A stretch of DNA of 64,000 nucleotides, taken from the IMG/VR virus record IMGVR_UViG_3300006167_000001; one strand, given 5' to 3'. Within the stretch, counting starts at the first letter, position 1, and the number at the start of each line of letters is the position of its first letter. The DNA is from a virus (taxonomy: Duplodnaviria > Heunggongvirae > Uroviricota > Caudoviricetes). Positions 1 through 64,000 of this stretch are shown piece after piece. Both the position numbers and the translations under genes were made by a program. The notes beneath the pieces were generated by a model that was not told where the DNA came from, did no database searches, and saw only the letters and a list, made by a program, of their open reading frames with translations.

Positions 1-415
1 ACTGATCTGGCCGCTGTTCAAAAATCTCTCTAACTTTTTCTTCTATCAGAGGCCCATCAGGTATTAGCCATACTGCATGGCATAGTTCTTCTACCATTAC
101 AACCAGCATAGTCTCCGAGGTTAGTCCCCGCTCCCGCCAATTCCAAACTGGAAAAATGATTGCTTGATGAAAGCATCCAAAAACATCTTCATCCAAGGAG
201 AAAGTTATTGACTTGTTTTCAAGAAAGTAGACATTCAGACCAAGCAATGGAATTGGTGGTGGGGATGCCTCAGCTTTCATGCCTACGAGTGCCATCGCCA
301 AATAAAACATTGTCGATTCGATGTCGGTGATAATTCCGTCAGTTACAATGGCTATTTTATCGACGAAGAAATCCGGAACCTTAAAGTCTCCAATGACATG
401 GCATCCTTTTGGAGT
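1..415 (-). CDS. hypothetical protein (partial, runs off the window start; GTG start at 415)
   Basis: Open minus-strand frame from GTG at 415 preceded by AGGGAGG. Reads MTPKGCHVIGDFKVPDFFVDKIAIVTDGIITDIES... with no stop before the window edge. Not in the ORF table because it is truncated. Confidence 0.4.
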
Positions 416-439
416 CACCTATTACGCCTCCCTTACAGC

Positions 440-751
440 CTATCTTATTTTTTCTGGTTCGGTAGGGACTTCTTCCAGCTCCAAAGCTTTCTCTAATTCC
501 GCTTTCAGTTCAACCTCTTTTAATTTTGCTTGTTTTCGCTTCTTAATGTAGTCTGATACCTTGATGGCGGCAAAGACACCTGCACCACCTATAGGCGCTC
601 CGATTAAAATTCCCGTTCTAATCTGTTTTGGTAGAGCTTCTAACGCCCCAATTTCTTTGAACTCACTTATCAAAGCATTCAGGTCGCCGTTCTTCCCTTG
701 TAACATTACTCGGGCTGTATTGTAGTTGCCCAAATTTTCTATCCTGCTCAT
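440..751 (-). CDS. hypothetical protein with coiled-coil C-terminus
   Basis: 103-aa ORF co-oriented with the integrase. K/E-rich C-terminus. No recognisable domain. Confidence 0.45.
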   Translation of the reverse strand: MSRIENLGNYNTARVMLQGKNGDLNALISEFKEIGALEALPKQIRTGILIGAPIGGAGVFAAIKVSDYIKKRKQAKLKEVELKAELEKALELEEVPTEPEKIR

Positions 752-807
752 TTTACACTATCCTTTCGCAGAAAAGACATCCCTTTTTATGAAGGGAGGT
801 TGTTCTG

Positions 808-1029
808 ATGAAACATACTAAAATGATACCAAAGTATGAGGCAGAAATCAATAAGCTGGCTGAAGAACACTTGATGGCTTTGCTCAATCTGTCTGCAACT
901 TCATTTCACGATGGAGTGAAAGTTGGTCAGAGAAATGCATTGTTCACCATGTCAATCGGCCTTTTGGTGGGGGTTATCGGCCTGACAATCGCTGGTGTCG
1001 AATATTTGGAACACAAGGAACAGCCTTGA
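808..1029 (+). CDS. hypothetical small membrane protein
   Basis: 73-aa ORF with RBS GGGAGG upstream and a hydrophobic C-terminal segment (SIGLLVGVIGLTIAGV). Confidence 0.45.
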   Translation: MKHTKMIPKYEAEINKLAEEHLMALLNLSATSFHDGVKVGQRNALFTMSIGLLVGVIGLTIAGVEYLEHKEQP

Positions 1030-1039
1030 ACACCGAATT

Positions 1040-1078
1040 GAGCTTGCGGAAACGCAGGCTCTTTTCTTTTCACGGTAT
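1040..1078. terminator. bidirectional rho-independent terminator
   Basis: Hairpin gagcttgcg-gaaa-cgcaggctc followed by a T-run, between convergent genes 808..1029(+) and the integrase(-). Confidence 0.6.
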
Positions 1079-2305
1079 TTTTTCGATTTCTTCTTTCAAC
1101 CACTCAAACTCACGCTTGGTGTAAACCTTCTCGGTGATATCTGAAATCTTGTGACCAACCATGTACTTGATGGCATACTCGTCTACCCCGGCTTTCTTGG
1201 CCATCGTTACGAAGTGTTTTCTGCCATCATGCGGACGATGCTCCGGGTTCAACTTCAGCTCGTCCCGAACCATGGCGAACCCCTTTTGGTATCGCTGATA
1301 GGTCAGCATTGTTGGCTTGCCGCTACGGCCATCCGTACAAGTGAAGAGATACTTACTTCCGGCCTGCTGAGATTCTTTATATTTGCGTTCGACCAAGTGA
1401 CGTATCTTCGAGTGAATGGGGACGACCCTGTCCATACCTGCATCCGTCTTCATGCCGCCTTTGAATGTCCACCCCTCCAGGTCAACATTCTCAAGTTCCA
1501 GTAATCCGAGCTCCTGCGGTCTCCATCCGGAGTAACACTGAATGAGCATAATATCGACATATCGTTTATCGTCTACATGACTCCAGAGAAGTTCCATCTC
1601 TTCATCCGTAAATGACATGTGTTCCTTCTTTACTGTCTGTATCTCTTTGATTGTCTCTTCAGTCAGGTTGAAGGTGCGGGAGTAGTTTCGGTCGACCAGT
1701 TCATACTCCAAAGCATAGTCGAGCATCAGGTTGAACAGAGACTTGATCTTGTTTTTCATGCTCGCCGAGGGATGCTGCTCTTTCCCTCGAACCTTGGCCG
1801 TTCCCTCCTCCATACAACCTTTCACATGACGGGCTCGAACATCCATCACCCTCATATCGTAGACAGCCGAACAATAGGCCCAAGCCGATGTAACAGCTCG
1901 GATGCTGCCATCCGCTTTAAGGGTCTTGAAATACTCTTCTGACCATTTGTCGTAAAGCTCCCTAACTGTAATGGACGGCTCCAAATCATACGGATTTTTG
2001 TTATACTCTACGAGAGCGGCGTAAGCGTCATTGTAAGTAGGGAAATACGATTCCGGTTTCAGAGGTTTACAAATAGGTCGCCCTTCTGGGGTCTTTCCAA
2101 CCGTAACCATCGCCCGAAAAGGGTTTCGGAGGTTGCGGTTCTTTATTTCACTGATTTGACCAAAGCCATTGGGGAGGCGCCTTCGTTTGTTGCTCTTAAC
2201 ACGGGGTTTTCGTTTAGTGGTTGGCTGCATGGGGTAACCGCAATGGGGACAGGCCGAGGCCTTATCGCTGACTTGTAATTCACATTCAGGACATTTTATT
2301 AGCAT
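1070..2305 (-). CDS. int: tyrosine site-specific recombinase (phage integrase) with N-terminal zinc ribbon
   Basis: 411 aa. N-terminal CPECELQ...CPHCG zinc ribbon. C-terminal tyrosine-recombinase catalytic region (HDGRKHFVTMAKKAGVDEYAIKYMVGHK...EKVYTK) with the R..H..R..Y pattern. Confidence 0.9.
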   Translation of the reverse strand: MLIKCPECELQVSDKASACPHCGYPMQPTTKRKPRVKSNKRRRLPNGFGQISEIKNRNLRNPFRAMVTVGKTPEGRPICKPLKPESYFPTYNDAYAALVEYNKNPYDLEPSITVRELYDKWSEEYFKTLKADGSIRAVTSAWAYCSAVYDMRVMDVRARHVKGCMEEGTAKVRGKEQHPSASMKNKIKSLFNLMLDYALEYELVDRNYSRTFNLTEETIKEIQTVKKEHMSFTDEEMELLWSHVDDKRYVDIMLIQCYSGWRPQELGLLELENVDLEGWTFKGGMKTDAGMDRVVPIHSKIRHLVERKYKESQQAGSKYLFTCTDGRSGKPTMLTYQRYQKGFAMVRDELKLNPEHRPHDGRKHFVTMAKKAGVDEYAIKYMVGHKISDITEKVYTKREFEWLKEEIEKIP

Positions 2306-2520
2306 GGCGGTTCCTCGTCTTTCTTTTCAAGAGTCTTAATTGGAAGCCTTTCAATCTTATCCACTATGCGTCCAAGTTTTTGAATGCTCCATACAATCCC
2401 GGCAAATTTCAAAATGCCTATGACCTGCTGGTTTCTGTTATGCTCTTTTACACCCCCTTCTTCGGTGTAGACCTTATAAAGAAAGTCTTTTGGGTTCACA
2501 TGTTTGAATTGCTTCTTCAT
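2299..2520 (-). CDS. small protein upstream of int (possible excisionase/regulator)
   Basis: 73-aa ORF whose end overlaps the int start by a few nt. Position is typical of Xis/regulator. No clear HTH seen. Confidence 0.4.
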   Translation of the reverse strand: MKKQFKHVNPKDFLYKVYTEEGGVKEHNRNQQVIGILKFAGIVWSIQKLGRIVDKIERLPIKTLEKKDEEPPC

Positions 2521-2584
2521 AATTTACCACCTTTCGCAAAATTCGCAATGACTTTTACGGAATACTATTTTTGGAGGGATCAAC

Positions 2585-2833
2585 ATGTCCAGAGAGAAGC
2601 TAAAAGAATACTTGAGCACCAATAAGGATAAGCTTGTTCGCATCAGTTGTCATTCGGCTGGCGTAATAGTCATGTGTGTAGTATTGAGAAGAGCGATTAA
2701 AAACCGCAACAACTACATCGTGACTGATTTAGTGGTCAGTGACTTGGGCAAATTGGGAGAACGGCTTATTGAGCACGGGTGTGGCGCAAACGACAAAGTT
2801 TTAAAATGGAAGATGGATTTTGCAAAAATGTAG
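2585..2833 (+). CDS. hypothetical protein
   Basis: 82-aa ORF. RBS GGAGGGAT 6 nt before the ATG. Confidence 0.5.
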   Translation: MSREKLKEYLSTNKDKLVRISCHSAGVIVMCVVLRRAIKNRNNYIVTDLVVSDLGKLGERLIEHGCGANDKVLKWKMDFAKM

Positions 2834-2898
2834 TCCAGCGAGGAGGGTTGCTAAAGCAGCGGCCCTTTCTCTTTCTTTTGGTTGCTTGATTGACACAA

Positions 2899-2927
2899 GC
2901 TCTTCGGCATGATATTATGAGCTAAGA
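2899..2927 (+). promoter_or_regulatory. near-consensus sigma-A/sigma-70 promoter (TTGACA-17nt-TATTAT, extended TG)
   Basis: ttGACAcaagctcttcggcaTGaTATTAT read directly from the sequence, facing the rightward early genes. Confidence 0.6.
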
Positions 2928-2990
2928 AGCAGTAAGCGTTTACCTGCGCTAAAAACGCAGGGCCTATTATGGAAAGGAGGACACTTTACT

Positions 2991-3179
2991 ATGGGACAAG
3001 GTTCCAACATTATCGAAAAGGAGGCGTTGGAAATGATGAATGTGGTTGAAGTAGCGAGAATGACCGAATGTCTCAAAGCATTGGGCTTGAGTGATGCGGA
3101 AATTATTATCGTTCAAAACTACATTGCGACCGGCGTCGGCTTGCCGACAAAGGAACCGGCCGAGAAAGAATCCGACTAA
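2991..3179 (+). CDS. hypothetical small protein
   Basis: 62-aa ORF preceded by TATTATGGAAAGGAGG (early motif variant). Confidence 0.4.
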   Translation: MGQGSNIIEKEALEMMNVVEVARMTECLKALGLSDAEIIIVQNYIATGVGLPTKEPAEKESD

Positions 3180-3313
3180 CCAACAAAGGGAGGGCTTGTG
3201 GAAATACGGGCTCTCCTTTTTTTCGTCATTCACACAAGATTTACATTTTCTTTTGTTTTCTCTGTTCGTTCCCTTTATTTCGCCCTGATTATCATATATG
3301 ACAGGTGTAGGAG

Positions 3314-3352
3314 TTGTCAAGTAAATCCTACACAATTTTGTAACTTAGGTTA
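3314..3352. promoter_or_regulatory. palindromic operator-like site overlapping a -35-like TTGTCA
   Basis: gtgtagga-N13-tcctacac perfect 8-bp inverted repeat upstream of the 3388 gene. Confidence 0.35.
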
Positions 3353-3387
3353 GAGGGTTTTTAATTTAGATTAGAAAGGAGTCGTGT

Positions 3388-3759
3388 ATGATTGCTGAGA
3401 ACATATCGACTTGCCCCAAATGCGGAGGACGGCTTAGATATTTCGACACAGTGAAACGCATTGTACGGACGAAAGCACGGATCACGGAATGGCATGACAT
3501 ACACAGGCTCCGCTGCACTGTCTGTGGCTCCTTACATCGCGAGTTACCTGAAGAGCTGTTCCCCTACAAGCAATACGAAGCTGAGGTTATTGTTGGCGTT
3601 TTAGAGGGTCTTATCACCTGCGAAACCATCGGCTTTGAGGACTATCCCTGTGAGATGACTATGTCCCGCTGGCTCGCTGAATTTACAGGCGCTGTTACGG
3701 AAAGGAGGTCGTACTATGAACGAGAAACGACTGATGGGCGAAATCGAGAAGCTGTGTAA
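3388..3759 (+). CDS. zinc-ribbon domain protein
   Basis: CPKCGG...CTVCG four-cysteine ribbon at the N-terminus. RBS AAAGGAG. Confidence 0.55.
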   Translation: MIAENISTCPKCGGRLRYFDTVKRIVRTKARITEWHDIHRLRCTVCGSLHRELPEELFPYKQYEAEVIVGVLEGLITCETIGFEDYPCEMTMSRWLAEFTGAVTERRSYYERETTDGRNREAV

Positions 3760-3940
3760 AGACGGTCATACGGATGCGCTACTCTACCTGTGCCGGAACT
3801 ACGGAGACGCGGCAATCGAAGGGTACAGACGTGGATACCGGAAAGCATTCTGGACAGGATTAGGCGTTTCCAGTCTGATCGTTACAGGTTGCATAGGAGC
3901 CATCGGGGTCATCATGAAACAGTACGGCAAGAGGAACTAA
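3716..3940 (+). CDS. small membrane protein
   Basis: 74 aa. TM segment GLGVSSLIVTGCIGAIGVIM. Overlaps the previous gene by 44 nt. Confidence 0.45.
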   Translation: MNEKRLMGEIEKLCKDGHTDALLYLCRNYGDAAIEGYRRGYRKAFWTGLGVSSLIVTGCIGAIGVIMKQYGKRN

Positions 3941-4007
3941 TCCAAGGAGGGAGCGGCTAAACGGCGGCTCTCTTCTTTTCGCCTATTTCACAGGTCCTTT
4001 TACGGAG

Positions 4008-4298
4008 GTGACTGTTATGGTAATCAGAAATAAAGAATACTACACTCAGTTTAACGAAGAGATGAAGCGAGACCATAGAGCTTTGGACTACCACATCCGA
4101 CAGGCAGAGAAGTACAAGCGTATCTACCAGCTCACAAAAGGGCGTTCGGGAGTATATGCCTTACTGAATAAATTTGCTAAGAGGATGAATCAGGTTCATT
4201 GTGATAAGGGAACTAAATTAGCGAAGCTGGACATGACGTGGTGCCTTTACGAAATGATGTACTTACAAAATTACATTCAGAAAGGAGAGGAGCCCTAA
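4008..4298 (+). CDS. hypothetical protein
   Basis: 96 aa. C-terminus KGEEP* is encoded within the terminator hairpin, with TAA in the loop. Confidence 0.5.
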   Translation: MTVMVIRNKEYYTQFNEEMKRDHRALDYHIRQAEKYKRIYQLTKGRSGVYALLNKFAKRMNQVHCDKGTKLAKLDMTWCLYEMMYLQNYIQKGEEP

Positions 4299-4310
4299 CA
4301 GGGGCTCTTC
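4286..4310 (+). terminator. hairpin terminator with stop codon in loop (early-module type)
   Basis: gagaggagccc-TAAca-ggggctcttc then ccTTTT. Prototype of a family repeated at ~3925, 5495, 5865, 6100, 6550, 7590, 8940, 9450, 10275 and 13165. Confidence 0.6.
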
Positions 4311-4468
4311 CCTTTTGCGCAGATTTTGCAACTTGTTTTGTGGAAAGGTGAACATATGCGAGACGGTATGTTCTGAAAAAGGTGTTGCCCTTGAAGGTTT
4401 AGCTGACGGCTATCGAGGTACGGAGCAACTTAATGGTTAAACGGCGAGCCGCCTGTCTTTCTTTTCTT

Positions 4469-4500
4469 CCGCAAATTTTGCAAATTGTATTATGGAGAGG
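4469..4500 (+). promoter_or_regulatory. conserved early intergenic motif CCGCA-N18-TATTATGGAGAGG
   Basis: ccgcaaattttgcaaattgtattatggagagg. Near-identical copies at 4598-4634, 5151-5182, 9506-9538, 10307-10340 and 14317-14348. Degenerate copies at 2955, 4845, 5285, 5540, 5890, 6135, 7325, 7630, 8195, 8975, 10005, 12962 and 59876. Confidence 0.6.
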
Positions 4501-4872
4501 AAATAAGGGAAACTTTGAAAAGCCAAATTGTAAGACATGGTCGGCCGTTACATTCGCAAGGATGTGGCCCCAATTCATGCCCTCTCTTTTTTTGTTTCCG
4601 CAGATTTTGCAAATCGTATTATGAGAAGGAGAGGAAATCCGACGGGTTGTGACCAAGCAACAAAATTGTTTGGTTTGGATGTTCGACTCATCCACGGCTC
4701 GTCTTTCTCTAAGAAAATGGATAGATGCGGGTGGAAATCCCGCGGTGAGACACGAAGGCGTACCGCCAAGTAATAACTTAATAAAAGATGGTACCCACCG
4801 GGCAACGGTTTTCGTTGGGCCGACCCTGAAGTCATTTTCTTTTTATTTTTCGCCAAATACTCAACGGCCTTT

Positions 4873-5088
4873 ATGGAGGTGATTGATATGTTTTTGAACA
4901 AAGTTGAATCAATGAGTACAGTCACAAAGAAAGTCATTGACGATTTTAATCGAATGGATGATAAACAATTTATGGCAAAATATTTTTGCAGTAAGCTGAC
5001 GTATGCAAAGCGAGTTGCGAAGTATGGTGATCCGTACATGAAAAGTCCACTCGCTAAAATCGGAAAATTTTTTTATAAAATATTCTGA
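4873..5088 (+). CDS. hypothetical protein
   Basis: 71 aa. Its start codon is the ATG inside the conserved TTTATGGAGGTG motif. Confidence 0.45.
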   Translation: MEVIDMFLNKVESMSTVTKKVIDDFNRMDDKQFMAKYFCSKLTYAKRVAKYGDPYMKSPLAKIGKFFYKIF

Positions 5089-5325
5089 GGTGAAATCTAA
5101 GGAGCATGAAATCACGGAGAAGGGGTGTATTCGCAGCACCTCTTTTCTTTTCGCGATTTTTACAAATCGTATTATGGAGAGGAAAAAAGAATACCATCGG
5201 GTATGAAAGTGAAGAGGCTAAACGTGTGAGTATAAAATCTTTGCGCACATTAGATGTCTACACGGAAAGTCGTCTCTCTTTATTTTTCGCCAAATACTCA
5301 ACGGCCTTTATGGAGGTGATATTTT

Positions 5326-5520
5326 GTGGAGGCCAAGAAACTCATTAGTGCGATTGGAACACTCGTTATTGTGGGGGCAGTATCAATGGCAGGAGCCGCA
5401 TTATGGACGAATGTTCTGGATGACAAAATCAAGCTGGTCCAAGCAAAGAAAGTGCATTCCAAATCAGATAAAGTTATTGTTGTTGACTTTAAGAAAGCAA
5501 GGAGGGAGACGGGCCGCTAA
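5326..5520 (+). CDS. small membrane protein
   Basis: GTG start 5 nt after GGAGGTGAT. TM ISAIGTLVIVGAVSMAGAALW. Confidence 0.45.
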   Translation: MEAKKLISAIGTLVIVGAVSMAGAALWTNVLDDKIKLVQAKKVHSKSDKVIVVDFKKARRETGR

Positions 5521-5565
5521 ACGCAGCGGCTCTTCCTCTTTTCCGCACGAATCTCCGCTTCCTTT

Positions 5566-5856
5566 ATGGATGTGAAAGTAATGAGACAAGTCATTCTTTA
5601 TGGAATTTCTGGAGCAAGTAGGGCCTATACAGTTCTGAATTACTTCTGTATCTACGAGGAATTCGTATCGATCAGCACTATCTTAGAGGAAGCGAGGCGA
5701 CTTCGGATGAGAAATCCGGATATCGAGCACGTTTACGCAATAGATAATCGATACGGGCTCCGCCGTGATTACAGGGAGAGCATGAAACGGAATAGTATCG
5801 AGAGCCATTACATTTTCAAGGATATTCTGGAAAGAGAAGGTATGCGAATTATTTAA
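5566..5856 (+). CDS. hypothetical protein
   Basis: 96-aa ORF after a motif copy. Confidence 0.5.
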   Translation: MDVKVMRQVILYGISGASRAYTVLNYFCIYEEFVSISTILEEARRLRMRNPDIEHVYAIDNRYGLRRDYRESMKRNSIESHYIFKDILEREGMRII

Positions 5857-5957
5857 CTACCGAGGAGGGTCCCGGCAGGGACTTTTCCTCTTTCCGCAGG
5901 AATGGCAGTTCCCTTTATGAGAGGCTTAGGCTTCATCTGTTATAAGGAGTGGAAACT

Positions 5958-6119
5958 ATGTTTACAAAATTGGAAATGGTCGGAGCTATTGCTATCAGCC
6001 TGTTCGGCGGATTCGCCATCGGCTACAGCAAGGCAAGAGAAATCTGTTTGCAAGCAATCATCACTGCTACCGGAGAGCAGAAGGAACCCGAGACAACCGA
6101 GAAAGAGGAGACGCCCTAA
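5958..6119 (+). CDS. small membrane protein (53 aa)
   Basis: ATG after GGAGTGGAAACT. Ends ...KEETP* inside a hairpin with TAA in the loop. Confidence 0.35.
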   Translation: MFTKLEMVGAIAISLFGGFAIGYSKAREICLQAIITATGEQKEPETTEKEETP

Positions 6120-6194
6120 ACAGGGGCTCTCCCCTTTTCGCACAAACCACAGCACCTTTTATGGAAGAATCCATATTTGAAAGGAGAAGCAACA

Positions 6195-6536
6195 ATGAGC
6201 ATGGAAAGGTTCAAAAGGTTTGTGGAGGACCATAAAAAGGAGCTGATTGCCACTACGGCGGTCGCTGGCGGGATCGTACTGGTGGTTTTCAGGTGCAAGC
6301 GCCACAGCGGGAAGATGGCCAAAGGCATATTCAGGAGGAAAGATATTTCGATCCCGGATGGCCTCAAGGTCTGGGACACGTCCTACCTCTGGGTGGAGGG
6401 AAAGTACCTGAACGCAATCGTCAACCGTATTCCCGTAGACGACCTGGGTGAACTGGGCAAGCAGTACATCAAGCATGGGCTCGCACAGCCTGGCGACATT
6501 GCAAGCGTCGTTATTGGAGTCGAGTATAACAAGTGA
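6195..6536 (+). CDS. hypothetical membrane-anchored protein
   Basis: RBS GAAAGGAG 8 nt before the ATG. TM TTAVAGGIVLVVF. Confidence 0.5.
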   Translation: MSMERFKRFVEDHKKELIATTAVAGGIVLVVFRCKRHSGKMAKGIFRRKDISIPDGLKVWDTSYLWVEGKYLNAIVNRIPVDDLGELGKQYIKHGLAQPGDIASVVIGVEYNK

Positions 6537-6649
6537 TTCTACCAAAGGTGGAGGCCGCTAACACAGCGGCTTTTGCCTTTTCACCGAGGTTGTTTGTACT
6601 TCAGCGTGGTTGTTAACTTAGAATAGCCGTTGAAAGGAGGTAGTCGTTA

Positions 6650-6901
6650 ATGAGTGAACAAGAATTTCATCCGGGTTCCGTTCCGGTTGCAGTAGCGGCC
6701 AGAGTCTATGGAAAAGATGCGTCTTGGGTTCGAGCCGGCATTGTGTCAGGATGGCTTCCGATTGGTAAGGCTACCCGAAACGGCAAACTGGTGACCAGCA
6801 TCAACGAGATAGACAGTCGGTACGGACGTATCAACTTTTACATCTCGCCCAAACTCCTCTATGAGGAAACCGGATTTTTATGGAAAGGAGAAAAGCGATA
6901 A
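6650..6901 (+). CDS. excisionase/AlpA-like HTH DNA-binding protein (paralog of 57922..58203)
   Basis: VAVAARVYGKDASWVRAGIVSGWLP resembles Xis/MerR-type HTH. ~75% identical to the downstream paralog, including the upstream TTAGAATAGCCGTTGAAAGGAGG. Confidence 0.55.
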   Translation: MSEQEFHPGSVPVAVAARVYGKDASWVRAGIVSGWLPIGKATRNGKLVTSINEIDSRYGRINFYISPKLLYEETGFLWKGEKR

Positions 6902-6902
6902 T

Positions 6903-7322
6903 ATGCCTACAAATGTACGACCCGAAGTATCCAAGAAGAATCCCTATTACATAGAGCGTGAGCGATACTACGAGCTGAAACACTTCTGCCGGCAGTATCC
7001 GATTTGGAAGAAGGCTCATGCGGCCCTTGATGGACTGAGCCGGCGACCTGCTGATTTGGAGTTGTTCAGCGAGACTGGAGAGACAAGCGATCCAACGTTC
7101 CGATGCGTAGCGGCCCGTGAACGCTACTCCAGATGGATGGGTATGGTTGAGCAGTGCGCTCGTGAAGCTGACCCCGAACTCTACAAGTATCTCATGAGCT
7201 ATGTTACGAAAGGAGATTGCTACAGCGTTCTCAAAATGCGCGACCATATCCCCTGCTGCAAGGATGTGTTCTACGAGACGGCCCGTAAGTTCTTTTGGCT
7301 CCTTAACAAAGTTCGAGACTGA
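6903..7322 (+). CDS. hypothetical protein
   Basis: 139 aa. RBS GGAAAGGAG. Confidence 0.5.
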   Translation: MPTNVRPEVSKKNPYYIERERYYELKHFCRQYPIWKKAHAALDGLSRRPADLELFSETGETSDPTFRCVAARERYSRWMGMVEQCAREADPELYKYLMSYVTKGDCYSVLKMRDHIPCCKDVFYETARKFFWLLNKVRD

Positions 7323-7390
7323 TTTGGCATCTTCCGCAGAAAATACATCCACCTTTATGGAAGACCCAATATTAGAAAGGAGTTTGACTT

Positions 7391-7567
7391 ATGAACCGTC
7401 GTTTTAACTGGATGGACAAGCCTGTCACCTGGGGAGGTTACTTTAAGCTGTGCGGCATTTGCACTGTGGTCGGAACGGCCATCGCTGCGATTGAGCTCAT
7501 CGTGTTTATGGAGCCCGCCTGGTGGAAGGCTACAAAGAACTTTGTGAGAAGACTGTTCGACAGATGA
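7391..7567 (+). CDS. small membrane protein
   Basis: 58 aa. RBS AGAAAGGAG. TM segment present. Confidence 0.4.
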   Translation: MNRRFNWMDKPVTWGGYFKLCGICTVVGTAIAAIELIVFMEPAWWKATKNFVRRLFDR

Positions 7568-7681
7568 ACTATCGGCATATAGGTCGGCCAAGAGGGAGGT
7601 TGTGGAAACACGGCCTCTTCTCTTTTTTATATTTTTGCTCGCACAATTTACAATGACCTTTATGGAAAGGAGGTTCGATTT

Positions 7682-7861
7682 ATGACTTACAAGCAAATTG
7701 AGGCCAGCAGAGAATTGCGGCTTTGGATCGGGCAGGTAATCGTACCGGCTGTCAGCGTGACGGCGGTAGTGCTTGCTAATCCTGACGTGAGAAATGCGGC
7801 TAAGCAAAAGCTGGACAGCATCAAGCAGAAGTTCCAGACCAAAAAGATCAGGGTCGTGTAG
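7682..7861 (+). CDS. small membrane protein
   Basis: 59 aa. RBS GGAAAGGAGG. Confidence 0.4.
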   Translation: MTYKQIEASRELRLWIGQVIVPAVSVTAVVLANPDVRNAAKQKLDSIKQKFQTKKIRVV

Positions 7862-7976
7862 CAGCGACCCGTTCTTTTATATTTTCCGCATATAGGTGAC
7901 TGTAATGTGTGGTAAATTGGTATTCTAAAAAATTCCCGGGTGGAAAATTCTGAAAAACAATTTTAGGAGGAATCCT

Positions 7977-8195
7977 ATGGAAATCGTAATCGCACTCGTA
8001 GCCGTCCTTATTGGCTTTATCATCGGTCGAGTCCTTCCCAGAGAGCGCCCCCTTGGCGATTTGAGGGTTGATCGGTCTGATCCAACTTGCGAGCCCTATC
8101 TTTTTCTTGAGTTGGGTACGGATGTCCATAACATCATGAGTAAGCGGTATGTTACATTCCGCATCAAAGTCGAAAACTTCCTGCCGCACGAATAA
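7977..8195 (+). CDS. small membrane protein
   Basis: 72 aa. RBS TAGGAGGAAT. Confidence 0.45.
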   Translation: MEIVIALVAVLIGFIIGRVLPRERPLGDLRVDRSDPTCEPYLFLELGTDVHNIMSKRYVTFRIKVENFLPHE

Positions 8196-8245
8196 CATCC
8201 GCTATTATGGAGCCCAACTCTAATATTTGAAAGGAGTAAAGCAAT

Positions 8246-8932
8246 ATGGCAGAGATCAAAAGTTTGTTGGACGGCGTGATCGAGCAGGAAATCCAAAACG
8301 TGGAGGCCCTGAGCTCTGGAACTGACGAGAAGTCGAAGGCAATCCAGAATCTCGCAACCCTGCACAAACTCCGTATCGAGGAGATCAAGGCCGAGACCGA
8401 GGCGGAAGAGAAGCGTGAACGCCGGGTTATGGACAGCGAGCAGCGTAAAGCGGAACTCGCTCTGAAAGAAAAGCAGGCTACCCAGCAGGAGACCCAGCAT
8501 CAGGCTGAGCTCTCTATCAAGGAGCGCCAGGTGGATAGTGCCGAGGCAGAACGTAAGATGAAGGACGAACAGTTCAAAGCTGAACTCGCCCTGAAGAAGC
8601 GTCAAGCCGACGGCGACACCGCTGAGCACAAGTTGAAGGAGAAGCAGAGTGAGACTGAGTCTGGGCATAAGGGTGCCGAGCTTGCTCTGAAGGAGCGGGA
8701 GCTTGACAGCAAGGATGCTGACCGTACCCAGGAGGGAGAGCTTCAGAAGCGCCAGGCCCGGGATCAGATGGTCGACCGGTGTGTGAGAGCTGGTGTGGCG
8801 GTTGGAGAACTGGTACTGCCGTTGGTATTCTACGGCATCTGGATGAACAAGGGTTTCAAGTTCGAGGAAACCGGTTCGTTCACGTCGACCACATTCAAGA
8901 ACTTGCTGAATCGCTTCAGACCCACGAAGTAA
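8246..8932 (+). CDS. coiled-coil repeat protein with C-terminal TM anchor
   Basis: Tandem AELALKE(K/R)Q heptad-like repeats (x4). C-terminal hydrophobic VAVGELVLPLVFYGIW. Confidence 0.55.
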   Translation: MAEIKSLLDGVIEQEIQNVEALSSGTDEKSKAIQNLATLHKLRIEEIKAETEAEEKRERRVMDSEQRKAELALKEKQATQQETQHQAELSIKERQVDSAEAERKMKDEQFKAELALKKRQADGDTAEHKLKEKQSETESGHKGAELALKERELDSKDADRTQEGELQKRQARDQMVDRCVRAGVAVGELVLPLVFYGIWMNKGFKFEETGSFTSTTFKNLLNRFRPTK

Positions 8933-9097
8933 AGGGTAAGGCTACAAAAGCGGAGAGGGCGCGGAGATTTCGCGCTCTTTTCGTTTTCGCCATTTCTACA
9001 GCGCACTTTATGAGGAAGAAGAGCTCTTTTACCTCGACTATTAGCCAAGAGTGGAGTATAATACTATACAACACTTCTGGACTACATCAGGAGGTAA

Positions 9098-9432
9098 TGA
9101 AAGTGCGTAAAAAGGGTAAAGAGATCATTCGGCCGGTAGGAGTTGAGATCAGGGAGTATCTCAATGACGGCTGGGGTATCTGCAACAACTGCGGAGCGCT
9201 TATGGATGAGGAAATCAGGGATAGAATTGGAGTATTCACCTGCCCGGCATGTGGCTGGGAGTGCGATGTTATGGATTATGAGTACGAGGAGGAAGACACT
9301 ATGGAACTCGTACAGGATGAAAGAGGTGACGAGTACCTGATTCCGAGAGATGATATGCCGCCCGCGGGGTGCAGAGCTTGTGGAGGTCCATATCCCTACT
9401 GCAAAGCATCTTGCAAGATGTATGACGACTAA
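9098..9432 (+). CDS. zinc-ribbon protein
   Basis: CNNCG...CPACGWEC plus CRACGGPYPYCKASC. Confidence 0.5.
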
Positions 9433-9647
9433 GCATTATCAAAATGGAGGAGAGTCCTGGAAAAGCCGGGGCTCTTTCTCTTTATCTCTGAACTTTGTGA
9501 GGAGATTCGCAGATTTTGCAAATCGTATTATGGAAAGGAAGTATGAGAGACGCATGTTGTTGGTGAAAACCCAACCATCTACGAGGAGTGCGATCCTCCC
9601 TCGTAGCCTTTTCTTTTTATTTTCTTGGAGGGATTGTGATGCGCTAT

Positions 9648-9998
9648 CATTTCGAGAAGCCGGCTGTTTCGCTGTCGATGTATGGTCGGCGTTACATTTG
9701 CAACCATCCGGTGTATGACAGTTGCACCTTGTTCGAGATTGATGAAAAGGGTTTAGCTGTGATACAGCAGAGATTTGATCCTAAGACAAAGAGTACATCC
9801 TGGACAGAGGTAGACGCCTATTTGACCGACGTTTTATATTTGCACCCCAAGTTCAAGGAGTTCTTTGACAGTCGGGCCAGAACTTGTACGGACGGCCTCT
9901 ACCCCACTGTAACAATTCGGCAAATCATGTGGGCTTTGAAAATGAAACCTCTGCCGAAGCAGACATGGGAGACTGTGTTCGATCGAAGAGAGATTTAG
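9648..9998 (+). CDS. hypothetical protein
   Basis: 117-aa ORF after a motif/RBS. Confidence 0.5.
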   Translation, partial: HFEKPAVSLSMYGRRYICNHPVYDSCTLFEIDEKGLAVIQQRFDPKTKSTSWTEVDAYLTDVLYLHPKFKEFFDSRARTCTDGLYPTVTIRQIMWALKMKPLPKQTWETVFDRREI

Positions 9999-10055
9999 CG
10001 CTAATTCCACAGCTCCTATTATGGATGCCAATACCTACGAAAGGGGTTAAGGAGT

Positions 10056-10271
10056 ATGGATGAGATGAAACTTGAATCGAAATGGATAAGAGGAATTGTG
10101 TCAAAACTTATCAAAAAAATCCTGCGTGATAAATCAGGCTGCAACGTAGATGTTCAGCTTAATAATTTCCGCACGACTGTTATTGATGAGAAGACGCACG
10201 TTCATCTGGATATTGAACTGGATCTCAGCAAAGATGAAATTGACAAACTGTTAAAGGGCATTGGTCTTTAA
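10056..10271 (+). CDS. hypothetical protein
   Basis: 71 aa. RBS AAGGAG. Confidence 0.45.
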   Translation: MDEMKLESKWIRGIVSKLIKKILRDKSGCNVDVQLNNFRTTVIDEKTHVHLDIELDLSKDEIDKLLKGIGL

Positions 10272-10339
10272 AGGCAGAGCCGCGTAACAGCGGCTTTTGT
10301 CTTTGTTCCGCAGATTTTACAAATCGTATTATGGAGAGG

Positions 10340-10411
10340 AGACAGTTAGCTCAGTTGGTAGAGCGCAACCTGAAATGGTTGAGGTCATCGGTTCGAGTCC
10401 GATACAGCCTC
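10340..10411 (+). tRNA. tRNA-Phe(GAA)-like element with aberrant anticodon loop (possible pseudo-tRNA)
   Basis: Canonical D arm TA-GCTC-AGTTGGTA-GAGC and T arm ATCGG-TTCGAGT-CCGAT. Anticodon stem CAACC/GGTTG encloses only 6 nt (TGAAAT; GAA at 10372-10374). Acceptor stem has 2 mismatches (A3-C70, A5-A68). Directly preceded by the conserved early motif. Confidence 0.5.
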
Positions 10412-10445
10412 TCTAATTTTTTCGTCGAGGAAAGGAGAAACAGGA

Positions 10446-10631
10446 ATGAGAAAAGAAATGAAGCCGATTCTCATCGGCGCATTGACCGCAGGCGTCATCA
10501 TTGCGGTTGGTGTTGGGTTTCATGCATGGACCATCAAAACTATCCCTTATTCCTATCGTCAGAATCTCTTAGATGCCGTTGACTATCTCGCCGGCAAAAA
10601 TGTTTTCAACAGAGTCGATTCATTACAGTAA
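10446..10631 (+). CDS. small membrane protein
   Basis: 61 aa. TM ILIGALTAGVIIAVGVGF. Confidence 0.4.
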   Translation: MRKEMKPILIGALTAGVIIAVGVGFHAWTIKTIPYSYRQNLLDAVDYLAGKNVFNRVDSLQ

Positions 10632-10654
10632 AACAATGAAAGGAGAAAATCAAA

Positions 10655-11113
10655 ATGGAAATTAAAATCGTAGGAGAAGTCAAGTTCAGAAATCGGGCCG
10701 TCAAGGTCTATGGGGATTTGGATGCGCCCCTCTTCAAGGCTGCGGACGTCGCCGATCTGGTGGAGTACGGCGAGGGTAACGTCTGGAACCTTGTTCGTCT
10801 CTGCGAGGAGGACGAGCATATGCTCCTTCCGCTCGTAGTCGCTGGGCAGAAGCGGCAGGTAACCTTCATCACCGAGACCGGCCTCTACAACGTCCTATCC
10901 CAGAGCAGAAAACCTCTCGCCAGAGCATGGCGGCGTGTCGTTCACGAGGAGCTGATTGCGCTCCGGCGGTCCCAGGGTAAGAACGTTGCCGAGAAGTTCG
11001 ACGAGTGGGATCACCTGGCCGACAACATCTACTTCGATGAGGAGCGGGGCTGTCTGATGCGCTCTGTCACCGTTCAGGGCGGCGACGTTGAGCAGGTTCC
11101 GTATGAGCCCTAA
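10655..11113 (+). CDS. Bro-N domain antirepressor-like protein
   Basis: FRNRAVKVYGDLDAPLFKAADVADLVEY...GLYNVLSQSRKPLARAWRRVVHEELIALRR matches the BRO N-terminal/KilA-N architecture. Confidence 0.75.
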   Translation: MEIKIVGEVKFRNRAVKVYGDLDAPLFKAADVADLVEYGEGNVWNLVRLCEEDEHMLLPLVVAGQKRQVTFITETGLYNVLSQSRKPLARAWRRVVHEELIALRRSQGKNVAEKFDEWDHLADNIYFDEERGCLMRSVTVQGGDVEQVPYEP

Positions 11114-11141
11114 CTGATATTCTGCTGAAAGGAGAAAAATC

Positions 11142-11615
11142 ATGGGAAAGTTCATTAAAACTGCGCTGGTATTCATAGGAGGTATGACTGCCGGTGGCTA
11201 TTGTGTCGTAAATGCAGCTCTTAAGTTTTCAACGTTTACTACTGCGCTCAAAGAGGCCATCACAAAGAAGACCGTTGAGGTAGTGTATGGTGAGGAAACC
11301 AAAAAATTCAGTCAAGGGGCCGCGTATCATAGCGCCTATCACAGCGGCCACAAATTTCCGAATTGCTGCTTAACTTATTGCGACGATATCGTCTTTCAGA
11401 CTCGTGAAGATGCTGAAAACGCTCTTGCTACGATGCATGACATCATCAAGCAGTATGGTATTGTCAGTTTGGCGGATGTCTATGACATTATCGGGAAAAT
11501 TTCTCCGTCTTATGCCGCAAATAGGTATGGCTGGAGATCGCTTGATAAAGCGAAAGTGGTTCGATGCCGAGACGGATACTTCATTGAAATCCCGAAAGCA
11601 GTGGAAATCAAATAA
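11142..11615 (+). CDS. membrane protein with conserved C-terminal domain (paralog of 14762..15379)
   Basis: N-terminal TM. C-terminal FQTREDAENAL...QYGIVSLADVYD...ANRYGWRSLDKAKVVRCRDGYFIEIP is shared with 14762. Confidence 0.5.
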   Translation: MGKFIKTALVFIGGMTAGGYCVVNAALKFSTFTTALKEAITKKTVEVVYGEETKKFSQGAAYHSAYHSGHKFPNCCLTYCDDIVFQTREDAENALATMHDIIKQYGIVSLADVYDIIGKISPSYAANRYGWRSLDKAKVVRCRDGYFIEIPKAVEIK

Positions 11616-11617
11616 CC

Positions 11618-11980
11618 ATGAAACCCGAAATTGGTTATGACCATATTGTGATAGGTTCTTACATTGATGATCTTCTCAAGGATGTTGAGTGGAACTTAAA
11701 ACGTACTGCACTGCGAGATCCATACTTCAAGCAATTAAGCGTTGAGAAATTTGCGCTTGAAACATTACTCCAGGAAATCTTCGAGTATAACGGCATTGTT
11801 ACGCCGATAGAGGTACTTGAACGTTTTGCCCAGGAAACCGAACGATGCATTGTTGACAGCCATGACCCGAACAGCAGCTATACTTTTGAAGTGTCGAGAG
11901 ACACAGCGATATCCATTTTAGACGGACTCTATTTCGGATATTTGGAAGGAGAAAAATGCGGTGGATTTGAAAAACCATAG
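11618..11980 (+). CDS. hypothetical protein
   Basis: 120 aa. ATG overlaps the previous stop. Confidence 0.5.
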   Translation: MKPEIGYDHIVIGSYIDDLLKDVEWNLKRTALRDPYFKQLSVEKFALETLLQEIFEYNGIVTPIEVLERFAQETERCIVDSHDPNSSYTFEVSRDTAISILDGLYFGYLEGEKCGGFEKP

Positions 11981-12136
11981 AAACCTCTGGAACGATGTCC
12001 TTTATGGAACTCCGACAGCATCCTTAGCGGCTGCGAGCAAGCTTTATGATCTCGGTGAAATGAGCAAAAAGACATTCCAAGTCCTTGTCCTCGCAGCGGC
12101 CATCGAATCTACAGATACAAAAGGAGGTAAACGGAA

Positions 12137-12961
12137 ATGAAGCCTAAGCAAGGTCTGGTAAAGCAGACCGGAAAAGCCTTAAAAAAGGCGTCGCCGACAA
12201 TCTTGAGTATTCTCGGAGTTGTCGGCGTGGTTACAACGGCGGTTTTGGCCGTCAAAGCTACACCCAAAGCCCTTGAACGCATTGCAGACGCTAAAGAGGC
12301 TAAAAACCTCGAAAACGGCAAAGATTTGACCCGAATGGAGACGGTAGCAGCTTGCTGGCAATGCTATGTCCCTGCTGCCGCCACTGGAATCGCCACAATC
12401 GTGTGCATTATGGGCGCAAATGTCCTAAATCGGCGTCAACAGGCCTCTCTCACAAGTGCCTATACTCTACTTAACCGAACGTACCAGGACTATACAAAAT
12501 CGGTCAAGAACGTCTTCGGCGAAGAAGGTCATAAGCGCGTCTTGGAGGATATGGCCATTGAGCGGGTTCCTGAGAATCACACAATCTATACCGAAGGCAT
12601 GTTTGAATCTACTACCTTGGATTTTTGCATCCCCGAGGAGGAGCATCTGTTTTACGATGTTTACTCCAACCGGCAATTTGCTTCTACCATCGGAAAGGTG
12701 CTTCAGGCCGAATATCATCTGAACAGGATGTTCGCTCTGAATGGGAATGCCTCGCTCAATGACTTCTATAAGTATCTTGGACTCGATCCTGTTCCTGAAG
12801 GAGACGACATTGGATGGTGGGTCGATTTCGATAATGAGGCATATTGGGTCGAGTTCAATCATGCTGTCTCTTACATTGATGACGGGCCTGAACATCCGCA
12901 AGTCGAGTGCCTCATTATTGAGTTCCCGCAGCCGCCTGGTCTTCCGCCTCCCGAGGAGTAA
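12137..12961 (+). CDS. membrane protein, paralog family member 1 (VKATPKAL...CYVPAAxTG)
   Basis: 274 aa. Shares an N-terminal ~110-aa module with 13550 and 16028. Confidence 0.6.
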   Translation: MKPKQGLVKQTGKALKKASPTILSILGVVGVVTTAVLAVKATPKALERIADAKEAKNLENGKDLTRMETVAACWQCYVPAAATGIATIVCIMGANVLNRRQQASLTSAYTLLNRTYQDYTKSVKNVFGEEGHKRVLEDMAIERVPENHTIYTEGMFESTTLDFCIPEEEHLFYDVYSNRQFASTIGKVLQAEYHLNRMFALNGNASLNDFYKYLGLDPVPEGDDIGWWVDFDNEAYWVEFNHAVSYIDDGPEHPQVECLIIEFPQPPGLPPPEE

Positions 12962-13007
12962 TCCGCAGAAACAACACACTCTATTGTGGAAAGGAGGGTG
13001 AGGCTTC

Positions 13008-13178
13008 ATGGATAAGAAAGCTATCTTTAGAGTAATGTCCATGATCGGCATGGTCCTTGGGGCGGTGGGAACGCTGCTGTCCAACTGGGCCGACGATCGG
13101 GAACTTGACATGACGATTGACGAAAAGATCGATGAAAAACTTGCCGCCCGTGAAAGCGAAGAAGGTGAGGAGCCCTGA
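13008..13178 (+). CDS. small membrane protein ending in hairpin-encoded EEGEEP*
   Basis: RBS GAAAGGAGGG. TGA lies in the hairpin loop gaggagccc-TGAca-gggactcttc. Confidence 0.4.
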   Translation: MDKKAIFRVMSMIGMVLGAVGTLLSNWADDRELDMTIDEKIDEKLAARESEEGEEP

Positions 13179-13215
13179 CAGGGACTCTTCCCTTTTGGAC
13201 GTTGAAGAGTTGCAT

Positions 13216-13518
13216 ATGAACGAACGGGCAATTATGGCTCTGATGCGGATGCTGGGCATGTATGAAGATGCTCCACGTTCAGACTGGCCTCAGCATGAAC
13301 TTGAAGAAATCGCGTTCTCAAGATGCGCGATTGAAGAGGTTCTGCAACTGGTTTGGGATCATCCGTGGACCTTGGCATCCGACACCATCGAAGACTTCGC
13401 GCTAAAGATGGAGCTCTACAAGGATTCGTCTGTTACGGACGACCAAAAGCGGATATTTTCAGTTTTGGCGGAAACTGCCTGGGGAGTTCTGCAAGAGATT
13501 GAACCGCTTGAAAAGTGA
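13216..13518 (+). CDS. hypothetical protein
   Basis: ~100 aa from the first ATG after the hairpin. Confidence 0.4.
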   Translation: MNERAIMALMRMLGMYEDAPRSDWPQHELEEIAFSRCAIEEVLQLVWDHPWTLASDTIEDFALKMELYKDSSVTDDQKRIFSVLAETAWGVLQEIEPLEK

Positions 13519-13549
13519 CCTGTAAAATACATTTGAAAGGAGAAGCATC

Positions 13550-14314
13550 GTGAACAAGCAAACCTTCGTGAAGGCTCTCAAAGATGTTCCGAAAATCCTG
13601 AAGAAGCACAGTCCTGAGCTTCTGACAGGCATCGGTATTGCGGGGATGATCTTCACGACCATCACAGCCGTCAAAGCAACACCCAAGGCCCTCCAGCTCG
13701 TGGATGAGCGAGAAATCAAGGAGGGAAAACGCCTGACCAACTCGGAGATCATCAAGACTACCTGGAAGTGCTATGTCCCCGCAGCCGTGACCGGTGTGTG
13801 CTCTATTGGTTGCCTGATTGGCGCCAGTTCAGTCAATGCCCGGCGAAATGCGGCACTCGCCACCGCCTACACCATCTCTGAAACTGCCCTCAAAGAGTAT
13901 AAGGAGAAGACTGTTGAGGTCGTTGGCGAAAAGAAGGAACAGGCGATTCGCGATGCAGTTGCCAGGGACAAGCTGGAGAAGGCCCAGGTGACCAGTCGTG
14001 AGTTCATCATCACCGGCAAAGGGGAAACTCCCTGTTTTGACCCGCTCACCAATTCCTGCTTCAAGGCGGACATTGAGATCCTGCGGAAGGCGGAAAACAT
14101 CCTGAATAAACGGATGCGGGACGAGATGGTGATAACTGTCAACGATTTCTTACAAGAAATCGGCCTCGACCCGTGTGACGATGCCATCGGCGAAAACATG
14201 GGCTGGGATATTGATAAGGGGTACATCGACTTGGATTTCAGCTCGCAGCTGGTCGAGGGCATTCCTTATCTTGTCATCGGACATCACAATCCGCCCCGCT
14301 ACATCGGACGGTAG
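13550..14314 (+). CDS. membrane protein, paralog family member 2
   Basis: GTG start after GAAAGGAG. N-terminal module VKATPKALQ...WKCYVPAAVTG. Confidence 0.6.
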   Translation: MNKQTFVKALKDVPKILKKHSPELLTGIGIAGMIFTTITAVKATPKALQLVDEREIKEGKRLTNSEIIKTTWKCYVPAAVTGVCSIGCLIGASSVNARRNAALATAYTISETALKEYKEKTVEVVGEKKEQAIRDAVARDKLEKAQVTSREFIITGKGETPCFDPLTNSCFKADIEILRKAENILNKRMRDEMVITVNDFLQEIGLDPCDDAIGENMGWDIDKGYIDLDFSSQLVEGIPYLVIGHHNPPRYIGR

Positions 14315-14385
14315 CGTCCGCAAAAAATGCAAATCGTATTATGGAGAGATCCACACTAAAATCTTTAATAAAGGAGTAATTCAAA

Positions 14386-14682
14386 ATGGAAGAGAACACT
14401 GTGAGAACCAACGAGATCGAGGAGTATGGGCAGCCTGAGATCGAGGTTGAGGAGGCTCCGGAGGAGAGCTCCGGCAGCGGCGCGTTTGTTGCGGGTATCG
14501 TCGGTGGTTTCTTGGCCTATGCCGCAATCGGCGGGGTTAAGAAGCTGGTGGCGTTTGCCCAGACGAAGTGGGCCGATCGGAAGCAGAAGGAGCAGACCAA
14601 GACCGTGATCGAGGCGGACTACACGGAAGTCCCGGACGAGCAGCAGGAAGATTCCGATGAGGACGCTTCTGAGGAAAAGTAA
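14386..14682 (+). CDS. acidic protein with central TM segment
   Basis: 98 aa. E/D-rich termini. FVAGIVGGFLAYAAIGGV. Confidence 0.5.
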   Translation: MEENTVRTNEIEEYGQPEIEVEEAPEESSGSGAFVAGIVGGFLAYAAIGGVKKLVAFAQTKWADRKQKEQTKTVIEADYTEVPDEQQEDSDEDASEEK

Positions 14683-14761
14683 ACAGCGAGGATCGCCGGC
14701 GGGGAGAGTACCTACAACAGGTGCTTTCCCCTTTTTCAATAAGTAACAAGGAGGAACGACC

Positions 14762-15379
14762 ATGGCAGAAACCCCCTATCCCAACAACTCCCACACTGCA
14801 AGGGAGCGCAAACCGGAAGGTTCCAGTCCTCCGGATAAAAAGCTGGAGAAGGTGGTGAGCGGAGAGACCAAGACTCGCAAAAAGAGTGAGGTCAAGAAGC
14901 TCGCCAATATCTTCGTTCCGGAGGACGTTGAAAACGTCAAGAGCTATATCCTGGTCGATGTAATTGTGCCGGGTATCAAGAATGCGATCGCTGATGCGGT
15001 CAGCATTATGCTTTTCGGTGAAGCGGGCCGTCTGGGTGGACGGAGCGGCAAAGGCTCCCGGGCTTCGTATCAGAGATACTACGACGACCGGCGTGATGAT
15101 CGCCGTGAGTACGGACGGCCGAGAGCTGCCGCTGGCTTCGAGTACGATGATATTCTCTTCGAGACTCGTGGTGATGCCGACTTGGTTTTGGATCAGCTGG
15201 AAGCGGCTATTAACCAGTATCAAATCGTAAGCGTTGCTGACCTTTACGATTTGGCCGGCATCACCTGCCGCAGCTATACGGCAAACAAGTACGGCTGGAC
15301 TGATCTTCAGTCCGCCAAGGTAGTCCGGACTCGGGACGGGTATATTTTGCAGCTCCCGAGAACGGTTCAGATCAACTAA
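14762..15379 (+). CDS. protein with conserved C-terminal domain (paralog of 11142..11615)
   Basis: C-terminal FETRGDADLVL...QYQIVSVADLYD...ANKYGWTDLQSAKVVRTRDGYILQLP. Confidence 0.55.
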   Translation: MAETPYPNNSHTARERKPEGSSPPDKKLEKVVSGETKTRKKSEVKKLANIFVPEDVENVKSYILVDVIVPGIKNAIADAVSIMLFGEAGRLGGRSGKGSRASYQRYYDDRRDDRREYGRPRAAAGFEYDDILFETRGDADLVLDQLEAAINQYQIVSVADLYDLAGITCRSYTANKYGWTDLQSAKVVRTRDGYILQLPRTVQIN

Positions 15380-15499
15380 AGGAGGGCTCGACTATGTACG
15401 GGTATCCTGTTTCGTCCGGCTACAGGGGCTGGGTCAACGGCGAATGGATGCTGTTCCCGACTGAAGCCGAGTACCACGAGTATATGGAGGAGGCGCTTC

Positions 15500-16025
15500 A
15501 TGAAACTTAACTCCGATACGCTGCTCAGCTTCGGCGTATTCGGTCTCGGCTTGGTTGCCATTGGGTATGCGGTTGGTATCCATTCCCGCATGAAAGCTGT
15601 GGCTGACAAACTGGATACCAGCATTGACAAAATTGCCAATGACACCGAGGTCGAGATTCCGTCTAAGCTCATTGAGCAGGCGGTCCAGAAAGCAGTCGAT
15701 CGTGAACCCTATACCGCTGTTCGGCGGGCTACGGACGTCGTGGTGAATGGTCTGAAGAAGGAAATCGGCGAACAGGTATCCACGGCTGTGAAAGCCAGCT
15801 ATGACAGCATCGCAGATGGCGTGACCAGTGAGATTGCGAAAAAATATTGCTAAAATTGACGAAGCTCGTCTCAAAAGAGAGGTCGTCACCAAAGCAAAGG
15901 AGCAGATTGCCGAGAAATTCGACGATAAGCTCGATGATATTTTGGAGGAATTCAATGGTAATCTCCAAAATGTCGGTAAGATCTACAAATCTATTGCCAA
16001 ATCATTCTCTAAGGAGGAAATTTAA
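15500..16025 (+). CDS. helical membrane-anchored protein, apparently split by a +1 frameshift at an A6 run (~15843-15848)
   Basis: 15500..15853 ends ...SEIAKKYC*. The overlapping 15828..16025 frame continues with the same amphipathic helical character. Confidence 0.35.
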
Positions 16026-16027
16026 CC

Positions 16028-16990
16028 ATGAAGAAAAACGAAATCATGAAGTCTGTGGGCCTGACCTTCAACAAGATCGGCTTCCAGATTCAGAAGAAGA
16101 GCCCCGAGCTCCTGGTCGCTGCCGGTATCGCCGGCGTCGTTGTCAGCGCGGTCATGGCCTGTAAGGCCACTATCAAGGCCAGCGAGGCCGCCGAGGAGAC
16201 CAAAGAGACCATTGACGAGATCCACGAGGCCGAGGCCAACGGCATCACCAAGGCCGGCAAGGACTACTCCGCCGAGGACACCAAGAAGGATCTTACCACC
16301 GCCTACATCCAGACCGGCGTAAAGTACGCCAAGCTTTACGCTCCCGCTGTCATTTTGGGCGCTGCTTCCATCACATGTATTGTTGCCAGCCACCGTGTTC
16401 TGAAGAAGCGCAATATCGCCCTTGCGGCGGCCTATACGACCTTGGATAAGTCTTTCAAGGACTACCGTAGCCGGGTCATGGAGCGCTTTGGTGAGCAGGT
16501 TGAGAAAGAGATCCGCTACAACATCAAAGCCAAGGAGATCAAGAAGACCGTTGTCGACGAGAACGGCAAGAAGGAGAAAGTCAAAGAGGTGGTCGACGTA
16601 CCTGCCGTTGAAGGATGGGACCCCTCTCAGTACAGCCCCTACGCCAGGCGCTTTGATGAGGCCCATCCGCAGTGGACGAAGAATCCCGAAATGAACCTCT
16701 ACTACCTGAAGGCTCGGCAGGCGCAGGCCACCGATGCGCTCAGAGCTCGTGGACACCTGTTCCTAAACGAGGTGTATGATATGCTGGGCTTCCCCCGCAC
16801 TAAGGCTGGAGCTGTTGTGGGATGGCTGTACGATCCCAAGCGCCCCGAACTGGGCGATCATTACGTGGATTTCGGTATCTGCGAGATTCAGGATGGCGAC
16901 GGCTTCAAGGAATACTTGAAGTCCTATATCCTCGACTTCAACGTTGTTGGCGACATTACGAATGACATCGCCGATCATCAGTATATTTGA
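16028..16990 (+). CDS. membrane protein, paralog family member 3
   Basis: 320 aa. N-terminal module KKSPELLVAAGIAGVVVSAVMACKATIKA...YAPAVILGAASITCIVAS. Confidence 0.6.
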   Translation: MKKNEIMKSVGLTFNKIGFQIQKKSPELLVAAGIAGVVVSAVMACKATIKASEAAEETKETIDEIHEAEANGITKAGKDYSAEDTKKDLTTAYIQTGVKYAKLYAPAVILGAASITCIVASHRVLKKRNIALAAAYTTLDKSFKDYRSRVMERFGEQVEKEIRYNIKAKEIKKTVVDENGKKEKVKEVVDVPAVEGWDPSQYSPYARRFDEAHPQWTKNPEMNLYYLKARQAQATDALRARGHLFLNEVYDMLGFPRTKAGAVVGWLYDPKRPELGDHYVDFGICEIQDGDGFKEYLKSYILDFNVVGDITNDIADHQYI

Positions 16991-17001
16991 GGCTCGGCTC
17001 G

Positions 17002-17646
17002 ATGAAAAAATTTGTACTATTCCTGCTGATAGCCGCGATGGTGATTGTTGGAGATTCCTATGCGGCCGGTCCAGTAATCACATCCACAAATGACGGAGCC
17101 GTTGTTCGGATGAAGACTGCGGCTCCTGTTTCGTCTTTTGTGAAATATACTCCCCAGCGAGAAAATCAAGACCCTTTTGAAACCGCGCCGCCTCCTGTCG
17201 AGAATAAACCGGAGGAAAAGCCGGTAGTCGAGCAAAGCCGCTATTGTGACAATATTCCACTTACCTACGAGGAACAGGATTGGCTTCGAGCTGTCTGCGA
17301 GGAGTTCAACGTTCCTTATGCCCTAGCGCTGGGTCTCATCGAGAAGGAGACCGAATTCCGAAATATTGTTGGTGATGACGGTGCCTCTACCGGCTATATG
17401 CAGATTCAGCAAAAGTGGCATTGGGATCGAATGGAACGCCTTGGCGTAACAGATTTGTTGGACCCGCAAGGCAACTTCAGAGTTGGATGCGATTTCTTGG
17501 ATGAACTCTATGGAAAGTCCAATGACTGGAGCGTTTCCCTGACCGTCTACAACATTGGCCACGATCCCGGCTTTGTTACTGATTACGCCGAAGATGTCAT
17601 GGAAAACTACGCTCGGTGGCAAGAGATTATCAACAATTATATTTAG
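17002..17646 (+). CDS. secreted lytic transglycosylase (SLT-domain) protein
   Basis: Signal peptide MKKFVLFLLIAAMVIV. SLT catalytic region LIEKETEFRNIVGDDGASTGYMQI. Confidence 0.7.
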   Translation: MKKFVLFLLIAAMVIVGDSYAAGPVITSTNDGAVVRMKTAAPVSSFVKYTPQRENQDPFETAPPPVENKPEEKPVVEQSRYCDNIPLTYEEQDWLRAVCEEFNVPYALALGLIEKETEFRNIVGDDGASTGYMQIQQKWHWDRMERLGVTDLLDPQGNFRVGCDFLDELYGKSNDWSVSLTVYNIGHDPGFVTDYAEDVMENYARWQEIINNYI

Positions 17647-17766
17647 AAAGGATGAAATCACCATGAAGAAGTGTTTCAATAGCCTGCTCTCTTATACTCT
17701 GTCCGTTGTCTCCGGACTGTTCCTCGTTAGCGGTATCGCCGTCTTGTCGGCCGGGAGGTAACGAGT

Positions 17767-17917
17767 ATGGAGGGATTTGCGAACCTTGTATCCATGATGG
17801 ACTATGTGGTTGACACAAAACGGAAGCGCCACATCACTGGCGGGCTCCTGATTAGCATGGCTATGCTTTTCGGGGGCCTCGCTATTACAGTGATGAGCGC
17901 CAAAGAGGGGGACTGAA
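17767..17917 (+). CDS. small two-TM membrane protein (holin-like candidate)
   Basis: ~50 aa, immediately downstream of the transglycosylase. Hydrophobic LLISMAMLFGGLAITV. Confidence 0.3.
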
Positions 17918-17919
17918 TT

Positions 17920-18567
17920 GTGGGTAAACTCAGTACCGTAATCGCATTCTTCACTGGAACCGCTATCGGCGGAGCAACCGTTTGGTACATAACCAGGGAG
18001 CGGTATGCCAGGTTGGCCGAAGACGAGATCAATTCTGTGAAGGAAGCTTACGCACATATGGACAAGAAAAAGGAAAAAGCCGAGGAAGCCTTGTGTCGGT
18101 ATCGGGGCGTAAATAATGAGTCGGACGATCCCGATACGGAAATTCCTAAGATACCTGCCGTCACTACAAAGATGGCCGAAAAAGGCAGCATTGCCGAGTA
18201 TGTCAAACGGGTTCAAAATGGAGCTCCTATGAAATACTCCAGAACTGTTGTTCCGTCTAAGGCCGATACACCGGAAGCGCCCGCTCAGTCCGAAGTTCCA
18301 TATGTCATTTCGCCCGATGAATTTAATGAACTGGATGACTATATGCCAGTCAGTTTGGTCTATTACGCCGATGGAATTTTGGCGGACGAACACGGACTCA
18401 TCATTGATGATGAGGAAGAAATCATCGGCGATGGACTCAGTCATTTCGGTGAGTATGAGGACGATTCTGTCTTTGTTCGGAACGATGTCAAACGATGTGA
18501 CTACGAAATCCTTCGAGATGAACGTACCTATGCCGAATTCCGAAAAACTCTTCCCGACAATATATAA
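17920..18567 (+). CDS. hypothetical membrane-anchored acidic protein
   Basis: GTG start. N-terminal TM VIAFFTGTAIGGATVWYI. Confidence 0.5.
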   Translation: MGKLSTVIAFFTGTAIGGATVWYITRERYARLAEDEINSVKEAYAHMDKKKEKAEEALCRYRGVNNESDDPDTEIPKIPAVTTKMAEKGSIAEYVKRVQNGAPMKYSRTVVPSKADTPEAPAQSEVPYVISPDEFNELDDYMPVSLVYYADGILADEHGLIIDDEEEIIGDGLSHFGEYEDDSVFVRNDVKRCDYEILRDERTYAEFRKTLPDNI

Positions 18568-18586
18568 AAAGAGGGAGGCTTAATCC

Positions 18587-19141
18587 TTGACCAGAAACGA
18601 GCTTATCGATCAATATTTTGATTGGATGTACCAGCTCGTGGTCGACAACCGATATTCTAAGTCCTATCGTAAGCTGTTTGCCAGGCTGCACGATACGGAA
18701 TTCACATACACGATTCCGATGGACGGCAACCGGGCCGAAGACGGCATCGACCTTAGATATCGGTTCGGTCGCGAGTATTCCTATCCGGACGCTATGATTG
18801 CGTCATATTTGGATGACCGTCCGTGCAGCATTCTGGAGATGATGACGGCCCTTGCGATTCGTTGCGAAGAGCACATCATGGATGACCCCGACATTGGCAA
18901 CCGTACCGGACAATGGTTCTGGAGTATGTTGGTCAATCTTGGACTCGGTTCCATGTATGATGCTAAGTTTGACAGATACCGTGTTGACAGGATTCTTGAA
19001 CGACTCCTGGATCGCGAGTACGGACGTAATGGCAAGGGTGGTCTGTTTACCGTCAACAATGGCCGAGACATGCGGACAACGGAAATCTGGTATCAGATGA
19101 ACTATTACCTCAGTGAGGTTATTAGAGAAGGGAACACTTAA
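18587..19141 (+). CDS. hypothetical protein
   Basis: TTG start after GGGAGG. 184 aa. Confidence 0.45.
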   Translation: MTRNELIDQYFDWMYQLVVDNRYSKSYRKLFARLHDTEFTYTIPMDGNRAEDGIDLRYRFGREYSYPDAMIASYLDDRPCSILEMMTALAIRCEEHIMDDPDIGNRTGQWFWSMLVNLGLGSMYDAKFDRYRVDRILERLLDREYGRNGKGGLFTVNNGRDMRTTEIWYQMNYYLSEVIREGNT

Positions 19142-19142
19142 C

Positions 19143-19712
19143 ATGAAGAAAATTCCTACACTCTTTGAGCGTGTGTATGAAAACCACAAAATCGTCGGAA
19201 TAACCGAAGTGGTAACACCGGGTTTCGAGTGGGTGCTTGCCGGCGGTGGTATCAGCACTATCAAATATGATGGTAGCTGTTGTGCTATCATCAACGGCGA
19301 ACTCTACAAGCGTTATGATGCCAAGAAAGGCAAAAAACCTCCAGTTGGAGCGATTCCTTGTTGTGCCCCGGATTCCGTGACGGGTCACTGGCCCCATTGG
19401 GTAAAGTGCGATCGGAACAATCCGTCTGACAAATGGTTCTGGGCGGCGTATGATGCGTCTCCCTTGGCCAGAATGGATGGAACCTATGAGGCCATAGGTG
19501 TTCACTTCCAAGGAAATCCTTATCAGCAGCAGGTCGACTTACTCTATCCTCATGGCGTGGATATCTGCGAGGTGGACCGGAGCTTTGAGGGTATCCGGGC
19601 TTATCTGGAAAGTCACAACATCGAAGGAATTGTGTTTTGGCTTGATAATGAGCCTCAGTGTAAAATTAAAAGAAGCGATTTTGGCTTTAGTTGGCCGGCG
19701 AAAGGAGACTAA
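19143..19712 (+). CDS. RNA-ligase-like nucleotidyltransferase (KxDG motif)
   Basis: TIKYDGSCCAII contains the covalent-nucleotidyltransferase motif I KxDG. Size (~190 aa) fits minimal RNA-ligase family proteins. Confidence 0.45.
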   Translation: MKKIPTLFERVYENHKIVGITEVVTPGFEWVLAGGGISTIKYDGSCCAIINGELYKRYDAKKGKKPPVGAIPCCAPDSVTGHWPHWVKCDRNNPSDKWFWAAYDASPLARMDGTYEAIGVHFQGNPYQQQVDLLYPHGVDICEVDRSFEGIRAYLESHNIEGIVFWLDNEPQCKIKRSDFGFSWPAKGD

Positions 19713-19719
19713 GCTTAAC

Positions 19720-19968
19720 ATGGCAAAGAAGAAAAATATCGTCCCCATCAACTCTATGCAGGACCTGGTTGACTTGGTCAATCACAACTCCCAGGTTCTC
19801 GATCGGCGGACCAAAAAGCTGGTTAAGAGCGCCCGGAATATGAAGATTCTGTGCTTCATCGCGGTAGGCTATGCCATTTACACCGCCATCGAATGCCGGA
19901 AACAGGAAGAACAGCTCTATCAGCTTTCCATCAAGGTGAAGAAGCTGGAGCACAACGAAGGGGAGTAA
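19720..19968 (+). CDS. small membrane protein
   Basis: RBS GGAGACT. TM ILCFIAVGYAIYTAI. Confidence 0.45.
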   Translation: MAKKKNIVPINSMQDLVDLVNHNSQVLDRRTKKLVKSARNMKILCFIAVGYAIYTAIECRKQEEQLYQLSIKVKKLEHNEGE

Positions 19969-19976
19969 GCGATCCA

Positions 19977-22900
19977 ATGTTAGACTTCTTGATGATATCC
20001 ACGCGCCCAGGTAAGCGCGGCATCATCGAGATCTACCCAAGGTTTATCATCAAAAAAAGCAGCGACCTCATGATAAGAGGCGGAGACTTCTACGCTGTTT
20101 GGGTCGATGACCGTGGGTTATGGTCGACCGATGAACAAGATGCGGTTGACTTGATCGACCGCGAATTAGACCAATATGCTGAGGAGAACCGCCAGCGCTT
20201 TGACAACAACATTCGTGTCCTCCATATGTGGGATGCTGAGACTGGCATGATCGATTCATGGCATAAATACTGTCAGAAACAGATGAAAGACCAGTTTCAT
20301 ATGCTCGATGAAGAACTGATATTTGCCAACACCAAGACCGGAAAACGAGATTATGCCAGTAAGTCTTTGAGTTATCCTCTGGAACCTGGAGAGACACCGG
20401 CATGGGAGAAACTCATTAGCACTTTATATTCTCCAGAGGAGCGGCACAAGATCGAATGGTGTATTGGTTCTATCGTAACCGGCGCTTCCAAGAGGCTGCA
20501 AAAGTTCATGGTGTTCTACGGAGCCGTTGGCACCGGTAAAAGTACCATCATCAATGTTATCCAGCAACTCTTCGATGGGTACTACACCAGCTTCAATGCC
20601 AAAGATCTTGGCTCCTCCAGCAATGCTTTCGCATTGGAGGCGTTTCGTTCAAACCCGCTGGTGGCGATTCAGCACGACGGGGACCTCTCACGCATTGAGG
20701 ACAATACCCGCATCAATAGTTTGGTGTCTCACGAGCTGATGACCGTCAATGAGAAGTTTCGGTCCGCCTACTCAAACCGATTCAAGGCGTTCCTTATCAT
20801 GGGTACAAACAAGCCCGTAAAGATTACGGACGCCAAGTCAGGCATCATCCGTAGACTGATTGACGTGTCTCCTACGGGGGATAAGGTTCCGCCGGGAGAG
20901 TATCGCACGCTCACCAAGCAAATTCCTTTTGAGCTCGGCGGCATCGCCTATCACTGTCAGGAAGTATATTTGGAAGACCCTGACTATTACGATGACTATA
21001 TCCCTATCTCAATGCTCGGAGCCTCTAACGACTTCTACAACTTTGTCGTTGATTCTTACCATGTGTTTAAGCGGGAAGATGGTGTTTCTCTGAAATCCGC
21101 TTGGGAAATGTACAAGACCTATTGCGACGATGCGAAGGTTCTGTATCCCTTGTCTCGAATGATATTTAAGGAAGAATTGCGAAACTACTTCCGAGAATAC
21201 GAGGAGCGATTCAACATGGAGGATGGAACTCGTGTGCGGAGCTACTATCACGGGTTTCGGACAGAAAAGTTTGAGGAACCTGCTTCGGACGAAAAGGAGG
21301 GAACTGCAAGTGCGCGAAACACTGACCATCAACCAACGATTGAGTTCGCAGAAGGTATTTCTTCCGTCTTTGATTCTTGCTGCACAGATTGCCCGGCTCA
21401 GTATGCAGGAACCGAAGGAACCCCGCAGCGAAAATGGGAGAGAGTTCGCACTAAACTTTCGCAACTGGACACCTCCCAGCTCCACTATGTAAAGCTGCCG
21501 GAGAACCATATTGTCATCGACTTTGATATTCCGGACGAACAAGGTAATAAGTCCTTTGAACGGAATCTGGCCGAGGCGAGTAAATGGCCGGCGACATATG
21601 CAGAGGTAAGCAAGAGCGGCTGCGGCATCCATCTGCACTACATCTATTCCGGAGACGTGACTCGGCTCAGTCGGATTTATGATGACCATATTGAAATTAA
21701 GGTCTTCACCGGCAATAGCTCACTACGCCGGAAACTTTCCAAATGCAACAACCTGCCTATCGCTACGATAAGCTCTGGATTACCGTTGAAAGGGGAAAAC
21801 AACGTGGTAAATGCCAAAGTGGTTCAAAGCGAGAAAGGGCTTAGACTCCAGATTAAACGTAATCTCAACAAAGAGATCCATCCGGCTACTAAGCCCAGCA
21901 TCGACTTTATCTACAAAATTTTGACGGATGCGTATGAAAGCGGCATGACCTATGATGTCACCGATATGCGCAACGCCGTCCTGGCCTTTGCAGCTAATAG
22001 CAGCAACCAGGCGGAATACTGCATCAAGCTTGTGAACAAGATGCCGTTCAAATCCGCCGAAGATGGCCCGGGAGTAAAAAACGACGAGGCTAAGCTCGTC
22101 TTTTACGACGTGGAGGTGTTCCCGAACCTGTTCTTGGTGAACTGGAAAATTGAAGGACCCAACCAACCCGTTGTAAGGATGATTAACCCGAAGCCCCAGG
22201 AAATCGAGGAGCTGATGAAGTTCCGTCTCGTCGGGTTCAACTGCCGCCGGTACGACAACCATATTCTCTATGCTCGTCTGATGGGCTATACGGAAGAGCA
22301 GCTCTACAACCTCTCCCAGAAGATCATTAGCAGCGAGAAGAAAGCCAAGAGCAACAACTGCTTCTTCGGTGAGGCCTATAACGTCTCTTATACGGACGTT
22401 TATGACTTCTGCTCCAAGAAACAGAGCCTGAAGAAATGGGAGATCGAACTCGGCATTCACCATCAGGAGTTGGGACTTCCTTGGGATCAGCCTGTTCCCG
22501 AGCATTTGTGGCAAAAGGTTGCGGAATATTGCGACAACGATGTCATCGCAACCGAAGCAGTGTTCAATGCTCGCAAGGCTGACTTTGTGGCTCGTGAAAT
22601 CCTGGCTGACGTGGCCGGCATGACGGTCAATGACACCACCAACACTCTGACCACCAAAATTATATTTGGAGGGAACAAGAAACCCCAGGATCAGTTCAAC
22701 TACCGCGACATGGGTGACACGAACCAGATCTACGACCCCGACCGGGATCTCCCGTTCGAGATGGGACCGAAAGAGTTCGATGAGTTCACGGTTTTCGACA
22801 AGAAGGGTCGTCCCATCTTCCCGGGCTACAAGTTCGAGAATGGTAAGTCCATCTATCGCGGCGAGGAAGTTGGTGAAGGCGGATACGTCTATGCTGAGCC

Positions 22901-24116
22901 TGGTATGTACGGCAACATCGCTCTGCTGGACATCGCCAGTATGCACCCGTCAAGCATCATCGCCGAGGTCCTGTTCGGCCCTGAGTTCACCAAGCGGTTC
23001 CAGGAAATCCGGGATGCCCGTGTTGCCATCAAGCATAAGGACTTCGAGAAGGCGAAGAAAATGCTGAATGGCGCTTTGGCGAAGTACCTGACAGATGAAG
23101 GAGCAGCGGCTGACTTGGCTCAGGCTCTGAAGATCGCCATCAACTCGGTGTATGGCTTGACTTCGGCCAGCTTCGAGAACCCATTCCGGGACAACCGGAA
23201 CAAAGACAATATTGTTGCCAAGCGTGGAGCCCTGTTCATGGTCAACCTCAAACATGAGGTCCAGAAACGGGGCTTTACTGTTGCCCACATCAAGACGGAC
23301 TCCATCAAAATCCCCGATGCGACACCGGAGATCATCAAGTTCGTCATGGACTACGGCGAGAAGTACGGCTATACCTTTGAGCATGAGGCTACCTATGACC
23401 GGATGTGCCTCGTGAACAATGCTGTCTACATCGCCAAGTATAAGGACGGTAAGCACGCCGGCGAGTGGACGGCCACCGGCACCCAGTTCCAGATTCCCTA
23501 TGTGTTCAAGAAGTTGTTCAGCCGTGAAGAGATTACCTTTGAGGACATGTGCGAGACCAAGAGTGTGACCAGCGCACTCTATCTGGACATGAATGAGGAT
23601 TTGCCAGACATATCAGCGTATGAAAAAGAGCACGCGGCCCTTTGGAAAGATATTTGCAATGTACAGCTTCCCCATGATTCTGAGATGGAGCGAAAATGCG
23701 CAAGGGCTGAAGAACTGTCTCAGCTTATTGAACAGGGACACAACTACATCTTCATCGGAAAAGTCGGCCAGTTCTGTCCGATAAAGCCCGGATACAATGG
23801 CGGCCTGCTTCTGCGAGAGGTCATTGACAAAAAGACAGGCACAAAGAGCTATGCCGCAGCTACCGGGGCCAAGGGTTATCGCTGGCTGGAATCTGAGATG
23901 GTCAAACATCTGGAGAAAGAAGACGGTATTGACCGGAGCTACTATGACGCCATGGTTGATGCGGCCATCCATGATATTTCCCAGTACGGTGACTTCGAGT
24001 GGTTTGTGTCTGATGACCCCTACATTCAGTCGAATCCTTCGGACAATATCCCGCCCTGGGAGACCCCAGGCGAACCGTGGCAGGTGGAGTCGGCGACGGT
24101 ATTTGATGTGCGTTGA
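19977..24116 (+). CDS. SF3/P-loop helicase + AEP primase-polymerase (PrimPol) + family-B DNA polymerase (phi29-like) fusion protein
   Basis: Walker A FYGAVGTGKST. AEP motifs IVIDFDIPDE and SGCGIHLHY. Exo I FYDVEVF, Exo III YCDNDVIATEAVF. Pol motif A DIASMHPS, motif B KIAINSVYG, motif C IKTDSI, KxY AKYKDGK. Confidence 0.9.
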   Translation: MLDFLMISTRPGKRGIIEIYPRFIIKKSSDLMIRGGDFYAVWVDDRGLWSTDEQDAVDLIDRELDQYAEENRQRFDNNIRVLHMWDAETGMIDSWHKYCQKQMKDQFHMLDEELIFANTKTGKRDYASKSLSYPLEPGETPAWEKLISTLYSPEERHKIEWCIGSIVTGASKRLQKFMVFYGAVGTGKSTIINVIQQLFDGYYTSFNAKDLGSSSNAFALEAFRSNPLVAIQHDGDLSRIEDNTRINSLVSHELMTVNEKFRSAYSNRFKAFLIMGTNKPVKITDAKSGIIRRLIDVSPTGDKVPPGEYRTLTKQIPFELGGIAYHCQEVYLEDPDYYDDYIPISMLGASNDFYNFVVDSYHVFKREDGVSLKSAWEMYKTYCDDAKVLYPLSRMIFKEELRNYFREYEERFNMEDGTRVRSYYHGFRTEKFEEPASDEKEGTASARNTDHQPTIEFAEGISSVFDSCCTDCPAQYAGTEGTPQRKWERVRTKLSQLDTSQLHYVKLPENHIVIDFDIPDEQGNKSFERNLAEASKWPATYAEVSKSGCGIHLHYIYSGDVTRLSRIYDDHIEIKVFTGNSSLRRKLSKCNNLPIATISSGLPLKGENNVVNAKVVQSEKGLRLQIKRNLNKEIHPATKPSIDFIYKILTDAYESGMTYDVTDMRNAVLAFAANSSNQAEYCIKLVNKMPFKSAEDGPGVKNDEAKLVFYDVEVFPNLFLVNWKIEGPNQPVVRMINPKPQEIEELMKFRLVGFNCRRYDNHILYARLMGYTEEQLYNLSQKIISSEKKAKSNNCFFGEAYNVSYTDVYDFCSKKQSLKKWEIELGIHHQELGLPWDQPVPEHLWQKVAEYCDNDVIATEAVFNARKADFVAREILADVAGMTVNDTTNTLTTKIIFGGNKKPQDQFNYRDMGDTNQIYDPDRDLPFEMGPKEFDEFTVFDKKGRPIFPGYKFENGKSIYRGEEVGEGGYVYAEPGMYGNIALLDIASMHPSSIIAEVLFGPEFTKRFQEIRDARVAIKHKDFEKAKKMLNGALAKYLTDEGAAADLAQALKIAINSVYGLTSASFENPFRDNRNKDNIVAKRGALFMVNLKHEVQKRGFTVAHIKTDSIKIPDATPEIIKFVMDYGEKYGYTFEHEATYDRMCLVNNAVYIAKYKDGKHAGEWTATGTQFQIPYVFKKLFSREEITFEDMCETKSVTSALYLDMNEDLPDISAYEKEHAALWKDICNVQLPHDSEMERKCARAEELSQLIEQGHNYIFIGKVGQFCPIKPGYNGGLLLREVIDKKTGTKSYAAATGAKGYRWLESEMVKHLEKEDGIDRSYYDAMVDAAIHDISQYGDFEWFVSDDPYIQSNPSDNIPPWETPGEPWQVESATVFDVR

Positions 24117-24145
24117 CGCGCCAAATCAACAATCTATGCAATAGA

Positions 24146-24188
24146 GAGGATACCTAATAGGTGTCTTCTTTTATATTTTGAAAGGAGA
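24146..24188 (+). terminator. late-type module: hairpin terminator + TTTTATATTTT + GAAAGGAG
   Basis: gaggatacc-taata-ggtgtcttc then TTTTATATTTT. Near-duplicate at 24822-24866. Same architecture at ~29785, 33760, 36278 and 46447, with loops containing CGGAAACG. Confidence 0.6.
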
Positions 24189-24194
24189 AACGTT

Positions 24195-24737
24195 ATGAAA
24201 GTCATGAGAAAGCAGGAGATGGAGACCAACAATATTCAAATTGGGGATCAGATCCAGCTCGGTAAGTACACGGCGACCTGCCAGAAGGTTACAGATGGGA
24301 AGGCGCTCTTCCTGCTTGACCAGTATTTGGACAAGCCCTATGCGATGAATGCAACCAACACGAACAAGGGTGGCTATGGGGCCTCTGATCTTCGTGCGGA
24401 GTTCAAGAACATCATTCTCGATCCCAATTTTGACAGTATCCGCAGTTTCCTGGTTCCGTTCAAGAACGGCGATTTCATGCGGCTCCCGACGGTCGGTGAG
24501 ATGTTTGGCCACAATGATTACTACGAGATGGATGACGCACAGCAGTGGGAACTGATGAAAGATCGTCGGAACCGGATCGCTTTGAGAGAGGGCGACGAAT
24601 ATGAATGGGGCTGGCTCCAGAACGAAGTGAAAGAGTCGGCGGCTTACTTCGCCTTTGTCTACTGGGATGGTCACTCGGACTACCTTGGCGCGGCGCTCTC
24701 TGCTGGGGTTCGTCCGGCACTCCAGTTGGTTCTCTAA
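24195..24737 (+). CDS. hypothetical protein
   Basis: 180-aa ORF with RBS. Confidence 0.55.
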   Translation: MKVMRKQEMETNNIQIGDQIQLGKYTATCQKVTDGKALFLLDQYLDKPYAMNATNTNKGGYGASDLRAEFKNIILDPNFDSIRSFLVPFKNGDFMRLPTVGEMFGHNDYYEMDDAQQWELMKDRRNRIALREGDEYEWGWLQNEVKESAAYFAFVYWDGHSDYLGAALSAGVRPALQLVL

Positions 24738-24873
24738 TCTCCGCCCCTTGTAGGCGGTTATATTTTTAGCCATAAGAGCCACAACCGCTGATATGCAGAA
24801 ACAACGACCATTGTAATGAAGAGGATACCATAATCGGTGTCCTCTTTATATTTTTTGAAAAGGAGAAAACGAC

Positions 24874-25074
24874 ATGAATAAGTTTGTTCAGTTCTTTGCG
24901 GAAGGTATCATCTATTACCGGGATAAGAAGGGCCGTCCCTGTGGCGTGAAGGAGCGCCGCATGGGGGGGGGCGTAACGCTCGGCAACGCTGACCTGATGG
25001 GTAAGATCTTTATGCAGTGCCCGGATCTGCTCCCCTGCGACTGGGTGGAGGTCGAGACCTGCCCAATCGGCTAA
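24874..25074 (+). CDS. hypothetical small protein containing a G9 tract (in frame)
   Basis: 66 aa. G9 at 24963-24971 encodes MGGGV. Confidence 0.45.
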   Translation: MNKFVQFFAEGIIYYRDKKGRPCGVKERRMGGGVTLGNADLMGKIFMQCPDLLPCDWVEVETCPIG

Positions 25075-25107
25075 ACAAAAAACAACCATTGAAAGGAGTT
25101 TTCAACC

Positions 25108-25599
25108 ATGGCAAACCCCAGAGTCACCGAAAACATCACGATTGAGAACGCTCATATCCTGTTCCGGAATTTCTCCGGCCGGGAGAGCAAGTACAACCGC
25201 GCCGGACAGCGCAACTTCTGCGTCTACATCGACGACCCGGAGATGGCGCAGCGCCTCATCGACGACGGCTGGAACGTCCGGGTACGTCCGCCCCGCGAGG
25301 ACGGCGACGAGCCCCGCTACTACATCCAGGTGGCGGTCAGCTTCGACAACATCCCGCCCACGATCTACATGCTGACCAAGCGGAAGAAGGTCAAGCTGGA
25401 TGAGGAGTCCATCGCCACTTTGGACTTTGCGGAGATCCGCAATATTGACCTGACCATCCGCCCCTACAACTGGATCATCCAGGAGGGCACCAAGAACGAG
25501 AAGAGCGGCGTCAAGGCATATCTGCGGACCATGTACGTCGTCATCGACGAGGATGAGTTCGCGGAGAAGTACGCCAGCGACGAGTATCCTCAGGAGTAA
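25108..25599 (+). CDS. hypothetical protein
   Basis: 163 aa. GC-rich. RBS GAAAGGAG. Confidence 0.55.
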   Translation: MANPRVTENITIENAHILFRNFSGRESKYNRAGQRNFCVYIDDPEMAQRLIDDGWNVRVRPPREDGDEPRYYIQVAVSFDNIPPTIYMLTKRKKVKLDEESIATLDFAEIRNIDLTIRPYNWIIQEGTKNEKSGVKAYLRTMYVVIDEDEFAEKYASDEYPQE

Positions 25600-25676
25600 G
25601 GAATGTGCAGGGGCGCTGGTAGGAGGTGACTGGCGCTCCTGCTCCTCGCTTTGATATTTCGCGAAAGGAGAAAACG

Positions 25677-25970
25677 ATGCCCAATGTCAGTTTGACCAAA
25701 GAGGAATGCTATTGTGGCATTGCCGAATTGTACGATACCATTGCCACAAAGCTTGGATACAACCCTGCTACTCTTTATTACGACTGCCGTAAGATATGTG
25801 TTTCAAAGCCTGTGATGGAGCAGATTTTTGCATACTACAAAGCTGAGAAGCGCGTAACAAGAGCGGCATTCAATCAACTATGGCTCAATCTTGGTCCGAA
25901 AGCCAATCTAACAGGAGATGACTACAAGGCTGATGCCCAAAATGGATTCGCCTTGGAGGCCAAGCCATGA
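25677..25970 (+). CDS. hypothetical protein
   Basis: ATG after GAAAGGAGAAAACG. Lower-GC gene. Confidence 0.5.
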   Translation: MPNVSLTKEECYCGIAELYDTIATKLGYNPATLYYDCRKICVSKPVMEQIFAYYKAEKRVTRAAFNQLWLNLGPKANLTGDDYKADAQNGFALEAKP

Positions 25971-26332
25971 ATGACTATTCATACTGCAACGCAATTTTTG
26001 TTGACGGCCTGAAAGCATTCTTGGATTACACCACTCCACACGCATTTGACAACGCGGTGACGAATGGATTAGCTATCCGCAGACGTTTGCAAAAAAGTGA
26101 TTTTGAAAAACGTTGTATTCAGAGATGGGCCATCTCTGAGTTGATGGAATCGATCGTGAATAACCCCCAAGACCCTGTCGAAGACACCACTTACAAGTTT
26201 GCATTGAAGCTACTTTCTTTTGCAGCGGCTTCAACTAACGCGAGCATGAGAAAGGTGTTTCACATCGCGGCAGATTTCATCGATAAAGAGGTTATCGGTC
26301 TCTTCAGAACGAAGGAGGGAATGTGCCCGTGA
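25967..26332 (+). CDS. hypothetical protein
   Basis: 121 aa. ATGA overlap with the upstream gene. Confidence 0.5.
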   Translation: MNDYSYCNAIFVDGLKAFLDYTTPHAFDNAVTNGLAIRRRLQKSDFEKRCIQRWAISELMESIVNNPQDPVEDTTYKFALKLLSFAAASTNASMRKVFHIAADFIDKEVIGLFRTKEGMCP

Positions 26333-26808
26333 AGAAGTCTTTCTGGCGACATTTTCGACTACCAAGAAAACGCAAACCAAAACCCAAGGCGGAATTGGTG
26401 GTGTATAAGCCGCCCAAAAAGCACATGACTGAGCCTGACCGCTGGGTGCCGCCCTTTGCGGCCAATAAAGAGACCCAGCCTCTCAAAGTCGACAAGCAAG
26501 ATTTGATTATTGTGAACGAACCGAACGGTTTAGACCTCGGCAAAGTCACAGCGACCGTCGGCATTATGTTGCAGGCAAGAATGGACTATACCTTCCAGCT
26601 TTTCGTTGATGAATGCCTCGAACGGTTCAAAAACCTTGACTGGGGCGGCGTAAACGAAAGCGAAAGACGGTTAAATGATCTTAGGATTACAGCTCGGACG
26701 GGCACTGTCTGCGGCATCTATACCGAACTCACTACCGGCATTCAAATCTGGATAGCCACTGATTTGGATCAGGGAATCACGAGGATTTGTCTGTCCGACG
26801 AACGCTGA
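26329..26808 (+). CDS. hypothetical basic protein
   Basis: GTG start 9 nt after GGAGG. K/R-rich N-terminus. Confidence 0.45.
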   Translation: MKKSFWRHFRLPRKRKPKPKAELVVYKPPKKHMTEPDRWVPPFAANKETQPLKVDKQDLIIVNEPNGLDLGKVTATVGIMLQARMDYTFQLFVDECLERFKNLDWGGVNESERRLNDLRITARTGTVCGIYTELTTGIQIWIATDLDQGITRICLSDER

Positions 26809-26821
26809 AAGAGGTGTTGAT

Positions 26822-27838
26822 ATGAAACCGTTTTGGCAGAGACCGCCTAAGAAAACTAAGAAGAAAAAGCGAAAGCCCAAGGCTGCTCCGCAAAGTGATG
26901 CTTTGAAACCGCTCCCAAAATCGAAGCCTGCGCCTTGGGTTCCTCCACATCCTATAATACCGAAAGCGCCCTCTATTGAGGACATAGCGAAACCCCCTAT
27001 GACCTATCAGATCTCACCCGCTTCAAAGAAGGACGAGAAACCGATTCAGCCTTCTCTTCCCACAGAGCAAAAAGTGATTCGCCATAGAGACGAGCATATA
27101 CGGAAGGATTTTCTGAAGGCGTTCCGGAGCTTGACTAACCGTTGGCGTTCCTGGGATATTTGGACCGACTTTATTACCATGGCCGCCTGCACTATTTCAA
27201 ACTCGGTGGACAAGCTCCACTTCGATGAGCGGGAAAAGACTTATCTTCGGATTATCAAGAAGTACAGCAAACAGGAGCAAGAAATCTTTCCACAGTTGTT
27301 TGCTTATGTGGTAACTGCTTTAGAAGAAAATCCTGAACAGGACTTTCTCGGTGATATTTACACCGAACTTGGCCTGAACAGTAAGGAGCATGAGCAGATA
27401 TTTACGCCGTACAACGTTTGTCATTTCATGGCTGAGATCACGATTGACGATCTTGCAGCGCAAGTTGAATCGAAAGGTGTCGTTGAGATTCACGACTGTT
27501 GCTGTGGTGCCGGAGCGATACTAATTGCGGCGTCAAATGTTGCAAAGGAAAAGCTCGAAAAAACCGATTTCAACTACCAGAATCATATTTTGGTCACGGG
27601 GCAGGACATCGACTATCTTGTAACCATGATGTGCTACATTCAGCTCTCACTGCTCGGTATGGCCGGATATTTCAAAGTCGGCAACGCTCTCAGCGACCCA
27701 ATGACAGATAAGGATAGTTTAGACAATTATTGGTTCACTCCAATGTATTTCTTCCCTGTTTGGCATTATCGGAGAGTCTGGCACAGTATAGGCAAACTGT
27801 TTGAGCCAAATGAAGACGAAATTGAAACCGGAGGATAA
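26822..27838 (+). CDS. N6-adenine methyltransferase-like SAM-binding protein lacking NPPF/Y motif, with Lys/Pro-rich N-terminal tail
   Basis: GQIFTPYNVCHFMAEI plus IHDCCCGAGAILIAA (HsdM-like motif X/I) and GQDIDYL. No NPPY/F downstream. Confidence 0.4.
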   Translation: MKPFWQRPPKKTKKKKRKPKAAPQSDALKPLPKSKPAPWVPPHPIIPKAPSIEDIAKPPMTYQISPASKKDEKPIQPSLPTEQKVIRHRDEHIRKDFLKAFRSLTNRWRSWDIWTDFITMAACTISNSVDKLHFDEREKTYLRIIKKYSKQEQEIFPQLFAYVVTALEENPEQDFLGDIYTELGLNSKEHEQIFTPYNVCHFMAEITIDDLAAQVESKGVVEIHDCCCGAGAILIAASNVAKEKLEKTDFNYQNHILVTGQDIDYLVTMMCYIQLSLLGMAGYFKVGNALSDPMTDKDSLDNYWFTPMYFFPVWHYRRVWHSIGKLFEPNEDEIETGG

Positions 27839-28061
27839 GTCTATGCAAAAATTCACTAAAATCGAAGTCTCTTGGATGGCAGTTGAGTTTGAAAAAAATG
27901 GCAAAGGAGCACGAACAGCAGTCCAAGGAGACATCTGACAGGGAGTTCGCCAAGATGCATCAGCTCAGGTCTGAGCAATACACTGATATTTCGCAGCGAC
28001 TTCGGTTAGCTCTCAAAGAAGGCGACAAACGAATCGAAATCAAGTAAGGGAGGTAATCTCC

Positions 28062-28513
28062 ATTTTAAGTCAGGCACTATTCTCTACGGGAAAGAATGAT
28101 TGGGCAACGCCGCAGGAGCTCTTTGATGAGCTTGATGCCGAGTTCCATTTCACGCTTGATCCCCGCGCAACTCCGGAAACGGCGAAGTGCGCTAAATTCT
28201 ATACGGAAGAAGACAACGGACTTGCCCAGGATTGGACTGGAGAGACGGTGTTCTGCAATCCTCCCTACTCTGACCAACAGCAGACCGAATGGGTCAAAAA
28301 GTGCTACGAACATGGAGTCCGGGGGGGGGGGTAGCAGTTATGCTGATCCCGGCCAGAACCGACACAAAACGCTTCCATGAATACATTTATGGAAACGCGG
28401 AAATACGCTTTATCAAAGGCCGGCTGAAGTTTGGTGGATGCGAAAACTCTGCGCCCTTCCCCTCCATGATCGTTGTATTCGGAAAAGAACCTACTGAAAG
28501 GAGGCCGCGGCCA
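28062..28513 (+). pseudogene. phage Dam-family N6-adenine DNA methyltransferase interrupted by an 11-nt poly-G tract (frameshift); no canonical start codon
   Basis: N-part DWATPQELFDELDAEFHFTLDP...FCNPPYS...KKCYEHGVRGGG* stops right after G11 (28321-28331). The next frame continues VAVMLIPARTDTKRFHEYIYGNAEIRFIKGRLKFG...SMIVVF and runs without a stop into the helicase. G9 or G12 would restore the frame. Confidence 0.6.
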
Positions 28514-29755
28514 ATGGGACGCATAAATCTCCGTGACTACCAGCTCGACGCTATCAAGCAGATGAAAAACGGATGCATCCTGTGCGGCGGCGTCGGAAGC
28601 GGTAAATCCCGCACTTCCCTTGCATACTACTACGATTTGCAAGGTGGCAATCTTCTCGCATCGGATGAAGTCGCCATGAAGAATCCGCAAAATCTCTATA
28701 TCATCACGACAGCCCGGAAACGGGATACCTGCGAGTGGGAAGGGGAACTGGCTCCGTTCCTCCTCTCTACTCATCCTGAGTGCAACTACTACAAGAACAC
28801 TGTGGTTGTGGACTCATGGAATAACATTGGAAAATACACAGAAGTCAAGAACGCATTCTTTATATTTGACGAGCAGCGGGTAGTTGGTTATGGCGCGTGG
28901 ACAAAAGCCTTTCTAAAGATCACCAAGGCCAACAACTGGATTCTACTGTCCGCTACACCTGGGGACACTTGGCAGGACTATATTCCTGTCTTCATTGCCA
29001 ACGGGTTCTATCGCAATAAAACTGACTTTGTCGACCAGCATGTCAACTATGACTGGCGGGCTAAATACCCGAAAATCGACAGCTATCGAAACACTGGTCG
29101 TTTAATTCGGTTACGCAACAGCATCCTCGTAAACATGGACTTCAAGCGGCAAACCGTTTCTCATCACGAGGACATCCCCGTTCCGTATGATATTTCCAAA
29201 TACAAAGACATCATGCGGAAACGTTGGAATCCTTGGGAGGACCGTCCAATCGAAACGGCAGCGGAATTGTGTATGGCACTTCGGAGAGTTGTCAATTCTG
29301 ATGACGCCCGGTCGGTTGCTGTGCTCGAAATCTTGGAGGATCATCCCAAGGCCATCATCTTTTACAGCTACGACTATGAACTGGAGATTCTCCGCTCCCT
29401 CGGATATTCGGAGGGTACGGAGGTCGCAGAGTGGAACGGCCATAAGCATCAAGAGATCCCGACCGGAGACAAATGGGTTTACTTGGTTCAGTACACTGCT
29501 GGCTGCGAGGGGTGGAATTGCATCACGACTGACACCATTATATTCTACTCTCAGCAGTATTCGTATAAGGTGGCCACGCAGGCTGCTGGACGAATTGACC
29601 GCCTCACAACACCGTACCATGACCTGCACTACTATCATCTGAAAAGCTTCTCTGGAATTGACCTCGCCATCAGCAAGGCTCTCAAACAGAAGAAGAATTT
29701 CAACGAGGGTAAGTTTGTGGGATGGACTACAAAGCCAATGCCAAGAGCCGCATAA
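28514..29755 (+). CDS. SF2 (SNF2/DEAD-like) helicase
   Basis: RBS GAAAGGAGG. Walker A GGVGSGKS. Motif II FIFDEQ. Motif III LSATP. Motif VI QAAGRIDR. Confidence 0.8.
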   Translation: MGRINLRDYQLDAIKQMKNGCILCGGVGSGKSRTSLAYYYDLQGGNLLASDEVAMKNPQNLYIITTARKRDTCEWEGELAPFLLSTHPECNYYKNTVVVDSWNNIGKYTEVKNAFFIFDEQRVVGYGAWTKAFLKITKANNWILLSATPGDTWQDYIPVFIANGFYRNKTDFVDQHVNYDWRAKYPKIDSYRNTGRLIRLRNSILVNMDFKRQTVSHHEDIPVPYDISKYKDIMRKRWNPWEDRPIETAAELCMALRRVVNSDDARSVAVLEILEDHPKAIIFYSYDYELEILRSLGYSEGTEVAEWNGHKHQEIPTGDKWVYLVQYTAGCEGWNCITTDTIIFYSQQYSYKVATQAAGRIDRLTTPYHDLHYYHLKSFSGIDLAISKALKQKKNFNEGKFVGWTTKPMPRAA

Positions 29756-29828
29756 TTTGCAAGTCCTATTACGGAGGAGATGCTACATAGCGTCTTCTTT
29801 TATATTTCATGGAAGGAGGCGAAATGCC

Positions 29829-31127
29829 TTGCAAAAGCAGCCTGACCTTGAAGTCAAGGTATTCTTTGACACTTTGTCCGGCACAGCATCCATCAAGGCA
29901 AAAAAGCAACTCCTCGCTGAGAAGCGAGATGACGGAAACGTCAAAAAATTCTTGGACTATCTGTTGAATCCGTTCTTCATCACAGGTATCTCTGAGAAAA
30001 AGATTAGCAAGGCGGCAGTCAAAGAAGCGACCATTCAGTTCACTTCGTTCCACGAGCTAATGCCTTACATTCGGCAGAACCATACCGGCACTGATGAAGT
30101 GCTGGCAAATGTCCAGGCCTTCTTAGAAGGTGCGGAGGACGAACTGCGGTCGTTCTACATGGGCATTATCACCAAGACCATTCGCATTGGGTGTGATGTC
30201 AAGACTGTAAACGACGCATTTAGGTTCGAGCTCATTCCTCAATGGGAAGTGCAGCAGGCTTATCAGATCGGCAAGCTGAAAATGAATGAGAACGAGTGGT
30301 TCAGTTTGAGTCAAAAGCTCAATGGCGTTCGCGGTACCTACTTTGAGGAAAAGCTCATCAGCCGGCAGGGAAAAGAGTTCAATGGACTGGACCATATCCT
30401 GGCAGACATCCAAAACCTTATCCCGGATTGTGAGAATTGGGTACTTGACGGAGAGCTGATTCGCAAGAACATCGACCATGTCTCTGATAACGAGAACTTT
30501 CGGCTGACTACCGGAATCATCAATCAGGAAGATGGCGATAAGAGTCTGATTCAAATGGTGATCTTTGATATTTTGCCGAAGTCCGAGTTCCTCTACGGCG
30601 AGAGCAAATTGCGATATCGAGATCGCCTTGAACAGCTAAAGAAGTTGAAACGGCAGATACGGAGACTGGGTCTGTCTGCTCTTCGTGTTGTGGATATTCT
30701 CTATACCGGAACCGATATGTCCATGATTTCGCCGTGTCTGGACCGCATGATTGCCGAAGGCAAAGAGGGCATGATGCTGAACCGTAACTGTAAATACTTC
30801 AGAAGACGTCACAATGGCATTCTGAAAGTGAAGCAGTTCTATACGGTAGATCTTGAGGTCGTAGACCTTGAAGAGGGGACGGGGCGACTGACCGGAACTT
30901 TGGGGGCATTCGTTGTGCGCTACAAAGGTAACTACCTACGGGTCGGCTCTGGCATGACCGATGAGCAGCGGAAGCTGTTCTGGAGCGACGGTATCAGTTT
31001 GATCGGGCGTGTCATTGAAGTCAAGTATAAGGACGAAAGCCTTGACAAACGAACAGGTCTTTACAGCCTGCAATTTCCGATCTTTGTCCAACTCCGTGAA
31101 CTCGGAAAACAAGAAAGCTACGACTGA
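29829..31127 (+). CDS. ATP-dependent DNA ligase (motif I variant KLNG)
   Basis: TTG start 9 nt after AGGAGG. Motif I KLNGVRG. Motif V EGMMLN. OB-fold region LKVKQFYTVDLEVVD...LGAFVVRY...VGSGMTDEQR. Confidence 0.75.
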   Translation: MQKQPDLEVKVFFDTLSGTASIKAKKQLLAEKRDDGNVKKFLDYLLNPFFITGISEKKISKAAVKEATIQFTSFHELMPYIRQNHTGTDEVLANVQAFLEGAEDELRSFYMGIITKTIRIGCDVKTVNDAFRFELIPQWEVQQAYQIGKLKMNENEWFSLSQKLNGVRGTYFEEKLISRQGKEFNGLDHILADIQNLIPDCENWVLDGELIRKNIDHVSDNENFRLTTGIINQEDGDKSLIQMVIFDILPKSEFLYGESKLRYRDRLEQLKKLKRQIRRLGLSALRVVDILYTGTDMSMISPCLDRMIAEGKEGMMLNRNCKYFRRRHNGILKVKQFYTVDLEVVDLEEGTGRLTGTLGAFVVRYKGNYLRVGSGMTDEQRKLFWSDGISLIGRVIEVKYKDESLDKRTGLYSLQFPIFVQLRELGKQESYD

Positions 31128-31148
31128 TATTTTAGGAAAGGAGCCGAA

Positions 31149-31637
31149 ATGAGCTGTTGGACTTATGTAACGGGCGTCATCGAAGTCGATACTTGTGCCA
31201 GGAGTGATGCGGAAGCCATGTATCTCGCTCAAACTGTCGTCAACCATCTGCCACGGATTACTGGCTCGGAAAGAAGCGCAGAGTTGTACTTGTCACAACC
31301 GAATGGTTACTGTTCGTCGTGCAACGTTGACGAATTTGACCAACCCAGTAATCTTTACGATGACAGACATTTCCGGATGTTCACTACTCAGGACAGAGTT
31401 TTGATTACGATTCACGGGAATCTCCGCGACCGCCTATTCAAACAAACTTTACATGAGACTACAAAAATGCTGACAAGACTATCGTCCAGACTTTGGGTGC
31501 GAGAGTGTCTTGTTCGGGTAAAGTCAGATATGGGCGAGACATTTATATTTGACAATCCGGAATGGGTTCGCAACAGAGATCTTACAAATTGGACTCAAAA
31601 AATATTAAGAAAGGATGGCGATCCAAATGATGGATGA
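31149..31637 (+). CDS. hypothetical protein
   Basis: 162 aa. RBS AGGAAAGGAG. Confidence 0.5.
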   Translation: MSCWTYVTGVIEVDTCARSDAEAMYLAQTVVNHLPRITGSERSAELYLSQPNGYCSSCNVDEFDQPSNLYDDRHFRMFTTQDRVLITIHGNLRDRLFKQTLHETTKMLTRLSSRLWVRECLVRVKSDMGETFIFDNPEWVRNRDLTNWTQKILRKDGDPNDG

Positions 31638-32238
31638 CTATGATATTCTCCCTCGCATCGGGCATTTCAACGATTTGATGGAACCGGCTGCACATTTGTT
31701 TCCGGCCGGTTTTACTCAGGACTTGAAAGCAAACGGCTTCTTTACGGCTCCGGCCAGCACCAAGTATCATGGTGCTTTTGAGGGCGGCCTGTTTGAGCAC
31801 AGCCGGAATGTGACGCAAGTCCTCGTTGCTCTCACCAAGGACAATGGGCTGACATGGCAACGGCCTGAGTCACCTTACATCGTTGGGATGTTCCATGACC
31901 TGTGTAAAATCGACTTGTATCAGCATCCAATGTCGGATATGGTTTTGCACACATGGCGTCCTGACGGGGAAGAAGAAATCCGCAGCGTGGATATGTCCAG
32001 ATGGGAACACAATCCTGATACTCTGCTCAAAGGGCATGGCGATAAGTCCATAATGCTGCTCTCCCAGTATATGCAGCTCACCCTGGAAGAGATCCTATGC
32101 ATTCGATACCATATGGGCGCATTTGTGGATAGAAACGAGTGGAATGACTATACGCGAGCCATCCACCAGTTCGTCACTGTTCTCTGGACGCACCATGCCG
32201 ACATGATTGCCTCACACATCCTTGAGGATGCGAGGTGA
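31615..32238 (+). CDS. HD-domain phosphohydrolase (candidate dNTP triphosphohydrolase, DatZ-like?)
   Basis: H...H (HGAFEGGLFEHSRNV) and the HD pair in GMFHDLCK. Start could be 31627/31630. Confidence 0.65.
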   Translation: MAIQMMDDYDILPRIGHFNDLMEPAAHLFPAGFTQDLKANGFFTAPASTKYHGAFEGGLFEHSRNVTQVLVALTKDNGLTWQRPESPYIVGMFHDLCKIDLYQHPMSDMVLHTWRPDGEEEIRSVDMSRWEHNPDTLLKGHGDKSIMLLSQYMQLTLEEILCIRYHMGAFVDRNEWNDYTRAIHQFVTVLWTHHADMIASHILEDAR

Positions 32239-32440
32239 TAAAATGTTCAAGAAATATTTGGCGCAACTGAATGACCTTGCGCAGAATTATACGCATGAAA
32301 ACTTCGTGCAAATCCAGAAAGTTCAGGCTGATATTTTGACCTCCTATACAAAAGGCAGTTTGGACGACTTTGAGAAGCGGCATCTCTATGGCATTTCTGA
32401 AATTATTATGAGGGGTATAAGAGAGGAGTTGTTGAAATGA
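32207..32440 (+). CDS. hypothetical protein
   Basis: 77-aa ORF. Confidence 0.4.
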   Translation: MPHTSLRMRGDKMFKKYLAQLNDLAQNYTHENFVQIQKVQADILTSYTKGSLDDFEKRHLYGISEIIMRGIREELLK

Positions 32441-32781
32441 GGGCAAGCTATTGCTTACCATCCGGAAACTACAATATTGTCCTCTCCAATGAAGAATTGC
32501 GTGAGCTTCTTGAACGGGGACATGTGACTGCTCGTATGTCTCGAACTCCTTGCACAACAAGCAGAGCCATCTTTAATGATGAAAAGGGTAAAATGGAGAT
32601 TCGTGACAAGAAACACATTGATAACTGCTTGTTTTTTCACGCTAAGGAACCTGTCGCTGATATCGAAGCGGGCGACCACTATGTACAGTTCTTGTGTATC
32701 AACATTGAGAGAAAGACGGGAGGTGATACCGATGGCTCAAAAGAGAATCAAGATGGTACGGACGGACATCTTGAACTGTAA
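32437..32781 (+). CDS. hypothetical protein
   Basis: 114 aa. ATGA coupling. Confidence 0.45.
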   Translation: MRASYCLPSGNYNIVLSNEELRELLERGHVTARMSRTPCTTSRAIFNDEKGKMEIRDKKHIDNCLFFHAKEPVADIEAGDHYVQFLCINIERKTGGDTDGSKENQDGTDGHLEL

Positions 32782-32963
32782 AGTCCGACTTCTCTATGAT
32801 GACGGCAGTCAAGGTGAGCTCGACATGACGAAGGCGAAAGTTTCTACGAGCGAGGCCGCCTTTGTAGTCGGCATGACTTTGAAGCAAGCCAAGATGCGGC
32901 TCGGTATCAAGAGTTGACAGCTTTGGGCCGAACATTATATTCTGTCAGATGGGAGGTGAAAAA

Positions 32964-33749
32964 ATGATCGGTGCAATTATCGGCGACATCGTTGGTTCTC
33001 GGTTCGAGCGGGCAAACTGCAAATCTACTAAATTCGAGCTGTTTATAAAAAGATGTTCATTTACTGATGATACCGTGATGACGCTTGCGATTGCAAAAGC
33101 GCTGCTTGAAAGCGACAATGATTGGAGCAGACTGAGAGAAAATGCCGTGAAGTGTATGCAGGAAATCGGTAGGAGGTACCCAAACTGCGGATACGGTCAG
33201 ATGTTCTATCTGTGGCTCCATAAGCGAAACCCAAAGCCCTATAACAGCTTCGGAAATGGGGCGGCCATGAGAGTAAGTCCGGTAGCATATGTGGCTGAAA
33301 CAATAGAACAATGCATCGAGCTTTCCGACATAGTCACCGGAGTTAGCCACAATCATCCAGAAGGGTTAAAAGGCGCTCAGGCTGCCGCAGTTGCAACCTG
33401 GGCTGCATTGCAGGAAATGCCGAAACAGGAAATTCGAGAGTTGATCGAAGATCGCTTTTACGACCTGAACTTCACGATTGATGAGATACGCCCGAAGTAC
33501 CGTTTCGATGCATCCTGCCAAGGCAGTGTACCACAAGCAATTAAAGCGTTCCTGGAATCCGACGATTTTGAGAGCGCGATACGACTCGCTGTCTCTATTG
33601 GAGGTGATAGTGACACGATTGCCGCCATTGCGGGAGGAATCGCAGAGGCATACTACGGTATCCCGGAACATATCAAAATGCAGGCCATAAAATACTTGCC
33701 AGAGGATCTACGCGACATCATGGTTGAGTTTGAAGTGGCCTACTATTAA
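32964..33749 (+). CDS. ADP-ribosylglycohydrolase family protein
   Basis: GAIIGDIVGSRFE, FTDDT, GNGAAMRVSPVA, GGDSDTIAAIAGGIAEAYYG (ARH signature). Confidence 0.8.
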   Translation: MIGAIIGDIVGSRFERANCKSTKFELFIKRCSFTDDTVMTLAIAKALLESDNDWSRLRENAVKCMQEIGRRYPNCGYGQMFYLWLHKRNPKPYNSFGNGAAMRVSPVAYVAETIEQCIELSDIVTGVSHNHPEGLKGAQAAAVATWAALQEMPKQEIRELIEDRFYDLNFTIDEIRPKYRFDASCQGSVPQAIKAFLESDDFESAIRLAVSIGGDSDTIAAIAGGIAEAYYGIPEHIKMQAIKYLPEDLRDIMVEFEVAYY

Positions 33750-33818
33750 ACTGAATGAAACGAAGGTTCCTCTACTTTGAGGAGCCTTCGTTTTATATTT
33801 TGAAAGGAGAAAATTTTT

Positions 33819-35864
33819 ATGGAATTCAACAAGTTCAAGAAAGCGATTCAAGATCATTTCGCAAAACTGAGCGAGACTGCCGACCATGTCTACGAGGTGG
33901 AAGTGGACAAGGATGCGCTGTGGAACCTGTACTTGGACAGCTTCCCCGCTGGAACCAACGAAATCTATCGGAAGCGCCGCGAGTACGATTGCAGCTGCTG
34001 CCGGCAGTTCATCCGGGCCATCGGCAACGTGGTGTTCATCAAGGACGCCATTATCCACACTATTTGGGAGCTTACCGATCTCGGCTCCACGTTCCAACCT
34101 GTGGCGGATGCGCTGGATGCCTACATCAAGGCCCACGCGGTTACGGACGTTTATATTTCCAAGTTCGCAAAGATCGGCACCAACAAGAACCATGAGCAGC
34201 TCTCGGATGGCACTGTGAAGACCTGGGAGCATTTCTATCTGGAGCTCCCCTCCAAGTTCGTCGATAAGAGCCAGCGTTCTGTCGGCGACCTCAAAGGCCC
34301 TTTCCGGGATACCAAGAACGTCTTCAAGCGGTCTCTGGAGGAGATTACGGATGATACTGTTGATACCGTGCTTGAGCTAATCGGCCAGAAATCCCTGTAT
34401 AAGGGCGAGGAATGGCAGCACGTCTTGGAGGAATTCAAGAAGTACAAGGCTATGTATGCTGCAACGCCGGAGGAACTCCAGGACAACTTTGCCTGGGAAC
34501 AGTCCATGAACGCCGGTATGGCAGTCGGTCGAATCCGCAACCACAGCATGGGTACTCTCCTGGTCAATATCAGCCAGGGGATGGAGCTGGATGAGGCTGT
34601 TCGCAAATACGAGGTCATCGTGGCCCCGACAAACTACAAGCGGCCCAAGGCAATTTACACAAAAAAAATGCTTGAGAATGCGAAGCAGACGATCTCCGAC
34701 CTTGGATATTTGTCTTCCCTGGGGCGGCGCTTCGCTACTCTGGACGATATTACGGTGAACAACATCATGTTTGCCAACCGAAATGCGGCGCAGCGCATCC
34801 AGACCGGGACTGATATTTTCAGCGAGATGGAGCGAGACATCGCTGTCGACCCGAAGAAGTTCTCTCGGGTACAGGAGATCTCGATTGAGGATTTTGTCAA
34901 AAACGTACTCCCGACGGCTACCTCGGTGGAGACTTTGCTGGAGAATCGGCATGCGGCCAATATGGTCTCGCTGATTGCGCCTGCGGATAAAGACAGCAAA
35001 ACCATGTTCAAGTGGGCTAATGGCTTCAGCTGGGCATACTCCGGCAACATCACTGACAGTGACATCCGCGAGAACGTGAAGATGGCCGGCGGCAAGGTAG
35101 ATGGTATCCTCCGTTTCTCCATTCAGTGGAACGACGAGGATTTCTGCCCGAATGACTATGATGCCCACTGTAGGCTTCCCGACGGCAGGGAGATTTACTT
35201 CCATGAAAGGCTGGATCGAGTGACCCTCGGTGAACTGGACATTGATATTATTCACCCGCAGAGGGGAACTCCCGCTGTCGAGAACATTGTATGGTCTTCC
35301 ATGACCAACATGAAGCCGGGGACTTATCTGATGTACGTCCACTGCTACACCAACAGCGGTGGTCGGAGCGGCTTCAAGGCTGAGGTGGAGTTCGATGGAA
35401 CGATTCACTCCTTCGAGTATAAGAAGGAGCTTCGGCGGGACGAAATCGTCAAGGTAGCTGAGGTTACCTATGACCCGGCCACCGGCTTCACGATTAAGGA
35501 TCTGATCCCCTCCTCTGTGTCCACACGGGATATTTGGGGGCTCAAGAGCAACCAGTTCGTTCCCGTCTCTGTTGTCATGTATTCGCCCAACTACTGGGAC
35601 GAGCAGGACGGCATCGGTCATCGGCACTACTTCTTCATGCTCAAGGACTGTGTCAATCCCGAGCGGCCCAATGGCTTCTACAACGAGTTCCTGAAGCCTG
35701 AGCTGGAGCAGCATCGTCGTGTCTTTGAGGCTCTTGGAAGCAAGGCGGCGGTTCAGGACGTGGAGGATCAGCTCTCCGGGATGGGCTTCTCTGCTACAAA
35801 GCGGAACAGCCTGTTGGTCAAGGTGAAAGGCGCCACTGAGCGCATTCTCAAAATCACATTTTAA
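33819..35864 (+). CDS. large hypothetical protein (681 aa), Cys cluster near N-terminus
   Basis: Long GC-rich ORF with RBS GAAAGGAG. No domain recognised by eye. Confidence 0.6.
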   Translation: MEFNKFKKAIQDHFAKLSETADHVYEVEVDKDALWNLYLDSFPAGTNEIYRKRREYDCSCCRQFIRAIGNVVFIKDAIIHTIWELTDLGSTFQPVADALDAYIKAHAVTDVYISKFAKIGTNKNHEQLSDGTVKTWEHFYLELPSKFVDKSQRSVGDLKGPFRDTKNVFKRSLEEITDDTVDTVLELIGQKSLYKGEEWQHVLEEFKKYKAMYAATPEELQDNFAWEQSMNAGMAVGRIRNHSMGTLLVNISQGMELDEAVRKYEVIVAPTNYKRPKAIYTKKMLENAKQTISDLGYLSSLGRRFATLDDITVNNIMFANRNAAQRIQTGTDIFSEMERDIAVDPKKFSRVQEISIEDFVKNVLPTATSVETLLENRHAANMVSLIAPADKDSKTMFKWANGFSWAYSGNITDSDIRENVKMAGGKVDGILRFSIQWNDEDFCPNDYDAHCRLPDGREIYFHERLDRVTLGELDIDIIHPQRGTPAVENIVWSSMTNMKPGTYLMYVHCYTNSGGRSGFKAEVEFDGTIHSFEYKKELRRDEIVKVAEVTYDPATGFTIKDLIPSSVSTRDIWGLKSNQFVPVSVVMYSPNYWDEQDGIGHRHYFFMLKDCVNPERPNGFYNEFLKPELEQHRRVFEALGSKAAVQDVEDQLSGMGFSATKRNSLLVKVKGATERILKITF

Positions 35865-35878
35865 GGAGGACATGTAAA

Positions 35879-36265
35879 ATGGAAGCTAACAAAATGTTTG
35901 AGGTTGCGGTTCGCAACAAGTTCCGGTATCCCTACAAGGGCGTCATCGCCACTGAGGACCTCTGGGATCTGTCTGTCCAGCAGTTGGACGGCATCTTCAA
36001 AACGCTTAAGTCTCAGGAGAAGAAGGCGCAGGAGGAGAGCCTTCTGAACACCCGCACTCCGGAGGACGAGATCCTGACGGCCAAGATCGAGATCATCAAG
36101 TACATCGTCAACACCAAGCTGGAGGAGGCCAAGCTGGCTGAGCGCGCCAAAGAAGCGCACGACCAGAAGCAGAAAATCCTCGGCATCCTCGCTGAGAAGC
36201 AGGATGAGGATCTGCGCAACAAAACCCCTGAAGAGCTCATCGCCATGCTGAATCAGTTCGGCTAA
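35879..36265 (+). CDS. hypothetical protein
   Basis: 128 aa. Confidence 0.5.
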   Translation: MEANKMFEVAVRNKFRYPYKGVIATEDLWDLSVQQLDGIFKTLKSQEKKAQEESLLNTRTPEDEILTAKIEIIKYIVNTKLEEAKLAERAKEAHDQKQKILGILAEKQDEDLRNKTPEELIAMLNQFG

Positions 36266-36338
36266 GCGGAGCAACAACGGGAAGGCCTGCGGAAACGTGG
36301 GCCTTCCCAAATTATATTTTGGAAAGGAGAAAACTTCC

Positions 36339-36635
36339 ATGATCGATATTGAAGGCTTAGATAAGGCGGAGGTTCTGAAAGCCTTATATGACCATTCTCA
36401 TGTCCAGGGCATGGGCTTCCTTCAGGCTGTTCCGGCGGGAACGGTGACGGTGGATCACTGCCGAGACTTGCTCAAACAGAGCACTTACTTTGATTACTTG
36501 TACGGACGGGTGCTCAAAGTTGACCTTTCCAGCGACGCATTCGATGAGCGGCTTTATGAGCGTGACAATGGCCCCAATTCTGCCGCGATGGCGATGCTTC
36601 CTTTGCGAGGCAAGCGAAAGGAGAATGTCAAATGA
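36339..36635 (+). CDS. hypothetical protein
   Basis: RBS GGAAAGGAG. Confidence 0.5.
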   Translation: MIDIEGLDKAEVLKALYDHSHVQGMGFLQAVPAGTVTVDHCRDLLKQSTYFDYLYGRVLKVDLSSDAFDERLYERDNGPNSAAMAMLPLRGKRKENVK

Positions 36636-36862
36636 ACATTTTGGTAGGAGAACGCCAGCAGGGTAAGACAACGCATCTGATTAAAATGTCGGCGGCCGGC
36701 AAAGGTATTATTGTGACTCCGACTGAGCGTAGCGTCAAGTACATCAAGGATCAGGCCAAGGCGATGGAGCTGGATATTCCGGAACCTATCAGTTGGGGGC
36801 GTTTGGTTTTGCCCGGCTATGGCTATCACCGTGGGCATATAGGCCCCCTATCTCCTCGATGA
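36632..36862 (+). CDS. small P-loop (Walker A GERQQGKTT) protein
   Basis: 76 aa. Its stop TGA overlaps the ATG of the next gene (cgATGAac). Confidence 0.45.
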   Translation: MNILVGERQQGKTTHLIKMSAAGKGIIVTPTERSVKYIKDQAKAMELDIPEPISWGRLVLPGYGYHRGHIGPLSPR

Positions 36863-37516
36863 ACTTGGTGAAATCCTCAGGGGGGGGGGCTTGGAATCGA
36901 AACCGCAATTCTCGACGATGAATGCGGCATTGAGGATCTGTCAGTCGAATCGCTGCACTACGGCAACGAGCTGACAGAGAAGATCCGGGAGAGTGCGAAG
37001 GATTTCAACAAGCTTTCAGACTTTGACAAGTTCGTCCTTGATAATGGTTATCGGTACGAAACTCGGGAGGCGCTGCAAGCCGGATATGACCGCCATTGGA
37101 AAGCGGCCCATGATATTTTGGTGACCATGGAGGAGTTTCTCGCTGAGGCTGAAAAGAAACCGAGTGATCCGGCTGCTGATGTATATGAGACCCTTGCTGG
37201 CCTGGTTGAAGCAAAGAAGCTCCGTCCCGGAGAAGTTCTCGATTATGCGCACTTCCACTGGTGTCTCGATGCCCCAGAGGCGATTGTTGCCTGGCAAACC
37301 GGACGGGACAAGTGGACTGTGAACAACTGCGATGCTGAAATAACCGAAGTAGAGGCGCGTATCAAGATTTGCGAAGAGTGGGGCTTCGAGACTGGCCGGC
37401 TTCATATCATTGGCACCCCCTACTATGATGCGACCGACCACCAATTCATTCGCTTCAACTGTGCCCATATGGCATGGCTCTGGCAGAACGGCAACCTACT
37501 TCAGGTGTATTGCTGA
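36859..37516 (+). pseudogene. hypothetical ~220-aa gene interrupted by a G10 tract (frameshift)
   Basis: ATG 36859 reads MNLVKSSGGG, then G10 (36880-36889). The long downstream frame LGIETAILDDECG...MVTMEEFLAEAEKK...LLQVYC* is reached only with G9 or G12. Confidence 0.45.
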
Positions 37517-37528
37517 GGAGGAAACCAA

Positions 37529-37822
37529 GTGTTCGGACGAAAAAAGAAGCCAGAAAGCGAAAACATCCGGAAATTCGTTGATATTCTGTATCAATTCGAG
37601 ATGGAACACCCAGACGAACTGTGCCCGCCCATTACCGAACCGCAGTTAGTTGTAGACTGCCTCTGCGATGTGTTTTTGGGCGCGGACTGGTACACAGCCT
37701 TACCGTTGAATACAAAGCAGGTCAATACTGTCATTCTTGACGAAATTCTCAGAAAACACAGCAAAGAATTTAGAAAGCTGATTGAAGAGAAGCGGAAAGA
37801 GTGGAAGGTATTAAAATTGTAA
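37529..37822 (+). CDS. hypothetical protein
   Basis: 97 aa. Confidence 0.45.
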   Translation: MFGRKKKPESENIRKFVDILYQFEMEHPDELCPPITEPQLVVDCLCDVFLGADWYTALPLNTKQVNTVILDEILRKHSKEFRKLIEEKRKEWKVLKL

Positions 37823-37833
37823 AGGAGAAAACC

Positions 37834-38883
37834 ATGGAACTGAAACAATTCTGTAAGGAAAACAACATCCCGCTGGAAAAGCTGGGTGATATTGGAGAGG
37901 TGAGCGATGGCTTCCACACTTTCAACTCGCTCTACCAGCAACGGCTGATTCTGTCCGCCACTCTGGTCAACGCCTTTTCGCATCTGGCGTGGAAGTCCCA
38001 TAAGCACCATGACGGCGAAGCCCCGTTCGGCGGTGGCTGGTTTATCGTCGGTATCAATACGCCGGAGGGTCAGTACACCTATCACTACGAGGACAAGGAC
38101 TGGGATATTTTCCGCTGCCAGGAGCTGGAGAAGGCTCCCAAATTCGACGGCCATACTGACAAGGACGTTGAACGGCTGTTGTCTCTGGTTCCTGATCCTG
38201 AGAAGGATACGATGTCCAGCTGGGCCGCCCATGAGGTCGAGCTGGTGATTCAGTCTGAAAAGGAAGCCTCCAAGGGTACAGATGAATGGATGATGGGCGC
38301 CAACTGTTACGAGAGTGCGCTTCGGGCATTCAACGTTCTCGCCCGCGATGGCCACTCTGGCTTCAGCATTCAGATGACCAAGAGCATCCTGAACCGCCTG
38401 ATCGACGGTAGGTGCCTTACCCCCATTGAGGATGCGCCTGATATTTGGTCGAACATCTCGGGGATCTTTTCCAAGGGAAGTAAGACCAAGCATTATCAGT
38501 GCAAACGACTCTCTTCCCTCTTCAAAGAGGTGGCGGAAGACGGCACTGTGACTCTGAGTGATACCAACCGTGTCTGCGGGATGAATGTGAACAACCCTGA
38601 TGTGACGTTTACGAATGGCTTCATGACCCGGTTGATCGACAAGATATTCCCGATCACTCTGCCCTACCTCCCGTCCAGCAAGAAGTTCAAGGTCGCGGTG
38701 GATGACTTCCTCGTTGATCCCAAGAACAGCGACTATGACACCATCGGTTATCTCTACTTCACCACGCCGGATGGTAAGAAAGTGGAGCTGAACCGCTACT
38801 TCAAGGAAGTTGACGGCCAGATGGTCCAGATTGAGAAGGCCGAGTTCGATGAGCGGAAAGCAAAGCGGGTGGAGCGTAAATAA
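37834..38883 (+). CDS. hypothetical protein
   Basis: 350 aa. RBS AAAGGAGAAAACC. Confidence 0.55.
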   Translation: MELKQFCKENNIPLEKLGDIGEVSDGFHTFNSLYQQRLILSATLVNAFSHLAWKSHKHHDGEAPFGGGWFIVGINTPEGQYTYHYEDKDWDIFRCQELEKAPKFDGHTDKDVERLLSLVPDPEKDTMSSWAAHEVELVIQSEKEASKGTDEWMMGANCYESALRAFNVLARDGHSGFSIQMTKSILNRLIDGRCLTPIEDAPDIWSNISGIFSKGSKTKHYQCKRLSSLFKEVAEDGTVTLSDTNRVCGMNVNNPDVTFTNGFMTRLIDKIFPITLPYLPSSKKFKVAVDDFLVDPKNSDYDTIGYLYFTTPDGKKVELNRYFKEVDGQMVQIEKAEFDERKAKRVERK

Positions 38884-39264
38884 TGAAATATCGGACTATA
38901 TTCAAGTGCCGCCTTTGTGGCGAGATTTACGAAGGCGGATGTACAGGCAGTCAAAGCGTTGCTATGCAGGCAATAACGCTCGCCTGTCTTGGAATACTGT
39001 CACAGCCCCAAGCGCCAACTTTAATAGAGCCGCACAGTTGTAAAAACGGCGACTTCGGTGTGGCTGATTTCCAAGGGTTCAGAAAGGTTGAGGAGAAATG
39101 AGTATTGTCGAGTATGCAGAAAAAGTTCTCGGCATACATTTGTGGCCGTTCCAAAAGCAATTTCTCCAAAAACTCGAAAAGCTCCCTTCTGGGAGTCGCA
39201 TTATTTCTACTCCAAGAGGGATGATAATTGTCGAAGATAGTAAGATGAAGAAGGAGGATCAGCA

Positions 39265-39627
39265 ATGATATTTACAAGTTACTTCGCTAAGCTGAGCAAA
39301 CTTCCTTCGGATGTCGTCCCTATTTCTATCTGTGGTAAAGCGCCTGACTGGTACACGGGGTTACAGTACAAAAAGCTGGCCCCGAAGTACCAGTTTTTCA
39401 TGGAGTGGAAACGGACGCATGACAACGCTTACTATATTGAGCACTTCGAGCAGGAGGTGTTGGATAAGCTGGATGCTGATACGGTGTTTGCGGAGCTTTC
39501 TTCTCTGTCTGGCGTTCAAACCTTTGCTCTGATCTGCTACGAACGGCCAAGCGACTTCTGTCACCGGAATCTCGTGGCTGAATGGTTCTGTAAGAACGGC
39601 TACCGCTGCGAAGAAATTGATATTTAA
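39265..39627 (+). CDS. hypothetical protein
   Basis: 120 aa. RBS AAGGAGG. Confidence 0.5.
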   Translation: MIFTSYFAKLSKLPSDVVPISICGKAPDWYTGLQYKKLAPKYQFFMEWKRTHDNAYYIEHFEQEVLDKLDADTVFAELSSLSGVQTFALICYERPSDFCHRNLVAEWFCKNGYRCEEIDI

Positions 39628-39635
39628 GATAGAGG

Positions 39636-40643
39636 GTGATACCTACGGCAACAGCTGACAAAATACTTGCGGCTAAAAAATGCGGAGACCTGTTCTCGAA
39701 AGCCGACAAGGCCACCGTAGTTCTTGAATACCGCAAACTGGCAAAAGAATTTCATCCAGATGTGTGTCCTCTTCCAAATGCGGAAGATGTATTTAAGCAC
39801 CTCAGCAAGCTCTACGAGGAAGCATTGGATCTGTTGGCACAAGGGCAATGGGAAATCAGCAATGTCGTGTCCATCCGAGATAACTGTGGAAAAACGTACC
39901 AAGGTCGTTACCTCAAAACCTTTCAGTTTGAGCTTGGTGTGGCATATGTTGCGGATCTTTCTGTTACTTATATTCTGGACAAGCAGAACAAGCGCTTCTT
40001 TGATAATGCAATCAATCAGATAGGCGCTTTGAAGTACGCTAACCCCAATATGGAAGAAGAGTTTTCTCGATATTTGCCAAAAATTAAACACAGGTTTGAG
40101 ACAAGAGATGGGCAATATTGTCTGATTTTAGATAAAACGCCGGATGTATTTCTCCTCTCTGATATTTTGGCTTACTACAAGAACTCAATTCCTGACAGAC
40201 ATGCTGCTTGGATTATCAGTCGGCTCTGCAATTTATGTTGCTACTTTGACTACCTCGGTATAGCGCACAATGGACTAACGCTCCAAAACTGTTTTATATC
40301 CCCCACATTTCATACTGTGCTTCCGCTTGGCGGTTGGTGGTATGCACAGAAAGATGGGGATAAGATGCTCGGCGTTCCCAAGGCAATCTATGACATCATG
40401 CCTGTGAAAGCCAAAAGCAGCAAAGCCTCATCCAAACGCACAGACCTCGAAGCCGCAAAACTTATCGGACGCCAGATTACTGACAAGTCTTCTGCTCCGA
40501 AACCTATGCTCGACTTCCTATCTTCTGGTACTTCAACTGCTATCGGGGAGTTTGAGAAATGGAACAAAGCGCTTGACGCATCCTACGGGAAACGCCAATT
40601 TATCGAGATGAAAATTGGCAAAATGGATATTTACAAATCTTAA
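39636..40643 (+). CDS. J-domain (DnaJ-like) protein
   Basis: [16 protein letters not shown]...[16 protein letters not shown]: HPD tripeptide in a J-domain-like helix II/III context. Start codon uncertain. Confidence 0.65.
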
Positions 40644-40666
40644 AATTATTAAAGGAGGCTCTTATT

Positions 40667-41563
40667 ATGGGCAGCGGAAGTTGGACTTCTAAGGATTGGA
40701 ACAACTATTCCAAGCAGACTATCAGCGGGCGGAGCACGGCCCAGATATATTCCAGCACCAACGTGAAATCCGAGTTTGACCCCAAGAACATCAAGACGCG
40801 GGAGAGCTGCGACGGGAGCGACCACCCCACCAGCAATGCGATCATCATCGGCCTGGACGTAACCGGCTCCATGGGTGACATCCTCAACAGTGTCGCCAAT
40901 AAGCTGAGTGTTCTGGTTCAGGAGATTCTGAATCGGAAGCCCATCGCCGATCCCCAGATCATGTTCAATGCCATCGGGGACGCTATGTGCGATCATTATC
41001 CCTTCCAGGCGACCCAATTTGAGAGTGATATTCGCATCGCCGAGCAGCTCACAAAGCTCTACTTCGAGCAGGGCGGTGGTGGAAACGACTTCGAGAGCTA
41101 TCCTCTGGCCTGGTATTTTGCGTCACGGCACACGTCTATCGACTGCTTCGAGAAGCGTGGTAAGAAGGGATTCCTCTTTACCATGGGCGATGACTGCTAT
41201 CCCAAGAAACTCACCAAGTCTGAAATCCAGAATATTTTCGGCGACACCGTCGAAGCGGACATTCCCGTTGATGAGCTGCTGGACGAGGTGAACCGCAAAT
41301 ACGAAGTCTTTCATCTGGTTCTGGATCGCTACGGGGATTCCAGCCGTGTGGCTGAGTGGCGCAAACTCATGGGCGAGCGGGTCATCGTGGTGAAGGACCA
41401 CACCAAGGTTCCTGAGATCATCGTTTCTATCCTGGAGACCATGGGCGGTAAGGATGCCGACACCGTGGCCGACAGCTGGGACGGTTCCACTTCCTTGGTG
41501 GTTAAGGAGGCTCTCAGCGGCTTGAAGAGCACATCTGCCAAGGATGAACTGGTCACGTTCTAA
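40667..41563 (+). CDS. von Willebrand factor A (vWA) domain protein
   Basis: MIDAS motif [13 protein letters not shown]. Confidence 0.7.
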
Positions 41564-41575
41564 CGAGGGCCAGTT

Positions 41576-42796
41576 ATGAAAAAAGAAATCAAAATAGTCA
41601 TCGGGGCAAATTTCGGCGATGAGGGTAAAGGCCTTATAACAGATTATTTCTGTCATCAACTGCTTGTTGCCGGGCATGATGTACTCAACATCCGGCATAA
41701 TGGCGGAGCGCAAGCAGCTCATAATGTTGTTACGCCCGATGGAAAGCAGCATGTGTTTAGCCACTTCGGCGCAGGGAGTTTCAACCCCAACCTCGCCACC
41801 TACTTGGCCGGTGAGTTCATCCTTAACCCAATTCTGTTTTGTCGGGAGTGGGATGAGCTCGAAAAGTTAGGCGTTGCTCCTAAAGTCTATATCAACAAAA
41901 ACTGCCGTATCACAACCCCATATGACATGATGCTCAACCAAATTCTTGAGCGTCGTAGAGGTGATAATCGGCATGGGAGTTGCGGAATTGGGATTAACGA
42001 AACCATTGAACGCTACAATTCGTTCCACGCCAATGTGTTTGGCTGCAATACAACGGCCACTGATATTCGTAAGCGGTTATTCTCTGATGATCTTAGTAGC
42101 TACAAAAACGAACTTCATATGCTTGTAACATGGTATATTCCGATCAGACTGTCGGCTCTTGGAGTCACGTTGACAAAAGAGGAGCATGAACTCTTTGAAA
42201 ATCAGACCATTATGGATAATTTCCTTACCCAGGTGCAGGAAATGATGTCTCGTTGTGTTGTTGTGGATGACACTATCATTCGCAATTATAGTGGCCTCGT
42301 CTTTGAAGGCGCTCAAGGCTTGCTTCTGGATACTGACTACCTCGTATTTGCCCCGCATCTCACCAGCTCTAAAACCGGTTCCTACAACCCGAAGAAAATC
42401 CTTTTGGAAAATGATTTACAGAACGAAGACATTGAGTTCTGCTATGTCACTCGTTCCTACTTCACTCGGCATGGCTTTGGTCCGTTCCCTACCGAATGCG
42501 ACAAAAAAGAGTTGTTTGGAATGGATGTCGAAGAAAAGTACAACCATGAGAATGAGTTCCAGGGGAAGTTCCGTTTTGGATATTTTGATACCAGCCGTTT
42601 CAGTTGTGCATTCCATGCTGATCTGGCATATATGCTGGATAGCTTTCCTAATTCGGACGGTGTCATCGCAATGACCCATTTGGATAAAACCGATGACATG
42701 ATATTCGCTTCGGATGGAAAAATTCCGGCAAGAAATCTTGAACATCTCAAGTATGTCAGCTATGGCGAAACGAGAGACTGCGTGAAAATCAAATAA
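41576..42796 (+). CDS. adenylosuccinate synthetase homologue (PurA-like; candidate PurZ)
   Basis: GANFGDEGKGLITDY (P-loop), NGGAQAAHNVV, GSCGIGINET. C-terminal THLD in place of PurA TKLD. Markedly lower GC than flanks. Confidence 0.8.
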   Translation: MKKEIKIVIGANFGDEGKGLITDYFCHQLLVAGHDVLNIRHNGGAQAAHNVVTPDGKQHVFSHFGAGSFNPNLATYLAGEFILNPILFCREWDELEKLGVAPKVYINKNCRITTPYDMMLNQILERRRGDNRHGSCGIGINETIERYNSFHANVFGCNTTATDIRKRLFSDDLSSYKNELHMLVTWYIPIRLSALGVTLTKEEHELFENQTIMDNFLTQVQEMMSRCVVVDDTIIRNYSGLVFEGAQGLLLDTDYLVFAPHLTSSKTGSYNPKKILLENDLQNEDIEFCYVTRSYFTRHGFGPFPTECDKKELFGMDVEEKYNHENEFQGKFRFGYFDTSRFSCAFHADLAYMLDSFPNSDGVIAMTHLDKTDDMIFASDGKIPARNLEHLKYVSYGETRDCVKIK

Positions 42797-42808
42797 GGAG
42801 ACGACGCC

Positions 42809-43066
42809 ATGAATAAAAAACTGCTTGCAGCCATCCTCGCTCTGGGGATGGCTCTTTCTCTGGCTGGGTGCGGAAACCGCCAGATGATTGACCTCACCTA
42901 CAGTTACAAGTACGCCATCATCAGCCTGCCCAACGGGGAAATCGTCGAGGGCAAGGTTGATTCCTGGAAAGACTTTGAGGATGGAGACCAGCTCCAGATC
43001 ACCGTTGACGGTGTGACCTATCTTGTCCATGCTACGGATGCCGTCTTGATAACGGAGGAGAGGTAA
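42809..43066 (+). CDS. lipoprotein
   Basis: Signal plus lipobox LSLAGCGN. Confidence 0.5.
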   Translation: MNKKLLAAILALGMALSLAGCGNRQMIDLTYSYKYAIISLPNGEIVEGKVDSWKDFEDGDQLQITVDGVTYLVHATDAVLITEER

Positions 43067-43068
43067 CT

Positions 43069-43338
43069 ATGAACATGACCATCGAATGGGGTACCAGACT
43101 CTGTACTGTTAAAGGCGAGTCTGGATATTTTCACACCTGGGAGCACTACTCAAAGCCACTCCCGGCAAGTCCACTCGTCGGCGGAGAACCTGCTGGAGTG
43201 TTTAGCCAGGTCTTCGGAATCGTGGAGTTCAAGGATGGCATCCGGCGAGTAGACCCGACTACCATCGTATTCTGCGATGAAGAAAACGCGGCGCTCAAAG
43301 TATTTGAAGAAAAGGAGAAAACGCATGATTCTGATTGA
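43069..43338 (+). CDS. hypothetical protein
   Basis: 89 aa. Confidence 0.45.
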   Translation: MNMTIEWGTRLCTVKGESGYFHTWEHYSKPLPASPLVGGEPAGVFSQVFGIVEFKDGIRRVDPTTIVFCDEENAALKVFEEKEKTHDSD

Positions 43339-44332
43339 GAATGCCCAGATCATGGGCTTGGAACCCACTATCCGCGGAATGCGGAATCCGATGAACAGCT
43401 GGGCCAAAAGCGACAGCGGCCTATGCAATCACGATGGTGAAAGCACTGTTGAATGCAACAACTGTGTATTTAATTGTCTTGGCTCTGATTTTTATGTGGC
43501 CAGGGTTTGTCCGCATGATTTTATGGTCGGAAAAGCAGATTTGGATCTGATGCTACGGCTGGCCAGGGCCGGCTCGGTGGACGGCAAGTTCCGCCGGATG
43601 ATTGCGGTGTACGTTGACATCACCGCCCCGCTCTACTGGTGGAAGGAGTTCGACACCTATAAGGTGGGTACGGTCGCCAACTCCTGCTCCACCATGCACA
43701 AGATCCACGCCAAGGAGTTCACGCTGGAGGACTTCAGCCATGAACATTTGCTTGGGGAAGGCTGTATTCCCGACCATGCCTATCAGAACCCTCATGATAT
43801 TTTGGCTCTCACCGTTGACTGCCTCAATTACTGGCGGGAGAAGTATCTGGAACTTTCAAAGATCGACGAATCAGCATGGAGAGCGGCCCCGAAAGCCAGG
43901 GGTTTAACAGATGAATCAGTTACTGCCGCTAAGAAGAGATGTTGGTGGCAGATGATTCAGCTTCTCCCCTCCAGCTACAACCAGAAGCGGACGGTCATGC
44001 TGAACTACGAGGTCCTGTCCAATATCTACCAGCACCGGCGCAACCACAAGCTGGACGAGTGGCGGGAACTCTGCAAGTGGATTGAGGGCCTGCCGTACAG
44101 CGAGGTTATTACCTGCAATGCAGCCAAGCAGGAAGAAGACAGTTCCATTGTGGCAGCCATTACAAAGCTGAAGAACGAACAGTGGAGTACGGAGGACATT
44201 GTGGCACTTCTCCTTGGTCAGACTAAGAAAGAGTACATGAAACTCTTTTCTGACGATACGGATAAAATGCCTGTTCATGGAGGAGCTTTTGAGATTCCTG
44301 CTGTTATGGCTGATAATACCAAAAACGATTAA
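43325..44332 (+). CDS. hypothetical protein; possible divergent ThyX-fold (flavin-dependent thymidylate synthase-like) lacking the RHR motif
   Basis: VARVCPHDF and APLYWWKEFDTYKVGTVANSCSTMH align position-wise with ThyX ...[24 protein letters not shown], but the catalytic R/H/R/S residues are substituted. Confidence 0.3.
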   Translation: MILIENAQIMGLEPTIRGMRNPMNSWAKSDSGLCNHDGESTVECNNCVFNCLGSDFYVARVCPHDFMVGKADLDLMLRLARAGSVDGKFRRMIAVYVDITAPLYWWKEFDTYKVGTVANSCSTMHKIHAKEFTLEDFSHEHLLGEGCIPDHAYQNPHDILALTVDCLNYWREKYLELSKIDESAWRAAPKARGLTDESVTAAKKRCWWQMIQLLPSSYNQKRTVMLNYEVLSNIYQHRRNHKLDEWRELCKWIEGLPYSEVITCNAAKQEEDSSIVAAITKLKNEQWSTEDIVALLLGQTKKEYMKLFSDDTDKMPVHGGAFEIPAVMADNTKND

Positions 44333-44335
44333 GCC

Positions 44336-44890
44336 ATGAGCGACAAACCCAATAAAAAGATATTTGGAAGGTTAGCCCCGTGGAAACCGATACCTCTCCA
44401 TACCGGGCCAGCGTTTCTTCAACTTCCCCAACCGGCATCGCCCAAAGCTCTCAAACCAGCACCTGCTCCCGGTGACCACCACCGTGAAACATTTGAGCCT
44501 ATTATCTCCAGAACCATAGAGATGGACAAGTTTACAGCAGAAGTCATACTTCGGTATCGCGACCTTGATGGAGAGCGTGAGATCAGAACCTGCCCCGGTG
44601 ATATTTACAAAATCGTCAACGTGTTCATGGACTATGCCAGATTGTTGGAGCTGGTTAATGATGAGTGGGATTTAGATCCTTATCGTCGTGCCGTCAATGA
44701 AGTAACCGCTGATAAACTGAGGTCTATTGCGAGGAAGTATCAGGAGGCTATCGGCTACGACTATGAGGCGGCGCTGGCAAAGTGTGAGGCCAAACAGAAA
44801 AAGCAGCGTAAAGATGATGACGTCGGCGGCGATGCTTTGGAGCTGGCTATGAAGCGTGGAAAACGAAACCCTAAGAAAAAGGAGAAGTGA
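44336..44890 (+). CDS. hypothetical protein with basic C-terminus
   Basis: 184 aa. Confidence 0.5.
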   Translation: MSDKPNKKIFGRLAPWKPIPLHTGPAFLQLPQPASPKALKPAPAPGDHHRETFEPIISRTIEMDKFTAEVILRYRDLDGEREIRTCPGDIYKIVNVFMDYARLLELVNDEWDLDPYRRAVNEVTADKLRSIARKYQEAIGYDYEAALAKCEAKQKKQRKDDDVGGDALELAMKRGKRNPKKKEK

Positions 44891-44893
44891 CCT

Positions 44894-45259
44894 ATGTTTC
44901 GAGTAATCATTGCCGGCGGGCGAGACTTTGCTGACTATGAGCTGCTGTCCAAGACGATGGATGAGTATCTTCCTGAAATCACAGATGATATCTCTATTGT
45001 ATGTGGACAAGCTCGTGGCGCTGACACCCTCGGAGAGCAATATGCCAAGGAGCACGGCTACAACGTTCAATATTTTCCCGTTGAATGGAAACGGTATTGT
45101 AAGGCTGCCGGTTATATTCGCAATACTGAAATGGCGAAGAATGCGGATGCCTTAGTGGCCTTTTGGGACGGTGCCAGTCTCGGAACCAAACACATGATCG
45201 CCACTGCTGAACGGCTCCACTTGGATGTCAAGGTGGTAACATACAGAAAGGGGGAGTAG
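44894..45259 (+). CDS. SLOG/DUF2493-like protein
   Basis: VIIAGGRDFADYELL...IVCGQARGADTLGEQYA pattern. Confidence 0.45.
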   Translation: MFRVIIAGGRDFADYELLSKTMDEYLPEITDDISIVCGQARGADTLGEQYAKEHGYNVQYFPVEWKRYCKAAGYIRNTEMAKNADALVAFWDGASLGTKHMIATAERLHLDVKVVTYRKGE

Positions 45260-45262
45260 CAT

Positions 45263-45550
45263 ATGGCGTGGATACCAGTATCCGAACACCTTCCTAAAGA
45301 AGGCCAAGAGATTTTAGTAACTGTCTGGGAAGATTGCAGTTATGGGAAGGGGACCGATATTCACACTCATGTGGATATGGCCACATTCCAAATAGGAGGC
45401 GGCTACATCCCAGTTGATGAAAAATACTCTCCAGATGGAGGCTACTTTGATACCTTTAATGACTGGATGGAGGGTCAACCTTGTAAAATCTTGGCATGGA
45501 TGCCATTACCAGAACCTTATGAGGAGGAGAAAAAATGTACGGAGGCGTAG
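45263..45550 (+). CDS. DUF551-like phage protein
   Basis: WIPVSEHLPKEGQEILVTVWED pattern. Confidence 0.45.
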   Translation: MAWIPVSEHLPKEGQEILVTVWEDCSYGKGTDIHTHVDMATFQIGGGYIPVDEKYSPDGGYFDTFNDWMEGQPCKILAWMPLPEPYEEEKKCTEA

Positions 45551-46512
45551 AGGAAACTCAATGCACTCATTGTGACCACCTTCAGGTTTGCTCCCTCAAA
45601 GAGCAATTCATAGCAGCACAGAACGCTGTAAACAGATTATCGGTAAATCTTGGTGACCGAACCACGAAAGATCTCCGTAACTTCGATTGGATTAAGAAGG
45701 TAAAGCTGGAATGCGAGCACTTTGCGGCAAAGCGGCCGACTCAACGTGATATTTCAACTGAGAATCAAGCTCGCGGTACTTTGCCTTATCCTTCCGAAGG
45801 CGGAAAGTTCATGGAGAACCCTACATGACCAAACAAGAAAAAATTGTTGTCTCAGCGTATACAGGTGTCCTGATGTGTGATTTAGACGCTCTGCAAAATT
45901 ATATTCAGGACAAGCTGGGGTGGCCGGTTTGGACGCATGAGCTCCCCTCTAAGGAAGTTTTGGAGGAGATCAGGGAAAAGTCCAAGGATGACTTTATCTC
46001 TATCTGTTTGAGTAACGGCAATGATCTGATAAGCCGCTCAGCTCTCCTGAAAGAAATTGGCGATCCTGACGACGGAATGGTATTGCCGGCAAAGCATGGA
46101 ATCATAGATTTAGTCAAAAGAGCTCCCGCTATGTGAATTGATATTTCCTCAGTCCTATGCTACAATGATCTTATGCACATTCAAGGAGGTGTTAAGGTCA
46201 TGGCCGAAGAGATCAAAAGTGGAACTCAATCTTCTGCGCAGAAAAAGCAACCCCCTTTATGGAAGGAGGTGAATGACATGAGCGACAAGGAACAAATGAC
46301 CATGCTAATCGACATCTACACCGATTTGCAGCGAATCAAATCTGCGGAAGATCGCGACAAGGAGATCGACTACCAGATTAAAGCGGCAAAGGCGAAGTTG
46401 GAGGCATTTGGCGTTGTAACCGAAAATCTGGACATTCACTGATTCCAAACCGGGAGAGGGCCTACGGAAACGTGGGCTCTCTTCTTTTATATTTTTAAGG
46501 AGGAATCCTAAT

Positions 46513-47043
46513 ATGAAAAAGTTCTTATCTGTGATTCTGGCAATGTCCTGTCTGCTCTGCATCTTGACCGGATGTGAGGAGTCCGGTTCCCACAAGGATA
46601 CCCGCCAGACCCTCGAAACCGTGAGTTCCCTTCAGGAGAAGCAGCCCACTCCGACCGATCTCGATTTTTCCCTGGAGCGGTACAATCTGATCCGCCGGGC
46701 CTACTGGGTAAATGGACAGCGGGAAAAAGCCGCCGCAGTTGTCTGCCAGGTCGAGAAGCCCCTTGGTTACATCATCCTGTTTACCGAGAGCGGTAGTGTG
46801 GTTGGGAGATTTGTCGTTGACGGAAAAGTCTCCAGCTTGAACAGCTTTCTGACACCTGACAGTGAGGAATACAACGCTTCCTACTCCGCGTGGATCGCTG
46901 ATGTGGACGGCTCCTATGGTGAGAACGACTTTGGGATATTCTTCTTTACCCCGGACGGTAAGTACGTCGAGTGGACCGGTACCTACCTCTATTCTGATAT
47001 TCCGTTTGAGGTGGATGACCCGGTCGTGAAAGTCGGAGGGTAA
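46513..47043 (+). CDS. lipoprotein
   Basis: Signal plus lipobox ILTGCEES. Confidence 0.55.
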   Translation: MKKFLSVILAMSCLLCILTGCEESGSHKDTRQTLETVSSLQEKQPTPTDLDFSLERYNLIRRAYWVNGQREKAAAVVCQVEKPLGYIILFTESGSVVGRFVVDGKVSSLNSFLTPDSEEYNASYSAWIADVDGSYGENDFGIFFFTPDGKYVEWTGTYLYSDIPFEVDDPVVKVGG

Positions 47044-47048
47044 CCGCC

Positions 47049-47435
47049 ATGAGAAAGACACTTACAGTTCTGGGGGCGGTCGTTTTGACCGTCCTCATTT
47101 GTGTTGCCGTCATGTTCGCTGGCTGGGGCAACACATGGTTCACGAATAAGATGGACTATGTCAACCAGAAAATTGACGATGCCACCAATTATGAGACCCG
47201 CAAAGAGGTTGAGGATAGCTGTCGTGCCATGGTCTCGTCTTATGAGGCTGACAAACTGACTTGGGAGCAGTATAAGGATAGCGATAGCTCTGAGCAATGC
47301 TCATGGGCCGACCAGGCCAAAATGCGGGCAAACCGGACGGCAGCCAACTACAACAATTATATTCTCAAAAACTCCTATGTTTGGAGCGGGAATATCCCTG
47401 AAGACATTCTTTCGGAATTGAAGCCGATTGAGTAA
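47049..47435 (+). CDS. membrane-anchored protein
   Basis: N-terminal TM LTVLGAVVLTVLICVAVMFAGW. Confidence 0.5.
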   Translation: MRKTLTVLGAVVLTVLICVAVMFAGWGNTWFTNKMDYVNQKIDDATNYETRKEVEDSCRAMVSSYEADKLTWEQYKDSDSSEQCSWADQAKMRANRTAANYNNYILKNSYVWSGNIPEDILSELKPIE

Positions 47436-47881
47436 AAATCAAAAAAAACGGAGGTACATCAAAATGCGTAAGTTTCTCAGGAACATGGCGAAGGCCAAGA
47501 TGAAGGAGATGGGCTACTCCAAGGTCAACAAGCGGATGGATCGGGGCCGCTGGCGTGAGATCGTCGGCGCCTATCCGGTGAACCTCTTTACCGGCGAGAA
47601 GATGTCCGTGAACTTCCGCGGCCGGAAGAAGAACAAGCCCGGCTCCTACAACTCCCTCTTCGCGTACTGATGAAAAACGCTTTTCAAGCGGCCAAAGGCG
47701 AAGTCGTATGGGTTCGGGGTTGTAACTCCGATGGTAGCCTGCGCTACGTCATCACCAGCAACAAAACACGAGATCGCTATTTCCTCTATGCACTTAAAAA
47801 GGGCGAGTGGGAGAAGATAGCTAAAGCCCGGTCCCCGATTGCTTTCGAGGGCCGGGTCAAATTATATTAGGAGGCCTGTCA

Positions 47882-48328
47882 ATGTCTACATACAACGACT
47901 ACTATGGAGATGAAATATGGCCTCCGATTGTTAAGGAGGAATGCAGCATGACCAAAGAAGAGCAGGTCATCGAGACCATCAGAAAAGGGCCGGGTATGAG
48001 CCCGAATGAGTATCAGAAGCTGGCGCTTCGGACGGCATCCGAGGAATCCATGAAAGATCCTTTGCTGAACGGCCTGCTGGGTCTCGGAGGTGAAACTGGC
48101 GAGTGCCAGGATCTCTATAAGAAGCACCGCTTCCAGGGCCATGAGCTCGACAAGGCTAAGATGGCCAAGGAGCTGGGTGACGTGTCCTGGTATTTGGCGC
48201 TCACGGCCTATGCCATCGGCTATAACCTGGAGGATATTTTCAAGATGAACATCGAAAAGCTCCGGGCCAGGTATCCGGATGGCTTCGATGCTGACCACAG
48301 CCTCCACCGGCAGCCCGGGGATATTTAG
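47882..48328 (+). CDS. MazG-like nucleoside triphosphate pyrophosphohydrolase
   Basis: EYQKLALRTA...GLGGETGECQDL...KELGDVSWYLALTAYAIGYNLEDI (EExxE/MazG fold signature). Confidence 0.8.
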   Translation: MSTYNDYYGDEIWPPIVKEECSMTKEEQVIETIRKGPGMSPNEYQKLALRTASEESMKDPLLNGLLGLGGETGECQDLYKKHRFQGHELDKAKMAKELGDVSWYLALTAYAIGYNLEDIFKMNIEKLRARYPDGFDADHSLHRQPGDI

Positions 48329-48639
48329 GAGCGGCGGTCATGGAGTACCATGAACAGTTCGTTGAGTTCGATCAATACTGCAAAACCTGCCAGCATGAAA
48401 AGCTTGCCGAATCGGACTCGCCCTGTGATGAGTGCCTGGAGCACCCGGTAAACTGGGAAACCAACAAGCCGTATTGCTACAAACCAATTTCTTAGGAAAG
48501 AAGAGTTGACCTATGCTGGAGAAATCCGAAATCATGGTGTCGTGCGAGGACCCCAATACCACCTATCTCTGCTACCGCGACATGCGCTTCATCTTCCGGG
48601 ATGGCGAGTACGCCGGCTGGTATCGGCCGTAAATCAGCA

Positions 48640-48682
48640 AAAAAAAAGAGAGCCTGTAAAGATGCAGACTCTCTTTGGTCCT
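48640..48682. terminator. bidirectional terminator between convergent genes
   Basis: A-run, then the agagagcctg...cagactctct hairpin, then T-run. Confidence 0.5.
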
Positions 48683-48712
48683 TTATGAGGCCACTGTGTC
48701 GAAACGTTAAGT

Positions 48713-48925
48713 TCAATTTGGCTGGTGACTGACTGAAGCCGAGGATACGCTTTTCAAATGGAATTCACCATAAGACAGGTCTGTATCCCGGTTATATTTT
48801 GCATTGGCGTAAACAGTTACGCAATAACACATCCCGATCACGAGAATCGCGGTGACGGCAATCATGGGATTCCCGAGGTCAAGGGTTGATTGTTGGGTAA
48901 CAGGAACTGCTGAGGCATTAGTCAT
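48713..48925 (-). CDS. small membrane protein (only internal minus-strand gene)
   Basis: RBS TAAGGAGG 8 nt before the ATG on the minus strand. TM MIAVTAILVIGMCYCVTVYA. Confidence 0.5.
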   Translation of the reverse strand: MTNASAVPVTQQSTLDLGNPMIAVTAILVIGMCYCVTVYANAKYNRDTDLSYGEFHLKSVSSASVSHQPN

Positions 48926-49013
48926 GGTCGAAAACCTCCTTATCAGGCTTCGACACAATGGCCTCATTTATATTACCATGAACCTTTTGAATTTGCAAGA
49001 GAGGAGTTGCTTT

Positions 49014-49337
49014 ATGACTGAAAAAGTTATGCGGCACAAGGAACTCTGTGACGGGCTGAACACCTTGTACGCTCGCAAGAACCACGACTACGGCGACAGC
49101 TTCCACCAGACATTTGTCGAGGAGGGGTTGGCTATGGCCCGCATCCGGCTGGGGGACAAGTTCTCCCGCTTTAAGACCCTGTCCCGTATCTCCCCCACCG
49201 ACAGCGCTCAGCAGCAGGTTACTGATGAGTCCATCCGGGACACGCTCCTCGACCTCGCCAACTATGCCATTATGACCGTTCTGGAGCTGGATCAGGCGGA
49301 GGCCGAGCGGGCTGATCCTTACAGCGGGGAGGATTAA
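49014..49337 (+). CDS. DUF1599/Nmad-like protein
   Basis: KNHDYGDSF...LLDLANYAIMTVLEL pattern. Confidence 0.4.
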   Translation: MTEKVMRHKELCDGLNTLYARKNHDYGDSFHQTFVEEGLAMARIRLGDKFSRFKTLSRISPTDSAQQQVTDESIRDTLLDLANYAIMTVLELDQAEAERADPYSGED

Positions 49338-49338
49338 A

Positions 49339-49983
49339 ATGGCGGATATTCGTCTTATCACAAAAGATACAGTCTTGCCTCCTCTGAGGCATATGGACTG
49401 GGATGTAGTTATAAACGGCGTACCTCACTATGTCGTAATGATTGACGGATATGTCCACACCATCGGCGGCAGGTATGGAGAAAACAACCTGTGGGCTTAT
49501 CCCAGAGACAAAGCTCCCACTTATGAGACCCTTATCGAGTTTAACTGCGATAATCCCGTAGCCTGGGGTATCAGCTACGAACCCAAAAACTACACTAAAA
49601 CAAAATGGGACGAGGAATCGGCCAGAAGTGGTGGTGGCGTTGCCATTACTCGTAACGGCGAGATATTCTGCCATGTCACAGGCGGCCTAAACTACGGCAT
49701 TGATAAAGCTCGGGCTATGATAGTCGAGTTCGGCGAGCATCCGCTTGAACTGAATGCTATCAATTTTGACAAGAAGGCGATAGGCCGTAAAGTATGGTGG
49801 CGAAGTGAGCCTGCTATCATTACGAATTATATTTCCAAACAGGCCTGTGTCATTCTTGAACCGGATGGTATCGACCACTTCACTGTCCCCGCCGAGTTTG
49901 CTCAAGAGGAGCCTGACTACTACGAAGATGGAAATGTGAAGGCCGACATTCTGGACCGCAATATTTGGTGGTTCAGAGATTAA
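49339..49983 (+). CDS. hypothetical protein
   Basis: 214 aa. Confidence 0.5.
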   Translation: MADIRLITKDTVLPPLRHMDWDVVINGVPHYVVMIDGYVHTIGGRYGENNLWAYPRDKAPTYETLIEFNCDNPVAWGISYEPKNYTKTKWDEESARSGGGVAITRNGEIFCHVTGGLNYGIDKARAMIVEFGEHPLELNAINFDKKAIGRKVWWRSEPAIITNYISKQACVILEPDGIDHFTVPAEFAQEEPDYYEDGNVKADILDRNIWWFRD

Positions 49984-50560
49984 AGGAGGATAAGTAAAAT
50001 GTTAGCTAAACTTCAGGAGCGCTGGTACTTCCTTCTCGTTCTGATGGACGCGGCTGGTATGGCTTGGGCTCGAACGAAACAGACGCTCCGCGACCTGCTG
50101 GATATTCTCGTCGCGCTGGTCGGGCTCTTATTCGACGCTGAAACGCTGAGGAACAAGATCTGCGCTCTCCTGCTTATCGCCTCTACGCTACCGGTTATGT
50201 TACTGGAGGGTGACGCTACAGCCACGGTTTTCATGGCGATGATTGCCGTTCCGACCTTCTTCGCCAAAGAAAACTGGATTTATCAGAAAGAAAGGCGCGG
50301 CTGTGGCTCGTATACACTCTAAAGGAGACGTTCAATGGCTCGTCCCTAACAGAAAAACTCCAATTGCTTACAGCACAAAGGCTGCGAGCGATTTGATAGT
50401 ACTTCTGGCCGAAGAAGGAGGTACAATCATAGAGGTTCAAAATAAGATCACTTATGATGCTGAAGCAAAAGCCGTACTGCAAGCTTATATTGATCGAGGC
50501 TATGGAGATGTTGAAGCGCGTAAGTGGTTCAAATATTGATATTTAAGAAAGGACTTATGT

Positions 50561-50887
50561 ATGAAAGACACCATCAGAAACATTCTCCTTGCGTTGCTCG
50601 CTGTCATCATTGTGTCGGGCGGGACCTATACCGCTATCCAGTGGGACGCCATCGTCGGAAAATGGGAAATGGAGGCGGAGCGGGAGGTCTTCAAGCAGAC
50701 AACCACCTACTCCGAGGCTGCTGCGTCCTTCCTCGCCGACAGCTACAAGCAGTATAACGACGCGGAAACCGAGGCCAACAAGAACACCATTATGGAGTAC
50801 GTCATCATGCGGTATCCCAACCTCGATACCAACTCCATCGACAACGACACCCTTCGCCGGTTCTATAACCAGTGCCTCAATCATTAA
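50561..50887 (+). CDS. membrane-anchored protein
   Basis: TM ILLALLAVIIVSGGTY. Confidence 0.45.
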   Translation: MKDTIRNILLALLAVIIVSGGTYTAIQWDAIVGKWEMEAEREVFKQTTTYSEAAASFLADSYKQYNDAETEANKNTIMEYVIMRYPNLDTNSIDNDTLRRFYNQCLNH

Positions 50888-50909
50888 AAAAAATACGGAG
50901 GAAACGAAA

Positions 50910-51440
50910 ATGAAGAAAGTTACGAAAATCGCCGCCCTGCTCCTGTGCGCCGTCATGATGACCTGCCTGATGGCGGGGTGTGATGAAACCACGCGGATGA
51001 AAGAGGAGAATTATACCGAAAACACCAAGACGCAGATACTGGATATGTATGGGCTCCCGGAGGTGTCTAATTTCTTTGAGTATTCCCAGCTCAAGGAAAT
51101 TTATGAACTCCGGGATAATCCCAACTTGATCTGCTACTGGTACACAAAGAATGATATGTCCGGCAAGTGGGTCTACCAAGGTACTTGTGTGGGATATGGT
51201 ATCCCCTATGGGGCGAGTATCACAAACCCTGAGCAGCGTGTATATAGCGGTCTTGCGCTGCCTCTTGCGGAACCGAACGGGCTGTACACAAACGGTCTTT
51301 CCACTTCCGCGACCTGGATTCTGACTACGGACGCCAAGGGAAACATTATGCCTACTTACGTCGAAAGCGAAATCACCATCAGCCAGTCCAAGATGGATGC
51401 CCGGCTCTGCGAGGACTGGTCGATTCCGTCCGACTATTAA
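50910..51440 (+). CDS. lipoprotein
   Basis: Signal plus lipobox LMAGCDET. Confidence 0.55.
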   Translation: MKKVTKIAALLLCAVMMTCLMAGCDETTRMKEENYTENTKTQILDMYGLPEVSNFFEYSQLKEIYELRDNPNLICYWYTKNDMSGKWVYQGTCVGYGIPYGASITNPEQRVYSGLALPLAEPNGLYTNGLSTSATWILTTDAKGNIMPTYVESEITISQSKMDARLCEDWSIPSDY

Positions 51441-51538
51441 CACATACAGAAGCTTACTGGTGGCGGTGTTCCTACACAGGGATGCCGCCGCTCTTGTTTT
51501 TATTCCAAAATTATATTTTTCCAAAGGGGTATTGCCAC

Positions 51539-53737
51539 ATGACCATCATCAAACGAAACGGCACTGAGGTTGTCTTCGAGTCCGAAAAAATCGCTAATGC
51601 GGTTACGAAGGCGAACAACAGTGTCTCTGAATCCTGCCGCATGACGGCTGCGCAGATTCAGGAAATCACGGAGGCCGTCACCAAAACCTGCGAGGCTATG
51701 AGCCACGCTCCGTCGGTGGAGGAGATTCAGGATCTTGTCGAGCGTCAGATTATGGAGCACGGCGCATTCGATGTGGCGAAGAGCTACATCACCTACCGCT
51801 ACACACGCTCCTTGGTCCGCCGCTCCAATACGACTGATGAGAAGATTCTCAGTCTCATCGAGTGTTGTAATGAGGAAGTAAAGCAAGAAAACTCCAACAA
51901 GAACCCTGTGGTGAACTCGACCCAACGAGACTACATGGCCGGTGAGGTTTCTCGGGACATCACAGAGCGTCTGCTTCTTCCTGCCGATATTGTTGACGCT
52001 CATAAGGAGGGCATCATCCACTTCCACGATTCTGACTACTTCGCTCAGCATATGCATAACTGCGATCTGGTCAATCTGGAAGACATGCTCCAAAACGGGA
52101 CCGTCATCAGCGGCACTCTGATTGAGCGTCCCCACCGGTTCTCTACAGCTTGCAACATCGCGACCCAGATCATTGCTCAGGTGGCGTCCAATCAGTATGG
52201 TGGTCAGTCTATCTCTCTGACTCACTTGGCGCCCTTCGTTGATGTCAGCCGGAAAGAGATTCGCAAAAAACTGGAGCGGGATCTGAGCGACATTGGCTTG
52301 AATGTTGGTCAGGAGCAGATTGATATTTTGGTGGAGAAGCAGCTCCGTGACGAAATCCGGAGTGGTGTGCAGACTATCCAGTACCAGATTCTCACTCTGC
52401 TGACGACCAACGGCCAGACGCCTTTCGTGACCGTCTATATGTATCTAAATGAGGCCCGCTCCGAGCAGGAGAAAAAAGACCTCGCTGTCATCATCCAAGA
52501 AACTTTGGAGCAGCGATATGAGGGCGTGAAGAATGAGTCCGGTGTTTGGGTGACTCCTTCTTTCCCAAAACTCATCTATGTGCTGGAGGAGGACAATATC
52601 CGTGAGGGTACACCTTACTGGTACCTGACCAAACTGGCAGCGAAGTGTACCGCCCGGAGATTGGTGCCGGATTATATTTCTGAGAAGAAGATGCTGGAAC
52701 TGAAGGGTGACGTCTACACCTGTATGGGCTGCCGCTCTTTCCTTACACCGGACAGATTCACCGATGCAGGTGTCGGAAACATTGCCAATGCGAAAAACTA
52801 TGTCCCCGGCCAGCACAAATACTACGGACGGTTCAACCAGGGCGTAGTCACCCTGAATCTGCCGGACGTCGCTTTGTCTTCCGGCGGCGATAAGGACAAG
52901 TTCTGGGATATTCTCGACGAGCGGCTGGAACTGTGTCATCGAGCGCTGCTGTGCCGGCACGAACGCCTGAAAGGAACTATTTCGGATGTCTCTCCGATCC
53001 TATGGCAGTACGGTGCTCTGGCCCGGCTGGAGAAAGGCGAGGTCATTGACCGGCTGCTGTTCGATGGATATTCCACCATCTCCCTCGGCTTCGCCGGCCT
53101 TTACGAGTGTGTGAAGTACATGACCGGAAAGAGCCACACTGATTCGGAGGCCAAACCCTTCGCCATTTCTGTCATGCAGCGGCTCAACGATGCCTGCAAG
53201 ACTTGGAAGGCTAAGAGCAACGTCGATTTCAGCTTATACGGTACTCCGCTGGAATCCACCACCTACAAGTTCGCCAAGGCCCTTCAGCGGAGGTTCGGTA
53301 TCATCCCCGGTGTCACAGACAAGAATTATATTACCAACAGCTACCACGTCCATGTGACGGAGGAGATCAACGCTTTTGAGAAGCTGCGGTTTGAATCCGA
53401 GTTCCAGGCCTTGTCTCCCGGTGGGGCCATCAGCTACGTTGAGGTCCCCAATATGCAGAACAACCTGGAAGCGGTGCTGCGGGTGATCCAGTTTATCTAC
53501 GACAACATCATCTATGCCGAGCTGAACACCAAGAGCGATTACTGCCAGTGCTGCGGCTGGGACGGAGAGATCGAGATCGTGGAGAAAGACGGAAAGCTCA
53601 TGTGGCGCTGCCCTCAATGCGGCAACATGGATCAGACAAAAATGAATGTGGCCCGGCGCACCTGCGGCTACATTGGTAGCCAGTTCTGGAACCAGGGACG
53701 GACGCAGGAGATTCGGGATCGCGTGCTGCATCTGTAA
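51539..53737 (+). CDS. nrdD: anaerobic ribonucleoside-triphosphate reductase (class III RNR)
   Basis: ATP-cone N-terminus (IIKRNGTEVVFESEKIANAV). Zn site CQCCGW...CPQCG. Glycyl-radical motif RRTCGYIGS at the C-terminus. Confidence 0.9.
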   Translation: MTIIKRNGTEVVFESEKIANAVTKANNSVSESCRMTAAQIQEITEAVTKTCEAMSHAPSVEEIQDLVERQIMEHGAFDVAKSYITYRYTRSLVRRSNTTDEKILSLIECCNEEVKQENSNKNPVVNSTQRDYMAGEVSRDITERLLLPADIVDAHKEGIIHFHDSDYFAQHMHNCDLVNLEDMLQNGTVISGTLIERPHRFSTACNIATQIIAQVASNQYGGQSISLTHLAPFVDVSRKEIRKKLERDLSDIGLNVGQEQIDILVEKQLRDEIRSGVQTIQYQILTLLTTNGQTPFVTVYMYLNEARSEQEKKDLAVIIQETLEQRYEGVKNESGVWVTPSFPKLIYVLEEDNIREGTPYWYLTKLAAKCTARRLVPDYISEKKMLELKGDVYTCMGCRSFLTPDRFTDAGVGNIANAKNYVPGQHKYYGRFNQGVVTLNLPDVALSSGGDKDKFWDILDERLELCHRALLCRHERLKGTISDVSPILWQYGALARLEKGEVIDRLLFDGYSTISLGFAGLYECVKYMTGKSHTDSEAKPFAISVMQRLNDACKTWKAKSNVDFSLYGTPLESTTYKFAKALQRRFGIIPGVTDKNYITNSYHVHVTEEINAFEKLRFESEFQALSPGGAISYVEVPNMQNNLEAVLRVIQFIYDNIIYAELNTKSDYCQCCGWDGEIEIVEKDGKLMWRCPQCGNMDQTKMNVARRTCGYIGSQFWNQGRTQEIRDRVLHL

Positions 53738-53864
53738 AGGAGGAACAAAATGGACTGGAAAGATTTTGCGGTCTTGTTTCTGAGACTTGCAACTATCGGA
53801 TTACTTTCGATGGCTGTCCTTTTGGGCTTTGCTATCGGAAAGATATTTTAAGGAGGGTTAAGCG

Positions 53865-54548
53865 ATGGATGACCCAAGAAAACGTCACTGCCATGTATGT
53901 GGGAAACCGCTTACCTGTGACTGCTACTATGCGGACTATGGCCTTGTCAAGTTGGACGGCTGCGGTCACACCTACATCGAGTTCGACGCCTGCCCGGACT
54001 GCTTGAACAAAGTCCTCGTAGCTATGAAGCAGGCTCTTATATTTGATAAGGAGGAAAAACCTATGCCGAACCAATTCACTGAAATCGAGCGGAAATTCCT
54101 AATCGGCTCTTTCCCGACCGATCTTCCTCTCAAAGAGGAGTTCCAGGTCTACCAGGCGTATCTTTCCATCGACCCGGAAGTCAGAATCCGCCGTAATGAG
54201 AAAGACGGCAAGGACACGGCCTACTACCTGGCCATCAAGTCCAGCGGCGAGATGGTTCGCAAAGAGATCGAGATCCCCATCTCCAAAGAGCACTTCTACG
54301 CTCTGGCCGAAATGGTGACTCAGCCTTTCATCACAAAGGACTTCCGCATCTATCAGCTTCCGAACGATTTGCTGCTGGAGTGTTCCCATGTCGACAAGGG
54401 CTGCGACACCGAGTTCATGTACGCAGAGATTGAGTTCCCGAGCGTGCAGGATGCTGAGAATTTCCAGCCTCTTCCCAACTTTACGGCGGATGTCACCAAT
54501 GACTCCTCGTACAAGATGAAGAACTTCTGGAAAGCGACTCGGCTGTAA
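53865..54548 (+). CDS. CYTH-domain (triphosphate tunnel metalloenzyme) protein with N-terminal zinc ribbon
   Basis: HVCGK...CPDC ribbon. CYTH core EIERKFLIG...IRRNEKDGKDTAYYLAIKSSGEMVRKEIEIPI...EFMYAEIEF. Confidence 0.6.
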   Translation: MDDPRKRHCHVCGKPLTCDCYYADYGLVKLDGCGHTYIEFDACPDCLNKVLVAMKQALIFDKEEKPMPNQFTEIERKFLIGSFPTDLPLKEEFQVYQAYLSIDPEVRIRRNEKDGKDTAYYLAIKSSGEMVRKEIEIPISKEHFYALAEMVTQPFITKDFRIYQLPNDLLLECSHVDKGCDTEFMYAEIEFPSVQDAENFQPLPNFTADVTNDSSYKMKNFWKATRL

Positions 54549-54565
54549 GATATTTGGGGGATGCG

Positions 54566-55096
54566 ATGAACTACTCACTCATTCGGAAATGCGACATCGC
54601 TAACGGCCCGGGTGTCAGGATTTCCCTGTTCGTCTCGGGCTGTACCCATCACTGCCCTGGTTGCTTTCAGCCGGAAACATGGGACTTCAACTATGGTGAA
54701 AGGTTTACCAAACAGACTCAGGAAAAAATTCTGGAGTTGCTGAAGCCTGATTATATTTCTGGGTTGACTATCCTTGGCGGAGAACCTATGGAATCTAAGA
54801 ACATTCTCGGTGTGTGTGAGCTGATTTCGCAGGTGAAGCGCTTTTACCCAGACAAAACAGTTTGGTTGTATAGCGGATACACATTTGAGCAATTAAGCCG
54901 CCCAACAAGCTCCGTGACAACAAACATCATCAGATACAACATTATGCGCAGGCTGGATATTCTGGTAGATGGCCCATTCATCGAGGAGAAAAAAGACCTG
55001 CGGCTGAAGTTCTGTGGTTCCTCTAACCAGCGCCTCATCGACCTTAGAAAAACGGAGGCAGCGGGAGAGATTGTCCTCTGGAAAGGAGAAGAGTGA
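54566..55096 (+). CDS. nrdG: anaerobic RNR activating protein (radical SAM)
   Basis: CTHHCPGC cysteine triad. Typical ~170-aa size. Confidence 0.85.
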   Translation: MNYSLIRKCDIANGPGVRISLFVSGCTHHCPGCFQPETWDFNYGERFTKQTQEKILELLKPDYISGLTILGGEPMESKNILGVCELISQVKRFYPDKTVWLYSGYTFEQLSRPTSSVTTNIIRYNIMRRLDILVDGPFIEEKKDLRLKFCGSSNQRLIDLRKTEAAGEIVLWKGEE

Positions 55097-56248
55097 TGCC
55101 TTACGAAATGCCTTGTTTCATGAAGAACGCAGCTCCGGACGAACCTGAGCGTTCCAAAGGATACACACTCATTATCCATTCTGGACTGGACAAATTCGGA
55201 AAACTGGTTCGAGACATCCGCATTACTCGAAGCCTTTTACTCTACGGCATGGCAAAGACGCTGGATATTTCGCCGGCTGAGTTATCGGCTATCGAGTGCG
55301 GGAAAAAGCCGGTTCCGGGCTGGTTCATTCCTGCGCTCGAAAAGCACTATGGCATCGGCGAGACTTGTGCTCACACATTACGTTTCCTGGCTAAGAATCG
55401 AGGTGATTGATATTTGTCCGGGAGAGATAGAAAGAACTCGGAAGGCTATTCCGACCCAACGGCTTACGCCGCCATGAGGAATATCAACCGAGATGAAAAT
55501 CGTTACAACAAACTGCGTAGAGTCATTCTGAACATCTGTGAGATGGCGGGCTTCGAGATTCGGGGCCCGCTTGTTCTTATTGACAAGAAAACGGGAAAGG
55601 TTTGGAGGCGATAAGCGTGGACATTCTCAGCAAGCTCATTATATTCCTGATCCGGATGAAACTGCATCTGAGAAAGGGTGAGCAGTTCCAGTTCAACAAT
55701 CAGAAAACCAATGCGGTCTACTGGTTCACGGAAGGGACACTTATGAAGATGGAGCATGGACTTCGCTACGAATCCAGCGTCAGCTTAAATTGGCTTTTCG
55801 ATAAGGACTGCAAAATTAGGACTCCTCACGTAATTAGGATTGCTGACGGTTTTCGGAGGTAGATATGAACCAAAACGAAAATTACAACGAGGTCATTGTA
55901 GGGATATGCCACGATGCTGCTCTCTTAGCTGAAATATGGGGAGCATTTCAGAAGCTCTTTGGAAACTATGTGGAAGAAGCGATTGCGGCGCTTACCCCGG
56001 TTGCCGAGGCTTTAGCTGGTCCGATCCTCTTTGGTATTGAAGCCCCGAGCTTGTCCGAAGAAGAGATAAACCGTATTATCCGAACGGTCGATGATGGACG
56101 AGAACAGGACGCCGCGTCGAAAAAGCGTGTCATAAAGCCGCTCAGATGCCCTCTGAAAGCCAGCAGTCACTACAATTATATTCCCAGAACACCCCGTAAC
56201 CTGCCTTATCAGAGGCGGACATTTTAACAAAAAAAAGGAGTAAAAATC

Positions 56249-57190
56249 ATGATTATTCTGTTTATCATTCTCGCTATTATCGCCATCGTTGGTATGGCTG
56301 TCACCTCTGCTTTCCGCAAGGGCCTCGACAAAGAAGATTATGACTACAACCACAAACGGGTTATGCTCGGTCTTGTCCGCGGTGCTATCGTTGCCGTCTG
56401 TGCCGGTATTGCCGTACTCGCTACGTTGATTGGCGGAGTCAAGATTATGGACCAAACCGAGGTCGGCATTGTCAAAACCTTTGGCAAGGTTGACCATACA
56501 ATCTCCGGAGGTTTGAACTTTGTAAACCCAATTTCCGATACAGTCGAAGTTATGGATCTGTGTGTCCACGTCCGTGAGGCCTCCTTCGCCAGCTATACCA
56601 AAGATGCTCAGCCCTTAACCGCCGCAATCGAGTACCAGTATGAGCCCATTGCCGCCCAGGCCATGAACATCGTTTCTCAATACGGTTCCTATGAAATTCT
56701 GGAGCAGAAACTTCAGGCCGCTGTTGAGGAGCGTGCAAAAATCGTCTTCGCCCGGTACGGTGCTATGACCCTTCTGGAGAATCGTGCTACTCTTTCCGCT
56801 CAGGTGCAGGAAGAGGTAAAGGAACTTGAAGCCCTGTTTCCGGTGAACTTCACTCAGGTAGTCGTTAAAGATATTGACTTCTCCGATGCTTTCGAGCAGG
56901 CTGTTGAGGCAAAGATGCAGGCAGAACAGAATGCGCTTCGGGCTGAAAACGAAAAGCAGGAGGCTATTACAAGAGCGGAGCAGGAGCGAGAAGTCGCCCG
57001 CGTCGAGGCGGAAGCTGCTGTTCTGGCCGCTGAAGGTGAAGCTCGTGCGCTGGAAATCATCCGTGAGTCTCTTGAAAATATGCCCGATACTTGGATTGCT
57101 CAGCAGTATCTGGAAAAGTGGGACGGCAAGTTGCCTCAGTTCATCACTGGCGACGGCTCCGGTGTAATGCTGACACCTGATTTAGAGTGA
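56249..57190 (+). CDS. SPFH/band-7 (prohibitin/HflC-like) membrane protein
   Basis: N-terminal TMs, then the TEVGIVKTFGKV band-7 core, then a long EAKMQAEQ...RAEQEREVARVEAEA coiled coil. Confidence 0.7.
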   Translation: MIILFIILAIIAIVGMAVTSAFRKGLDKEDYDYNHKRVMLGLVRGAIVAVCAGIAVLATLIGGVKIMDQTEVGIVKTFGKVDHTISGGLNFVNPISDTVEVMDLCVHVREASFASYTKDAQPLTAAIEYQYEPIAAQAMNIVSQYGSYEILEQKLQAAVEERAKIVFARYGAMTLLENRATLSAQVQEEVKELEALFPVNFTQVVVKDIDFSDAFEQAVEAKMQAEQNALRAENEKQEAITRAEQEREVARVEAEAAVLAAEGEARALEIIRESLENMPDTWIAQQYLEKWDGKLPQFITGDGSGVMLTPDLE

Positions 57191-57224
57191 TCGGTATGAA
57201 ACTTCCGAGTAAGGAGAATGTTGT

Positions 57225-57461
57225 ATGAGCTTATCACGATTAGCCACCAGGTGCCGAACTTGTCCGTTCGTAGACACCTGCGACCATAAAGAGATGGAAG
57301 CCTACGGGGTTCTACCTCTTTCGACACAGCAAGAGATTATTATATTCTCAGAACCCAGCGGGGAAGACCTGATACGAGCGGCCAAGGAAGTCAATACGGA
57401 CATGCTCATCAAAGAGATTGCCCGTGTATTCCAGGTGCCTGAACGACTGCTCAGGAGGTGA
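57225..57461 (+). CDS. hypothetical protein
   Basis: 78 aa. RBS AAGGAGAATG. Confidence 0.4.
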   Translation: MSLSRLATRCRTCPFVDTCDHKEMEAYGVLPLSTQQEIIIFSEPSGEDLIRAAKEVNTDMLIKEIARVFQVPERLLRR

Positions 57462-57479
57462 GTAAAATGCGGAATCTGA

Positions 57480-57900
57480 AGTAAGCAGTGGTGGCGATTT
57501 TGGCCCGGATCTGTCTAACTTAGGATAGAAATTCTTCTAAGCTAAGATAGAATTCGGGCCAGGATCTGCTACTATCTTTTGTAGTTGCAGGTCAAAATTT
57601 GGCCAGTTTTCTGCCCACTTGCCCACTTTTGTTTTTGAATTGGTCAGTTTTTTGAAGGCTGGAAAGGCCTTGTACGGACGTTTTGGCCAAAAAAGTGGGT
57701 TTTTGCCCATTTATTTTTCAAAAGTGGGCAGGCGGAAACCGTTGCGGCACAAAGATTTGCGGGTTTTCTGCCCACTTTCCCACTTTTTCTTTACACTTAA
57801 ATGCGAAAAAAAAATAAAGAAAAAATATATAAAGTGGAAAATAAAAGTGGGCTTTTGGCCAAGGTCAAACCATAACATAAAATTTGCGTTTAGAATCGTC
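57480..57900. repeat. iteron cluster + AT-rich tract (putative replication origin / multi-operator region)
   Basis: Eight or more copies of AAGTGGGC/GCCCACTT in both orientations. Four copies of TTTTGGCC. Direct repeat GGCC(C/A)GGATCTG x2. TAGGATAGAA/TAAGATAGAA. ~60-nt A-rich stretch. Confidence 0.6.
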
Positions 57901-57921
57901 ATAGAAAGGAGACGAACGACT

Positions 57922-58203
57922 TTGAACGAACAATTTGCAATCGGTTCTGTTCCCGTGTCTATAGCAGCCAAAGTGTATGGAAGAGATGCATCTTGGGTTA
58001 GGGCCGGTATCGTATCTGGTTGGCTACCTATCGGAAAAGCTACCAGAGATGGAAAGCTTGTAACCACCATTGAAGAGATGGACTCGAAATACGGACGTAT
58101 CAATTATTATATTTCTCCCAAGCGACTCTACGAGGAAACCGGCTATGTGTGGAAGGGAGAGAAAACAGTAACTGAACTTGAACACAGTAGCGCTCCAGCA
58201 TAA
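57922..58203 (+). CDS. excisionase/AlpA-like HTH protein (paralog of 6650..6901)
   Basis: TTG start after AGGAGACG. VSIAAKVYGRDASWVRAGIVSGWLPIGKATRDGK. Confidence 0.55.
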   Translation: MNEQFAIGSVPVSIAAKVYGRDASWVRAGIVSGWLPIGKATRDGKLVTTIEEMDSKYGRINYYISPKRLYEETGYVWKGEKTVTELEHSSAPA

Positions 58204-58510
58204 AACTGGGGTGTATTTTTATGCCAAAAGTCGGCCATGAGTTTGAGTCTCAGCAAATTTTTTAGGCTACGTGATGACATTCCATCTTTCCTTTCTCCTG
58301 AACATGTGATATACTGACCTTGCCACACAACTTTATACTTTTTGATGGCTACGAGGAAATACCTTAGCAAAAGGTGTTCCCTCTCTTTCCTCATACATAT
58401 CGTAGCTATCGAGGGTTGTGTGGCAGCAATGGAGAGAAACACTTTTGCAGGTGCGTCTCTTCATTGGGGCGCACCTTTTTTTATTTTGTCCGGATTTTGG
58501 AGGGAAGTTT

Positions 58511-59560
58511 ATGGGTATGGAGCTGGATATTTTGCGTGGATGTGAGATAGCCCCTGTTGATGAGACTATTGATTTGGATAACGTCCAAAAATTTATCAAG
58601 CTGGAACCTACACAAGGACAGAAAATGCAGATTAGTGCTCTCATGAATCAACTTCCGGCTTTGATTGGGGTAAGTACCTTGTCAAAAACTATGATGCTTA
58701 GGTTTCCAGAAGGTGTCCAGGGCACTTTGATGCAATTGAAGAGCAATGGCGGCTACACAACTACGCTTAAAAGTTTGGAGACCGGAAAAATTACGGGGAC
58801 TGCTTGGTTGGAGTCCGCAACTCCGCAAGCAATCTGTCTCGGTGCATTTACTGCGATGTCTGTTATCTCTGGACAATATTTTCTCTCGCAAATTAACAGT
58901 AGTCTGACCCAGATTTCTTCCGGTCTTGACAAGATTCTCGAATTTCTCTATGGAGACAAGCGGGCCGAGCTTCTGTCTGAGGTCAGTTTCATCCGATTCG
59001 CTTATAAAAACTATAAATCTGTTATGGAACACAGCGAACAAAGAATTGCTACTCTTATTAGTTTACAGAATGCTAAAAAGGTTGCCATGAAGGATATTGA
59101 GTTTTATTTGTCTGACCTGGTTTCTACTATTGTTGATAAAAAGAGTAACGACGTCCAAACCATTGCTCCTAAAATGGTCCGAACCAAGGAATGTCTCGAC
59201 CTTTCATTGCAGCTCTACACAATGAGCAACCTACTGGAGGTCTACTACTCCGAGAACTATGACCCCAATTATATTTCATTCGTGCAGTCAGAAACATCTG
59301 GCTACATTGATAAATGCGAGAAACGATCTCTCAAATGTTTTGGGCAACTGCAACCGCTTCTTGCTGGGGCCAAAGAAGGTTTCTTTGCAAAAATCAATAA
59401 GGCCGAGTATATTCAAAAGGTTGATAGTATTGTGGCGGAGTTGGAAGCAACCAATAGTTCTCCCCTTCAGACTACACTTCAGACCGCGCTGGATGAAACA
59501 AGCAAAGAAAAGCAGTATTATTTGAACCAAGATGGCGCTGTATATTTGAAAACGGCGTAA
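58511..59560 (+). CDS. hypothetical protein with one TM (low-GC island)
   Basis: 350 aa, ~41% GC. Upstream extended -10 TGATATACT. Confidence 0.5.
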   Translation: MGMELDILRGCEIAPVDETIDLDNVQKFIKLEPTQGQKMQISALMNQLPALIGVSTLSKTMMLRFPEGVQGTLMQLKSNGGYTTTLKSLETGKITGTAWLESATPQAICLGAFTAMSVISGQYFLSQINSSLTQISSGLDKILEFLYGDKRAELLSEVSFIRFAYKNYKSVMEHSEQRIATLISLQNAKKVAMKDIEFYLSDLVSTIVDKKSNDVQTIAPKMVRTKECLDLSLQLYTMSNLLEVYYSENYDPNYISFVQSETSGYIDKCEKRSLKCFGQLQPLLAGAKEGFFAKINKAEYIQKVDSIVAELEATNSSPLQTTLQTALDETSKEKQYYLNQDGAVYLKTA

Positions 59561-59961
59561 CCAGGAGGTGAAATATTATGGCCTCTAAAAAATCGAATGG
59601 CGGAAGGAAGGCCATTGCTCCTTCTGTGATATCTGCCTTGACAATAGCCCCGGCCATAATCAAAGCGATTGAGGAGCTAATGGATAAGTTTCCCCTTCTA
59701 TGATTGCCTGAACCTGTTGACAGATGGAACAGAAGTAGATATCAAAGGCTATCTTTCTTCTGAAGACACAGCATTCGCAATGAAGGTAAAAGAGTCGATG
59801 GAACGATCTTAACCCCTCCTGCCAAAATTATATTTTCAGAACAGAGACGCCGATTATGACGTCTCTGTTTTTCTTTCCGCCAAAAAAACAGACTCTTTTA
59901 TGGAGAGAAGAGGGAATGTGTCAAACTTTTTCTGTTATTTCTGTTGAAAGGAGGCCTTTTC

Positions 59962-60279
59962 ATGGCCAGGAGTTCCCGCTTGGAGAGTGGTTTTCAGGAC
60001 CGGCTCATCAATAAACTCAAAGATCTCTTTCCTGGGTGCATGGTCTTCAAGATGGACCAGATCCAGGGCATTCCCGACCTGCTTGTCCTCTACAAGAATA
60101 AATGGGCCTCCCTGGAATGCAAGAGGTCTGCGGGGGCAAAGAGACAGCCGAACCAAGAATACTACGTCGGGAAGATGAATGAGATGTCTTTCTCTCGTTT
60201 TGTCTCCCCCGAGAACAAGGAGGAAGTGCTCAATGAGCTCCAGCAGGTCTTTGCAGAAAAGGAGGACGATGAATTGTGA
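59962..60279 (+). CDS. PD-(D/E)xK nuclease (VRR-NUC-like)
   Basis: GIPDLLVLYKNKWASLECKR gives D...E.K. Confidence 0.5.
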   Translation: MARSSRLESGFQDRLINKLKDLFPGCMVFKMDQIQGIPDLLVLYKNKWASLECKRSAGAKRQPNQEYYVGKMNEMSFSRFVSPENKEEVLNELQQVFAEKEDDEL

Positions 60280-60839
60280 CCTTTAGCTTTAACCGTCATC
60301 CGAATTTGGAAGGTCAGCACGCCTTCCTCAGCGCAAGCAACTATCACTGGATCAATTACAGCGAGGACAAGGTTGAGGAAACCTACTCCAGATGGAGAGC
60401 TACTCAAAAGGGAACCAAACTTCACGCATTCGCTGCTGATTGCATCCGCCTCGGGCAGAAGTTGCCCAGATCGAAGCAGACACTGAATATGTATGTCAAC
60501 GATGCCATAGGCTTCAAGATGACACCGGAACAGATCCTATACTATTCACCCAACTGCTTCGGAACGGCTGACGCAATTATATTCCGGAACGACTTTCTCC
60601 GCATCCACGATTTGAAGACCGGAGAAACGCCGGCCAAGATGGAGCAGCTGATGATTTATGCGGCGCTCTTCTGTCTGGAGTATGGTATCAAACCCAGCGA
60701 GATCGGGATGGAACTTCGTATTTACCAGAATGATAAAGTTCTCTGCCACAACGCCACTGTGGAAGACATCTTCCCGATCATGGACCGTATCATCACATTC
60801 GACAAAATCATCAACAGAATGAGGGAACAGGAGGGGTAA
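60276..60839 (+). CDS. PD-(D/E)xK-like nuclease family protein
   Basis: GTADAIIFRNDFLRIHDLKTG. Confidence 0.45.
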   Translation: MTFSFNRHPNLEGQHAFLSASNYHWINYSEDKVEETYSRWRATQKGTKLHAFAADCIRLGQKLPRSKQTLNMYVNDAIGFKMTPEQILYYSPNCFGTADAIIFRNDFLRIHDLKTGETPAKMEQLMIYAALFCLEYGIKPSEIGMELRIYQNDKVLCHNATVEDIFPIMDRIITFDKIINRMREQEG

Positions 60840-60842
60840 AGC

Positions 60843-63560
60843 ATGAATCCGATTCAGGACGATGACATCCTGATGCACTATGGCGTCAAAAGACGTTCTG
60901 GGCGCTATCCGTGGGGTTCCGGCGACAACCCCTTCCAGCATGGCGGCGACTTCCTCAGCCGCGTCGAGGAGCTTCAGGCCCAGGGCAAGGCTGAAAAAGA
61001 GATTGCCGATGAGCTGAAGATGTCTACGACGGATCTGCGGATGCAGGTTCGGGTGGCGAAGCATGAGCGGCGTATGGTTCTGGCCGACCGGGCGAAATCT
61101 TTGAGAGAAGAGGGTAAGACCCTTGACGAGATCGCTAAAATCATGGGTTACAACAACGACTCCTCGGTTCGGGCCCTTCTCAATGAGAACACCGCCTCCA
61201 ACAAAAATAAAGCGCGGCAGACTGCGGAACGGTTGAAGCAGGAGCTTGCAGAAAAAGGCGCCCTTGATGTTGGCACCGGGGCTGAGCGTGAGCTTGGCGT
61301 TTCCAGCGGTGTCCTTCAGGAGGCGCTTTTCATTTTGGAAACCGAAGGGTATAACCGATTCGGCGTTGGTGTTCCTCAGGTCAACAATCCGAAGAACCGC
61401 ACCATTACGCCAGTTATATCCGTACCGGACATTGACCAGCGTCAGGTTTATCAAGACCTCGCTTTGGTCAAGTCCGTCGGAGAATATCACAGCACTGACG
61501 GCGGAGAGTCCTGGGATAAGCGAGAATACCCGGCCAGTATCGGCTCTGACCGGGTAAAAATCCGCTATGCCGAGGAAGGTGGCCTTGGGAAGGACGGCGT
61601 TATCGAGCTTCGTAGAGGCGTTGCTGATTTGGACTTGGGCGCTTCCCACTATGCTCAGGTCCGAATAATGGTTGATGGAACCCACTATCTTAAGGGTATG
61701 GCCATGTACTCCGATGACATGCCGGATGGTGCAGACATTATATTTAACACCAATAAACGATCCGGAACCCCGAAGATGGATGTTCTGAAAAAGATCCAGG
61801 ATGACCCGGACAATCCCTTCGGGGCGTTTATCAAAGCGAATGGTCAAAGCTACTACCCCGATCCTAATGGTAAGTACATCGACCCTGAGACTGGAGAGAG
61901 GCGGTCGTTATCGGCAATCAACAAATTAAAAGAAGAGGGAGACTGGGATAGGATGAGTAAAAACTTATCTTCTCAGTTTCTTTCTAAGCAGCCCATCAAG
62001 CTGATTCAGACCCAGTTGGACTTGACCTATGCGGATGCGGCGGATGAGTTTGCCGAAATCTGCTCTCTGACCAACCCTACTGTGAAGAAGAAGCTGTTGA
62101 TGGACTTCGCCGACGAATGCGACTCCGCCGTCGTCCACCTGAAGGCCGCGGCACTCCCCCGCCAGAGCACCCAAGTTATCTTGCCGCTCACGGCGATGAA
62201 GGAAACCGAAATCTACGCCCCTAACTACAGGGACGGCGAGAAGGTTGCCCTTGTTCGGTACCCCCATGGCGGAACATTTGAGATTCCCATCCTGACTGTC
62301 AACAACAAGAACAAGTCAGCTATTTCTATTTTGGGCCCCCGGACTCGGGATGCGGTAGGTATCAATGCCAAGGTTGCGGAACGGCTCTCCGGTGCGGACT
62401 TTGATGGCGACCAAGTCGTTGTCATTCCTACCGGCGGGAGGGTCAACATAAAATCGACCCCCGCCCTTGCCGGATTGAAGGACTTCGACGCCAAAGTTGA
62501 ATACTCCACCGAAGGCAAGACCGGTATCCGGCTTCTCTCAAAAGAGGCCACCCAGATAGAGATGGGGAAGATTTCCAATCTCATCACCGATATGACGCTA
62601 AAAGGGGCCCCCGAGAGCGACATCGTGAAGGCCGTCAAGCACAGCATGGTGGTCATCGACGCCGCCAAGCACAAGTTGGACTACAAACGGTCCGAGCAGG
62701 AGAACGACATCTCCACCCTCCGTAAGAAGTGGCAGGGCTACATTGACGAGGCCGGCAAGGAGAGAGGCGGCGCTTCTACTCTGCTGTCTCGCCGCAAGCA
62801 GGACGTTGAGGTTCCTGAGCGCCAGGGCAGCGGCCGTATCGACAAACAGACCGGCAAGGTCGTCTACAAGGAGTCCGGCCGTACTTATCTCGACAAGAAT
62901 GGAAGAGAAGTTCAGGCCACGACCAAAATCAAGCTGCTGGACAAGACCGAAGACATTCGGACATTGTCTTCCGGCACCTTGGTTGAGGATGCCTATGCTG
63001 ACTACGCCAACAAGATGAAAGCTCTGGCCAACAAAGCAAGGCTGGAATACGTTGCGACGCCGACTTTGGCGCGCTCTGCCAGTGCTGCCAAGACTTATCA
63101 GCCTGAGGTGGATCGTCTTACTTCGGCGCTCCGTCTTGCTCAGCTCAACGCTCCTCGTGAGAGAGAGGCTCAGCGCATCGCCAACGCCCGTGTCAAGGCG
63201 AAGATTGAAGCCAACAACATCACCGACAAAGATGAGATCTCCAAGATTCGCAGAGCTGCTATCAGCGACGCTCGTGTTGAGACTGGCGCAAGCGGCAAAG
63301 GAACTCGTATCTCTATCAGCGACGGTGAATGGGAAGCGATTCAAGCTGGCGCAATCTCTGACACAACATTGAAAGAGATCCTGCGATATGCCGACTCTGA
63401 CGTCGTCCGTGAACGCGCTACACCAAGAACAAGAACTGAGGTTTCCGAAGCTCGGGCAAACAGAATCAGAGCAATGGCGAATTCTGGTCATACAAATGCC
63501 GAAATCGCTGACGCTTTGAACCTTTCGCCTTCTGCTGTGTCGAGAATTCTCAATGAATGA
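60843..63560 (+). CDS. candidate single-chain RNA polymerase related to multisubunit RNAP beta' (YonO-like), with N- and C-terminal HTH modules
   Basis: VALVRYPHGGTFEIPIL...GADFDGDQVVVIP aligns with beta' ...NRAPTLHRLGIQAFEPVL...NADFDGDQMAVHVP. HTH-like EIAKIMGYNNDSSVRALLNE (N-terminal) and NAEIADALNLSPSAVSRILNE (C-terminal). Confidence 0.5.
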   Translation: MNPIQDDDILMHYGVKRRSGRYPWGSGDNPFQHGGDFLSRVEELQAQGKAEKEIADELKMSTTDLRMQVRVAKHERRMVLADRAKSLREEGKTLDEIAKIMGYNNDSSVRALLNENTASNKNKARQTAERLKQELAEKGALDVGTGAERELGVSSGVLQEALFILETEGYNRFGVGVPQVNNPKNRTITPVISVPDIDQRQVYQDLALVKSVGEYHSTDGGESWDKREYPASIGSDRVKIRYAEEGGLGKDGVIELRRGVADLDLGASHYAQVRIMVDGTHYLKGMAMYSDDMPDGADIIFNTNKRSGTPKMDVLKKIQDDPDNPFGAFIKANGQSYYPDPNGKYIDPETGERRSLSAINKLKEEGDWDRMSKNLSSQFLSKQPIKLIQTQLDLTYADAADEFAEICSLTNPTVKKKLLMDFADECDSAVVHLKAAALPRQSTQVILPLTAMKETEIYAPNYRDGEKVALVRYPHGGTFEIPILTVNNKNKSAISILGPRTRDAVGINAKVAERLSGADFDGDQVVVIPTGGRVNIKSTPALAGLKDFDAKVEYSTEGKTGIRLLSKEATQIEMGKISNLITDMTLKGAPESDIVKAVKHSMVVIDAAKHKLDYKRSEQENDISTLRKKWQGYIDEAGKERGGASTLLSRRKQDVEVPERQGSGRIDKQTGKVVYKESGRTYLDKNGREVQATTKIKLLDKTEDIRTLSSGTLVEDAYADYANKMKALANKARLEYVATPTLARSASAAKTYQPEVDRLTSALRLAQLNAPREREAQRIANARVKAKIEANNITDKDEISKIRRAAISDARVETGASGKGTRISISDGEWEAIQAGAISDTTLKEILRYADSDVVRERATPRTRTEVSEARANRIRAMANSGHTNAEIADALNLSPSAVSRILNE

Positions 63561-63576
63561 AAGGAAGTGAGAGCGA

Positions 63577-63840
63577 ATGGCTCGTTGCGCTTTGACGACA
63601 ATCGATAATCCCTATGACCCTTTTACCCAATTCGACGCCTGGTTCCAGTTCGATGAGGGCAAAGGCTACCATTCCTGTGCCTATTTGGCGCGTATCGCTC
63701 GTACTTCCGATCAGCTCTCCGGCGCTGAGAACGAACAGGAAATCGAGCGTGCCATTGATGACATCATCAAGTACAATCCCCTCGGTATCTATAAAAAAGT
63801 CAAGACAACTGCTCAGCCTGAACCTGCGGTGACAGCCTAA
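63577..63840 (+). CDS. hypothetical protein
   Basis: 87 aa. RBS GAAAGGAAGTGAGAGCGA. Confidence 0.45.
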   Translation: MARCALTTIDNPYDPFTQFDAWFQFDEGKGYHSCAYLARIARTSDQLSGAENEQEIERAIDDIIKYNPLGIYKKVKTTAQPEPAVTA

Positions 63841-64000
63841 ACGGGTGCTTCCACCCTTGAAAATGAGGCGACTTCGCTTTAGTTGGTCGCTTTGTCTCGT
63901 CTTTTGCCGAAATCATTAACAGAATTGGTGTTTAGGCGGGTAGACTCGAAGATTTTCAAGGGTATAGGGGGTACCCGTGAAAACCACACCCCCTGTGCAT

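Follow-up and report, generated by a model that had tools for sequence, protein, structure and literature searches.

Introduction

The promoter early stem-loops (PeSLs) of T4-type phages (PMC2839356, PMC4122927) are terminator/promoter composites of ~60-100 bp that lie between small, mostly orphan early genes. Similar elements occur in the window, by which we mean the whole 64,000-nt stretch of phage DNA analysed here. In both systems a Shine-Dalgarno (SD) sequence sits at the 3′ edge of the element, the region is plastic, and the breakpoints of indels and replacements among close relatives fall at the elements. However, the PeSL promoter is an E. coli sigma-70 consensus used by the host polymerase, whereas the window has a three-block geometry that tracks a phage polymerase. 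Because this putative promoter part is not sigma-70-like, the term PeSL does not strictly apply to the elements. The phages also differ: those of the window type are siphoviruses that infect Gram-positive hosts and have no relation to T4.

Single-chain two-barrel RNA polymerases are encoded by Thermus phage P23-45 (gp96 vRNAP and gp64 nvRNAP; 10.1101/2022.12.01.518664). Cappable-seq and ChIP-seq served to map the P23-45 promoters, whose motif sequences differ from that of the window. HTH modules are not reported for the P23-45 enzymes (the term is absent from 10.1101/2022.12.01.518664), whereas the window polymerase family has three and, unlike those enzymes, spans phages of Firmicutes and Actinobacteria. 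YonO of the Bacillus prophage SPbeta resembles the window polymerase as a single chain of ~100 kDa with a DxDGD loop, encoded beside late genes in a phage of a Gram-positive host. Its promoter sequence is still undefined, and one start site has been mapped, at a late operon (PMC5467207); the window has 26 sites, mostly before early-region genes.

T7-type promoters share several features with the window motif: both come in multiple highly conserved, strand-specific copies of ~25 bp, their A/T-rich block reaches -1, the start is purine-rich and hairpin terminators often accompany them. The T7 start region reads TATA followed by GGGAGA, and its window counterpart TTAT followed by GGAGAGGA. The T7-type polymerase has a right-hand fold, unrelated to the two-barrel fold found here, and the T7-type promoter is one contiguous element, while the window motif reaches -24 in discrete blocks.

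Results

A search with the literal 26-base motif (C1 to G26), allowing ≤3 mismatches, gave five sites and none in shuffled sequence. A weight matrix found 26 good matches plus two dubious ones on the + strand and none on the - strand (shuffles: mean 0.66, both strands together). Within 2945-14350, the interval that the first-pass annotation had delimited, lie 21 of the 26 copies, at a median spacing of 324 nt; the others end at 792, 2560, 29774, 46262 and 59903 (Table 1). The motif was borne out where it had been described, including a degenerate copy placed at 59876 near nuclease genes, which is real (59878..59903). Six copies described as more than 90% identical are 88-97% identical to their own consensus, but only 75-91% pairwise. 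The copies at 4851 and 5288 have exactly the same sequence. Of a proposed CGCAG block the conserved part is CGC, and the next base is A, C or G. The third block reads CTTTAT in most copies of the window and of FP_oengus.

Table 1. Coordinates of motif copies, hairpins and associated features. L, literal 26-mer; W, weight matrix; G, geometry pattern.
Feature	Coordinates	Strand	Evidence	Context
Motif copy	767..792	+	W, G	before ORF 808-1029; SD 4 nt past G25
Motif copy	2535..2560	+	W	before ORF 2585-2833
Terminator-like hairpin + T-run	2842..2868	+
SigmaA-type promoter	2890-2918			29 nt upstream of motif 2947..2972
Motif copy	2947..2972	+	W, G	before ORF 2991-3179
Terminator-like hairpin + T-run	3192..3215	+
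Degenerate motif copy	3675..3700	+	W	before ORF 3716-3940; SD 3 nt past G25
Terminator-like hairpin	3947..3974	+		loop TAAAC; ahead of motif 3980
Motif copy	3980..4005	+	W	before ORF 4017-4298; SD begins at G25
Terminator-like hairpin GAGGAGCCCTAACAGGGGCTCTTC	4287..4310	+		loop holds stop codon of ORF 4017-4298
Motif copy	4318..4343	+	W, G	heads unit without credible ORF, to ~4470; synteny break 4326
Strong motif copy	4470..4495	+	L, W, G	heads non-coding unit to T-run ~4598
Strong motif copy	4599..4624	+	L, W, G	heads non-coding unit to ~4850; left edge of segment missing in L088
Motif copy	4851..4876	+	W	before ORF 4888-5088; SD begins at G25
Terminator-like hairpin	5116..5148	+		ahead of motif 5152
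Strong motif copy	5152..5177	+	L, W, G	heads non-coding unit to ~5287
Motif copy	5288..5313	+	W	before ORF 5326-5520; right edge of segment missing in L088
Terminator-like hairpin	5508..5535	+		loop holds stop codon
Motif copy	5544..5569	+	W	before ORF ending at 5856
Terminator-like hairpin	5864..5887	+		ahead of motif 5895
Motif copy	5895..5920	+	W, G	before ORF 5958-6119
Terminator-like hairpin	6108..6131	+		loop AAACA; loop holds stop codon
Motif copy	6139..6164	+	W, G	before ORF 6195-6536
Terminator-like hairpin	6553..6578	+		no strong motif after it
Motif copy	7335..7360	+	W, G	before ORF 7391-7567
Terminator-like hairpin	7594..7619	+		GAAA loop; ahead of motif 7640
Motif copy	7640..7665	+	W, G	before ORF 7682-7861; SD 3 nt past G25
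Terminator-like hairpin	7851..7870	+		loop holds stop codon
Motif copy	8185..8210	+	W, G	before ORF 8246-8932
Long terminator-like hairpin	8947..8987	+		adjoins motif 8988
Motif copy	8988..9013	+	W, G	before ORF 9097-9432; sigmaA-like site 9034-9062 in between
Terminator-like hairpin	9449..9477	+		L089 synteny break at 9483
Strong motif copy	9508..9533	+	L, W, G	heads non-coding unit to ~9632
Terminator-like hairpin	9579..9606	+		closes non-coding unit that begins at 9533
Motif copy	9999..10024	+	W, G	before ORF 10065-10271
Terminator-like hairpin	10276..10297	+		loop GTAACA; ahead of motif 10309; synteny break 10283
Strong motif copy	10309..10334	+	L, W, G	directly before tRNA-like gene
tRNA-like RNA	10340..10411	+	Rfam RF00005, 47.5 bits; ARAGORN	driven by motif in proposed reading
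Motif copy	12964..12989	+	W, G	before ORF 13008-13178; SD 3 nt past G25
Terminator-like hairpin	13166..13189	+		near-identical to hairpin 4287; loop holds stop codon
Motif copy	14319..14344	+	W, G	before ORF 14386-14682
Terminator-like hairpin + T-run	14701..14731	+
Motif copy	29749..29774	+	W	helicase/ligase junction
Motif copy	46237..46262	+	W, G	before ORF 46278-46442; SD 2 nt past G25
Motif copy	59878..59903	+	W, G	heads nuclease-nuclease-polymerase operon; position kept in relatives
Two small genes	59962..60839 (59962-60279, 60276-60839)	+	gene calls; synteny with annotated relatives
Single-chain two-barrel RNA polymerase, 905 aa	60843..63560	+	two-barrel fold	candidate reader of motif

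Nearly every small ORF was said to end in one hairpin family, GAGGAGCCC-YTAACA-GGGGCTCTTCC, with the gene's stop codon in the loop. Only two near-identical copies (4287 and 13166/13167) and one related copy (6104) exist; the stems of the remaining hairpins are unrelated and their loops are of the GAAA type. The stop codon does lie in the loop of 5 of the 17 curated hairpins (stops 4296, 5518, 6117, 7859 and 13176), but in 11 it is ~9-30 nt upstream, and the last (9579-9606) comes after a non-coding unit. Placement of the stop in the loop is incidental. A strong hairpin within ~35 nt upstream accompanies only about half of the motif copies, and the T-runs of several hairpins are short and interrupted. 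The function of the copy at 29749 is less certain because a hairpin (29773-29800) with a T-run lies directly 3′ of it.

The contents of the cassettes agree better with the first-pass annotation, which was confirmed for the motif, the tRNA and the empty units and had overstated identity, hairpins, stop-in-loop and CGCAG. For 9-10 copies the next gene has no SD other than the motif's 3′ end. One copy abuts a tRNA match whose anticodon stem carries a 6-nt loop and whose stem changes are compensatory among relatives. Empty units do exist: no credible ORF lies downstream of the copies that end at 4343, 4495, 4624, 5177 and 9533. No conserved RNA structure was found over the motif region, and the unit folds are no more stable than shuffles.

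Gene shuffling at these elements had been proposed, with a comparison of related genomes as the check. Against two close relatives, 12 of 21 indel breakpoints lie ≤10 nt from a motif or hairpin (2.9 expected). In L088 the segment bounded by the copies at 4599 and 5288 is cleanly deleted, and an insertion of ~780 bp is flanked by duplicates of the copy at 9999. Cassettes have most likely been gained and lost at motif/hairpin boundaries, judging by these alignments. No shuffling was seen at the one conserved copy that heads the polymerase operon.

The 905-aa polymerase has two N-terminal HTH units, one C-terminal HTH unit and a DxDGD catalytic loop. Its DNA-dependent activity is assumed, as QDE-1, the closest match by structure, is mainly RNA-dependent. 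An hhalign comparison with YonO detected no similarity (probability 0.2%). At the places of the two small upstream genes, FP_oengus, Circum and Scap1 have their endonuclease and exonuclease genes. The window operon is oriented towards cos and the late genes.

The motif and the RNAP-like protein occur together in six lineages from three host groups. Related phages that infect widely different bacteria share the motif, and the sigma factors and GC content of these hosts are also very different. The geometry of the blocks is kept across phyla, while the spacers between them drift. The motif was missing from two other F. prausnitzii phages examined, which lack the polymerase, and a search of SPbeta found no copy. 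Late structural genes carry no copy either. Besides the polymerase, no DNA-binding protein was found conserved supercluster-wide.

Discussion

The motif is probably the cognate promoter of the phage polymerase, repeated along an array of cassettes. The first-pass annotation had offered this as a candidate role, and the two-barrel fold, the co-occurrence and the absence from polymerase-less phages of the same host support it. Transcription would start at the first G after TTAT, so that the promoter would span ~-24 to +2. Three recognition blocks, which the three HTH units may contact, would then lie about one helical turn apart: CGC (-24 to -22), rCA (-14 to -12) and TwTTAT (-6 to -1). The A/T-rich third block (TATAAT or TATAGT in other lineages) is probably the melting region, and transcripts would begin with a purine, here GG. 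In many cassettes the initial transcribed GGAGG could double as the ribosome-binding site. This start site presupposes that transcription of the tRNA-like and SD-bearing RNAs starts at the motif next to them and that these RNAs are not processed from read-through. The G+C-rich hairpin and T-run closing most cassettes may serve the polymerase as terminator or attenuator.

The array is predicted to yield small proteins, the tRNA-like RNA and some five short non-coding RNAs, each from a short and largely autonomous unit. A conserved copy would drive the nuclease-nuclease-polymerase operon. The elements are repeated and directly oriented, and therefore homologous recombination may delete, duplicate and swap cassettes as a by-product. 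A point against this reading is that the polymerase gene itself follows a motif copy and that few sigmaA-type promoters are present; the first polymerase molecules could be delivered with the virion, come from read-through from the 2890 promoter, or reflect weak recognition by the host.

It is unlikely, but worth weighing, that the motif is instead a promoter of the host polymerase, with sigmaA using the TATAAT-like block or a phage activator binding the upstream blocks, as in sigma appropriation by T4 MotA/AsiA. In that case the phage polymerase would serve a different purpose, such as late transcription. TATAAT or TATAGT stands as the third block in Circum, Scap1 and CHPC971 (the Arthrobacter, Streptomyces and Lactococcus versions); host sigmaA might use this hexamer, which matches a -10 element perfectly or nearly so. 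The early regions of FP_oengus and Scap1 have hardly any canonical sigmaA promoters, so another initiator is needed there, and a sigma-70-type start ~7 nt past T24 would put CGC near -30, where an activator box would lie. The motif-free late genes speak against a phage-polymerase promoter and would fit a late role like that of YonO, which transcribes the late genes of SPbeta (PMC5467207). Conversely, CTTTAT lacks the near-universal A at -11, and no -35 hexamer was found at 16-18 nt. A start ~7 nt downstream would truncate the tRNA-like RNA of FP_oengus and cost 9-10 window genes their sole SD. Conservation across such different hosts, absence from the two F. prausnitzii phages and the lack of a second conserved DNA-binding protein also argue against a host promoter.

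We give much less credence to a role in RNA, either as a site near the hairpin-motif junction where a host or phage ribonuclease cuts read-through transcripts or as a 5′-UTR translation enhancer. Strand specificity and a fixed place before the SD are equally expected of an RNA signal, a strong sigmaA promoter (2890) stands at the head of the array, and the imperfect T-runs make read-through plausible. However, a translational role leaves the copies before the tRNA-like RNA and the five ORF-less units uncovered, the region lacks conserved RNA structure, and no host promoter that could supply the precursors is evident upstream in FP_oengus or Scap1. Blocks spaced by ~10 bp with an A/T-rich block before a purine start would be typical of double-stranded promoter recognition.

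Least probable of all is that the repeats are recombination boundaries kept for modular exchange with no transcriptional role: the breakpoints, the clean deletion and the flanked insertion would fit, but breakpoints between genes are expected anyway, sequence identity suffices for recombination, and the block geometry across phyla, the uniform orientation, the constant spacing to SD and tRNA starts and the unshuffled copy before the polymerase operon are left unexplained. A preprint on Arthrobacter cluster AU phages (10.1101/2020.01.10.891226) independently reached a like conclusion for their 32-bp intergenic boundary repeat, which also supports shuffling at these elements. It treats the repeat as a recombination substrate only, with no link to a polymerase, a start site or Firmicutes phages; by its sequence, this repeat is probably the same element as the window motif. 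The Circum version reads tCGCGTAAATTACAnGGGyTATAAT and lies between small genes right after the tail genes.

An oriented repeat between the early genes

The region from 2.9 to 14.4 kb is an array of short plus-strand ORFs with a recurring element between them, in a window where nearly all genes lie on the plus strand. The 26-mer proposed in the first-pass annotation is borne out: five sites match it with no more than three mismatches, and shuffled sequences contain none. Aligning the candidates on TTATGG fixed the register. Numbered from the first conserved C, the element consists of C1-G2-C3, r11-C12-A13 and T19-w-T-T-A-T24, followed by G25-G26; the blocks CGC, rCA and TwTTAT are thus separated by spacers of 7 and 5 nt, and a T-rich stretch usually lies 5′ of the first block. 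A weight matrix built on the window copies found 28 plus-strand sites, 26 of them convincing, and none on the minus strand, against 0.66 sites per shuffle with both strands summed. Because the matrix was derived from the window itself, the independent controls are the empty minus strand, the shuffles and the relatives.

Twenty-one of the 26 copies fall within 11.4 kb of small ORFs, at a median spacing of 324 nt, which bears out the array originally placed at 2945-14350. Six copies had been singled out as more than 90% identical. They are 88-97% identical to the consensus, but 75-91% identical to one another. Two copies, at about 4845-4882 and 5282-5319, have an identical stretch of about 37 nt in common (tttttcgccaaatactcaacggcctttatggaggtga), which on sequence grounds would indicate a recent duplication or gene conversion between cassettes. 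Outside the array, the copy at the helicase/ligase junction (29749-29800) runs directly into a 12-bp hairpin with a T-rich tail and could be an attenuator or a decayed copy. The asymmetry of the element, its strict orientation and its fixed position relative to gene starts led us to reject a reading as a repressor operator.

Hairpins and cassette turnover

Our hand-curated final list has 17 G+C-rich hairpins, each with a T-rich tail, in the interval from 2.8 to 14.8 kb. The first-pass annotation was right in substance but somewhat overstated the hairpins. It placed a GAGGAGCCC...GGGGCTCTTCC family after nearly every ORF, and only 3 of the 17 belong to that family. A stop codon within the loop holds for five hairpins; in 11 the stop lies about 9-30 nt upstream, and the last follows a non-coding unit. 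Similarly, a strong hairpin precedes the motif by 35 nt or less at only about half of the copies.

The loop CTAACA, CTAAACA or CTGACA recurs in window hairpins 4287-4310, 6108-6131, 10276-10297 and 13166-13189. Circum, an Arthrobacter phage, and Scap1, a Streptomyces phage, have the same loop type in terminator-like intergenic hairpins (ccccTAACacggg). Faecalibacterium phage FP_oengus has mostly GAAA loops, with one CTAACAA loop just 5′ of the polymerase operon. Conservation of a loop across phyla hints, from sequence, at a specific termination or processing signal rather than a generic hairpin.

The proposal that the cassettes shuffle was checked by blastn against L088 and L089, two close IMG/VR relatives. 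Collinear blocks are broken by insertions, deletions and replacements. L088 lacks the segment 4592-5279, each end of which is no more than 8 nt from a motif copy (those starting at 4599 and 5288). L088 also carries an extra stretch of about 780 bp, bounded on both sides by duplicates of the 9999 motif. Motifs or hairpins are likewise the sites of the synteny breaks at 4326, 10283, 10302 and 9483. Of 21 breakpoints in all, 12 come within 10 nt of such an element (2.9 expected), a number reached in none of 20,000 randomizations; the null model was uniform rather than confined to intergenic DNA, and the tendency of breaks to lie between genes thus accounts for some of the enrichment.

The cassettes had been likened to the promoter-early stem-loops (PeSLs) of T4-type phages, in which a sigma-70-like early promoter, together with a stem-loop terminator, accompanies orphan genes and recombination occurs between copies. 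The likeness holds for architecture and evolutionary behavior: here, too, we find a plastic region, small orphan genes and a Shine-Dalgarno sequence at the 3′ edge. It does not extend to the type of promoter. The promoter part of a PeSL is defined by its match to sigma-70 (-35, a 16-18 nt spacer, -10) (PMC2839356), and the window motif lacks that match. A preprint on Arthrobacter cluster AU phages describes a 32-bp intergenic repeat, named the boundary sequence, that flanks the only genes that rearrange. This repeat is very probably the same element as our motif.

The motif accompanies the polymerase

Among the genes conserved throughout the supercluster, the two-barrel RNA polymerase is the sole DNA-binding protein. 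In 80 IMG/VR loci around polymerase homologues of 61-95% identity (1.31 Mb), the matrix found 161 sites on the plus strand and none on the minus strand. Nearly all loci that extend far enough have one copy about 900 bp upstream of the polymerase gene; its window equivalent is the copy at 59903. The clades nearest the window show no variation in the three blocks, and the CGC-CA spacer changes along with the polymerase clade.

FP_oengus, whose polymerase is 53% identical, has 14 plus-strand copies and no minus-strand copies, with the consensus ACGCGAAAAAT-rCAG-N5-CTTTATGG and the spacing seen in the window. Its copies are sited in the early region, before the nuclease-polymerase operon and directly against a tRNA-like gene. 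The same register appears in intergenic regions of Circum (tCGCGTAAATTACAnGGGyTATAAT) and of Lactococcus phage CHPC971 (CACAwGTTTTACAnnnnCTATAGT). A metagenomic contig of 37% GC with a 45%-identical polymerase carries CGCGACAGAATCACTCCCTATTATAGAAGAG just 5′ of its nuclease genes. A pattern specifying geometry only gave plus/minus counts of 20/0 in the window, 7/1 in FP_oengus, 9/0 in Circum, 7/0 in CHPC971 and 3/0 in Scap1, a genome of 61% GC, where shuffles gave about 0.2 per strand. One contig with a divergent polymerase, cut off upstream of the operon, was left out of motif scoring.

Motif and polymerase co-occur in six lineages. The motif is absent from a small control set of three genomes, the F. 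prausnitzii phages FP_Epona and FP_Lugh, in which the polymerase is not annotated, and 45 kb of SPbeta, where the scan included the yonN-yonK gap. In CHPC971, the 448-nt gap upstream of the polymerase gene (40423-40870 of the locus) holds three direct repeats of ctatcacgaaaaaacttcgggaaaacttcgggatt and no motif copy by the geometry pattern, so the lactococcal lineage may control its polymerase gene differently.

Promoter class and predicted start

We reject a sigma-70 reading on geometry: a -35 hexamer is missing at 16-18 nt, and CTTTAT, which lacks the A at the second -10 position, is what most window and FP_oengus copies have. A sigma-70 consensus scan picked up motif copies only by overlap. 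A sigma-54 reading (TGGCAC-N5-TTGCA) was also rejected; TTGCA occurs in the six strongest copies only, and the spacing is wrong. A textbook host site is present at 2890-2918 (TTGACA-17-TATTAT with TG).

The first-pass annotation had the 3′ end of the motif double as a ribosome-binding site, and indeed the only credible Shine-Dalgarno sequence of the next gene starts 0-4 nt after G25 at 9-10 copies. In FP_oengus, ARAGORN puts the 5′ end of the tRNA-like RNA on motif position 26. In three units, the tRNA one and two non-coding ones, the GGAGAGG that begins at G25 pairs with a CCUCUCU immediately 5′ of the terminal U-run. If transcription started as at a sigma-70 promoter, about 7 nt after T24, the tRNA-like RNA of FP_oengus would be truncated and 9-10 window genes would lose their only Shine-Dalgarno sequence. 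The tRNA 5′ end, the Shine-Dalgarno positions and the 5′-3′ pairing together place the predicted +1 at G25 or G26, assuming that these RNAs begin at the adjacent motif. The Shine-Dalgarno sequences would then be embedded at +1 to +8 of the transcripts, and the blocks would lie at -24 to -22, -14 to -12 and -6 to -1, with the A/T-rich block abutting a purine start. T7-type promoters likewise have an A/T-rich block abutting a purine start. In the literature searchable here we found no transcription data for any member of the polymerase family and no transcription study of the supercluster phages.

The host site at 2890-2918 (+) converges with a second near-perfect sigmaA-type promoter, 3320-3291 (-), across a small gene (2991-3179). 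The pair adjoins the integrase gene (1070-2305, minus strand), and the leftward promoter is conserved in L088 and L089. This arrangement is a candidate lysogeny switch, and the region is possibly the only strong host-type entry into the early array.

Units without an ORF and a tRNA-like RNA

The cassettes described earlier as empty exist: five units, running from motif to T-run, contain no ORF with a credible ribosome-binding site (see table). The strongest near-consensus motif copies head the 4495, 4624, 5177 and 9533 units and the tRNA-like unit; the 4343 unit has a degenerate copy. All five promoter-to-T-run units are candidate small RNAs. An Rfam search of them matched no family, and folds of four (4343, 4495, 5177 and 9533) gave z-scores of +0.2 to -1.6 relative to shuffles, which is not significant. 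In two of the non-coding units, pairing joins the first 7 nt to the 7-8 nt that directly precede the U-run.

The motif copy said to drive a tRNA-like element does lie next to one. The locus matches Rfam RF00005 at 47.5 bits (gathering score 29) and fits the cloverleaf of the tRNA covariance model. It lacks a canonical 7-nt anticodon loop, having instead a stem CAACC/GGUUG and a 6-nt loop, UGAAAU; the "anticodon" that ARAGORN reports has four bases in the window and L088 and two in FP_oengus. L088 has the same loop as the window, FP_oengus likewise has 6 nt, and the anticodon stem is a perfect 5 bp. The L089 RNA has a 7-nt loop and is read by ARAGORN as tRNA-Phe with anticodon AAA. From TATGG to the tRNA body, the leader measures 9 nt in the window, 6 nt in L089 and 4 nt in FP_oengus. 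These leader lengths, together with compensatory changes in the anticodon stem between phages, show that the RNA is real. It may be non-decoding, with a decoy or a processing signal as possibilities.

Motif copies outside the early array, units without a credible ORF, and tRNA-like loci
Feature	Genome	Position	Strand	Basis
Motif copy	Window	792	+	Weight matrix
Motif copy	Window	2560	+	Weight matrix
Motif copy	Window	29774	+	Weight matrix
Motif copy	Window	46262	+	Weight matrix
Motif copy	Window	59903	+	Weight matrix
Unit without credible RBS-bearing ORF	Window	4343-4470	+	Motif to T-run
Unit without credible RBS-bearing ORF	Window	4495-4598	+	Motif to T-run
Unit without credible RBS-bearing ORF	Window	4624-4850	+	Motif to T-run
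Unit without credible RBS-bearing ORF	Window	5177-5287	+	Motif to T-run
Unit without credible RBS-bearing ORF	Window	9533-9632	+	Motif to T-run
tRNA-like RNA	Window	10340-10411		
tRNA-like RNA	FP_oengus (L081)	2935-3006		
tRNA-like RNA	L088	8196-8270		
tRNA-like RNA	L089	8816-8891		

The polymerase

The catalytic DxDGD metal-binding loop of the polymerase, SGADFDGD, is invariant in alignments of 10 and of 69 homologues. The predicted fold is similar to solved two-barrel (double-psi beta-barrel) polymerases, with QDE-1 as best match. QDE-1 uses both RNA and DNA templates, according to PDB entry titles, and we assume DNA-dependent activity for the phage enzyme. For the polymerase, Pfam reported only HTH families, with no RdRP at E<=0.01, and PDB searches with the single protein and with a 10-sequence profile returned HTH and helical-repeat matches only. 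An hhalign comparison of that profile with YonO (SPbeta locus L090, 6360-8876, minus strand) gave a probability of 0.2%, that is, no detectable homology. A weak PHROG match (E=1.4e-5) was to a second family, phrog_8308, of 847 positions. The polymerase family comprises 907 clusters at 50% identity (E below 1e-30), is abundant in metagenomes, and occurs in phages of Clostridia, Bacilli and Actinobacteria.

An 87-aa gene (MARCALTTIDNPYDPF...) lies directly 3′ of the polymerase gene at 63577-63840 and is kept in FP_oengus, Circum, Scap1 and CHPC971. The product is a possible partner of the polymerase and may correspond to the "conserved hypothetical protein" in the published core of the supercluster.

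A probable promoter for the phage polymerase

The motif is probably the cognate promoter of the phage two-barrel RNA polymerase, with the hairpins serving as terminators or attenuators and cassette turnover arising as a by-product of the repeats. The motif had been put forward as a candidate promoter set for this protein, and its features are in keeping with that: it is multi-copy and strand-specific, lies upstream of genes, and tracks the polymerase in six lineages. The closest characterized precedent is Thermus phage P23-45, which has two single-chain two-barrel RNA polymerases, each with its own conserved promoter. Those promoters, upstream of pre-early and early genes, were shown by cappable-seq and ChIP-seq, and their assignment used presence/absence logic like that applied here.

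This reading has weak points. With a motif copy in front of the polymerase gene itself, and few host-type promoters available, the first polymerase molecules would need another source; the options are delivery in the virion, read-through from the 2890 promoter, or weak recognition by the host enzyme. Late genes have no motif copy. We speculate that they may be reached by read-through across cos from the copy that starts at 59878 and ends at 59903.

Finally, the third block makes a good -10 hexamer in the actinophage and lactococcal versions. This brings up the main rival, a promoter used by host RNA polymerase with or without a phage activator. We consider that unlikely. It is weakened by the start-site constraints from the tRNA-like RNA and the Shine-Dalgarno sequences, by the CTTTAT copies, and by conservation of the motif across phyla together with the negative control. 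Although the embedded Shine-Dalgarno sequences would suit a signal for RNA processing or translation, such a signal is improbable, as it does not cover the tRNA-like and non-coding units and finds no source of a precursor transcript in FP_oengus and Scap1. A purely recombinational role, for all the breakpoints at the repeats, is very improbable; it leaves unexplained why conservation is block-wise, why the orientation and the distance to gene starts are fixed, and why a single copy is conserved before the polymerase operon.

It is tempting to go further than a cognate promoter, though only tentatively. The family could be a self-contained, sigma-free transcription system, possibly virion-borne and orthogonal across phyla, T7-like but built on the two-barrel fold. 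The promoter blocks, one helical turn apart, would match the three built-in HTH modules (two N-terminal, one C-terminal), each module reading one block. Promoter finding, melting, transcription and stopping at hairpin terminators of its own would then all be the work of one 100-kDa polypeptide; the hairpin loop CTAACA is common to Faecalibacterium through Streptomyces phages. Host-type promoters are nearly lacking in several members, so the enzyme may travel in the virion or otherwise be active from the first minute. If so, phage transcription would be largely independent of the host polymerase, and the YonO-like class of single-chain RNA polymerases would have, in the motif, its first defined promoter.

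Single-chain two-barrel RNA polymerases are thought to be similar to the ancestor of all cellular RNA polymerases, and their means of locating promoters in the absence of sigma or TFB-like factors is for the most part an open question. The promoter of YonO itself is still to be determined, according to its paper (PMC5467207). The block consensus from 26 copies, the predicted start and the variants from six lineages make the question directly testable, with a predicted promoter for a very large, uncharacterized family of sigma-less enzymes. A repeat previously read solely as a recombination signal gains an explanation, and promoter-terminator cassettes emerge as drivers of gene turnover in the early regions of these phages. 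A compact orthogonal set of promoter, polymerase and terminator could also be of use in Gram-positive and anaerobic gut bacteria.

Composite promoter-terminator cassettes and promoters specific to a phage polymerase are both known kinds. The polymerase prediction and the AU-phage repeat have already been published, separately. In the literature searchable here, family members are treated only as "putative polymerase" or "HTH DNA-binding protein", and we found neither a link between the polymerase and the AU-phage repeat nor a description of the cross-phylum promoter geometry, the inferred start or the cassette dynamics of these phages.

Genome setting

A megablast of 25 kb against deposited phages matched only a 216-bp polymerase fragment. 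The window is collinear with FP_oengus, where the order is integrase, small early genes, DUF6353 proteins, polymerase, two nucleases, a large "RNA-dependent RNA polymerase" and structural genes. It encodes a tyrosine integrase (minus strand), a 1,379-aa primase-polymerase, helicase, ligase, NrdD and DUF6353 paralogues. The paralogues are probably three (12137-12961, 13550-14314 and 16028-16990), as in FP_oengus, where they have the same relative position; Pfam supports the last, and the other two are assigned by synteny and N-terminal similarity. The anaerobic ribonucleotide reductase NrdD, with an ATP-cone (51482-53737), is followed by a 227-aa Cys-rich ORF (53865-54548) that could be its activase, a pair that would fit a strictly anaerobic host.

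By comparison with two close IMG/VR relatives of 84-86 kb, the window occupies the right-hand end of a genome of this kind. The window ends (63900-64000) within an element (gggtataggggg...caccccctgtgcat) conserved 3′ of the polymerase gene in FP_oengus and IMG/VR relatives. The last 60 nt of the window match this conserved element, whose equivalent in Circum forms the phage's physical right end, and the window thus probably terminates at cos or beside it.

What the first reader, a model, noticed from the sequence alone, without database searches (positions are those of the whole stretch)
19977..24116. Single 1380-aa replicase combining SF3 P-loop helicase, AEP PrimPol and phi29-like PolB, with the helicase N-terminal to the primase
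The domain order P-loop NTPase (GAVGTGKST), then AEP (IVIDFDIPDE and SGCGIHLHY), then PolB exonuclease (DVE / YCDNDVIATEAVF), then PolB polymerase (DIASMHPS / KIAINSVYG / IKTDSI / AKYK) is unusual. In P4/D5-type primase-helicases the AEP domain precedes the helicase, and PolB is normally a separate gene. The polymerase motifs are closest to protein-primed phi29-type enzymes, yet a primase is fused. This could be a self-priming 'all-in-one' replisome core.
Basis: partly seen in the sequence, partly recalled or inferred. Interest (0 to 1): 0.65.

Follow-up and report, generated by a model that had tools for sequence, protein, structure and literature searches.

The report
Known helicase-primase-polymerase phage replicase (HelPrimPolB)
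This 1379-residue gene really does fuse a helicase, a primase and a proofreading DNA polymerase into one phage replication enzyme, but this fusion family was described in 2016, named HelPrimPolB in 2020 and characterised biochemically in 2025, so this is an ordinary new member.

Summary
Window 19977-24116 (+) is one uninterrupted 1379-aa ORF with the domain order SF3/D5-like helicase, AEP primase plus a small alpha-helical domain, then family B polymerase with a 3'-5' exonuclease. The architecture is not new. Kazlauskas et al. 2016 described it using gp55 of Lactococcus phage 1706. Kazlauskas et al. 2020 named the group HelPrimPolB. Zhang et al. 2025 showed that GP55 has helicase, RNA primase, polymerase and exonuclease activities and synthesises DNA de novo. 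PHROG 4210 matches the window protein end to end (2048 bits). 252 phage genomes carry full-length homologs, and two metagenome searches each saturated at 8000 hits. Every residue whose mutation inactivated GP55 is conserved here (K188, D517, Y659, F671, D711/E713, D985). It lacks TPR1/TPR2-sized insertions and scores far better against Pol II and stand-alone siphovirus PolBs than against phi29. It belongs to the RNA/DNA-primed PolBs. The cited "AKYK" motif is not conserved. Verdict: a new member of a known, characterised kind, of low interest. Two family-wide quirks are unexplained: a motif A Tyr-to-His change and KTDS in place of DTDS in motif C. Both AlphaFold models failed, so folds were not verified here.

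The parts
19977..24116 (+). Complete HelPrimPolB replicase gene (1379 aa plus stop)
   Evidence: Intact ORF. PHROG 4210 matches aa 2-1353 to profile positions 1-1294 of 1304, 2047.7 bits. 64% identical to the Faecalibacterium phage FP_oengus 'helicase/polymerase' and 42% to the characterised GP55 of phage 1706.
19961..19966 (+). Shine-Dalgarno-like GGGGAG upstream of the ATG
   Evidence: Read directly from the sequence. It overlaps the end of the upstream ORF 19498..19968.
19977..21296 (+). SF3 (D5/P4-like) helicase region, aa 1-440. The P-loop core (Pfam DUF5906) is aa 180-293 = nt 20514-20855.
   Evidence: Pfam PF19263 at 6.3e-12. TIGR01613 P4-family primase C-terminal domain at 2.9e-13, below its cutoff. 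The family profile hits the helicase half of the SaPI primase-helicase 7ola at 3e-7 and NrS-1 6k9c at 2e-4. hhalign to the NrS-1 helicase gives probability 79%. Walker A K188, Walker B D234/D236, sensor-1 N278 and R292/R293 are invariant. GP55 K189 (K189A abolishes unwinding) maps to K188.
21396..21776 (+). AEP (PriS-like / Prim-Pol) primase catalytic core, about aa 474-600. Motif I IVIDFD is nt 21510-21527; motif II SGCGIHLH is nt 21615-21638.
   Evidence: D515, D517, H552 and H554 are invariant. GP55 D509 (D509A abolishes priming) maps to D517. Pfam Prim-Pol PF09250 matches below threshold in 8 of 10 family members, best E 0.012. phrog_3022 'DNA primase' at E 0.002. hhalign aligns motif II to NrS-1 prim-pol, E 4.5e-4, probability 33%. 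The fold was not verified here: the AlphaFold model has pLDDT 44.6.
21819..22052 (+). Alpha-helical domain (aHD), about aa 615-692, the primase accessory domain
   Evidence: Four helices are predicted at aa 619-631, 642-654, 661-674 and 679-688 in a low-confidence model. This fits the 'two pairs of parallel helices' described for the GP55 aHD. GP55 Y655 and F667 (essential for priming) map to Y659 and F671, conserved in 9 of 10 sequences.
22089..22616 (+). PolB 3'-5' exonuclease domain, about aa 705-880 (ExoI nt 22101-22121, ExoII nt 22233-22265, ExoIII nt 22524-22562)
   Evidence: D711, E713, Y759, D760, Y851 and D855 are invariant. GP55 D712/E714 (the double mutant lacks exonuclease activity) map to D711/E713. 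No N-terminal domain precedes ExoI.
22617..24113 (+). PolB polymerase domain, about aa 881-1379 (motif A nt 22929-22955, motif B nt 23130-23156, motif C nt 23283-23306)
   Evidence: The family profile hits E. coli Pol II at 5.8e-9, then archaeal PolB and Pol alpha. phrog_1252 at 3e-48. GP55 D949 (D949A abolishes polymerase activity) maps to D985. Motif spacing A-to-B is 67 and B-to-C is 56, like Pol II at 74/54.
22719..22817 (+). Clade-specific insertion 1 (aa 915-947) between ExoIII and motif A
   Evidence: Absent from GP55 and the actinophage homologs, and partly present in FP_oengus. Present in the close metagenomic relatives. Function unknown.
23607..23735 (+). Clade-specific insertion 2 (aa 1211-1253) in the C-terminal (thumb-side) region, predicted as a helical hairpin
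   Evidence: Absent from all 9 phage homologs in alignment A1. It forms two helices and is the highest-confidence stretch of an otherwise poor model. Function unknown.

Best explanation
The gene encodes a member of the HelPrimPolB family, the single-polypeptide replicase of a siphovirus lineage that includes Faecalibacterium phage FP_oengus, Lactococcus phage 1706 and a large actinophage supercluster. By homology to the characterised GP55, it most likely works as follows. The N-terminal SF3 helicase unwinds duplex DNA using NTP hydrolysis; in GP55 this is UTP/dTTP-dependent and supports strand displacement. The central AEP domain, together with the adjacent alpha-helical domain, makes short RNA primers de novo on single-stranded template. 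The C-terminal family B polymerase extends those primers with dNTPs and proofreads with its 3'-5' exonuclease. Priming and extension use two separate active sites, and in GP55 they can cooperate in trans within a dimer. The replicase is RNA-primed, not protein-primed. Shown here: the intact ORF, the domain order, conservation of every residue shown to be essential in GP55, and the affinity of the polymerase to RNA/DNA-primed PolBs. Inferred by homology (42% identity to GP55): the four enzymatic activities, the nucleotide preferences, dimerisation and primer hand-off.
For: End-to-end match to PHROG 4210. Full-length homologs in 252 phage genomes. Two metagenome searches saturated at 8000 hits, with listed proteins of near-identical length. 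The architecture is described in PMC4889955, named HelPrimPolB in PMC7544198, and its activities are demonstrated for GP55 in PMC12205980. Residue mapping GP55 to window: K189 to K188, D509 to D517, Y655 to Y659, F667 to F671, D712/E714 to D711/E713, D949 to D985. The five catalytic positions are invariant across 10 homologs and the two aHD positions are conserved in 9 of 10. The helicase profile hits the SaPI and NrS-1 primase-helicase structures. The PolB profile hits Pol II, archaeal PolB and Pol alpha. No second polymerase, primase or terminal protein was found among about 40 neighbouring ORFs. An SSB/annealing protein, an SF2 helicase and a DNA ligase lie downstream, as in 1706 and FP_oengus. 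The lineage's second signature gene, a YonO-like RNA polymerase, is also in the window.
Against: No biochemistry exists for this protein; function is transferred from a homolog at 42% identity. The AEP fold could not be verified independently here: no PDB sequence hit, only sub-threshold Pfam and PHROG matches, a weak local hhalign match and low-confidence AlphaFold models. Two clade-specific insertions (aa 915-947 and 1211-1253) are absent from GP55 and have unknown effect. GP55's unusual properties (UTP/dTTP dependence, the CCAAC priming site, dimer rather than hexamer) may not transfer. CCAAC is not enriched in the window: 62 and 59 occurrences against 58 and 63 expected.
Confidence: 0.9

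Rival explanations
1. A protein-primed (phi29-like) replicase: the PolB module starts DNA synthesis from a terminal protein, and the fused primase is accessory or vestigial.
For: Like phi29 DNAP, the PolB module has no N-terminal domain before ExoI, and ExoI-to-motif A spacing is similar (274 vs 237). The GP55 authors aligned its motifs with phi29 and reported strand displacement and very long products.
Against: The family profile scores only 7.6 bits on phi29 DNAP, versus 38.1 on Pol II and 91.8 on a stand-alone siphovirus PolB. No phi29 chain appears in the PDB profile search at E<=1. Motif A-to-B is 67 and B-to-C is 56, versus 134 and 75 in phi29, leaving no room for TPR1 or TPR2. The published phylogeny places the group in the EpsilonN-like clade of RNA/DNA-primed PolBs. 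No terminal protein was recognised in the window. GP55 makes and extends RNA primers, and its strand displacement depends on the helicase domain.
Confidence: 0.02
2. An artefactual fusion: a sequencing or assembly error removed a stop or frameshift, merging a separate primase-helicase gene and PolB gene.
For: Stand-alone compact PolBs with an adjacent primase gene do exist in related siphoviruses, for example Staphylococcus phage HHU-22.
Against: The same continuous ORF occurs in 252 independently sequenced phage genomes, and many independent metagenomic contigs carry proteins of about the same length. GP55 was purified as a full-length 1317-aa protein. The primase+aHD segment is never found outside the fusion in 50,697 phage records.
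Confidence: 0.01
3. A partly degenerate replicase in which one module, most plausibly the AEP primase or the helicase, is inactive in this clade, with the host or another phage protein supplying that function.
For: The AEP domain matches known AEP models only weakly. An additional SF2 helicase is encoded downstream at 28289-29755. Motif C lacks the first Asp and motif A lacks the canonical Tyr.
Against: All residues shown to be essential in GP55 are conserved here and across the family. The KTDS and SxHP variants are also present in the fully active GP55. Mean column identity of the AEP+aHD segment (59%) is as high as in the helicase (59%) and higher than in the PolB segment (49%), which suggests purifying selection.
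Confidence: 0.05

Closest known systems
GP55 of Lactococcus phage 1706 (Zhang, Lu, Zhu, Huang 2025, NAR, 'four-in-one replicase'; PMC12205980)
   Same: Identical domain order: SF3 helicase, PriS-like AEP, aHD, PolB exonuclease, PolB polymerase. The two align over their full length (42% identity). All mutationally defined essential residues are conserved. They share the same motif variants, KTDS in motif C and S-(L/M)-H-P in motif A.
   Different: The window protein is 62 residues longer, with two insertions absent from GP55 (aa 915-947 and 1211-1253). GP55 in turn has its own C-terminal insertion. The hosts differ (gut Oscillospiraceae-type versus Lactococcus). No biochemistry exists for this protein.
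HelPrimPolB group of family B polymerases (Kazlauskas et al. 2016, PMC4889955; 2020, PMC7544198)
   Same: The defining architecture is a PolB fused at its N-terminus to an SF3 helicase and a PrimPol domain. Motif C and KxY are divergent, and the group is prevalent in metagenomes. All of this is seen here.
   Different: Nothing material; the window protein fits the group definition.
Faecalibacterium phage FP_oengus 'helicase/polymerase' (AUV56521.1)
   Same: It is the closest isolated-phage homolog: 59.8% identity by tblastn and 64% in the alignment, over the full length. The gene neighbourhood is similar, with an integrase at the left end, phrog_2152/DUF6353-type paralogs upstream, and SSB and helicase genes downstream.
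   Different: FP_oengus lacks insertion 2 and has a different version of insertion 1. There is no nucleotide-level similarity.
D5/P4-type and NrS-1-type primase-helicases
   Same: They share a D5-like SF3 helicase core (DUF5906, TIGR01613) and an AEP catalytic domain in one polypeptide.
   Different: The order is reversed here (helicase first). A PolB is fused. The usual PriL or helix-bundle accessory domain is replaced by the unrelated aHD. In NrS-1 a single AEP site both primes and polymerises, whereas here two active sites divide the work.
phi29 DNA polymerase (protein-primed PolB)
   Same: A compact PolB with no N-terminal domain before ExoI, and with the canonical Exo I-III and motif A-C order.
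   Different: There are no TPR1/TPR2-sized insertions (spacing 67/56 versus 134/75). Profile similarity is very weak (7.6 bits). No terminal protein was found. The homolog is RNA-primed.

Membership tests
HelPrimPolB replicases (GP55-like) | A single ORF with the order SF3 helicase, AEP primase, PolB | tested here: met
   Intact 1379-aa ORF. Full-length match to PHROG 4210. Full-length alignment to GP55, FP_oengus and 7 other members.
HelPrimPolB replicases (GP55-like) | Conservation of the residues shown by mutagenesis to be essential in GP55 (K189, D509, Y655, F667, D712/E714, D949) | tested here: met
   They map to K188, D517, Y659, F671, D711/E713 and D985. The five catalytic positions are invariant in 10 of 10 sequences and the two aHD positions are conserved in 9 of 10.
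HelPrimPolB replicases (GP55-like) | Divergent motif C and KxY relative to other PolBs (Kazlauskas 2020) | tested here: met
   Motif C is an invariant H-(I/V)-K-T-D-S instead of DTDS. The KxY position reads N-x-A-V-(Y/I).
HelPrimPolB replicases (GP55-like) | Helicase, RNA primase, DNA polymerase and 3'-5' exonuclease activities, with de novo DNA synthesis | not testable with these tools
   Demonstrated only for GP55. Needs biochemistry on this protein.
SF3 helicases (D5/P4-like) | Walker A, Walker B, motif C/sensor-1 Asn and an arginine finger in an AAA+-like core | tested here: met
   GxxGxGK(S/G)T at 182-190, D234/D236, N278 and R292/R293 are all invariant. Pfam DUF5906 is above its cutoff (46.6 vs 27.6 bits). 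PDB profile hit to 7ola at 3e-7.
SF3 helicases (D5/P4-like) | Hexameric ring assembly | not testable with these tools
   GP55 was reported to be mainly dimeric by SEC-MALS. Not known for this protein.
Archaeo-eukaryotic primase (AEP / Prim-Pol) superfamily | Catalytic motifs I (hhhDhD) and II (sxH), plus a third acidic motif | tested here: met
   IVIDFD (D515, D517) and SGxG(I/V)HLH (H552, H554) are invariant. Candidate third acidic residues D560 and E573 are also invariant. Which residue serves as motif III was not resolved.
Archaeo-eukaryotic primase (AEP / Prim-Pol) superfamily | Significant profile or fold similarity to known AEPs | tested here: inconclusive
   Pfam Prim-Pol matches only below threshold (best E 0.012, 8 of 10 members). 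phrog_3022 at E 0.002. hhalign to NrS-1 has probability 33% over 39 columns. No PDB sequence hit. The AlphaFold model has pLDDT 44.6, too low for a fold search. A published structural superposition with NrS-1 N300 exists for GP55.
RNA/DNA-primed family B polymerases (rPolB, EpsilonN-like clade) | ExoI-III and motifs A-C in canonical order, with closer similarity to primer-dependent PolBs than to pPolB | tested here: met
   The motifs were located and are conserved. Pol II, archaeal PolB and Pol alpha are the top PDB profile hits. Bit scores are 38.1 (Pol II) versus 7.6 (phi29). Clade placement within EpsilonN-like is taken from the literature and was not recomputed.
Protein-primed family B polymerases (phi29-like, pPolB) | TPR1 and TPR2 insertions in the polymerase domain | tested here: not met
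   Motif A-to-B is 67 aa and B-to-C is 56 aa, versus 134 and 75 in phi29 and 74 and 54 in Pol II.
Protein-primed family B polymerases (phi29-like, pPolB) | An associated terminal protein gene | tested here: not met
   No terminal protein was recognised among about 40 ORFs scanned with PHROGs. Genome ends are not in the window, so terminal repeats could not be examined.

The most novel reading that the evidence does not exclude
Two active-site substitutions are invariant across the family. The motif A 'steric gate' Tyr of canonical PolBs is replaced by His (S-M/L-H-P). The first Asp of motif C is replaced by Lys (KTDS). These might give the PolB module unusual sugar selectivity or a special ability to take over very short RNA primers from the fused primase. 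The two gut-clade-specific insertions (aa 915-947 and 1211-1253) might change processivity or oligomerisation relative to GP55. None of this was addressed in the GP55 study as far as I read it. The steric-gate role of that Tyr is from my own knowledge of RB69 and phi29 polymerases and was not tested here.
Probability: 0.12. Interest if true: 0.4.

Novelty: new member of a known kind. Interest (0 to 1): 0.15.

Why it matters
It matters little as a discovery. The fusion was recognised in 2016, named in 2020, and shown in 2025 to be a self-sufficient helicase-primase-polymerase-exonuclease. The check does show that the first-stage reader correctly recognised a real and mechanistically interesting architecture from raw sequence. 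It also corrects the phi29 attribution. The window adds a gut Oscillospiraceae-type representative about 42% identical to the characterised enzyme, with two clade-specific insertions. That could be useful for comparative enzymology or for one-enzyme DNA amplification, but it is not a new kind of system.

Tried and rejected
(1) AlphaFold2 on the AEP+aHD segment (aa 441-700) and the PolB segment (aa 695-1379). I therefore ran no fold searches, and fold-level verification of the AEP and PolB domains was not achieved here.

(2) A second homolog search with the family profile, meant to diversify the MSA. It returned the same gut clade.

(3) A PDB profile search with the AEP segment. It returned no meaningful hit; only a spurious lactococcin immunity protein at E 0.24.

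(4) The PurZ / Z-genome idea for the adenylosuccinate-synthetase-like gene at 41576-42796. I rejected membership: 29 bits against the NCBIfam PurZ model (cutoff 300), and the nearest phage homologs are the mycobacteriophage 'PurA-like' genes.

(5) Enrichment of GP55's CCAAC priming motif in the window. None was found: 62 and 59 observed versus 58 and 63 expected.

(6) Nucleotide-level identification of the phage. There is no near match in the phage collection.

(7) The alternative upstream GTG start at 19851. I rejected it because homologs begin at the ATG-equivalent position and an SD precedes the ATG.

Full report
**Observation**

Window 19977-24116 (+) is a single uninterrupted ORF of 1379 codons. 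The ATG follows the stop codon of the upstream gene directly. It is preceded by a GGGGAG Shine-Dalgarno about 10 nt away. A longer GTG-initiated reading from 19851 exists mechanically. It is not supported, because all homologs begin at the position equivalent to the ATG.

**What it is**

Pfam recognises only DUF5906, the D5-like SF3 helicase P-loop core, at aa 180-293. PHROGs settles the identity. Family phrog_4210 ('DNA polymerase', a 1304-position profile) matches aa 2-1353 end to end with 2047.7 bits. Secondary hits explain the parts:
- The C-terminal (helicase) halves of D5-like 'DNA primase' families match aa 114-443.
- A primase family matches aa 509-576 weakly.
- A PolB family matches aa 701-1159.

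A tblastn search of 50,697 phage genomes found 334 records, 252 of them covering at least 80% of the protein:
- Faecalibacterium phage FP_oengus, 59.8% identity, annotated 'helicase/polymerase'.
- Many Gordonia, Arthrobacter, Streptomyces, Microbacterium and Rhodococcus phages, 44-51% identity, annotated 'DNA primase/polymerase'.
- Lactococcus phages 1706 and P162, 37-40% identity.

Two searches of the metagenome protein collection each saturated at 8000 hits. The listed proteins are 74-99% identical and of near-identical length. One comes from an Oscillospiraceae genome. The gene neighbourhood is conserved on related contigs.

**Literature**

The architecture is already in the literature.
[quoted passage not shown] They also note that in 94% of primase-helicase fusions the primase is N-terminal.
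- Kazlauskas et al. (2020, PMC7544198) named the polymerase group 'HelPrimPolB'. They describe it as a divergent member, with the crAss-like group, of the EpsilonN-like clade of RNA/DNA-primed PolBs. Its motif C and KxY differ strongly from other PolBs, and it is prevalent in metagenomes.
- Zhang, Lu, Zhu and Huang (2025, PMC12205980) purified GP55 and characterised it.
  - Its helicase is UTP/dTTP-dependent, and K189A is dead.
  - Its RNA primase is killed by D509A, starts with GTP, and prefers the site 5'-CCAAC-3'.
  - Priming requires a new alpha-helical domain, in which Y655 and F667 are essential.
  - Its PolB is killed by D949A, and the D712A/E714A double mutant lacks the 3'-5' exonuclease.
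  - It synthesises DNA de novo on ssM13, shows helicase-dependent strand displacement, is dimeric, and has over 1000 homologs, mostly from human-associated phages.
- Koert et al. (bioRxiv 10.1101/842583) show that the actinophage supercluster, the 1706-like phages and FP_oengus share this gene and a YonO-like RNA polymerase. That RNA polymerase is also present in the window at 60843-63560.

**Does the window protein have what GP55 has?**

I aligned it with GP55, FP_oengus and seven other phage members (A1). It is 42% identical to GP55 and 64% to FP_oengus. Every experimentally essential GP55 residue maps to an identical residue:

| GP55 | Window protein |
|---|---|
| K189 | K188 |
| D507 / D509 | D515 / D517 |
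| Y655 | Y659 |
| F667 | F671 |
| D712 / E714 | D711 / E713 |
| D949 | D985 |

The catalytic positions are invariant in all ten sequences. The two aHD positions are conserved in nine of ten.

Other invariant features are:
- SF3 helicase: Walker A, Walker B (D234/D236), sensor-1 N278 and R292/R293.
- AEP: motifs I and II.
- PolB: ExoI-III and motifs A-C.

It is not conserved, and the conserved block at the KxY position reads N-x-A-V-(Y/I). This agrees with the published remark that KxY is divergent in this group.

**Independent domain tests**

- **Helicase.** The family profile of the helicase segment hits the helicase half of the SaPI primase-helicase structure 7ola (3e-7) and the NrS-1 primase 6k9c (2e-4). 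hhalign to the NrS-1 helicase domain gives 79% probability.
- **PolB.** The PolB segment profile hits E. coli Pol II (5.8e-9), then archaeal PolBs and Pol alpha.
- **AEP.** The AEP+aHD segment has no PDB sequence hit. Support consists of sub-threshold Pfam Prim-Pol matches in 8 of 10 members, phrog_3022, and a local hhalign match of motif II to NrS-1 prim-pol (E 4.5e-4, probability 33%). AEP membership at the motif level is met. At the profile or fold level it is inconclusive in my hands. It rests on the published GP55 mutagenesis and structural superposition.
- **Failed models.** Both AlphaFold jobs failed to give usable models (pLDDT 44.6 and 39.7), because only close homologs could be supplied. 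I did not run fold searches on them.
- **Distribution of the primase module.** The primase+aHD segment is found only inside this fusion family in the phage collection, even at E<=10 (253 of 254 records).

**Is the polymerase phi29-like?**

No. Four results point the same way.
- Bit scores against the family PolB profile:

| Reference polymerase | Bits |
|---|---|
| Staphylococcus phage HHU-22 stand-alone PolB | 91.8 |
| E. coli Pol II | 38.1 |
| crAss-like PolB | 16.1 |
| phi29 DNAP | 7.6 |

- phi29 chains are absent from the PDB profile hits at E<=1.
- Motif spacing shows no room for the TPR1 and TPR2 insertions that define protein-primed PolBs:

| Protein | Motif A to B (aa) | Motif B to C (aa) |
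|---|---|---|
| Window protein | 67 | 56 |
| GP55 | 73 | 56 |
| E. coli Pol II | 74 | 54 |
| phi29 DNAP | 134 | 75 |

- No terminal protein was recognised among about 40 ORFs scanned.

The only phi29-like trait is the absence of an N-terminal domain before ExoI. The stand-alone siphovirus PolBs share this trait. In HHU-22, for example, ExoI is at residue 11 and a primase gene lies next door.

**Mechanism**

By homology, the helicase unwinds duplex DNA. The AEP+aHD module lays down short RNA primers. The PolB extends them and proofreads. The two polymerisation active sites are separate and may cooperate between subunits. What is shown here is the intact fusion, the conserved catalytic residues and the family assignment. 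The activities themselves, the nucleotide preferences and the oligomeric state are inferred from GP55. CCAAC, GP55's preferred priming site, is not enriched in the window. This neither supports nor contradicts transfer of that detail.

**Differences from known members**

- Two insertions are specific to this gut clade: aa 915-947, partly shared with FP_oengus, and aa 1211-1253, predicted as a helical hairpin.
- Two family-wide substitutions are present in GP55 as well. The motif A Tyr, which is the steric gate in other PolBs to my knowledge, is an invariant His. Motif C reads KTDS rather than DTDS. Their consequences are unexplored, and they form the only modestly novel angle.

**Verdict**

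It is wrong about phi29 affinity and about one motif. The system is a new member of a known and now biochemically characterised family, so interest is low.

Noticed in passing
window 60843-63560 (+): A 905-aa protein matches phrog_4291 ('RNA-dependent RNA polymerase', 1194 bits) and has HTH-like matches near its C-terminus. It corresponds to the YonO/crAss-like single-subunit RNA polymerase that Koert et al. proposed as a signature gene of the actinophage / 1706 / FP_oengus lineage.
   Followed up: partly
window 41576-42796 (+): An adenylosuccinate-synthetase-like gene whose PHROG label suggests PurZ (2-aminoadenine genomes). NCBIfam gives PurA 111 bits (cutoff 402) and PurZ only 29 bits (cutoff 300). 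The nearest phage homologs are the 'PurA-like' genes of mycobacteriophage cluster C and of Rhizobium phages. It is therefore a divergent PurA-like enzyme of unknown specificity, not a demonstrated PurZ.
   Followed up: yes
window 10339-10413 (+): ARAGORN calls a tRNA of undetermined identity with a four-base anticodon (gaaa). It could be a frameshift-suppressor-like tRNA or a mis-call.
   Followed up: no
window 12137-12961, 13550-14314, 16028-16990 (+): Three paralogs of phrog_2152 lie upstream of the replicase. The corresponding genes on related contigs carry Pfam DUF6353. The triple arrangement is conserved on those contigs, which additionally carry IS110-family transposases that the window lacks.
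   Followed up: partly
window 22929-22955 and 23283-23306 (+): Within the PolB active site, motif A reads S-M-H-P-S (His where canonical PolBs have the steric-gate Tyr) and motif C reads K-T-D-S (Lys where canonical PolBs have the first Asp). Both are invariant across 10 family members, including the active GP55.
   Followed up: partly
window 1070-2305 (-) and the whole window: A tyrosine integrase sits at the left end, as in FP_oengus. The next 62 kb are almost entirely + strand early, replication and nucleotide-metabolism genes. These include an RNA-ligase-like gene (19113-19712), an SSB/annealing protein (25108-25599), a methylase-helicase (28289-29755), an ATP-dependent DNA ligase (29658-31127), an HD phosphohydrolase (31615-32238), an ADP-ribosylglycohydrolase (32949-33749) and NrdD (51482-53737). 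No structural genes were recognised among the ORFs scanned, so the element is probably much larger than FP_oengus (58 kb). Related contigs reach 95-146 kb.
   Followed up: partly
window 33819-35864 (+): A 681-aa protein with a full-length, very strong match to phrog_1735 (897 bits, unknown function; the corresponding gene on related contigs carries Pfam DUF8224). It is conserved next to the ADP-ribosylglycohydrolase on those contigs.
   Followed up: no

Follow-up and report, generated by a model that had tools for sequence, protein, structure and literature searches.

Are the three long poly-G tracts in this phage DNA, two of which coincide with broken reading frames, sequencing errors, scars of decaying genes, or switches? 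The window, by which we mean the whole 64-kb stretch analyzed here, contains only three runs of at least six G: G9 at 24963-24971, G11 at 28321-28331, and G10 at 36880-36889, hereafter T1, T2, and T3. A preliminary description of this DNA had listed these tracts exactly, and its remark that the strand has no comparable C run also stands, as we found no C run of six or more on the given strand of the 64 kb. Its GC content of ≈55% does not; the measured value is 49.0%. Compared with an analytic first-order Markov estimate, G/C runs of 6 to 8 are absent from the window against ≈21 expected (P ≈ 7e-10), and runs of at least nine number three against 0.33 expected (Poisson P ≈ 0.005), which bears out the earlier view that the tracts exceed chance. 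G/C run lengths in the window are bimodal, and across 80 related loci runs of 9 to 10 are commoner than runs of 7 to 8. The absence of runs of 6 to 8 indicates that G/C runs are generally avoided, with the three long ones as exceptions.

The phage is temperate, with an integrase at 1070-2305 and a prophage copy inside a 301-kb Oscillospiraceae contig. It is best explained as a phage of Oscillospiraceae (gut Clostridia), and the tracts are best understood as lying in its early replication and anti-defense region. A search of the 14-kb region against known phage genomes returned one short match only, and the phage therefore has no annotated close relative. We propose that the three runs are probably hypermutable contingency loci that undergo slipped-strand phase variation. 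Polymerase slippage during replication would gain or lose G residues, moving each locus among three reading frames, and the full product would be made only at lengths divisible by three (G9, G12). The window itself has T1 ON, Dam (the methylase gene at T2) OFF, and T3 OFF. The first locus comprises the following features.

24874-25074, plus strand: 66-aa early gene bearing T1, of a conserved small-protein family.
24963-24971, plus strand: T1, G9 and in frame (ON) in the window, from contig comparison.

The G9 does lie in frame within a small ORF, as had been claimed. This 66-aa ORF sits directly upstream of the gene for a ssDNA-binding protein (25108-25599), and a reading-frame test of tract lengths yields the 66/67-aa product from G9 and G12 only. 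At ≥98% identity to the window, contigs carry G7, G9 (n = 5), G10 (n = 2), and G11; lengths in contigs with matching flanks span G7 to G11 overall, and in remoter relatives the site reads G10, G11, G8 (in frame, its context slightly altered), or a tractless A6G5. The tract is in frame in most contigs, and the protein family is well conserved, with in-frame members of 65 to 67 aa that contain GG, GGG, or GGGG alongside truncated forms of 38 to 41 aa. The T1 protein matched no family in Pfam, PHROG, or NCBIfam. Scanning IMG/VR with the flanks of T1 and T3 gave no matches, and these loci were recovered in other contigs by exact-protein look-ups of neighboring genes.

The second tract interrupts a DNA methylase gene.

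28062-28334, plus strand: N-terminal half of a Dam-family N6-adenine methyltransferase, with the VFCNPPYS motif, from Pfam PF05869 and pN/pS.
28321-28331, plus strand: T2, G11 and out of frame (OFF) in the window, compared in 29 contigs sharing its flanks.
28331-28513, plus strand: C-terminal half of Dam, VAVMLIPARTDT...FPSMIVVFGK, in the helicase frame with no stop codon before the helicase.
28514-29755, plus strand: SNF2-like helicase of 413 aa, equipped with a separate ribosome-binding site (GAAAGGAGG) and ATG.

The Dam gene starts with ATT at 28062, 8 nt after GGGAGG, and an ATT or ATC start with a preceding GGAGG is kept across divergent upstream contexts. With G11 the N-terminal half ends in ...VRGGG followed by TAG at 28332-28334, that is, three glycine codons into the tract, as first reported. 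G9 or G12 does restore the long ORF that the preliminary description expected, although it begins with ATT, lacks a stop codon of its own, and runs into the helicase to form a 563/564-aa Dam-helicase read-through ORF. A gene caller applied to a G9 contig (L110) accordingly gives one long product with PF05869. Dam is missing from most related phages, and in relatives without it the helicase stands alone. Its neighbors in the window include another N6 methylase, the helicase, and a DNA ligase, and none of them is a res-like gene.

The G9-repaired Dam scores 100.3 bits against Pfam PF05869 (cut-off 28.1) and matches PHROG phrog_111, "DNA methyltransferase," at 2.5e-57. It aligns end to end, at 61 to 65% identity, with Dam proteins that are intact in Geobacillus and Lactococcus 936-group phages and terminate close to the position equivalent to residue 140-146; the catalytic (D/N)PPY motif, here VFCNPPYS, is invariant in this alignment. 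With the NCBIfam equivalog model TIGR01712 the protein reaches 88.8 bits, under the cut-off of 97.05, so it is a family member rather than a certified equivalog, and its target site should not be assumed. The 227 GATC sites of the window (observed/expected 0.70) are uninformative on specificity, and a PDB sequence search with Dam returned no match. By codon-level comparison, purifying selection acts on both halves of the gene: pN/pS is 0.056 for the C-terminal half in its own frame (control frames >1.5) and 0.29 for the N-terminal half (>1.5 in the other two frames). The latter value is too high because members of one subgroup (L087 and others) have a replaced N-terminus and were left unrealigned.

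Contigs with the Dam tract came from IMG/VR, ENA, JGI, and Logan assemblies, from one Oscillospiraceae metagenome-assembled genome (MAG), and from one record titled as a bacterial strain, which carries the in-frame form. Across the 29 contigs that share the T2 flanks, the tract is G7 in 1, G8 in 11, G9 in 8, G10 in 7, and G11 in 2, so that Dam is in frame in 8 and out of frame in 21. The in-frame share is about the one-third given by neutral length drift and lends no support to selection on the switch state. Such figures are what decaying pseudogenes would give, their tracts real, their lengths drifting, and their switching without function, and the near two-thirds out of frame and the lack of Dam in most related phages both suit that account. 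It sits poorly with the strong purifying selection on the two Dam halves in their own frames, with the conserved non-canonical start and ribosome-binding site, and with the repaired gene, which shows no other disabling mutation across lineages 84 to 100% identical. The mostly in-frame T1 and its well-conserved family also speak against it.

The third tract has a different history.

36632-36862, plus strand: 76-aa remnant of an N-terminal P-loop domain (GERQQGKTT), part of an intact 292-aa ORF in relatives.
36844-36848, plus strand: C5 run (C4 in the intact allele), whose extra C splits the gene.
36859-37516, plus strand: ORF of the C-terminal domain from ATG 36859, MNLVKSSGGG and then the tract, from the reading-frame test.
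36880-36889, plus strand: T3, G10 and OFF in the window, compared in 11 distinct C5 contigs.

Six relatives (L096, L101, L103, L104, L107, and L108) have one intact 292-aa ORF here. The intact allele pairs C4 with G5, including in L108, which is 99.82% identical to the window, and C5 is linked to a long G tract in all 11 distinct tract-bearing contigs. Our initial reading of T3 was that a single 292-aa gene had suffered two errors, C5 and G10, which would have made the ATGA-coupled model of the preliminary description wrong; this reading was dropped because the allele with C5 and long G recurs in 11 distinct contigs, and in one of them (L123) the tract is G9 and a 218-aa gene that overlaps the 76-aa one is called. 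By comparison of alleles, the third gene is a derived split form (C4 to C5, G5 to G8-13), and close relatives keep the 292-aa gene intact. The 76-aa product occurs in 99 blocks of the public collection, and its stop overlaps the next start as ATGA. The ORF from ATG 36859 has 20 aa with G10 and 218/219 aa with G9/G12, in keeping with the ATGA-coupled, G10-truncated gene of ≈220 aa described earlier, although this gene exists only in the derived allele. Likewise, 9 G does restore a product, but that product is the stand-alone C-terminal domain and not the ancestral 292-aa protein.

In the 11 distinct C5-allele contigs T3 is G8 in two, G9 in one, G10 in four, G11 in three, and G13 in one. It is in frame in 1 of 11, and this, together with the fixed frameshift, means that the T3 gene could be decaying; the 10 out-of-frame contigs and the second, fixed frameshift speak for pseudogenes. 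Against this, the C-terminal-domain ORF exceeds 200 codons and is intact in every split-allele contig examined, and related phages encode stand-alone forms of the domain (189 to 192 aa) as well as fusions of it to other N-terminal domains. The intact ORF and the stand-alone homologs point indirectly to a gene that may be kept by selection. Taking the three loci together, we consider functionless decay unlikely and keep to phase variation. Searches of Pfam, PHROGs, and NCBIfam with the T3 protein matched only phrog_1828, a family without assigned function. An AlphaFold model of an intact family member from a relative (P0001) has a mean pLDDT of 72 and a pTM of 0.49, and a Foldseek search of it against the PDB gave nothing below E = 0.1.

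Long G homopolymers are a weak point of sequencers, and all of our length data are assembly consensus from such error-prone runs. Judging by the contig names, coverage is as low as 2-7x in some cases, and part of the Logan and ENA set may represent the same samples assembled again. An artefact of sequencing or assembly, with a constant true length (9 G, for example) and all three genes intact, could therefore be suspected. The closest contigs bear on this point. L110 (G9) and L111 (G10) have no mismatches to the window (G11) over ≈8.49 kb and differ from it at T2 only. L114 and L116, with eight and four substitutions, have indels confined to T1 and/or T2; L106 has 10 substitutions in 6.3 kb, and its sole indel is T3; L102 has two substitutions, the T3 difference, and one 15-nt indel. 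The A/T runs of 6 to 8 in the same stretches are constant in length between the closest contigs. Tract-length variation of this kind, in otherwise identical or nearly identical contigs from independent samples and assemblers, argues strongly against a mistake confined to the present assembly. Beside the tracts, this comparison yielded a single other polymorphic homopolymer, in a small ORF just upstream of Dam.

27844-28047, plus strand: small ORF, 67 aa when its A run is A6, from gene calls.
27892-27898, plus strand: A7 run that frameshifts this ORF, from contig comparison and gene calls.

The site is A7 in the window and five near-identical contigs and A6 in eight others, and gene callers give a single 67-aa gene with A6 and pieces of 31 and 49 aa with A7. 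The window is thus one base off several relatives at both an A run (A7 versus A6) and a C run (C5 versus C4), as a homopolymer error would make it. Each variant is, however, common to many independent contigs, which marks A7 and C5 as inherited alleles rather than random errors, and the alleles C5 with long G and C4 with G5 are discrete and linked. An error, moreover, should leave the true length as the majority in most samples, whereas no length dominates, and the consensus differs by up to 4-5 bases across pipelines and projects. These observations, and the lack of any other indel over ≈6-8.5 kb in the closest contigs despite their A/T runs, make an artefact very improbable.

The slipped-strand phase variation proposed in the preliminary description is instead supported at all three tracts, as consensus lengths vary among near-identical independent contigs, and in-frame and out-of-frame states are found at each locus. 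T1 and T2, the pair that could be scored together on single contigs, show all four ON/OFF combinations in contigs with ≥99% identity to the window. T2 is G9 on backgrounds 0, 4, and 8 substitutions away, and its G11 is found again in L117, 21 substitutions from the window; this recurrence of the same lengths on different backgrounds is suggestive of reversible, high-frequency switching. In bacteria, runs of at least nine identical bases, mostly A/T, can give transcriptional slippage. The frame could then be restored by slippage of RNA polymerase or by a ribosomal frameshift at the G run, keeping the genes always partly on, and on inspection the CCC-C followed by a CTA codon at 36845-36850 resembles a possible +1 shift site. 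A programmed site should keep its length. Among relatives the lengths are not conserved (T2, G7-G11; T1, G7-G11; T3, G8-G13), and each would need another shift. Slippage could add leakiness yet leaves the DNA-level polymorphism unexplained, and we give it hardly any weight as an alternative to phase variation.

With phase variation as the working model, the ON state of Dam would make the methylase as a read-through fusion with the helicase, and the OFF state would leave the helicase alone, translated from its own start. Switching may serve as a population hedge between opposite kinds of host: in some, adenine methylation would block the restriction enzymes, and in others the defenses would attack methylated DNA or the methylase would be a burden. 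Insertion of a single C would have split the 292-aa gene of the T3 locus at a domain boundary, and the expanded G tract may now gate translation of the stand-alone C-terminal domain.

Poly-G switches are already known from Campylobacter phages, and phage T2 is known to switch a DNA modification. Hypermutable poly-G tracts in Campylobacter phages were reportedly described by Sorensen et al. (Cell Rep 2021); those phages are said to be virulent, with the tracts in receptor-binding genes and a Gram-negative host that itself uses poly-G switching. The present loci resemble them in having poly-G inside phage genes, length changes that shift the frame, and, presumably, mixed phage populations, and differ in that the phage is temperate, the host is a Gram-positive-type anaerobe, and the switched genes encode a DNA methylase and early proteins. 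The Campylobacter phage tracts are cited in PMC12823448. In phage T2, the agt glucosyltransferase gene is a homopolymer contingency locus that switches DNA modification, hedging between TgvAB, which attacks modified DNA, and McrA/BC, which attack unmodified DNA, with type IV restriction on both sides of the hedge (Gomez, Barrick and Waters, bioRxiv 10.1101/2025.10.21.683753). The T2/T4 loci, which have been proved by experiment, are A runs of virulent coliphages, and in deep-sequenced, propagated T2 stocks mutants are a minority of ≈7e-4 (same source). Like agt, the locus described here has a homopolymer in a phage DNA-modification gene and reversible frameshifts, and the agt hedge is the model for the one we suggest for Dam. 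Unlike the T2/T4 loci, ours have G9-11 tracts, predicted adenine methylation, and and an OFF state that is often the assembly consensus.

Phasevarions rely on a phase-variable Mod of type III restriction-modification in Haemophilus, Neisseria, and Helicobacter, where a chromosomal mod is paired with res and controls host regulons. The T2 locus would share with them a repeat tract in a DNA methyltransferase gene as a methylation on/off switch. It differs in that the enzyme (Dam family, PF05869) is small, is an orphan with no visible nuclease partner, and is encoded in the replication module of a phage; a phasevarion involves the mod subunit of a type III system, and here we find a small Dam-family enzyme with no res-like neighbor. 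Phage P1 DarB is a methyltransferase-helicase anti-restriction protein, a very large virion protein. In-frame Dam resembles it, compared by description only, in joining methylase and helicase in one polypeptide, and departs from it in that the helicase also has its own start codon. To our knowledge, homopolymer on/off switches are known in a few other phages but not in this group of phages of gut Clostridia (Oscillospiraceae), and repeat-based phase variation has rarely been reported in Clostridia.

More tentatively, it is possible that a whole set of G/C switches, in effect a phage "phasome," is at work in this clade. Its coding-region switches would comprise Dam, the 66-aa gene, the split P-loop gene, and a small membrane protein in a relative, and its control-region switches would be A9-10 G7-11 tracts that replace the ribosome-binding site and a C6-12 tract flanked by a hairpin and a ribosome-binding site. 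These would cluster in the early/anti-defense region beside the Thoeris inhibitors Tad8 and Tad3, the Dam switch also toggling between free helicase and methylase-helicase fusion, and combinations of states could give each burst or lysogen population mixed counter-defense types.

Phage methylases are usually regarded as fixed anti-restriction tools. If the switching proposed here is real, wild gut phages hedge over their own DNA modification, beyond laboratory T-even stocks. Where one temperate phage carries several independent switches, its consensus genome and gene calls would capture a single state, and genes that look split or "broken" at G runs should not be dismissed as pseudogenes or errors. 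Material for a direct test exists in public read sets, the prophage MAG, and the strain-titled record with the in-frame form.

The window contains exactly three G runs of at least 6 in its 64,000 bases, a G9 at 24963-24971, a G11 at 28321-28331, and a G10 at 36880-36889, and no C run of at least 6. The preliminary description had placed poly-G tracts of 9, 11, and 10 at these positions and had noted no comparable C run on the strand; the run count across the window bears out both statements, and its reading frames for the tracts proved correct when the ORFs were re-examined. Its GC content of ~55% is wrong, the measured value being 49.0%. Under a first-order Markov model, G/C runs of at least 9 are overrepresented in the window (3 observed vs 0.33 expected, P ~0.005), and those of 6-8 are missing altogether (0 observed vs ~21 expected, P ~7e-10). 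Because the counts differ from the Markov expectation in this way, we read them as a general avoidance of G/C homopolymers with three long ones kept. Related loci totalling 1.45 Mb likewise show two peaks, their runs of 9-10 being commoner than those of 7-8. Among tetranucleotides of the whole window, CTAG is nearly missing (1 site vs 65 expected; observed/expected 0.02), pointing to strong avoidance of a restriction system that cuts at CTAG; the ratios for CGCG and GATC are 0.48 and 0.70.

The G11 tract splits a gene for a Dam-family methylase, of which the first part is the following.

28062-28334, plus strand: N-terminal half of Dam, containing VFCNPPYS, with a TAG stop directly after RGGG

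The C-terminal half (VAVMLIPARTDT...) shares its frame with the downstream helicase, and a tract of 9 or 12 G joins the two halves. The joined protein scores 100.3 bits against Pfam PF05869 (cut-off 28.1) and aligns end to end, with 61-65% identity, to intact Dam enzymes from phages of Geobacillus and of the Lactococcus 936 group. Its score against the NCBIfam equivalog (88.8) lies below the cut-off of 97.05, so we make no claim about the target site. Two PHROG families match one half each, phrog_22740 the N-terminal (99 positions, unknown function) and phrog_6083 the C-terminal (94 positions, 'DNA methylase'), which hints that in other sequenced phages a split Dam gene has been recorded as two separate ORFs.

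Exact-flank pattern scans and exact-protein look-ups of neighbour genes gathered 28 contigs with the Dam tract besides the window. Among the 29 assembly consensus sequences, the tract is G7 in 1, G8 in 11, G9 in 8, G10 in 7, and G11 in 2. The near-identical contigs derive from the JGI samples 3300006147, 3300006149, 3300006204, and 3300006217, from the runs ERR2497921, SRR11284151, SRR24994269, SRR27143723, ERR12418788, and DRR775123, and from the ENA analyses ERZ27255257 and ERZ14650975. The comparison of the window with its closest relatives, designated by L-numbers, is decisive for variable tract length.

Closest contigs compared with the window
L110 (JGI 3300006149): 0 substitutions, ~8.49 kb aligned, indel at the Dam tract only (G9)
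L111 (JGI 3300006147): 0 substitutions, ~8.49 kb aligned, indel at the Dam tract only (G10)
L114: 8 substitutions, ~8.49 kb aligned, indel at the Dam tract only (G9)
L116: 4 substitutions, 6.7 kb aligned, indels at the first tract (G10) and the Dam tract (G9)
L117: 21 substitutions, 6.3 kb aligned, indel at an A6/A7 site only; Dam tract likewise G11

The slipped-strand length variation proposed in the preliminary description is thus supported: contigs identical over ~8.49 kb differ at the Dam tract alone, and the lengths of the first and third tracts vary as well. In the same stretches of these contigs, A/T runs of 6-8 show no length change except at the one A6/A7 site. The polymorphism lies in the DNA itself, is limited to the tracts, and has consequences for the reading frame. 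That the lengths are sequencing artefacts is highly improbable, given that consensus lengths differ by up to 4-5 bases between pipelines, that no other indel is present, and that the alleles are discrete and linked. Leakiness of the OFF states (lengths that break the frame) could come from programmed frameshifting or transcriptional slippage, but as an explanation of the tracts this rival leaves the variable DNA lengths unaccounted for, and we give it almost no credence. All four combinations of ON (full-product) and OFF states at the first and Dam tracts are found in contigs with at least 99% identity to the window. Identical lengths reappear on different backgrounds, and a single background bears several, exactly as recurrent, reversible slippage predicts. 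The changes would originate from slippage in phage or prophage replication; no process beyond slippage is needed, because they are whole G units at homopolymers. The A6/A7 site is a run at 27892-27898 that, as A7, breaks a small ORF (27844-28047; 67 aa when A6). A7 occurs in the window and 5 near-identical contigs, A6 in 8 others, and AGAAAA in one, and the site looks like either a lineage marker or a second kind of homopolymer polymorphism that changes more slowly.

An in-frame fraction close to one-third is compatible with the drift of a Dam pseudogene, but such drift is unlikely in view of the purifying selection on the gene and of a Dam sequence free of other disabling lesions in lineages 84-100% identical. 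With each half measured in its own frame, pN/pS is 0.056 for the C-terminal half and 0.29 for the N-terminal half, the latter raised by a subgroup whose N-terminus is replaced; control frames are above 1.5. Judged from these ratios, purifying selection acts on the Dam coding sequence on both sides of the tract, each in its own frame. Dam is therefore in use, despite its out-of-frame state in 21 of the 29 consensus sequences. The subgroup comprises L087, L090, L091, L092, L094, and L095, in which the first ~30 codons (equivalent to ~28062-28150 of the window) are replaced. The replacement begins at an ATG (MQAFTKTEISW...) and is similar to the start of the small ORF at 27844, apparently joined to Dam by a deletion or recombination.

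Two features of the gene, its start and its missing stop, go beyond the preliminary description. The sole plausible start is an ATT at 28062, 8 nt downstream of GGGAGG, there being no ATG, GTG, or TTG start. The pairing of ATT (ATC in one lineage) with a GGAGG 8-9 nt before it is conserved across lineages with differing upstream sequence, which suggests a deliberately weak, non-canonical start. In-frame Dam, lacking a stop codon of its own, continues over 28331-28516 into the helicase ORF to give a methylase-helicase ORF of 563/564 aa, and the gene caller reports a single long Dam-containing product on a G9 contig. The helicase has its own GAAAGGAGG site and ATG (28514), both inside the read-through ORF. 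The Dam homologues of the Geobacillus and Lactococcus phages end ~10-20 codons before the equivalent point.

The first tract lies in a 66-aa gene (24874-25074) and is in frame in the window. Contigs with at least 98% identity to the window carry G7, G9 (n=5), G10 (n=2), or G11; more distant relatives carry G10, G11, a G8 that is in frame within a context differing slightly, A6G5 without a tract, or a GT insertion that breaks the frame. In a large protein collection, in-frame members of the family have 65-67 aa with GG, GGG, or GGGG, and truncated products have 38-41 aa, one of them standing for 37 contigs. Three cysteines lie in the C-terminal half, which is highly conserved.

At the third tract, the close relatives L096, L101, L103, L104, L107, and L108, the last 99.82% identical to the window, carry an intact 292-aa gene that joins a P-loop N-terminal domain (GxxxxGKT, then LLDE) to a conserved C-terminal domain. 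The intact allele reads C4 followed by G5, versus C5 and G10 in the window. A double error in the window is ruled out, since 11 distinct contigs from different projects share the C5 allele, each of them with a long G tract (G8 in 2, G9 in 1, G10 in 4, G11 in 3, G13 in 1). In this allele, the N-terminal domain stops after 76 aa at a TGA overlapping an ATG (ATGA), and the tract occupies codons 8-10 of the ORF that follows. With G9 or G12, that ORF yields a 218/219-aa product, and exactly such a gene is called on the G9 contig, the only one of the 11 in frame. The earlier gene model, an ATGA-coupled gene restored by 9 G, is thus right for the C5 allele, but 9 G does not bring back the ancestral 292-aa protein. 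In related phages, the C-terminal domain is found alone (189-192 aa) or joined to other N-terminal domains, and its solitary occurrence makes a stand-alone product plausible. The protein had no family match, and a structure model of moderate confidence gave no fold match. The locus may be a working switch, or it may be a gene in the course of being lost.

The window is a temperate phage or prophage, and the tracts sit in its plus-strand early region, the third adjoining an anti-defence cluster.

1070-2305, minus strand: tyrosine integrase
Early region, plus strand: phage ssDNA-binding protein, two DNA methylases, SNF2-like helicase, ATP-dependent DNA ligase
32949-33749, plus strand: ADP-ribosylglycohydrolase (anti-defence cluster)
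37529-37822, plus strand: homologue of Tad8, a type II Thoeris inhibitor (anti-defence cluster)
37801-38883, plus strand: WDGH-Tad3 fusion, homologue of the type I Thoeris inhibitor Tad3 (anti-defence cluster)

In one near-identical contig, the Tad3 gene carries a 15-nt indel (~38089). Three DUF6353 paralogues (12137-12961, 13550-14314, and 16028-16990) lie between the integrase and a large DUF5906 primase-like gene. The ribosome-binding sites seen in the window are strong and of GGAGG type. A 301-kb Oscillospiraceae MAG contig carries the Dam tract with its exact flanks, as does a record titled 'Clostridiaceae bacterium strain 9' (QXXE01); the record names MGBC and XIAO15, as we read them, may presumably indicate a mouse gut origin.

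The mechanism is probably that of known repeat-based contingency loci, already reported in phages. The closest tested analogue of the Dam switch is the agt A-run of phage T2, which toggles DNA glucosylation so that the phage escapes either TgvAB or McrA/BC, and which reverts at ~1000x the frequency of a point mutant (bioRxiv 10.1101/2025.10.21.683753). Another precedent is the poly-G tracts of Campylobacter phages, as cited in PMC12823448. By analogy, the Dam switch would be a bet-hedging device. Strictly speaking, it is no phasevarion, as a type III mod/res context is absent. In the literature searched, we found no report of a repeat-based switch carried by a temperate phage of gut Clostridia, of a switched phage methylase of the Dam family, of several independent switches within one early/anti-defence region, or of natural populations whose consensus is often out of frame.

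Other G/C tracts occur in the relatives, of which IMG/VR has ~600 contigs. In L003-L010, L013-L016, L018, L020, and L041, an intergenic poly-C tract of 6, 8, 9, 10, or 12 lies ~48 nt past the ssDNA-binding gene (e.g. L004:8294), flanked by a GC-rich hairpin and by the next gene's ribosome-binding site. It shifts no frame, so any action would be on transcription or translation initiation. Tracts of G7-G11 are found at L003:15812, L006:15820, L004:18406, L005:16096, L008:18853, L041:16766, and L096:11974, most of them directly after an A8-10 run, which L003 lacks. They lie 3-11 nt before start codons, past a TATATT-like element and in place of the normal GAAAAGGAG site, although no start codon was identified near the tract at L096:11974. 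An unexpanded version (ctttatattttttgaaaaggag) is present at the 66-aa gene of the window. At L002:19205, an in-frame G9 lies within a gene for a small two-helix membrane protein, missing from the window, between the Tad8 and Tad3 homologues.
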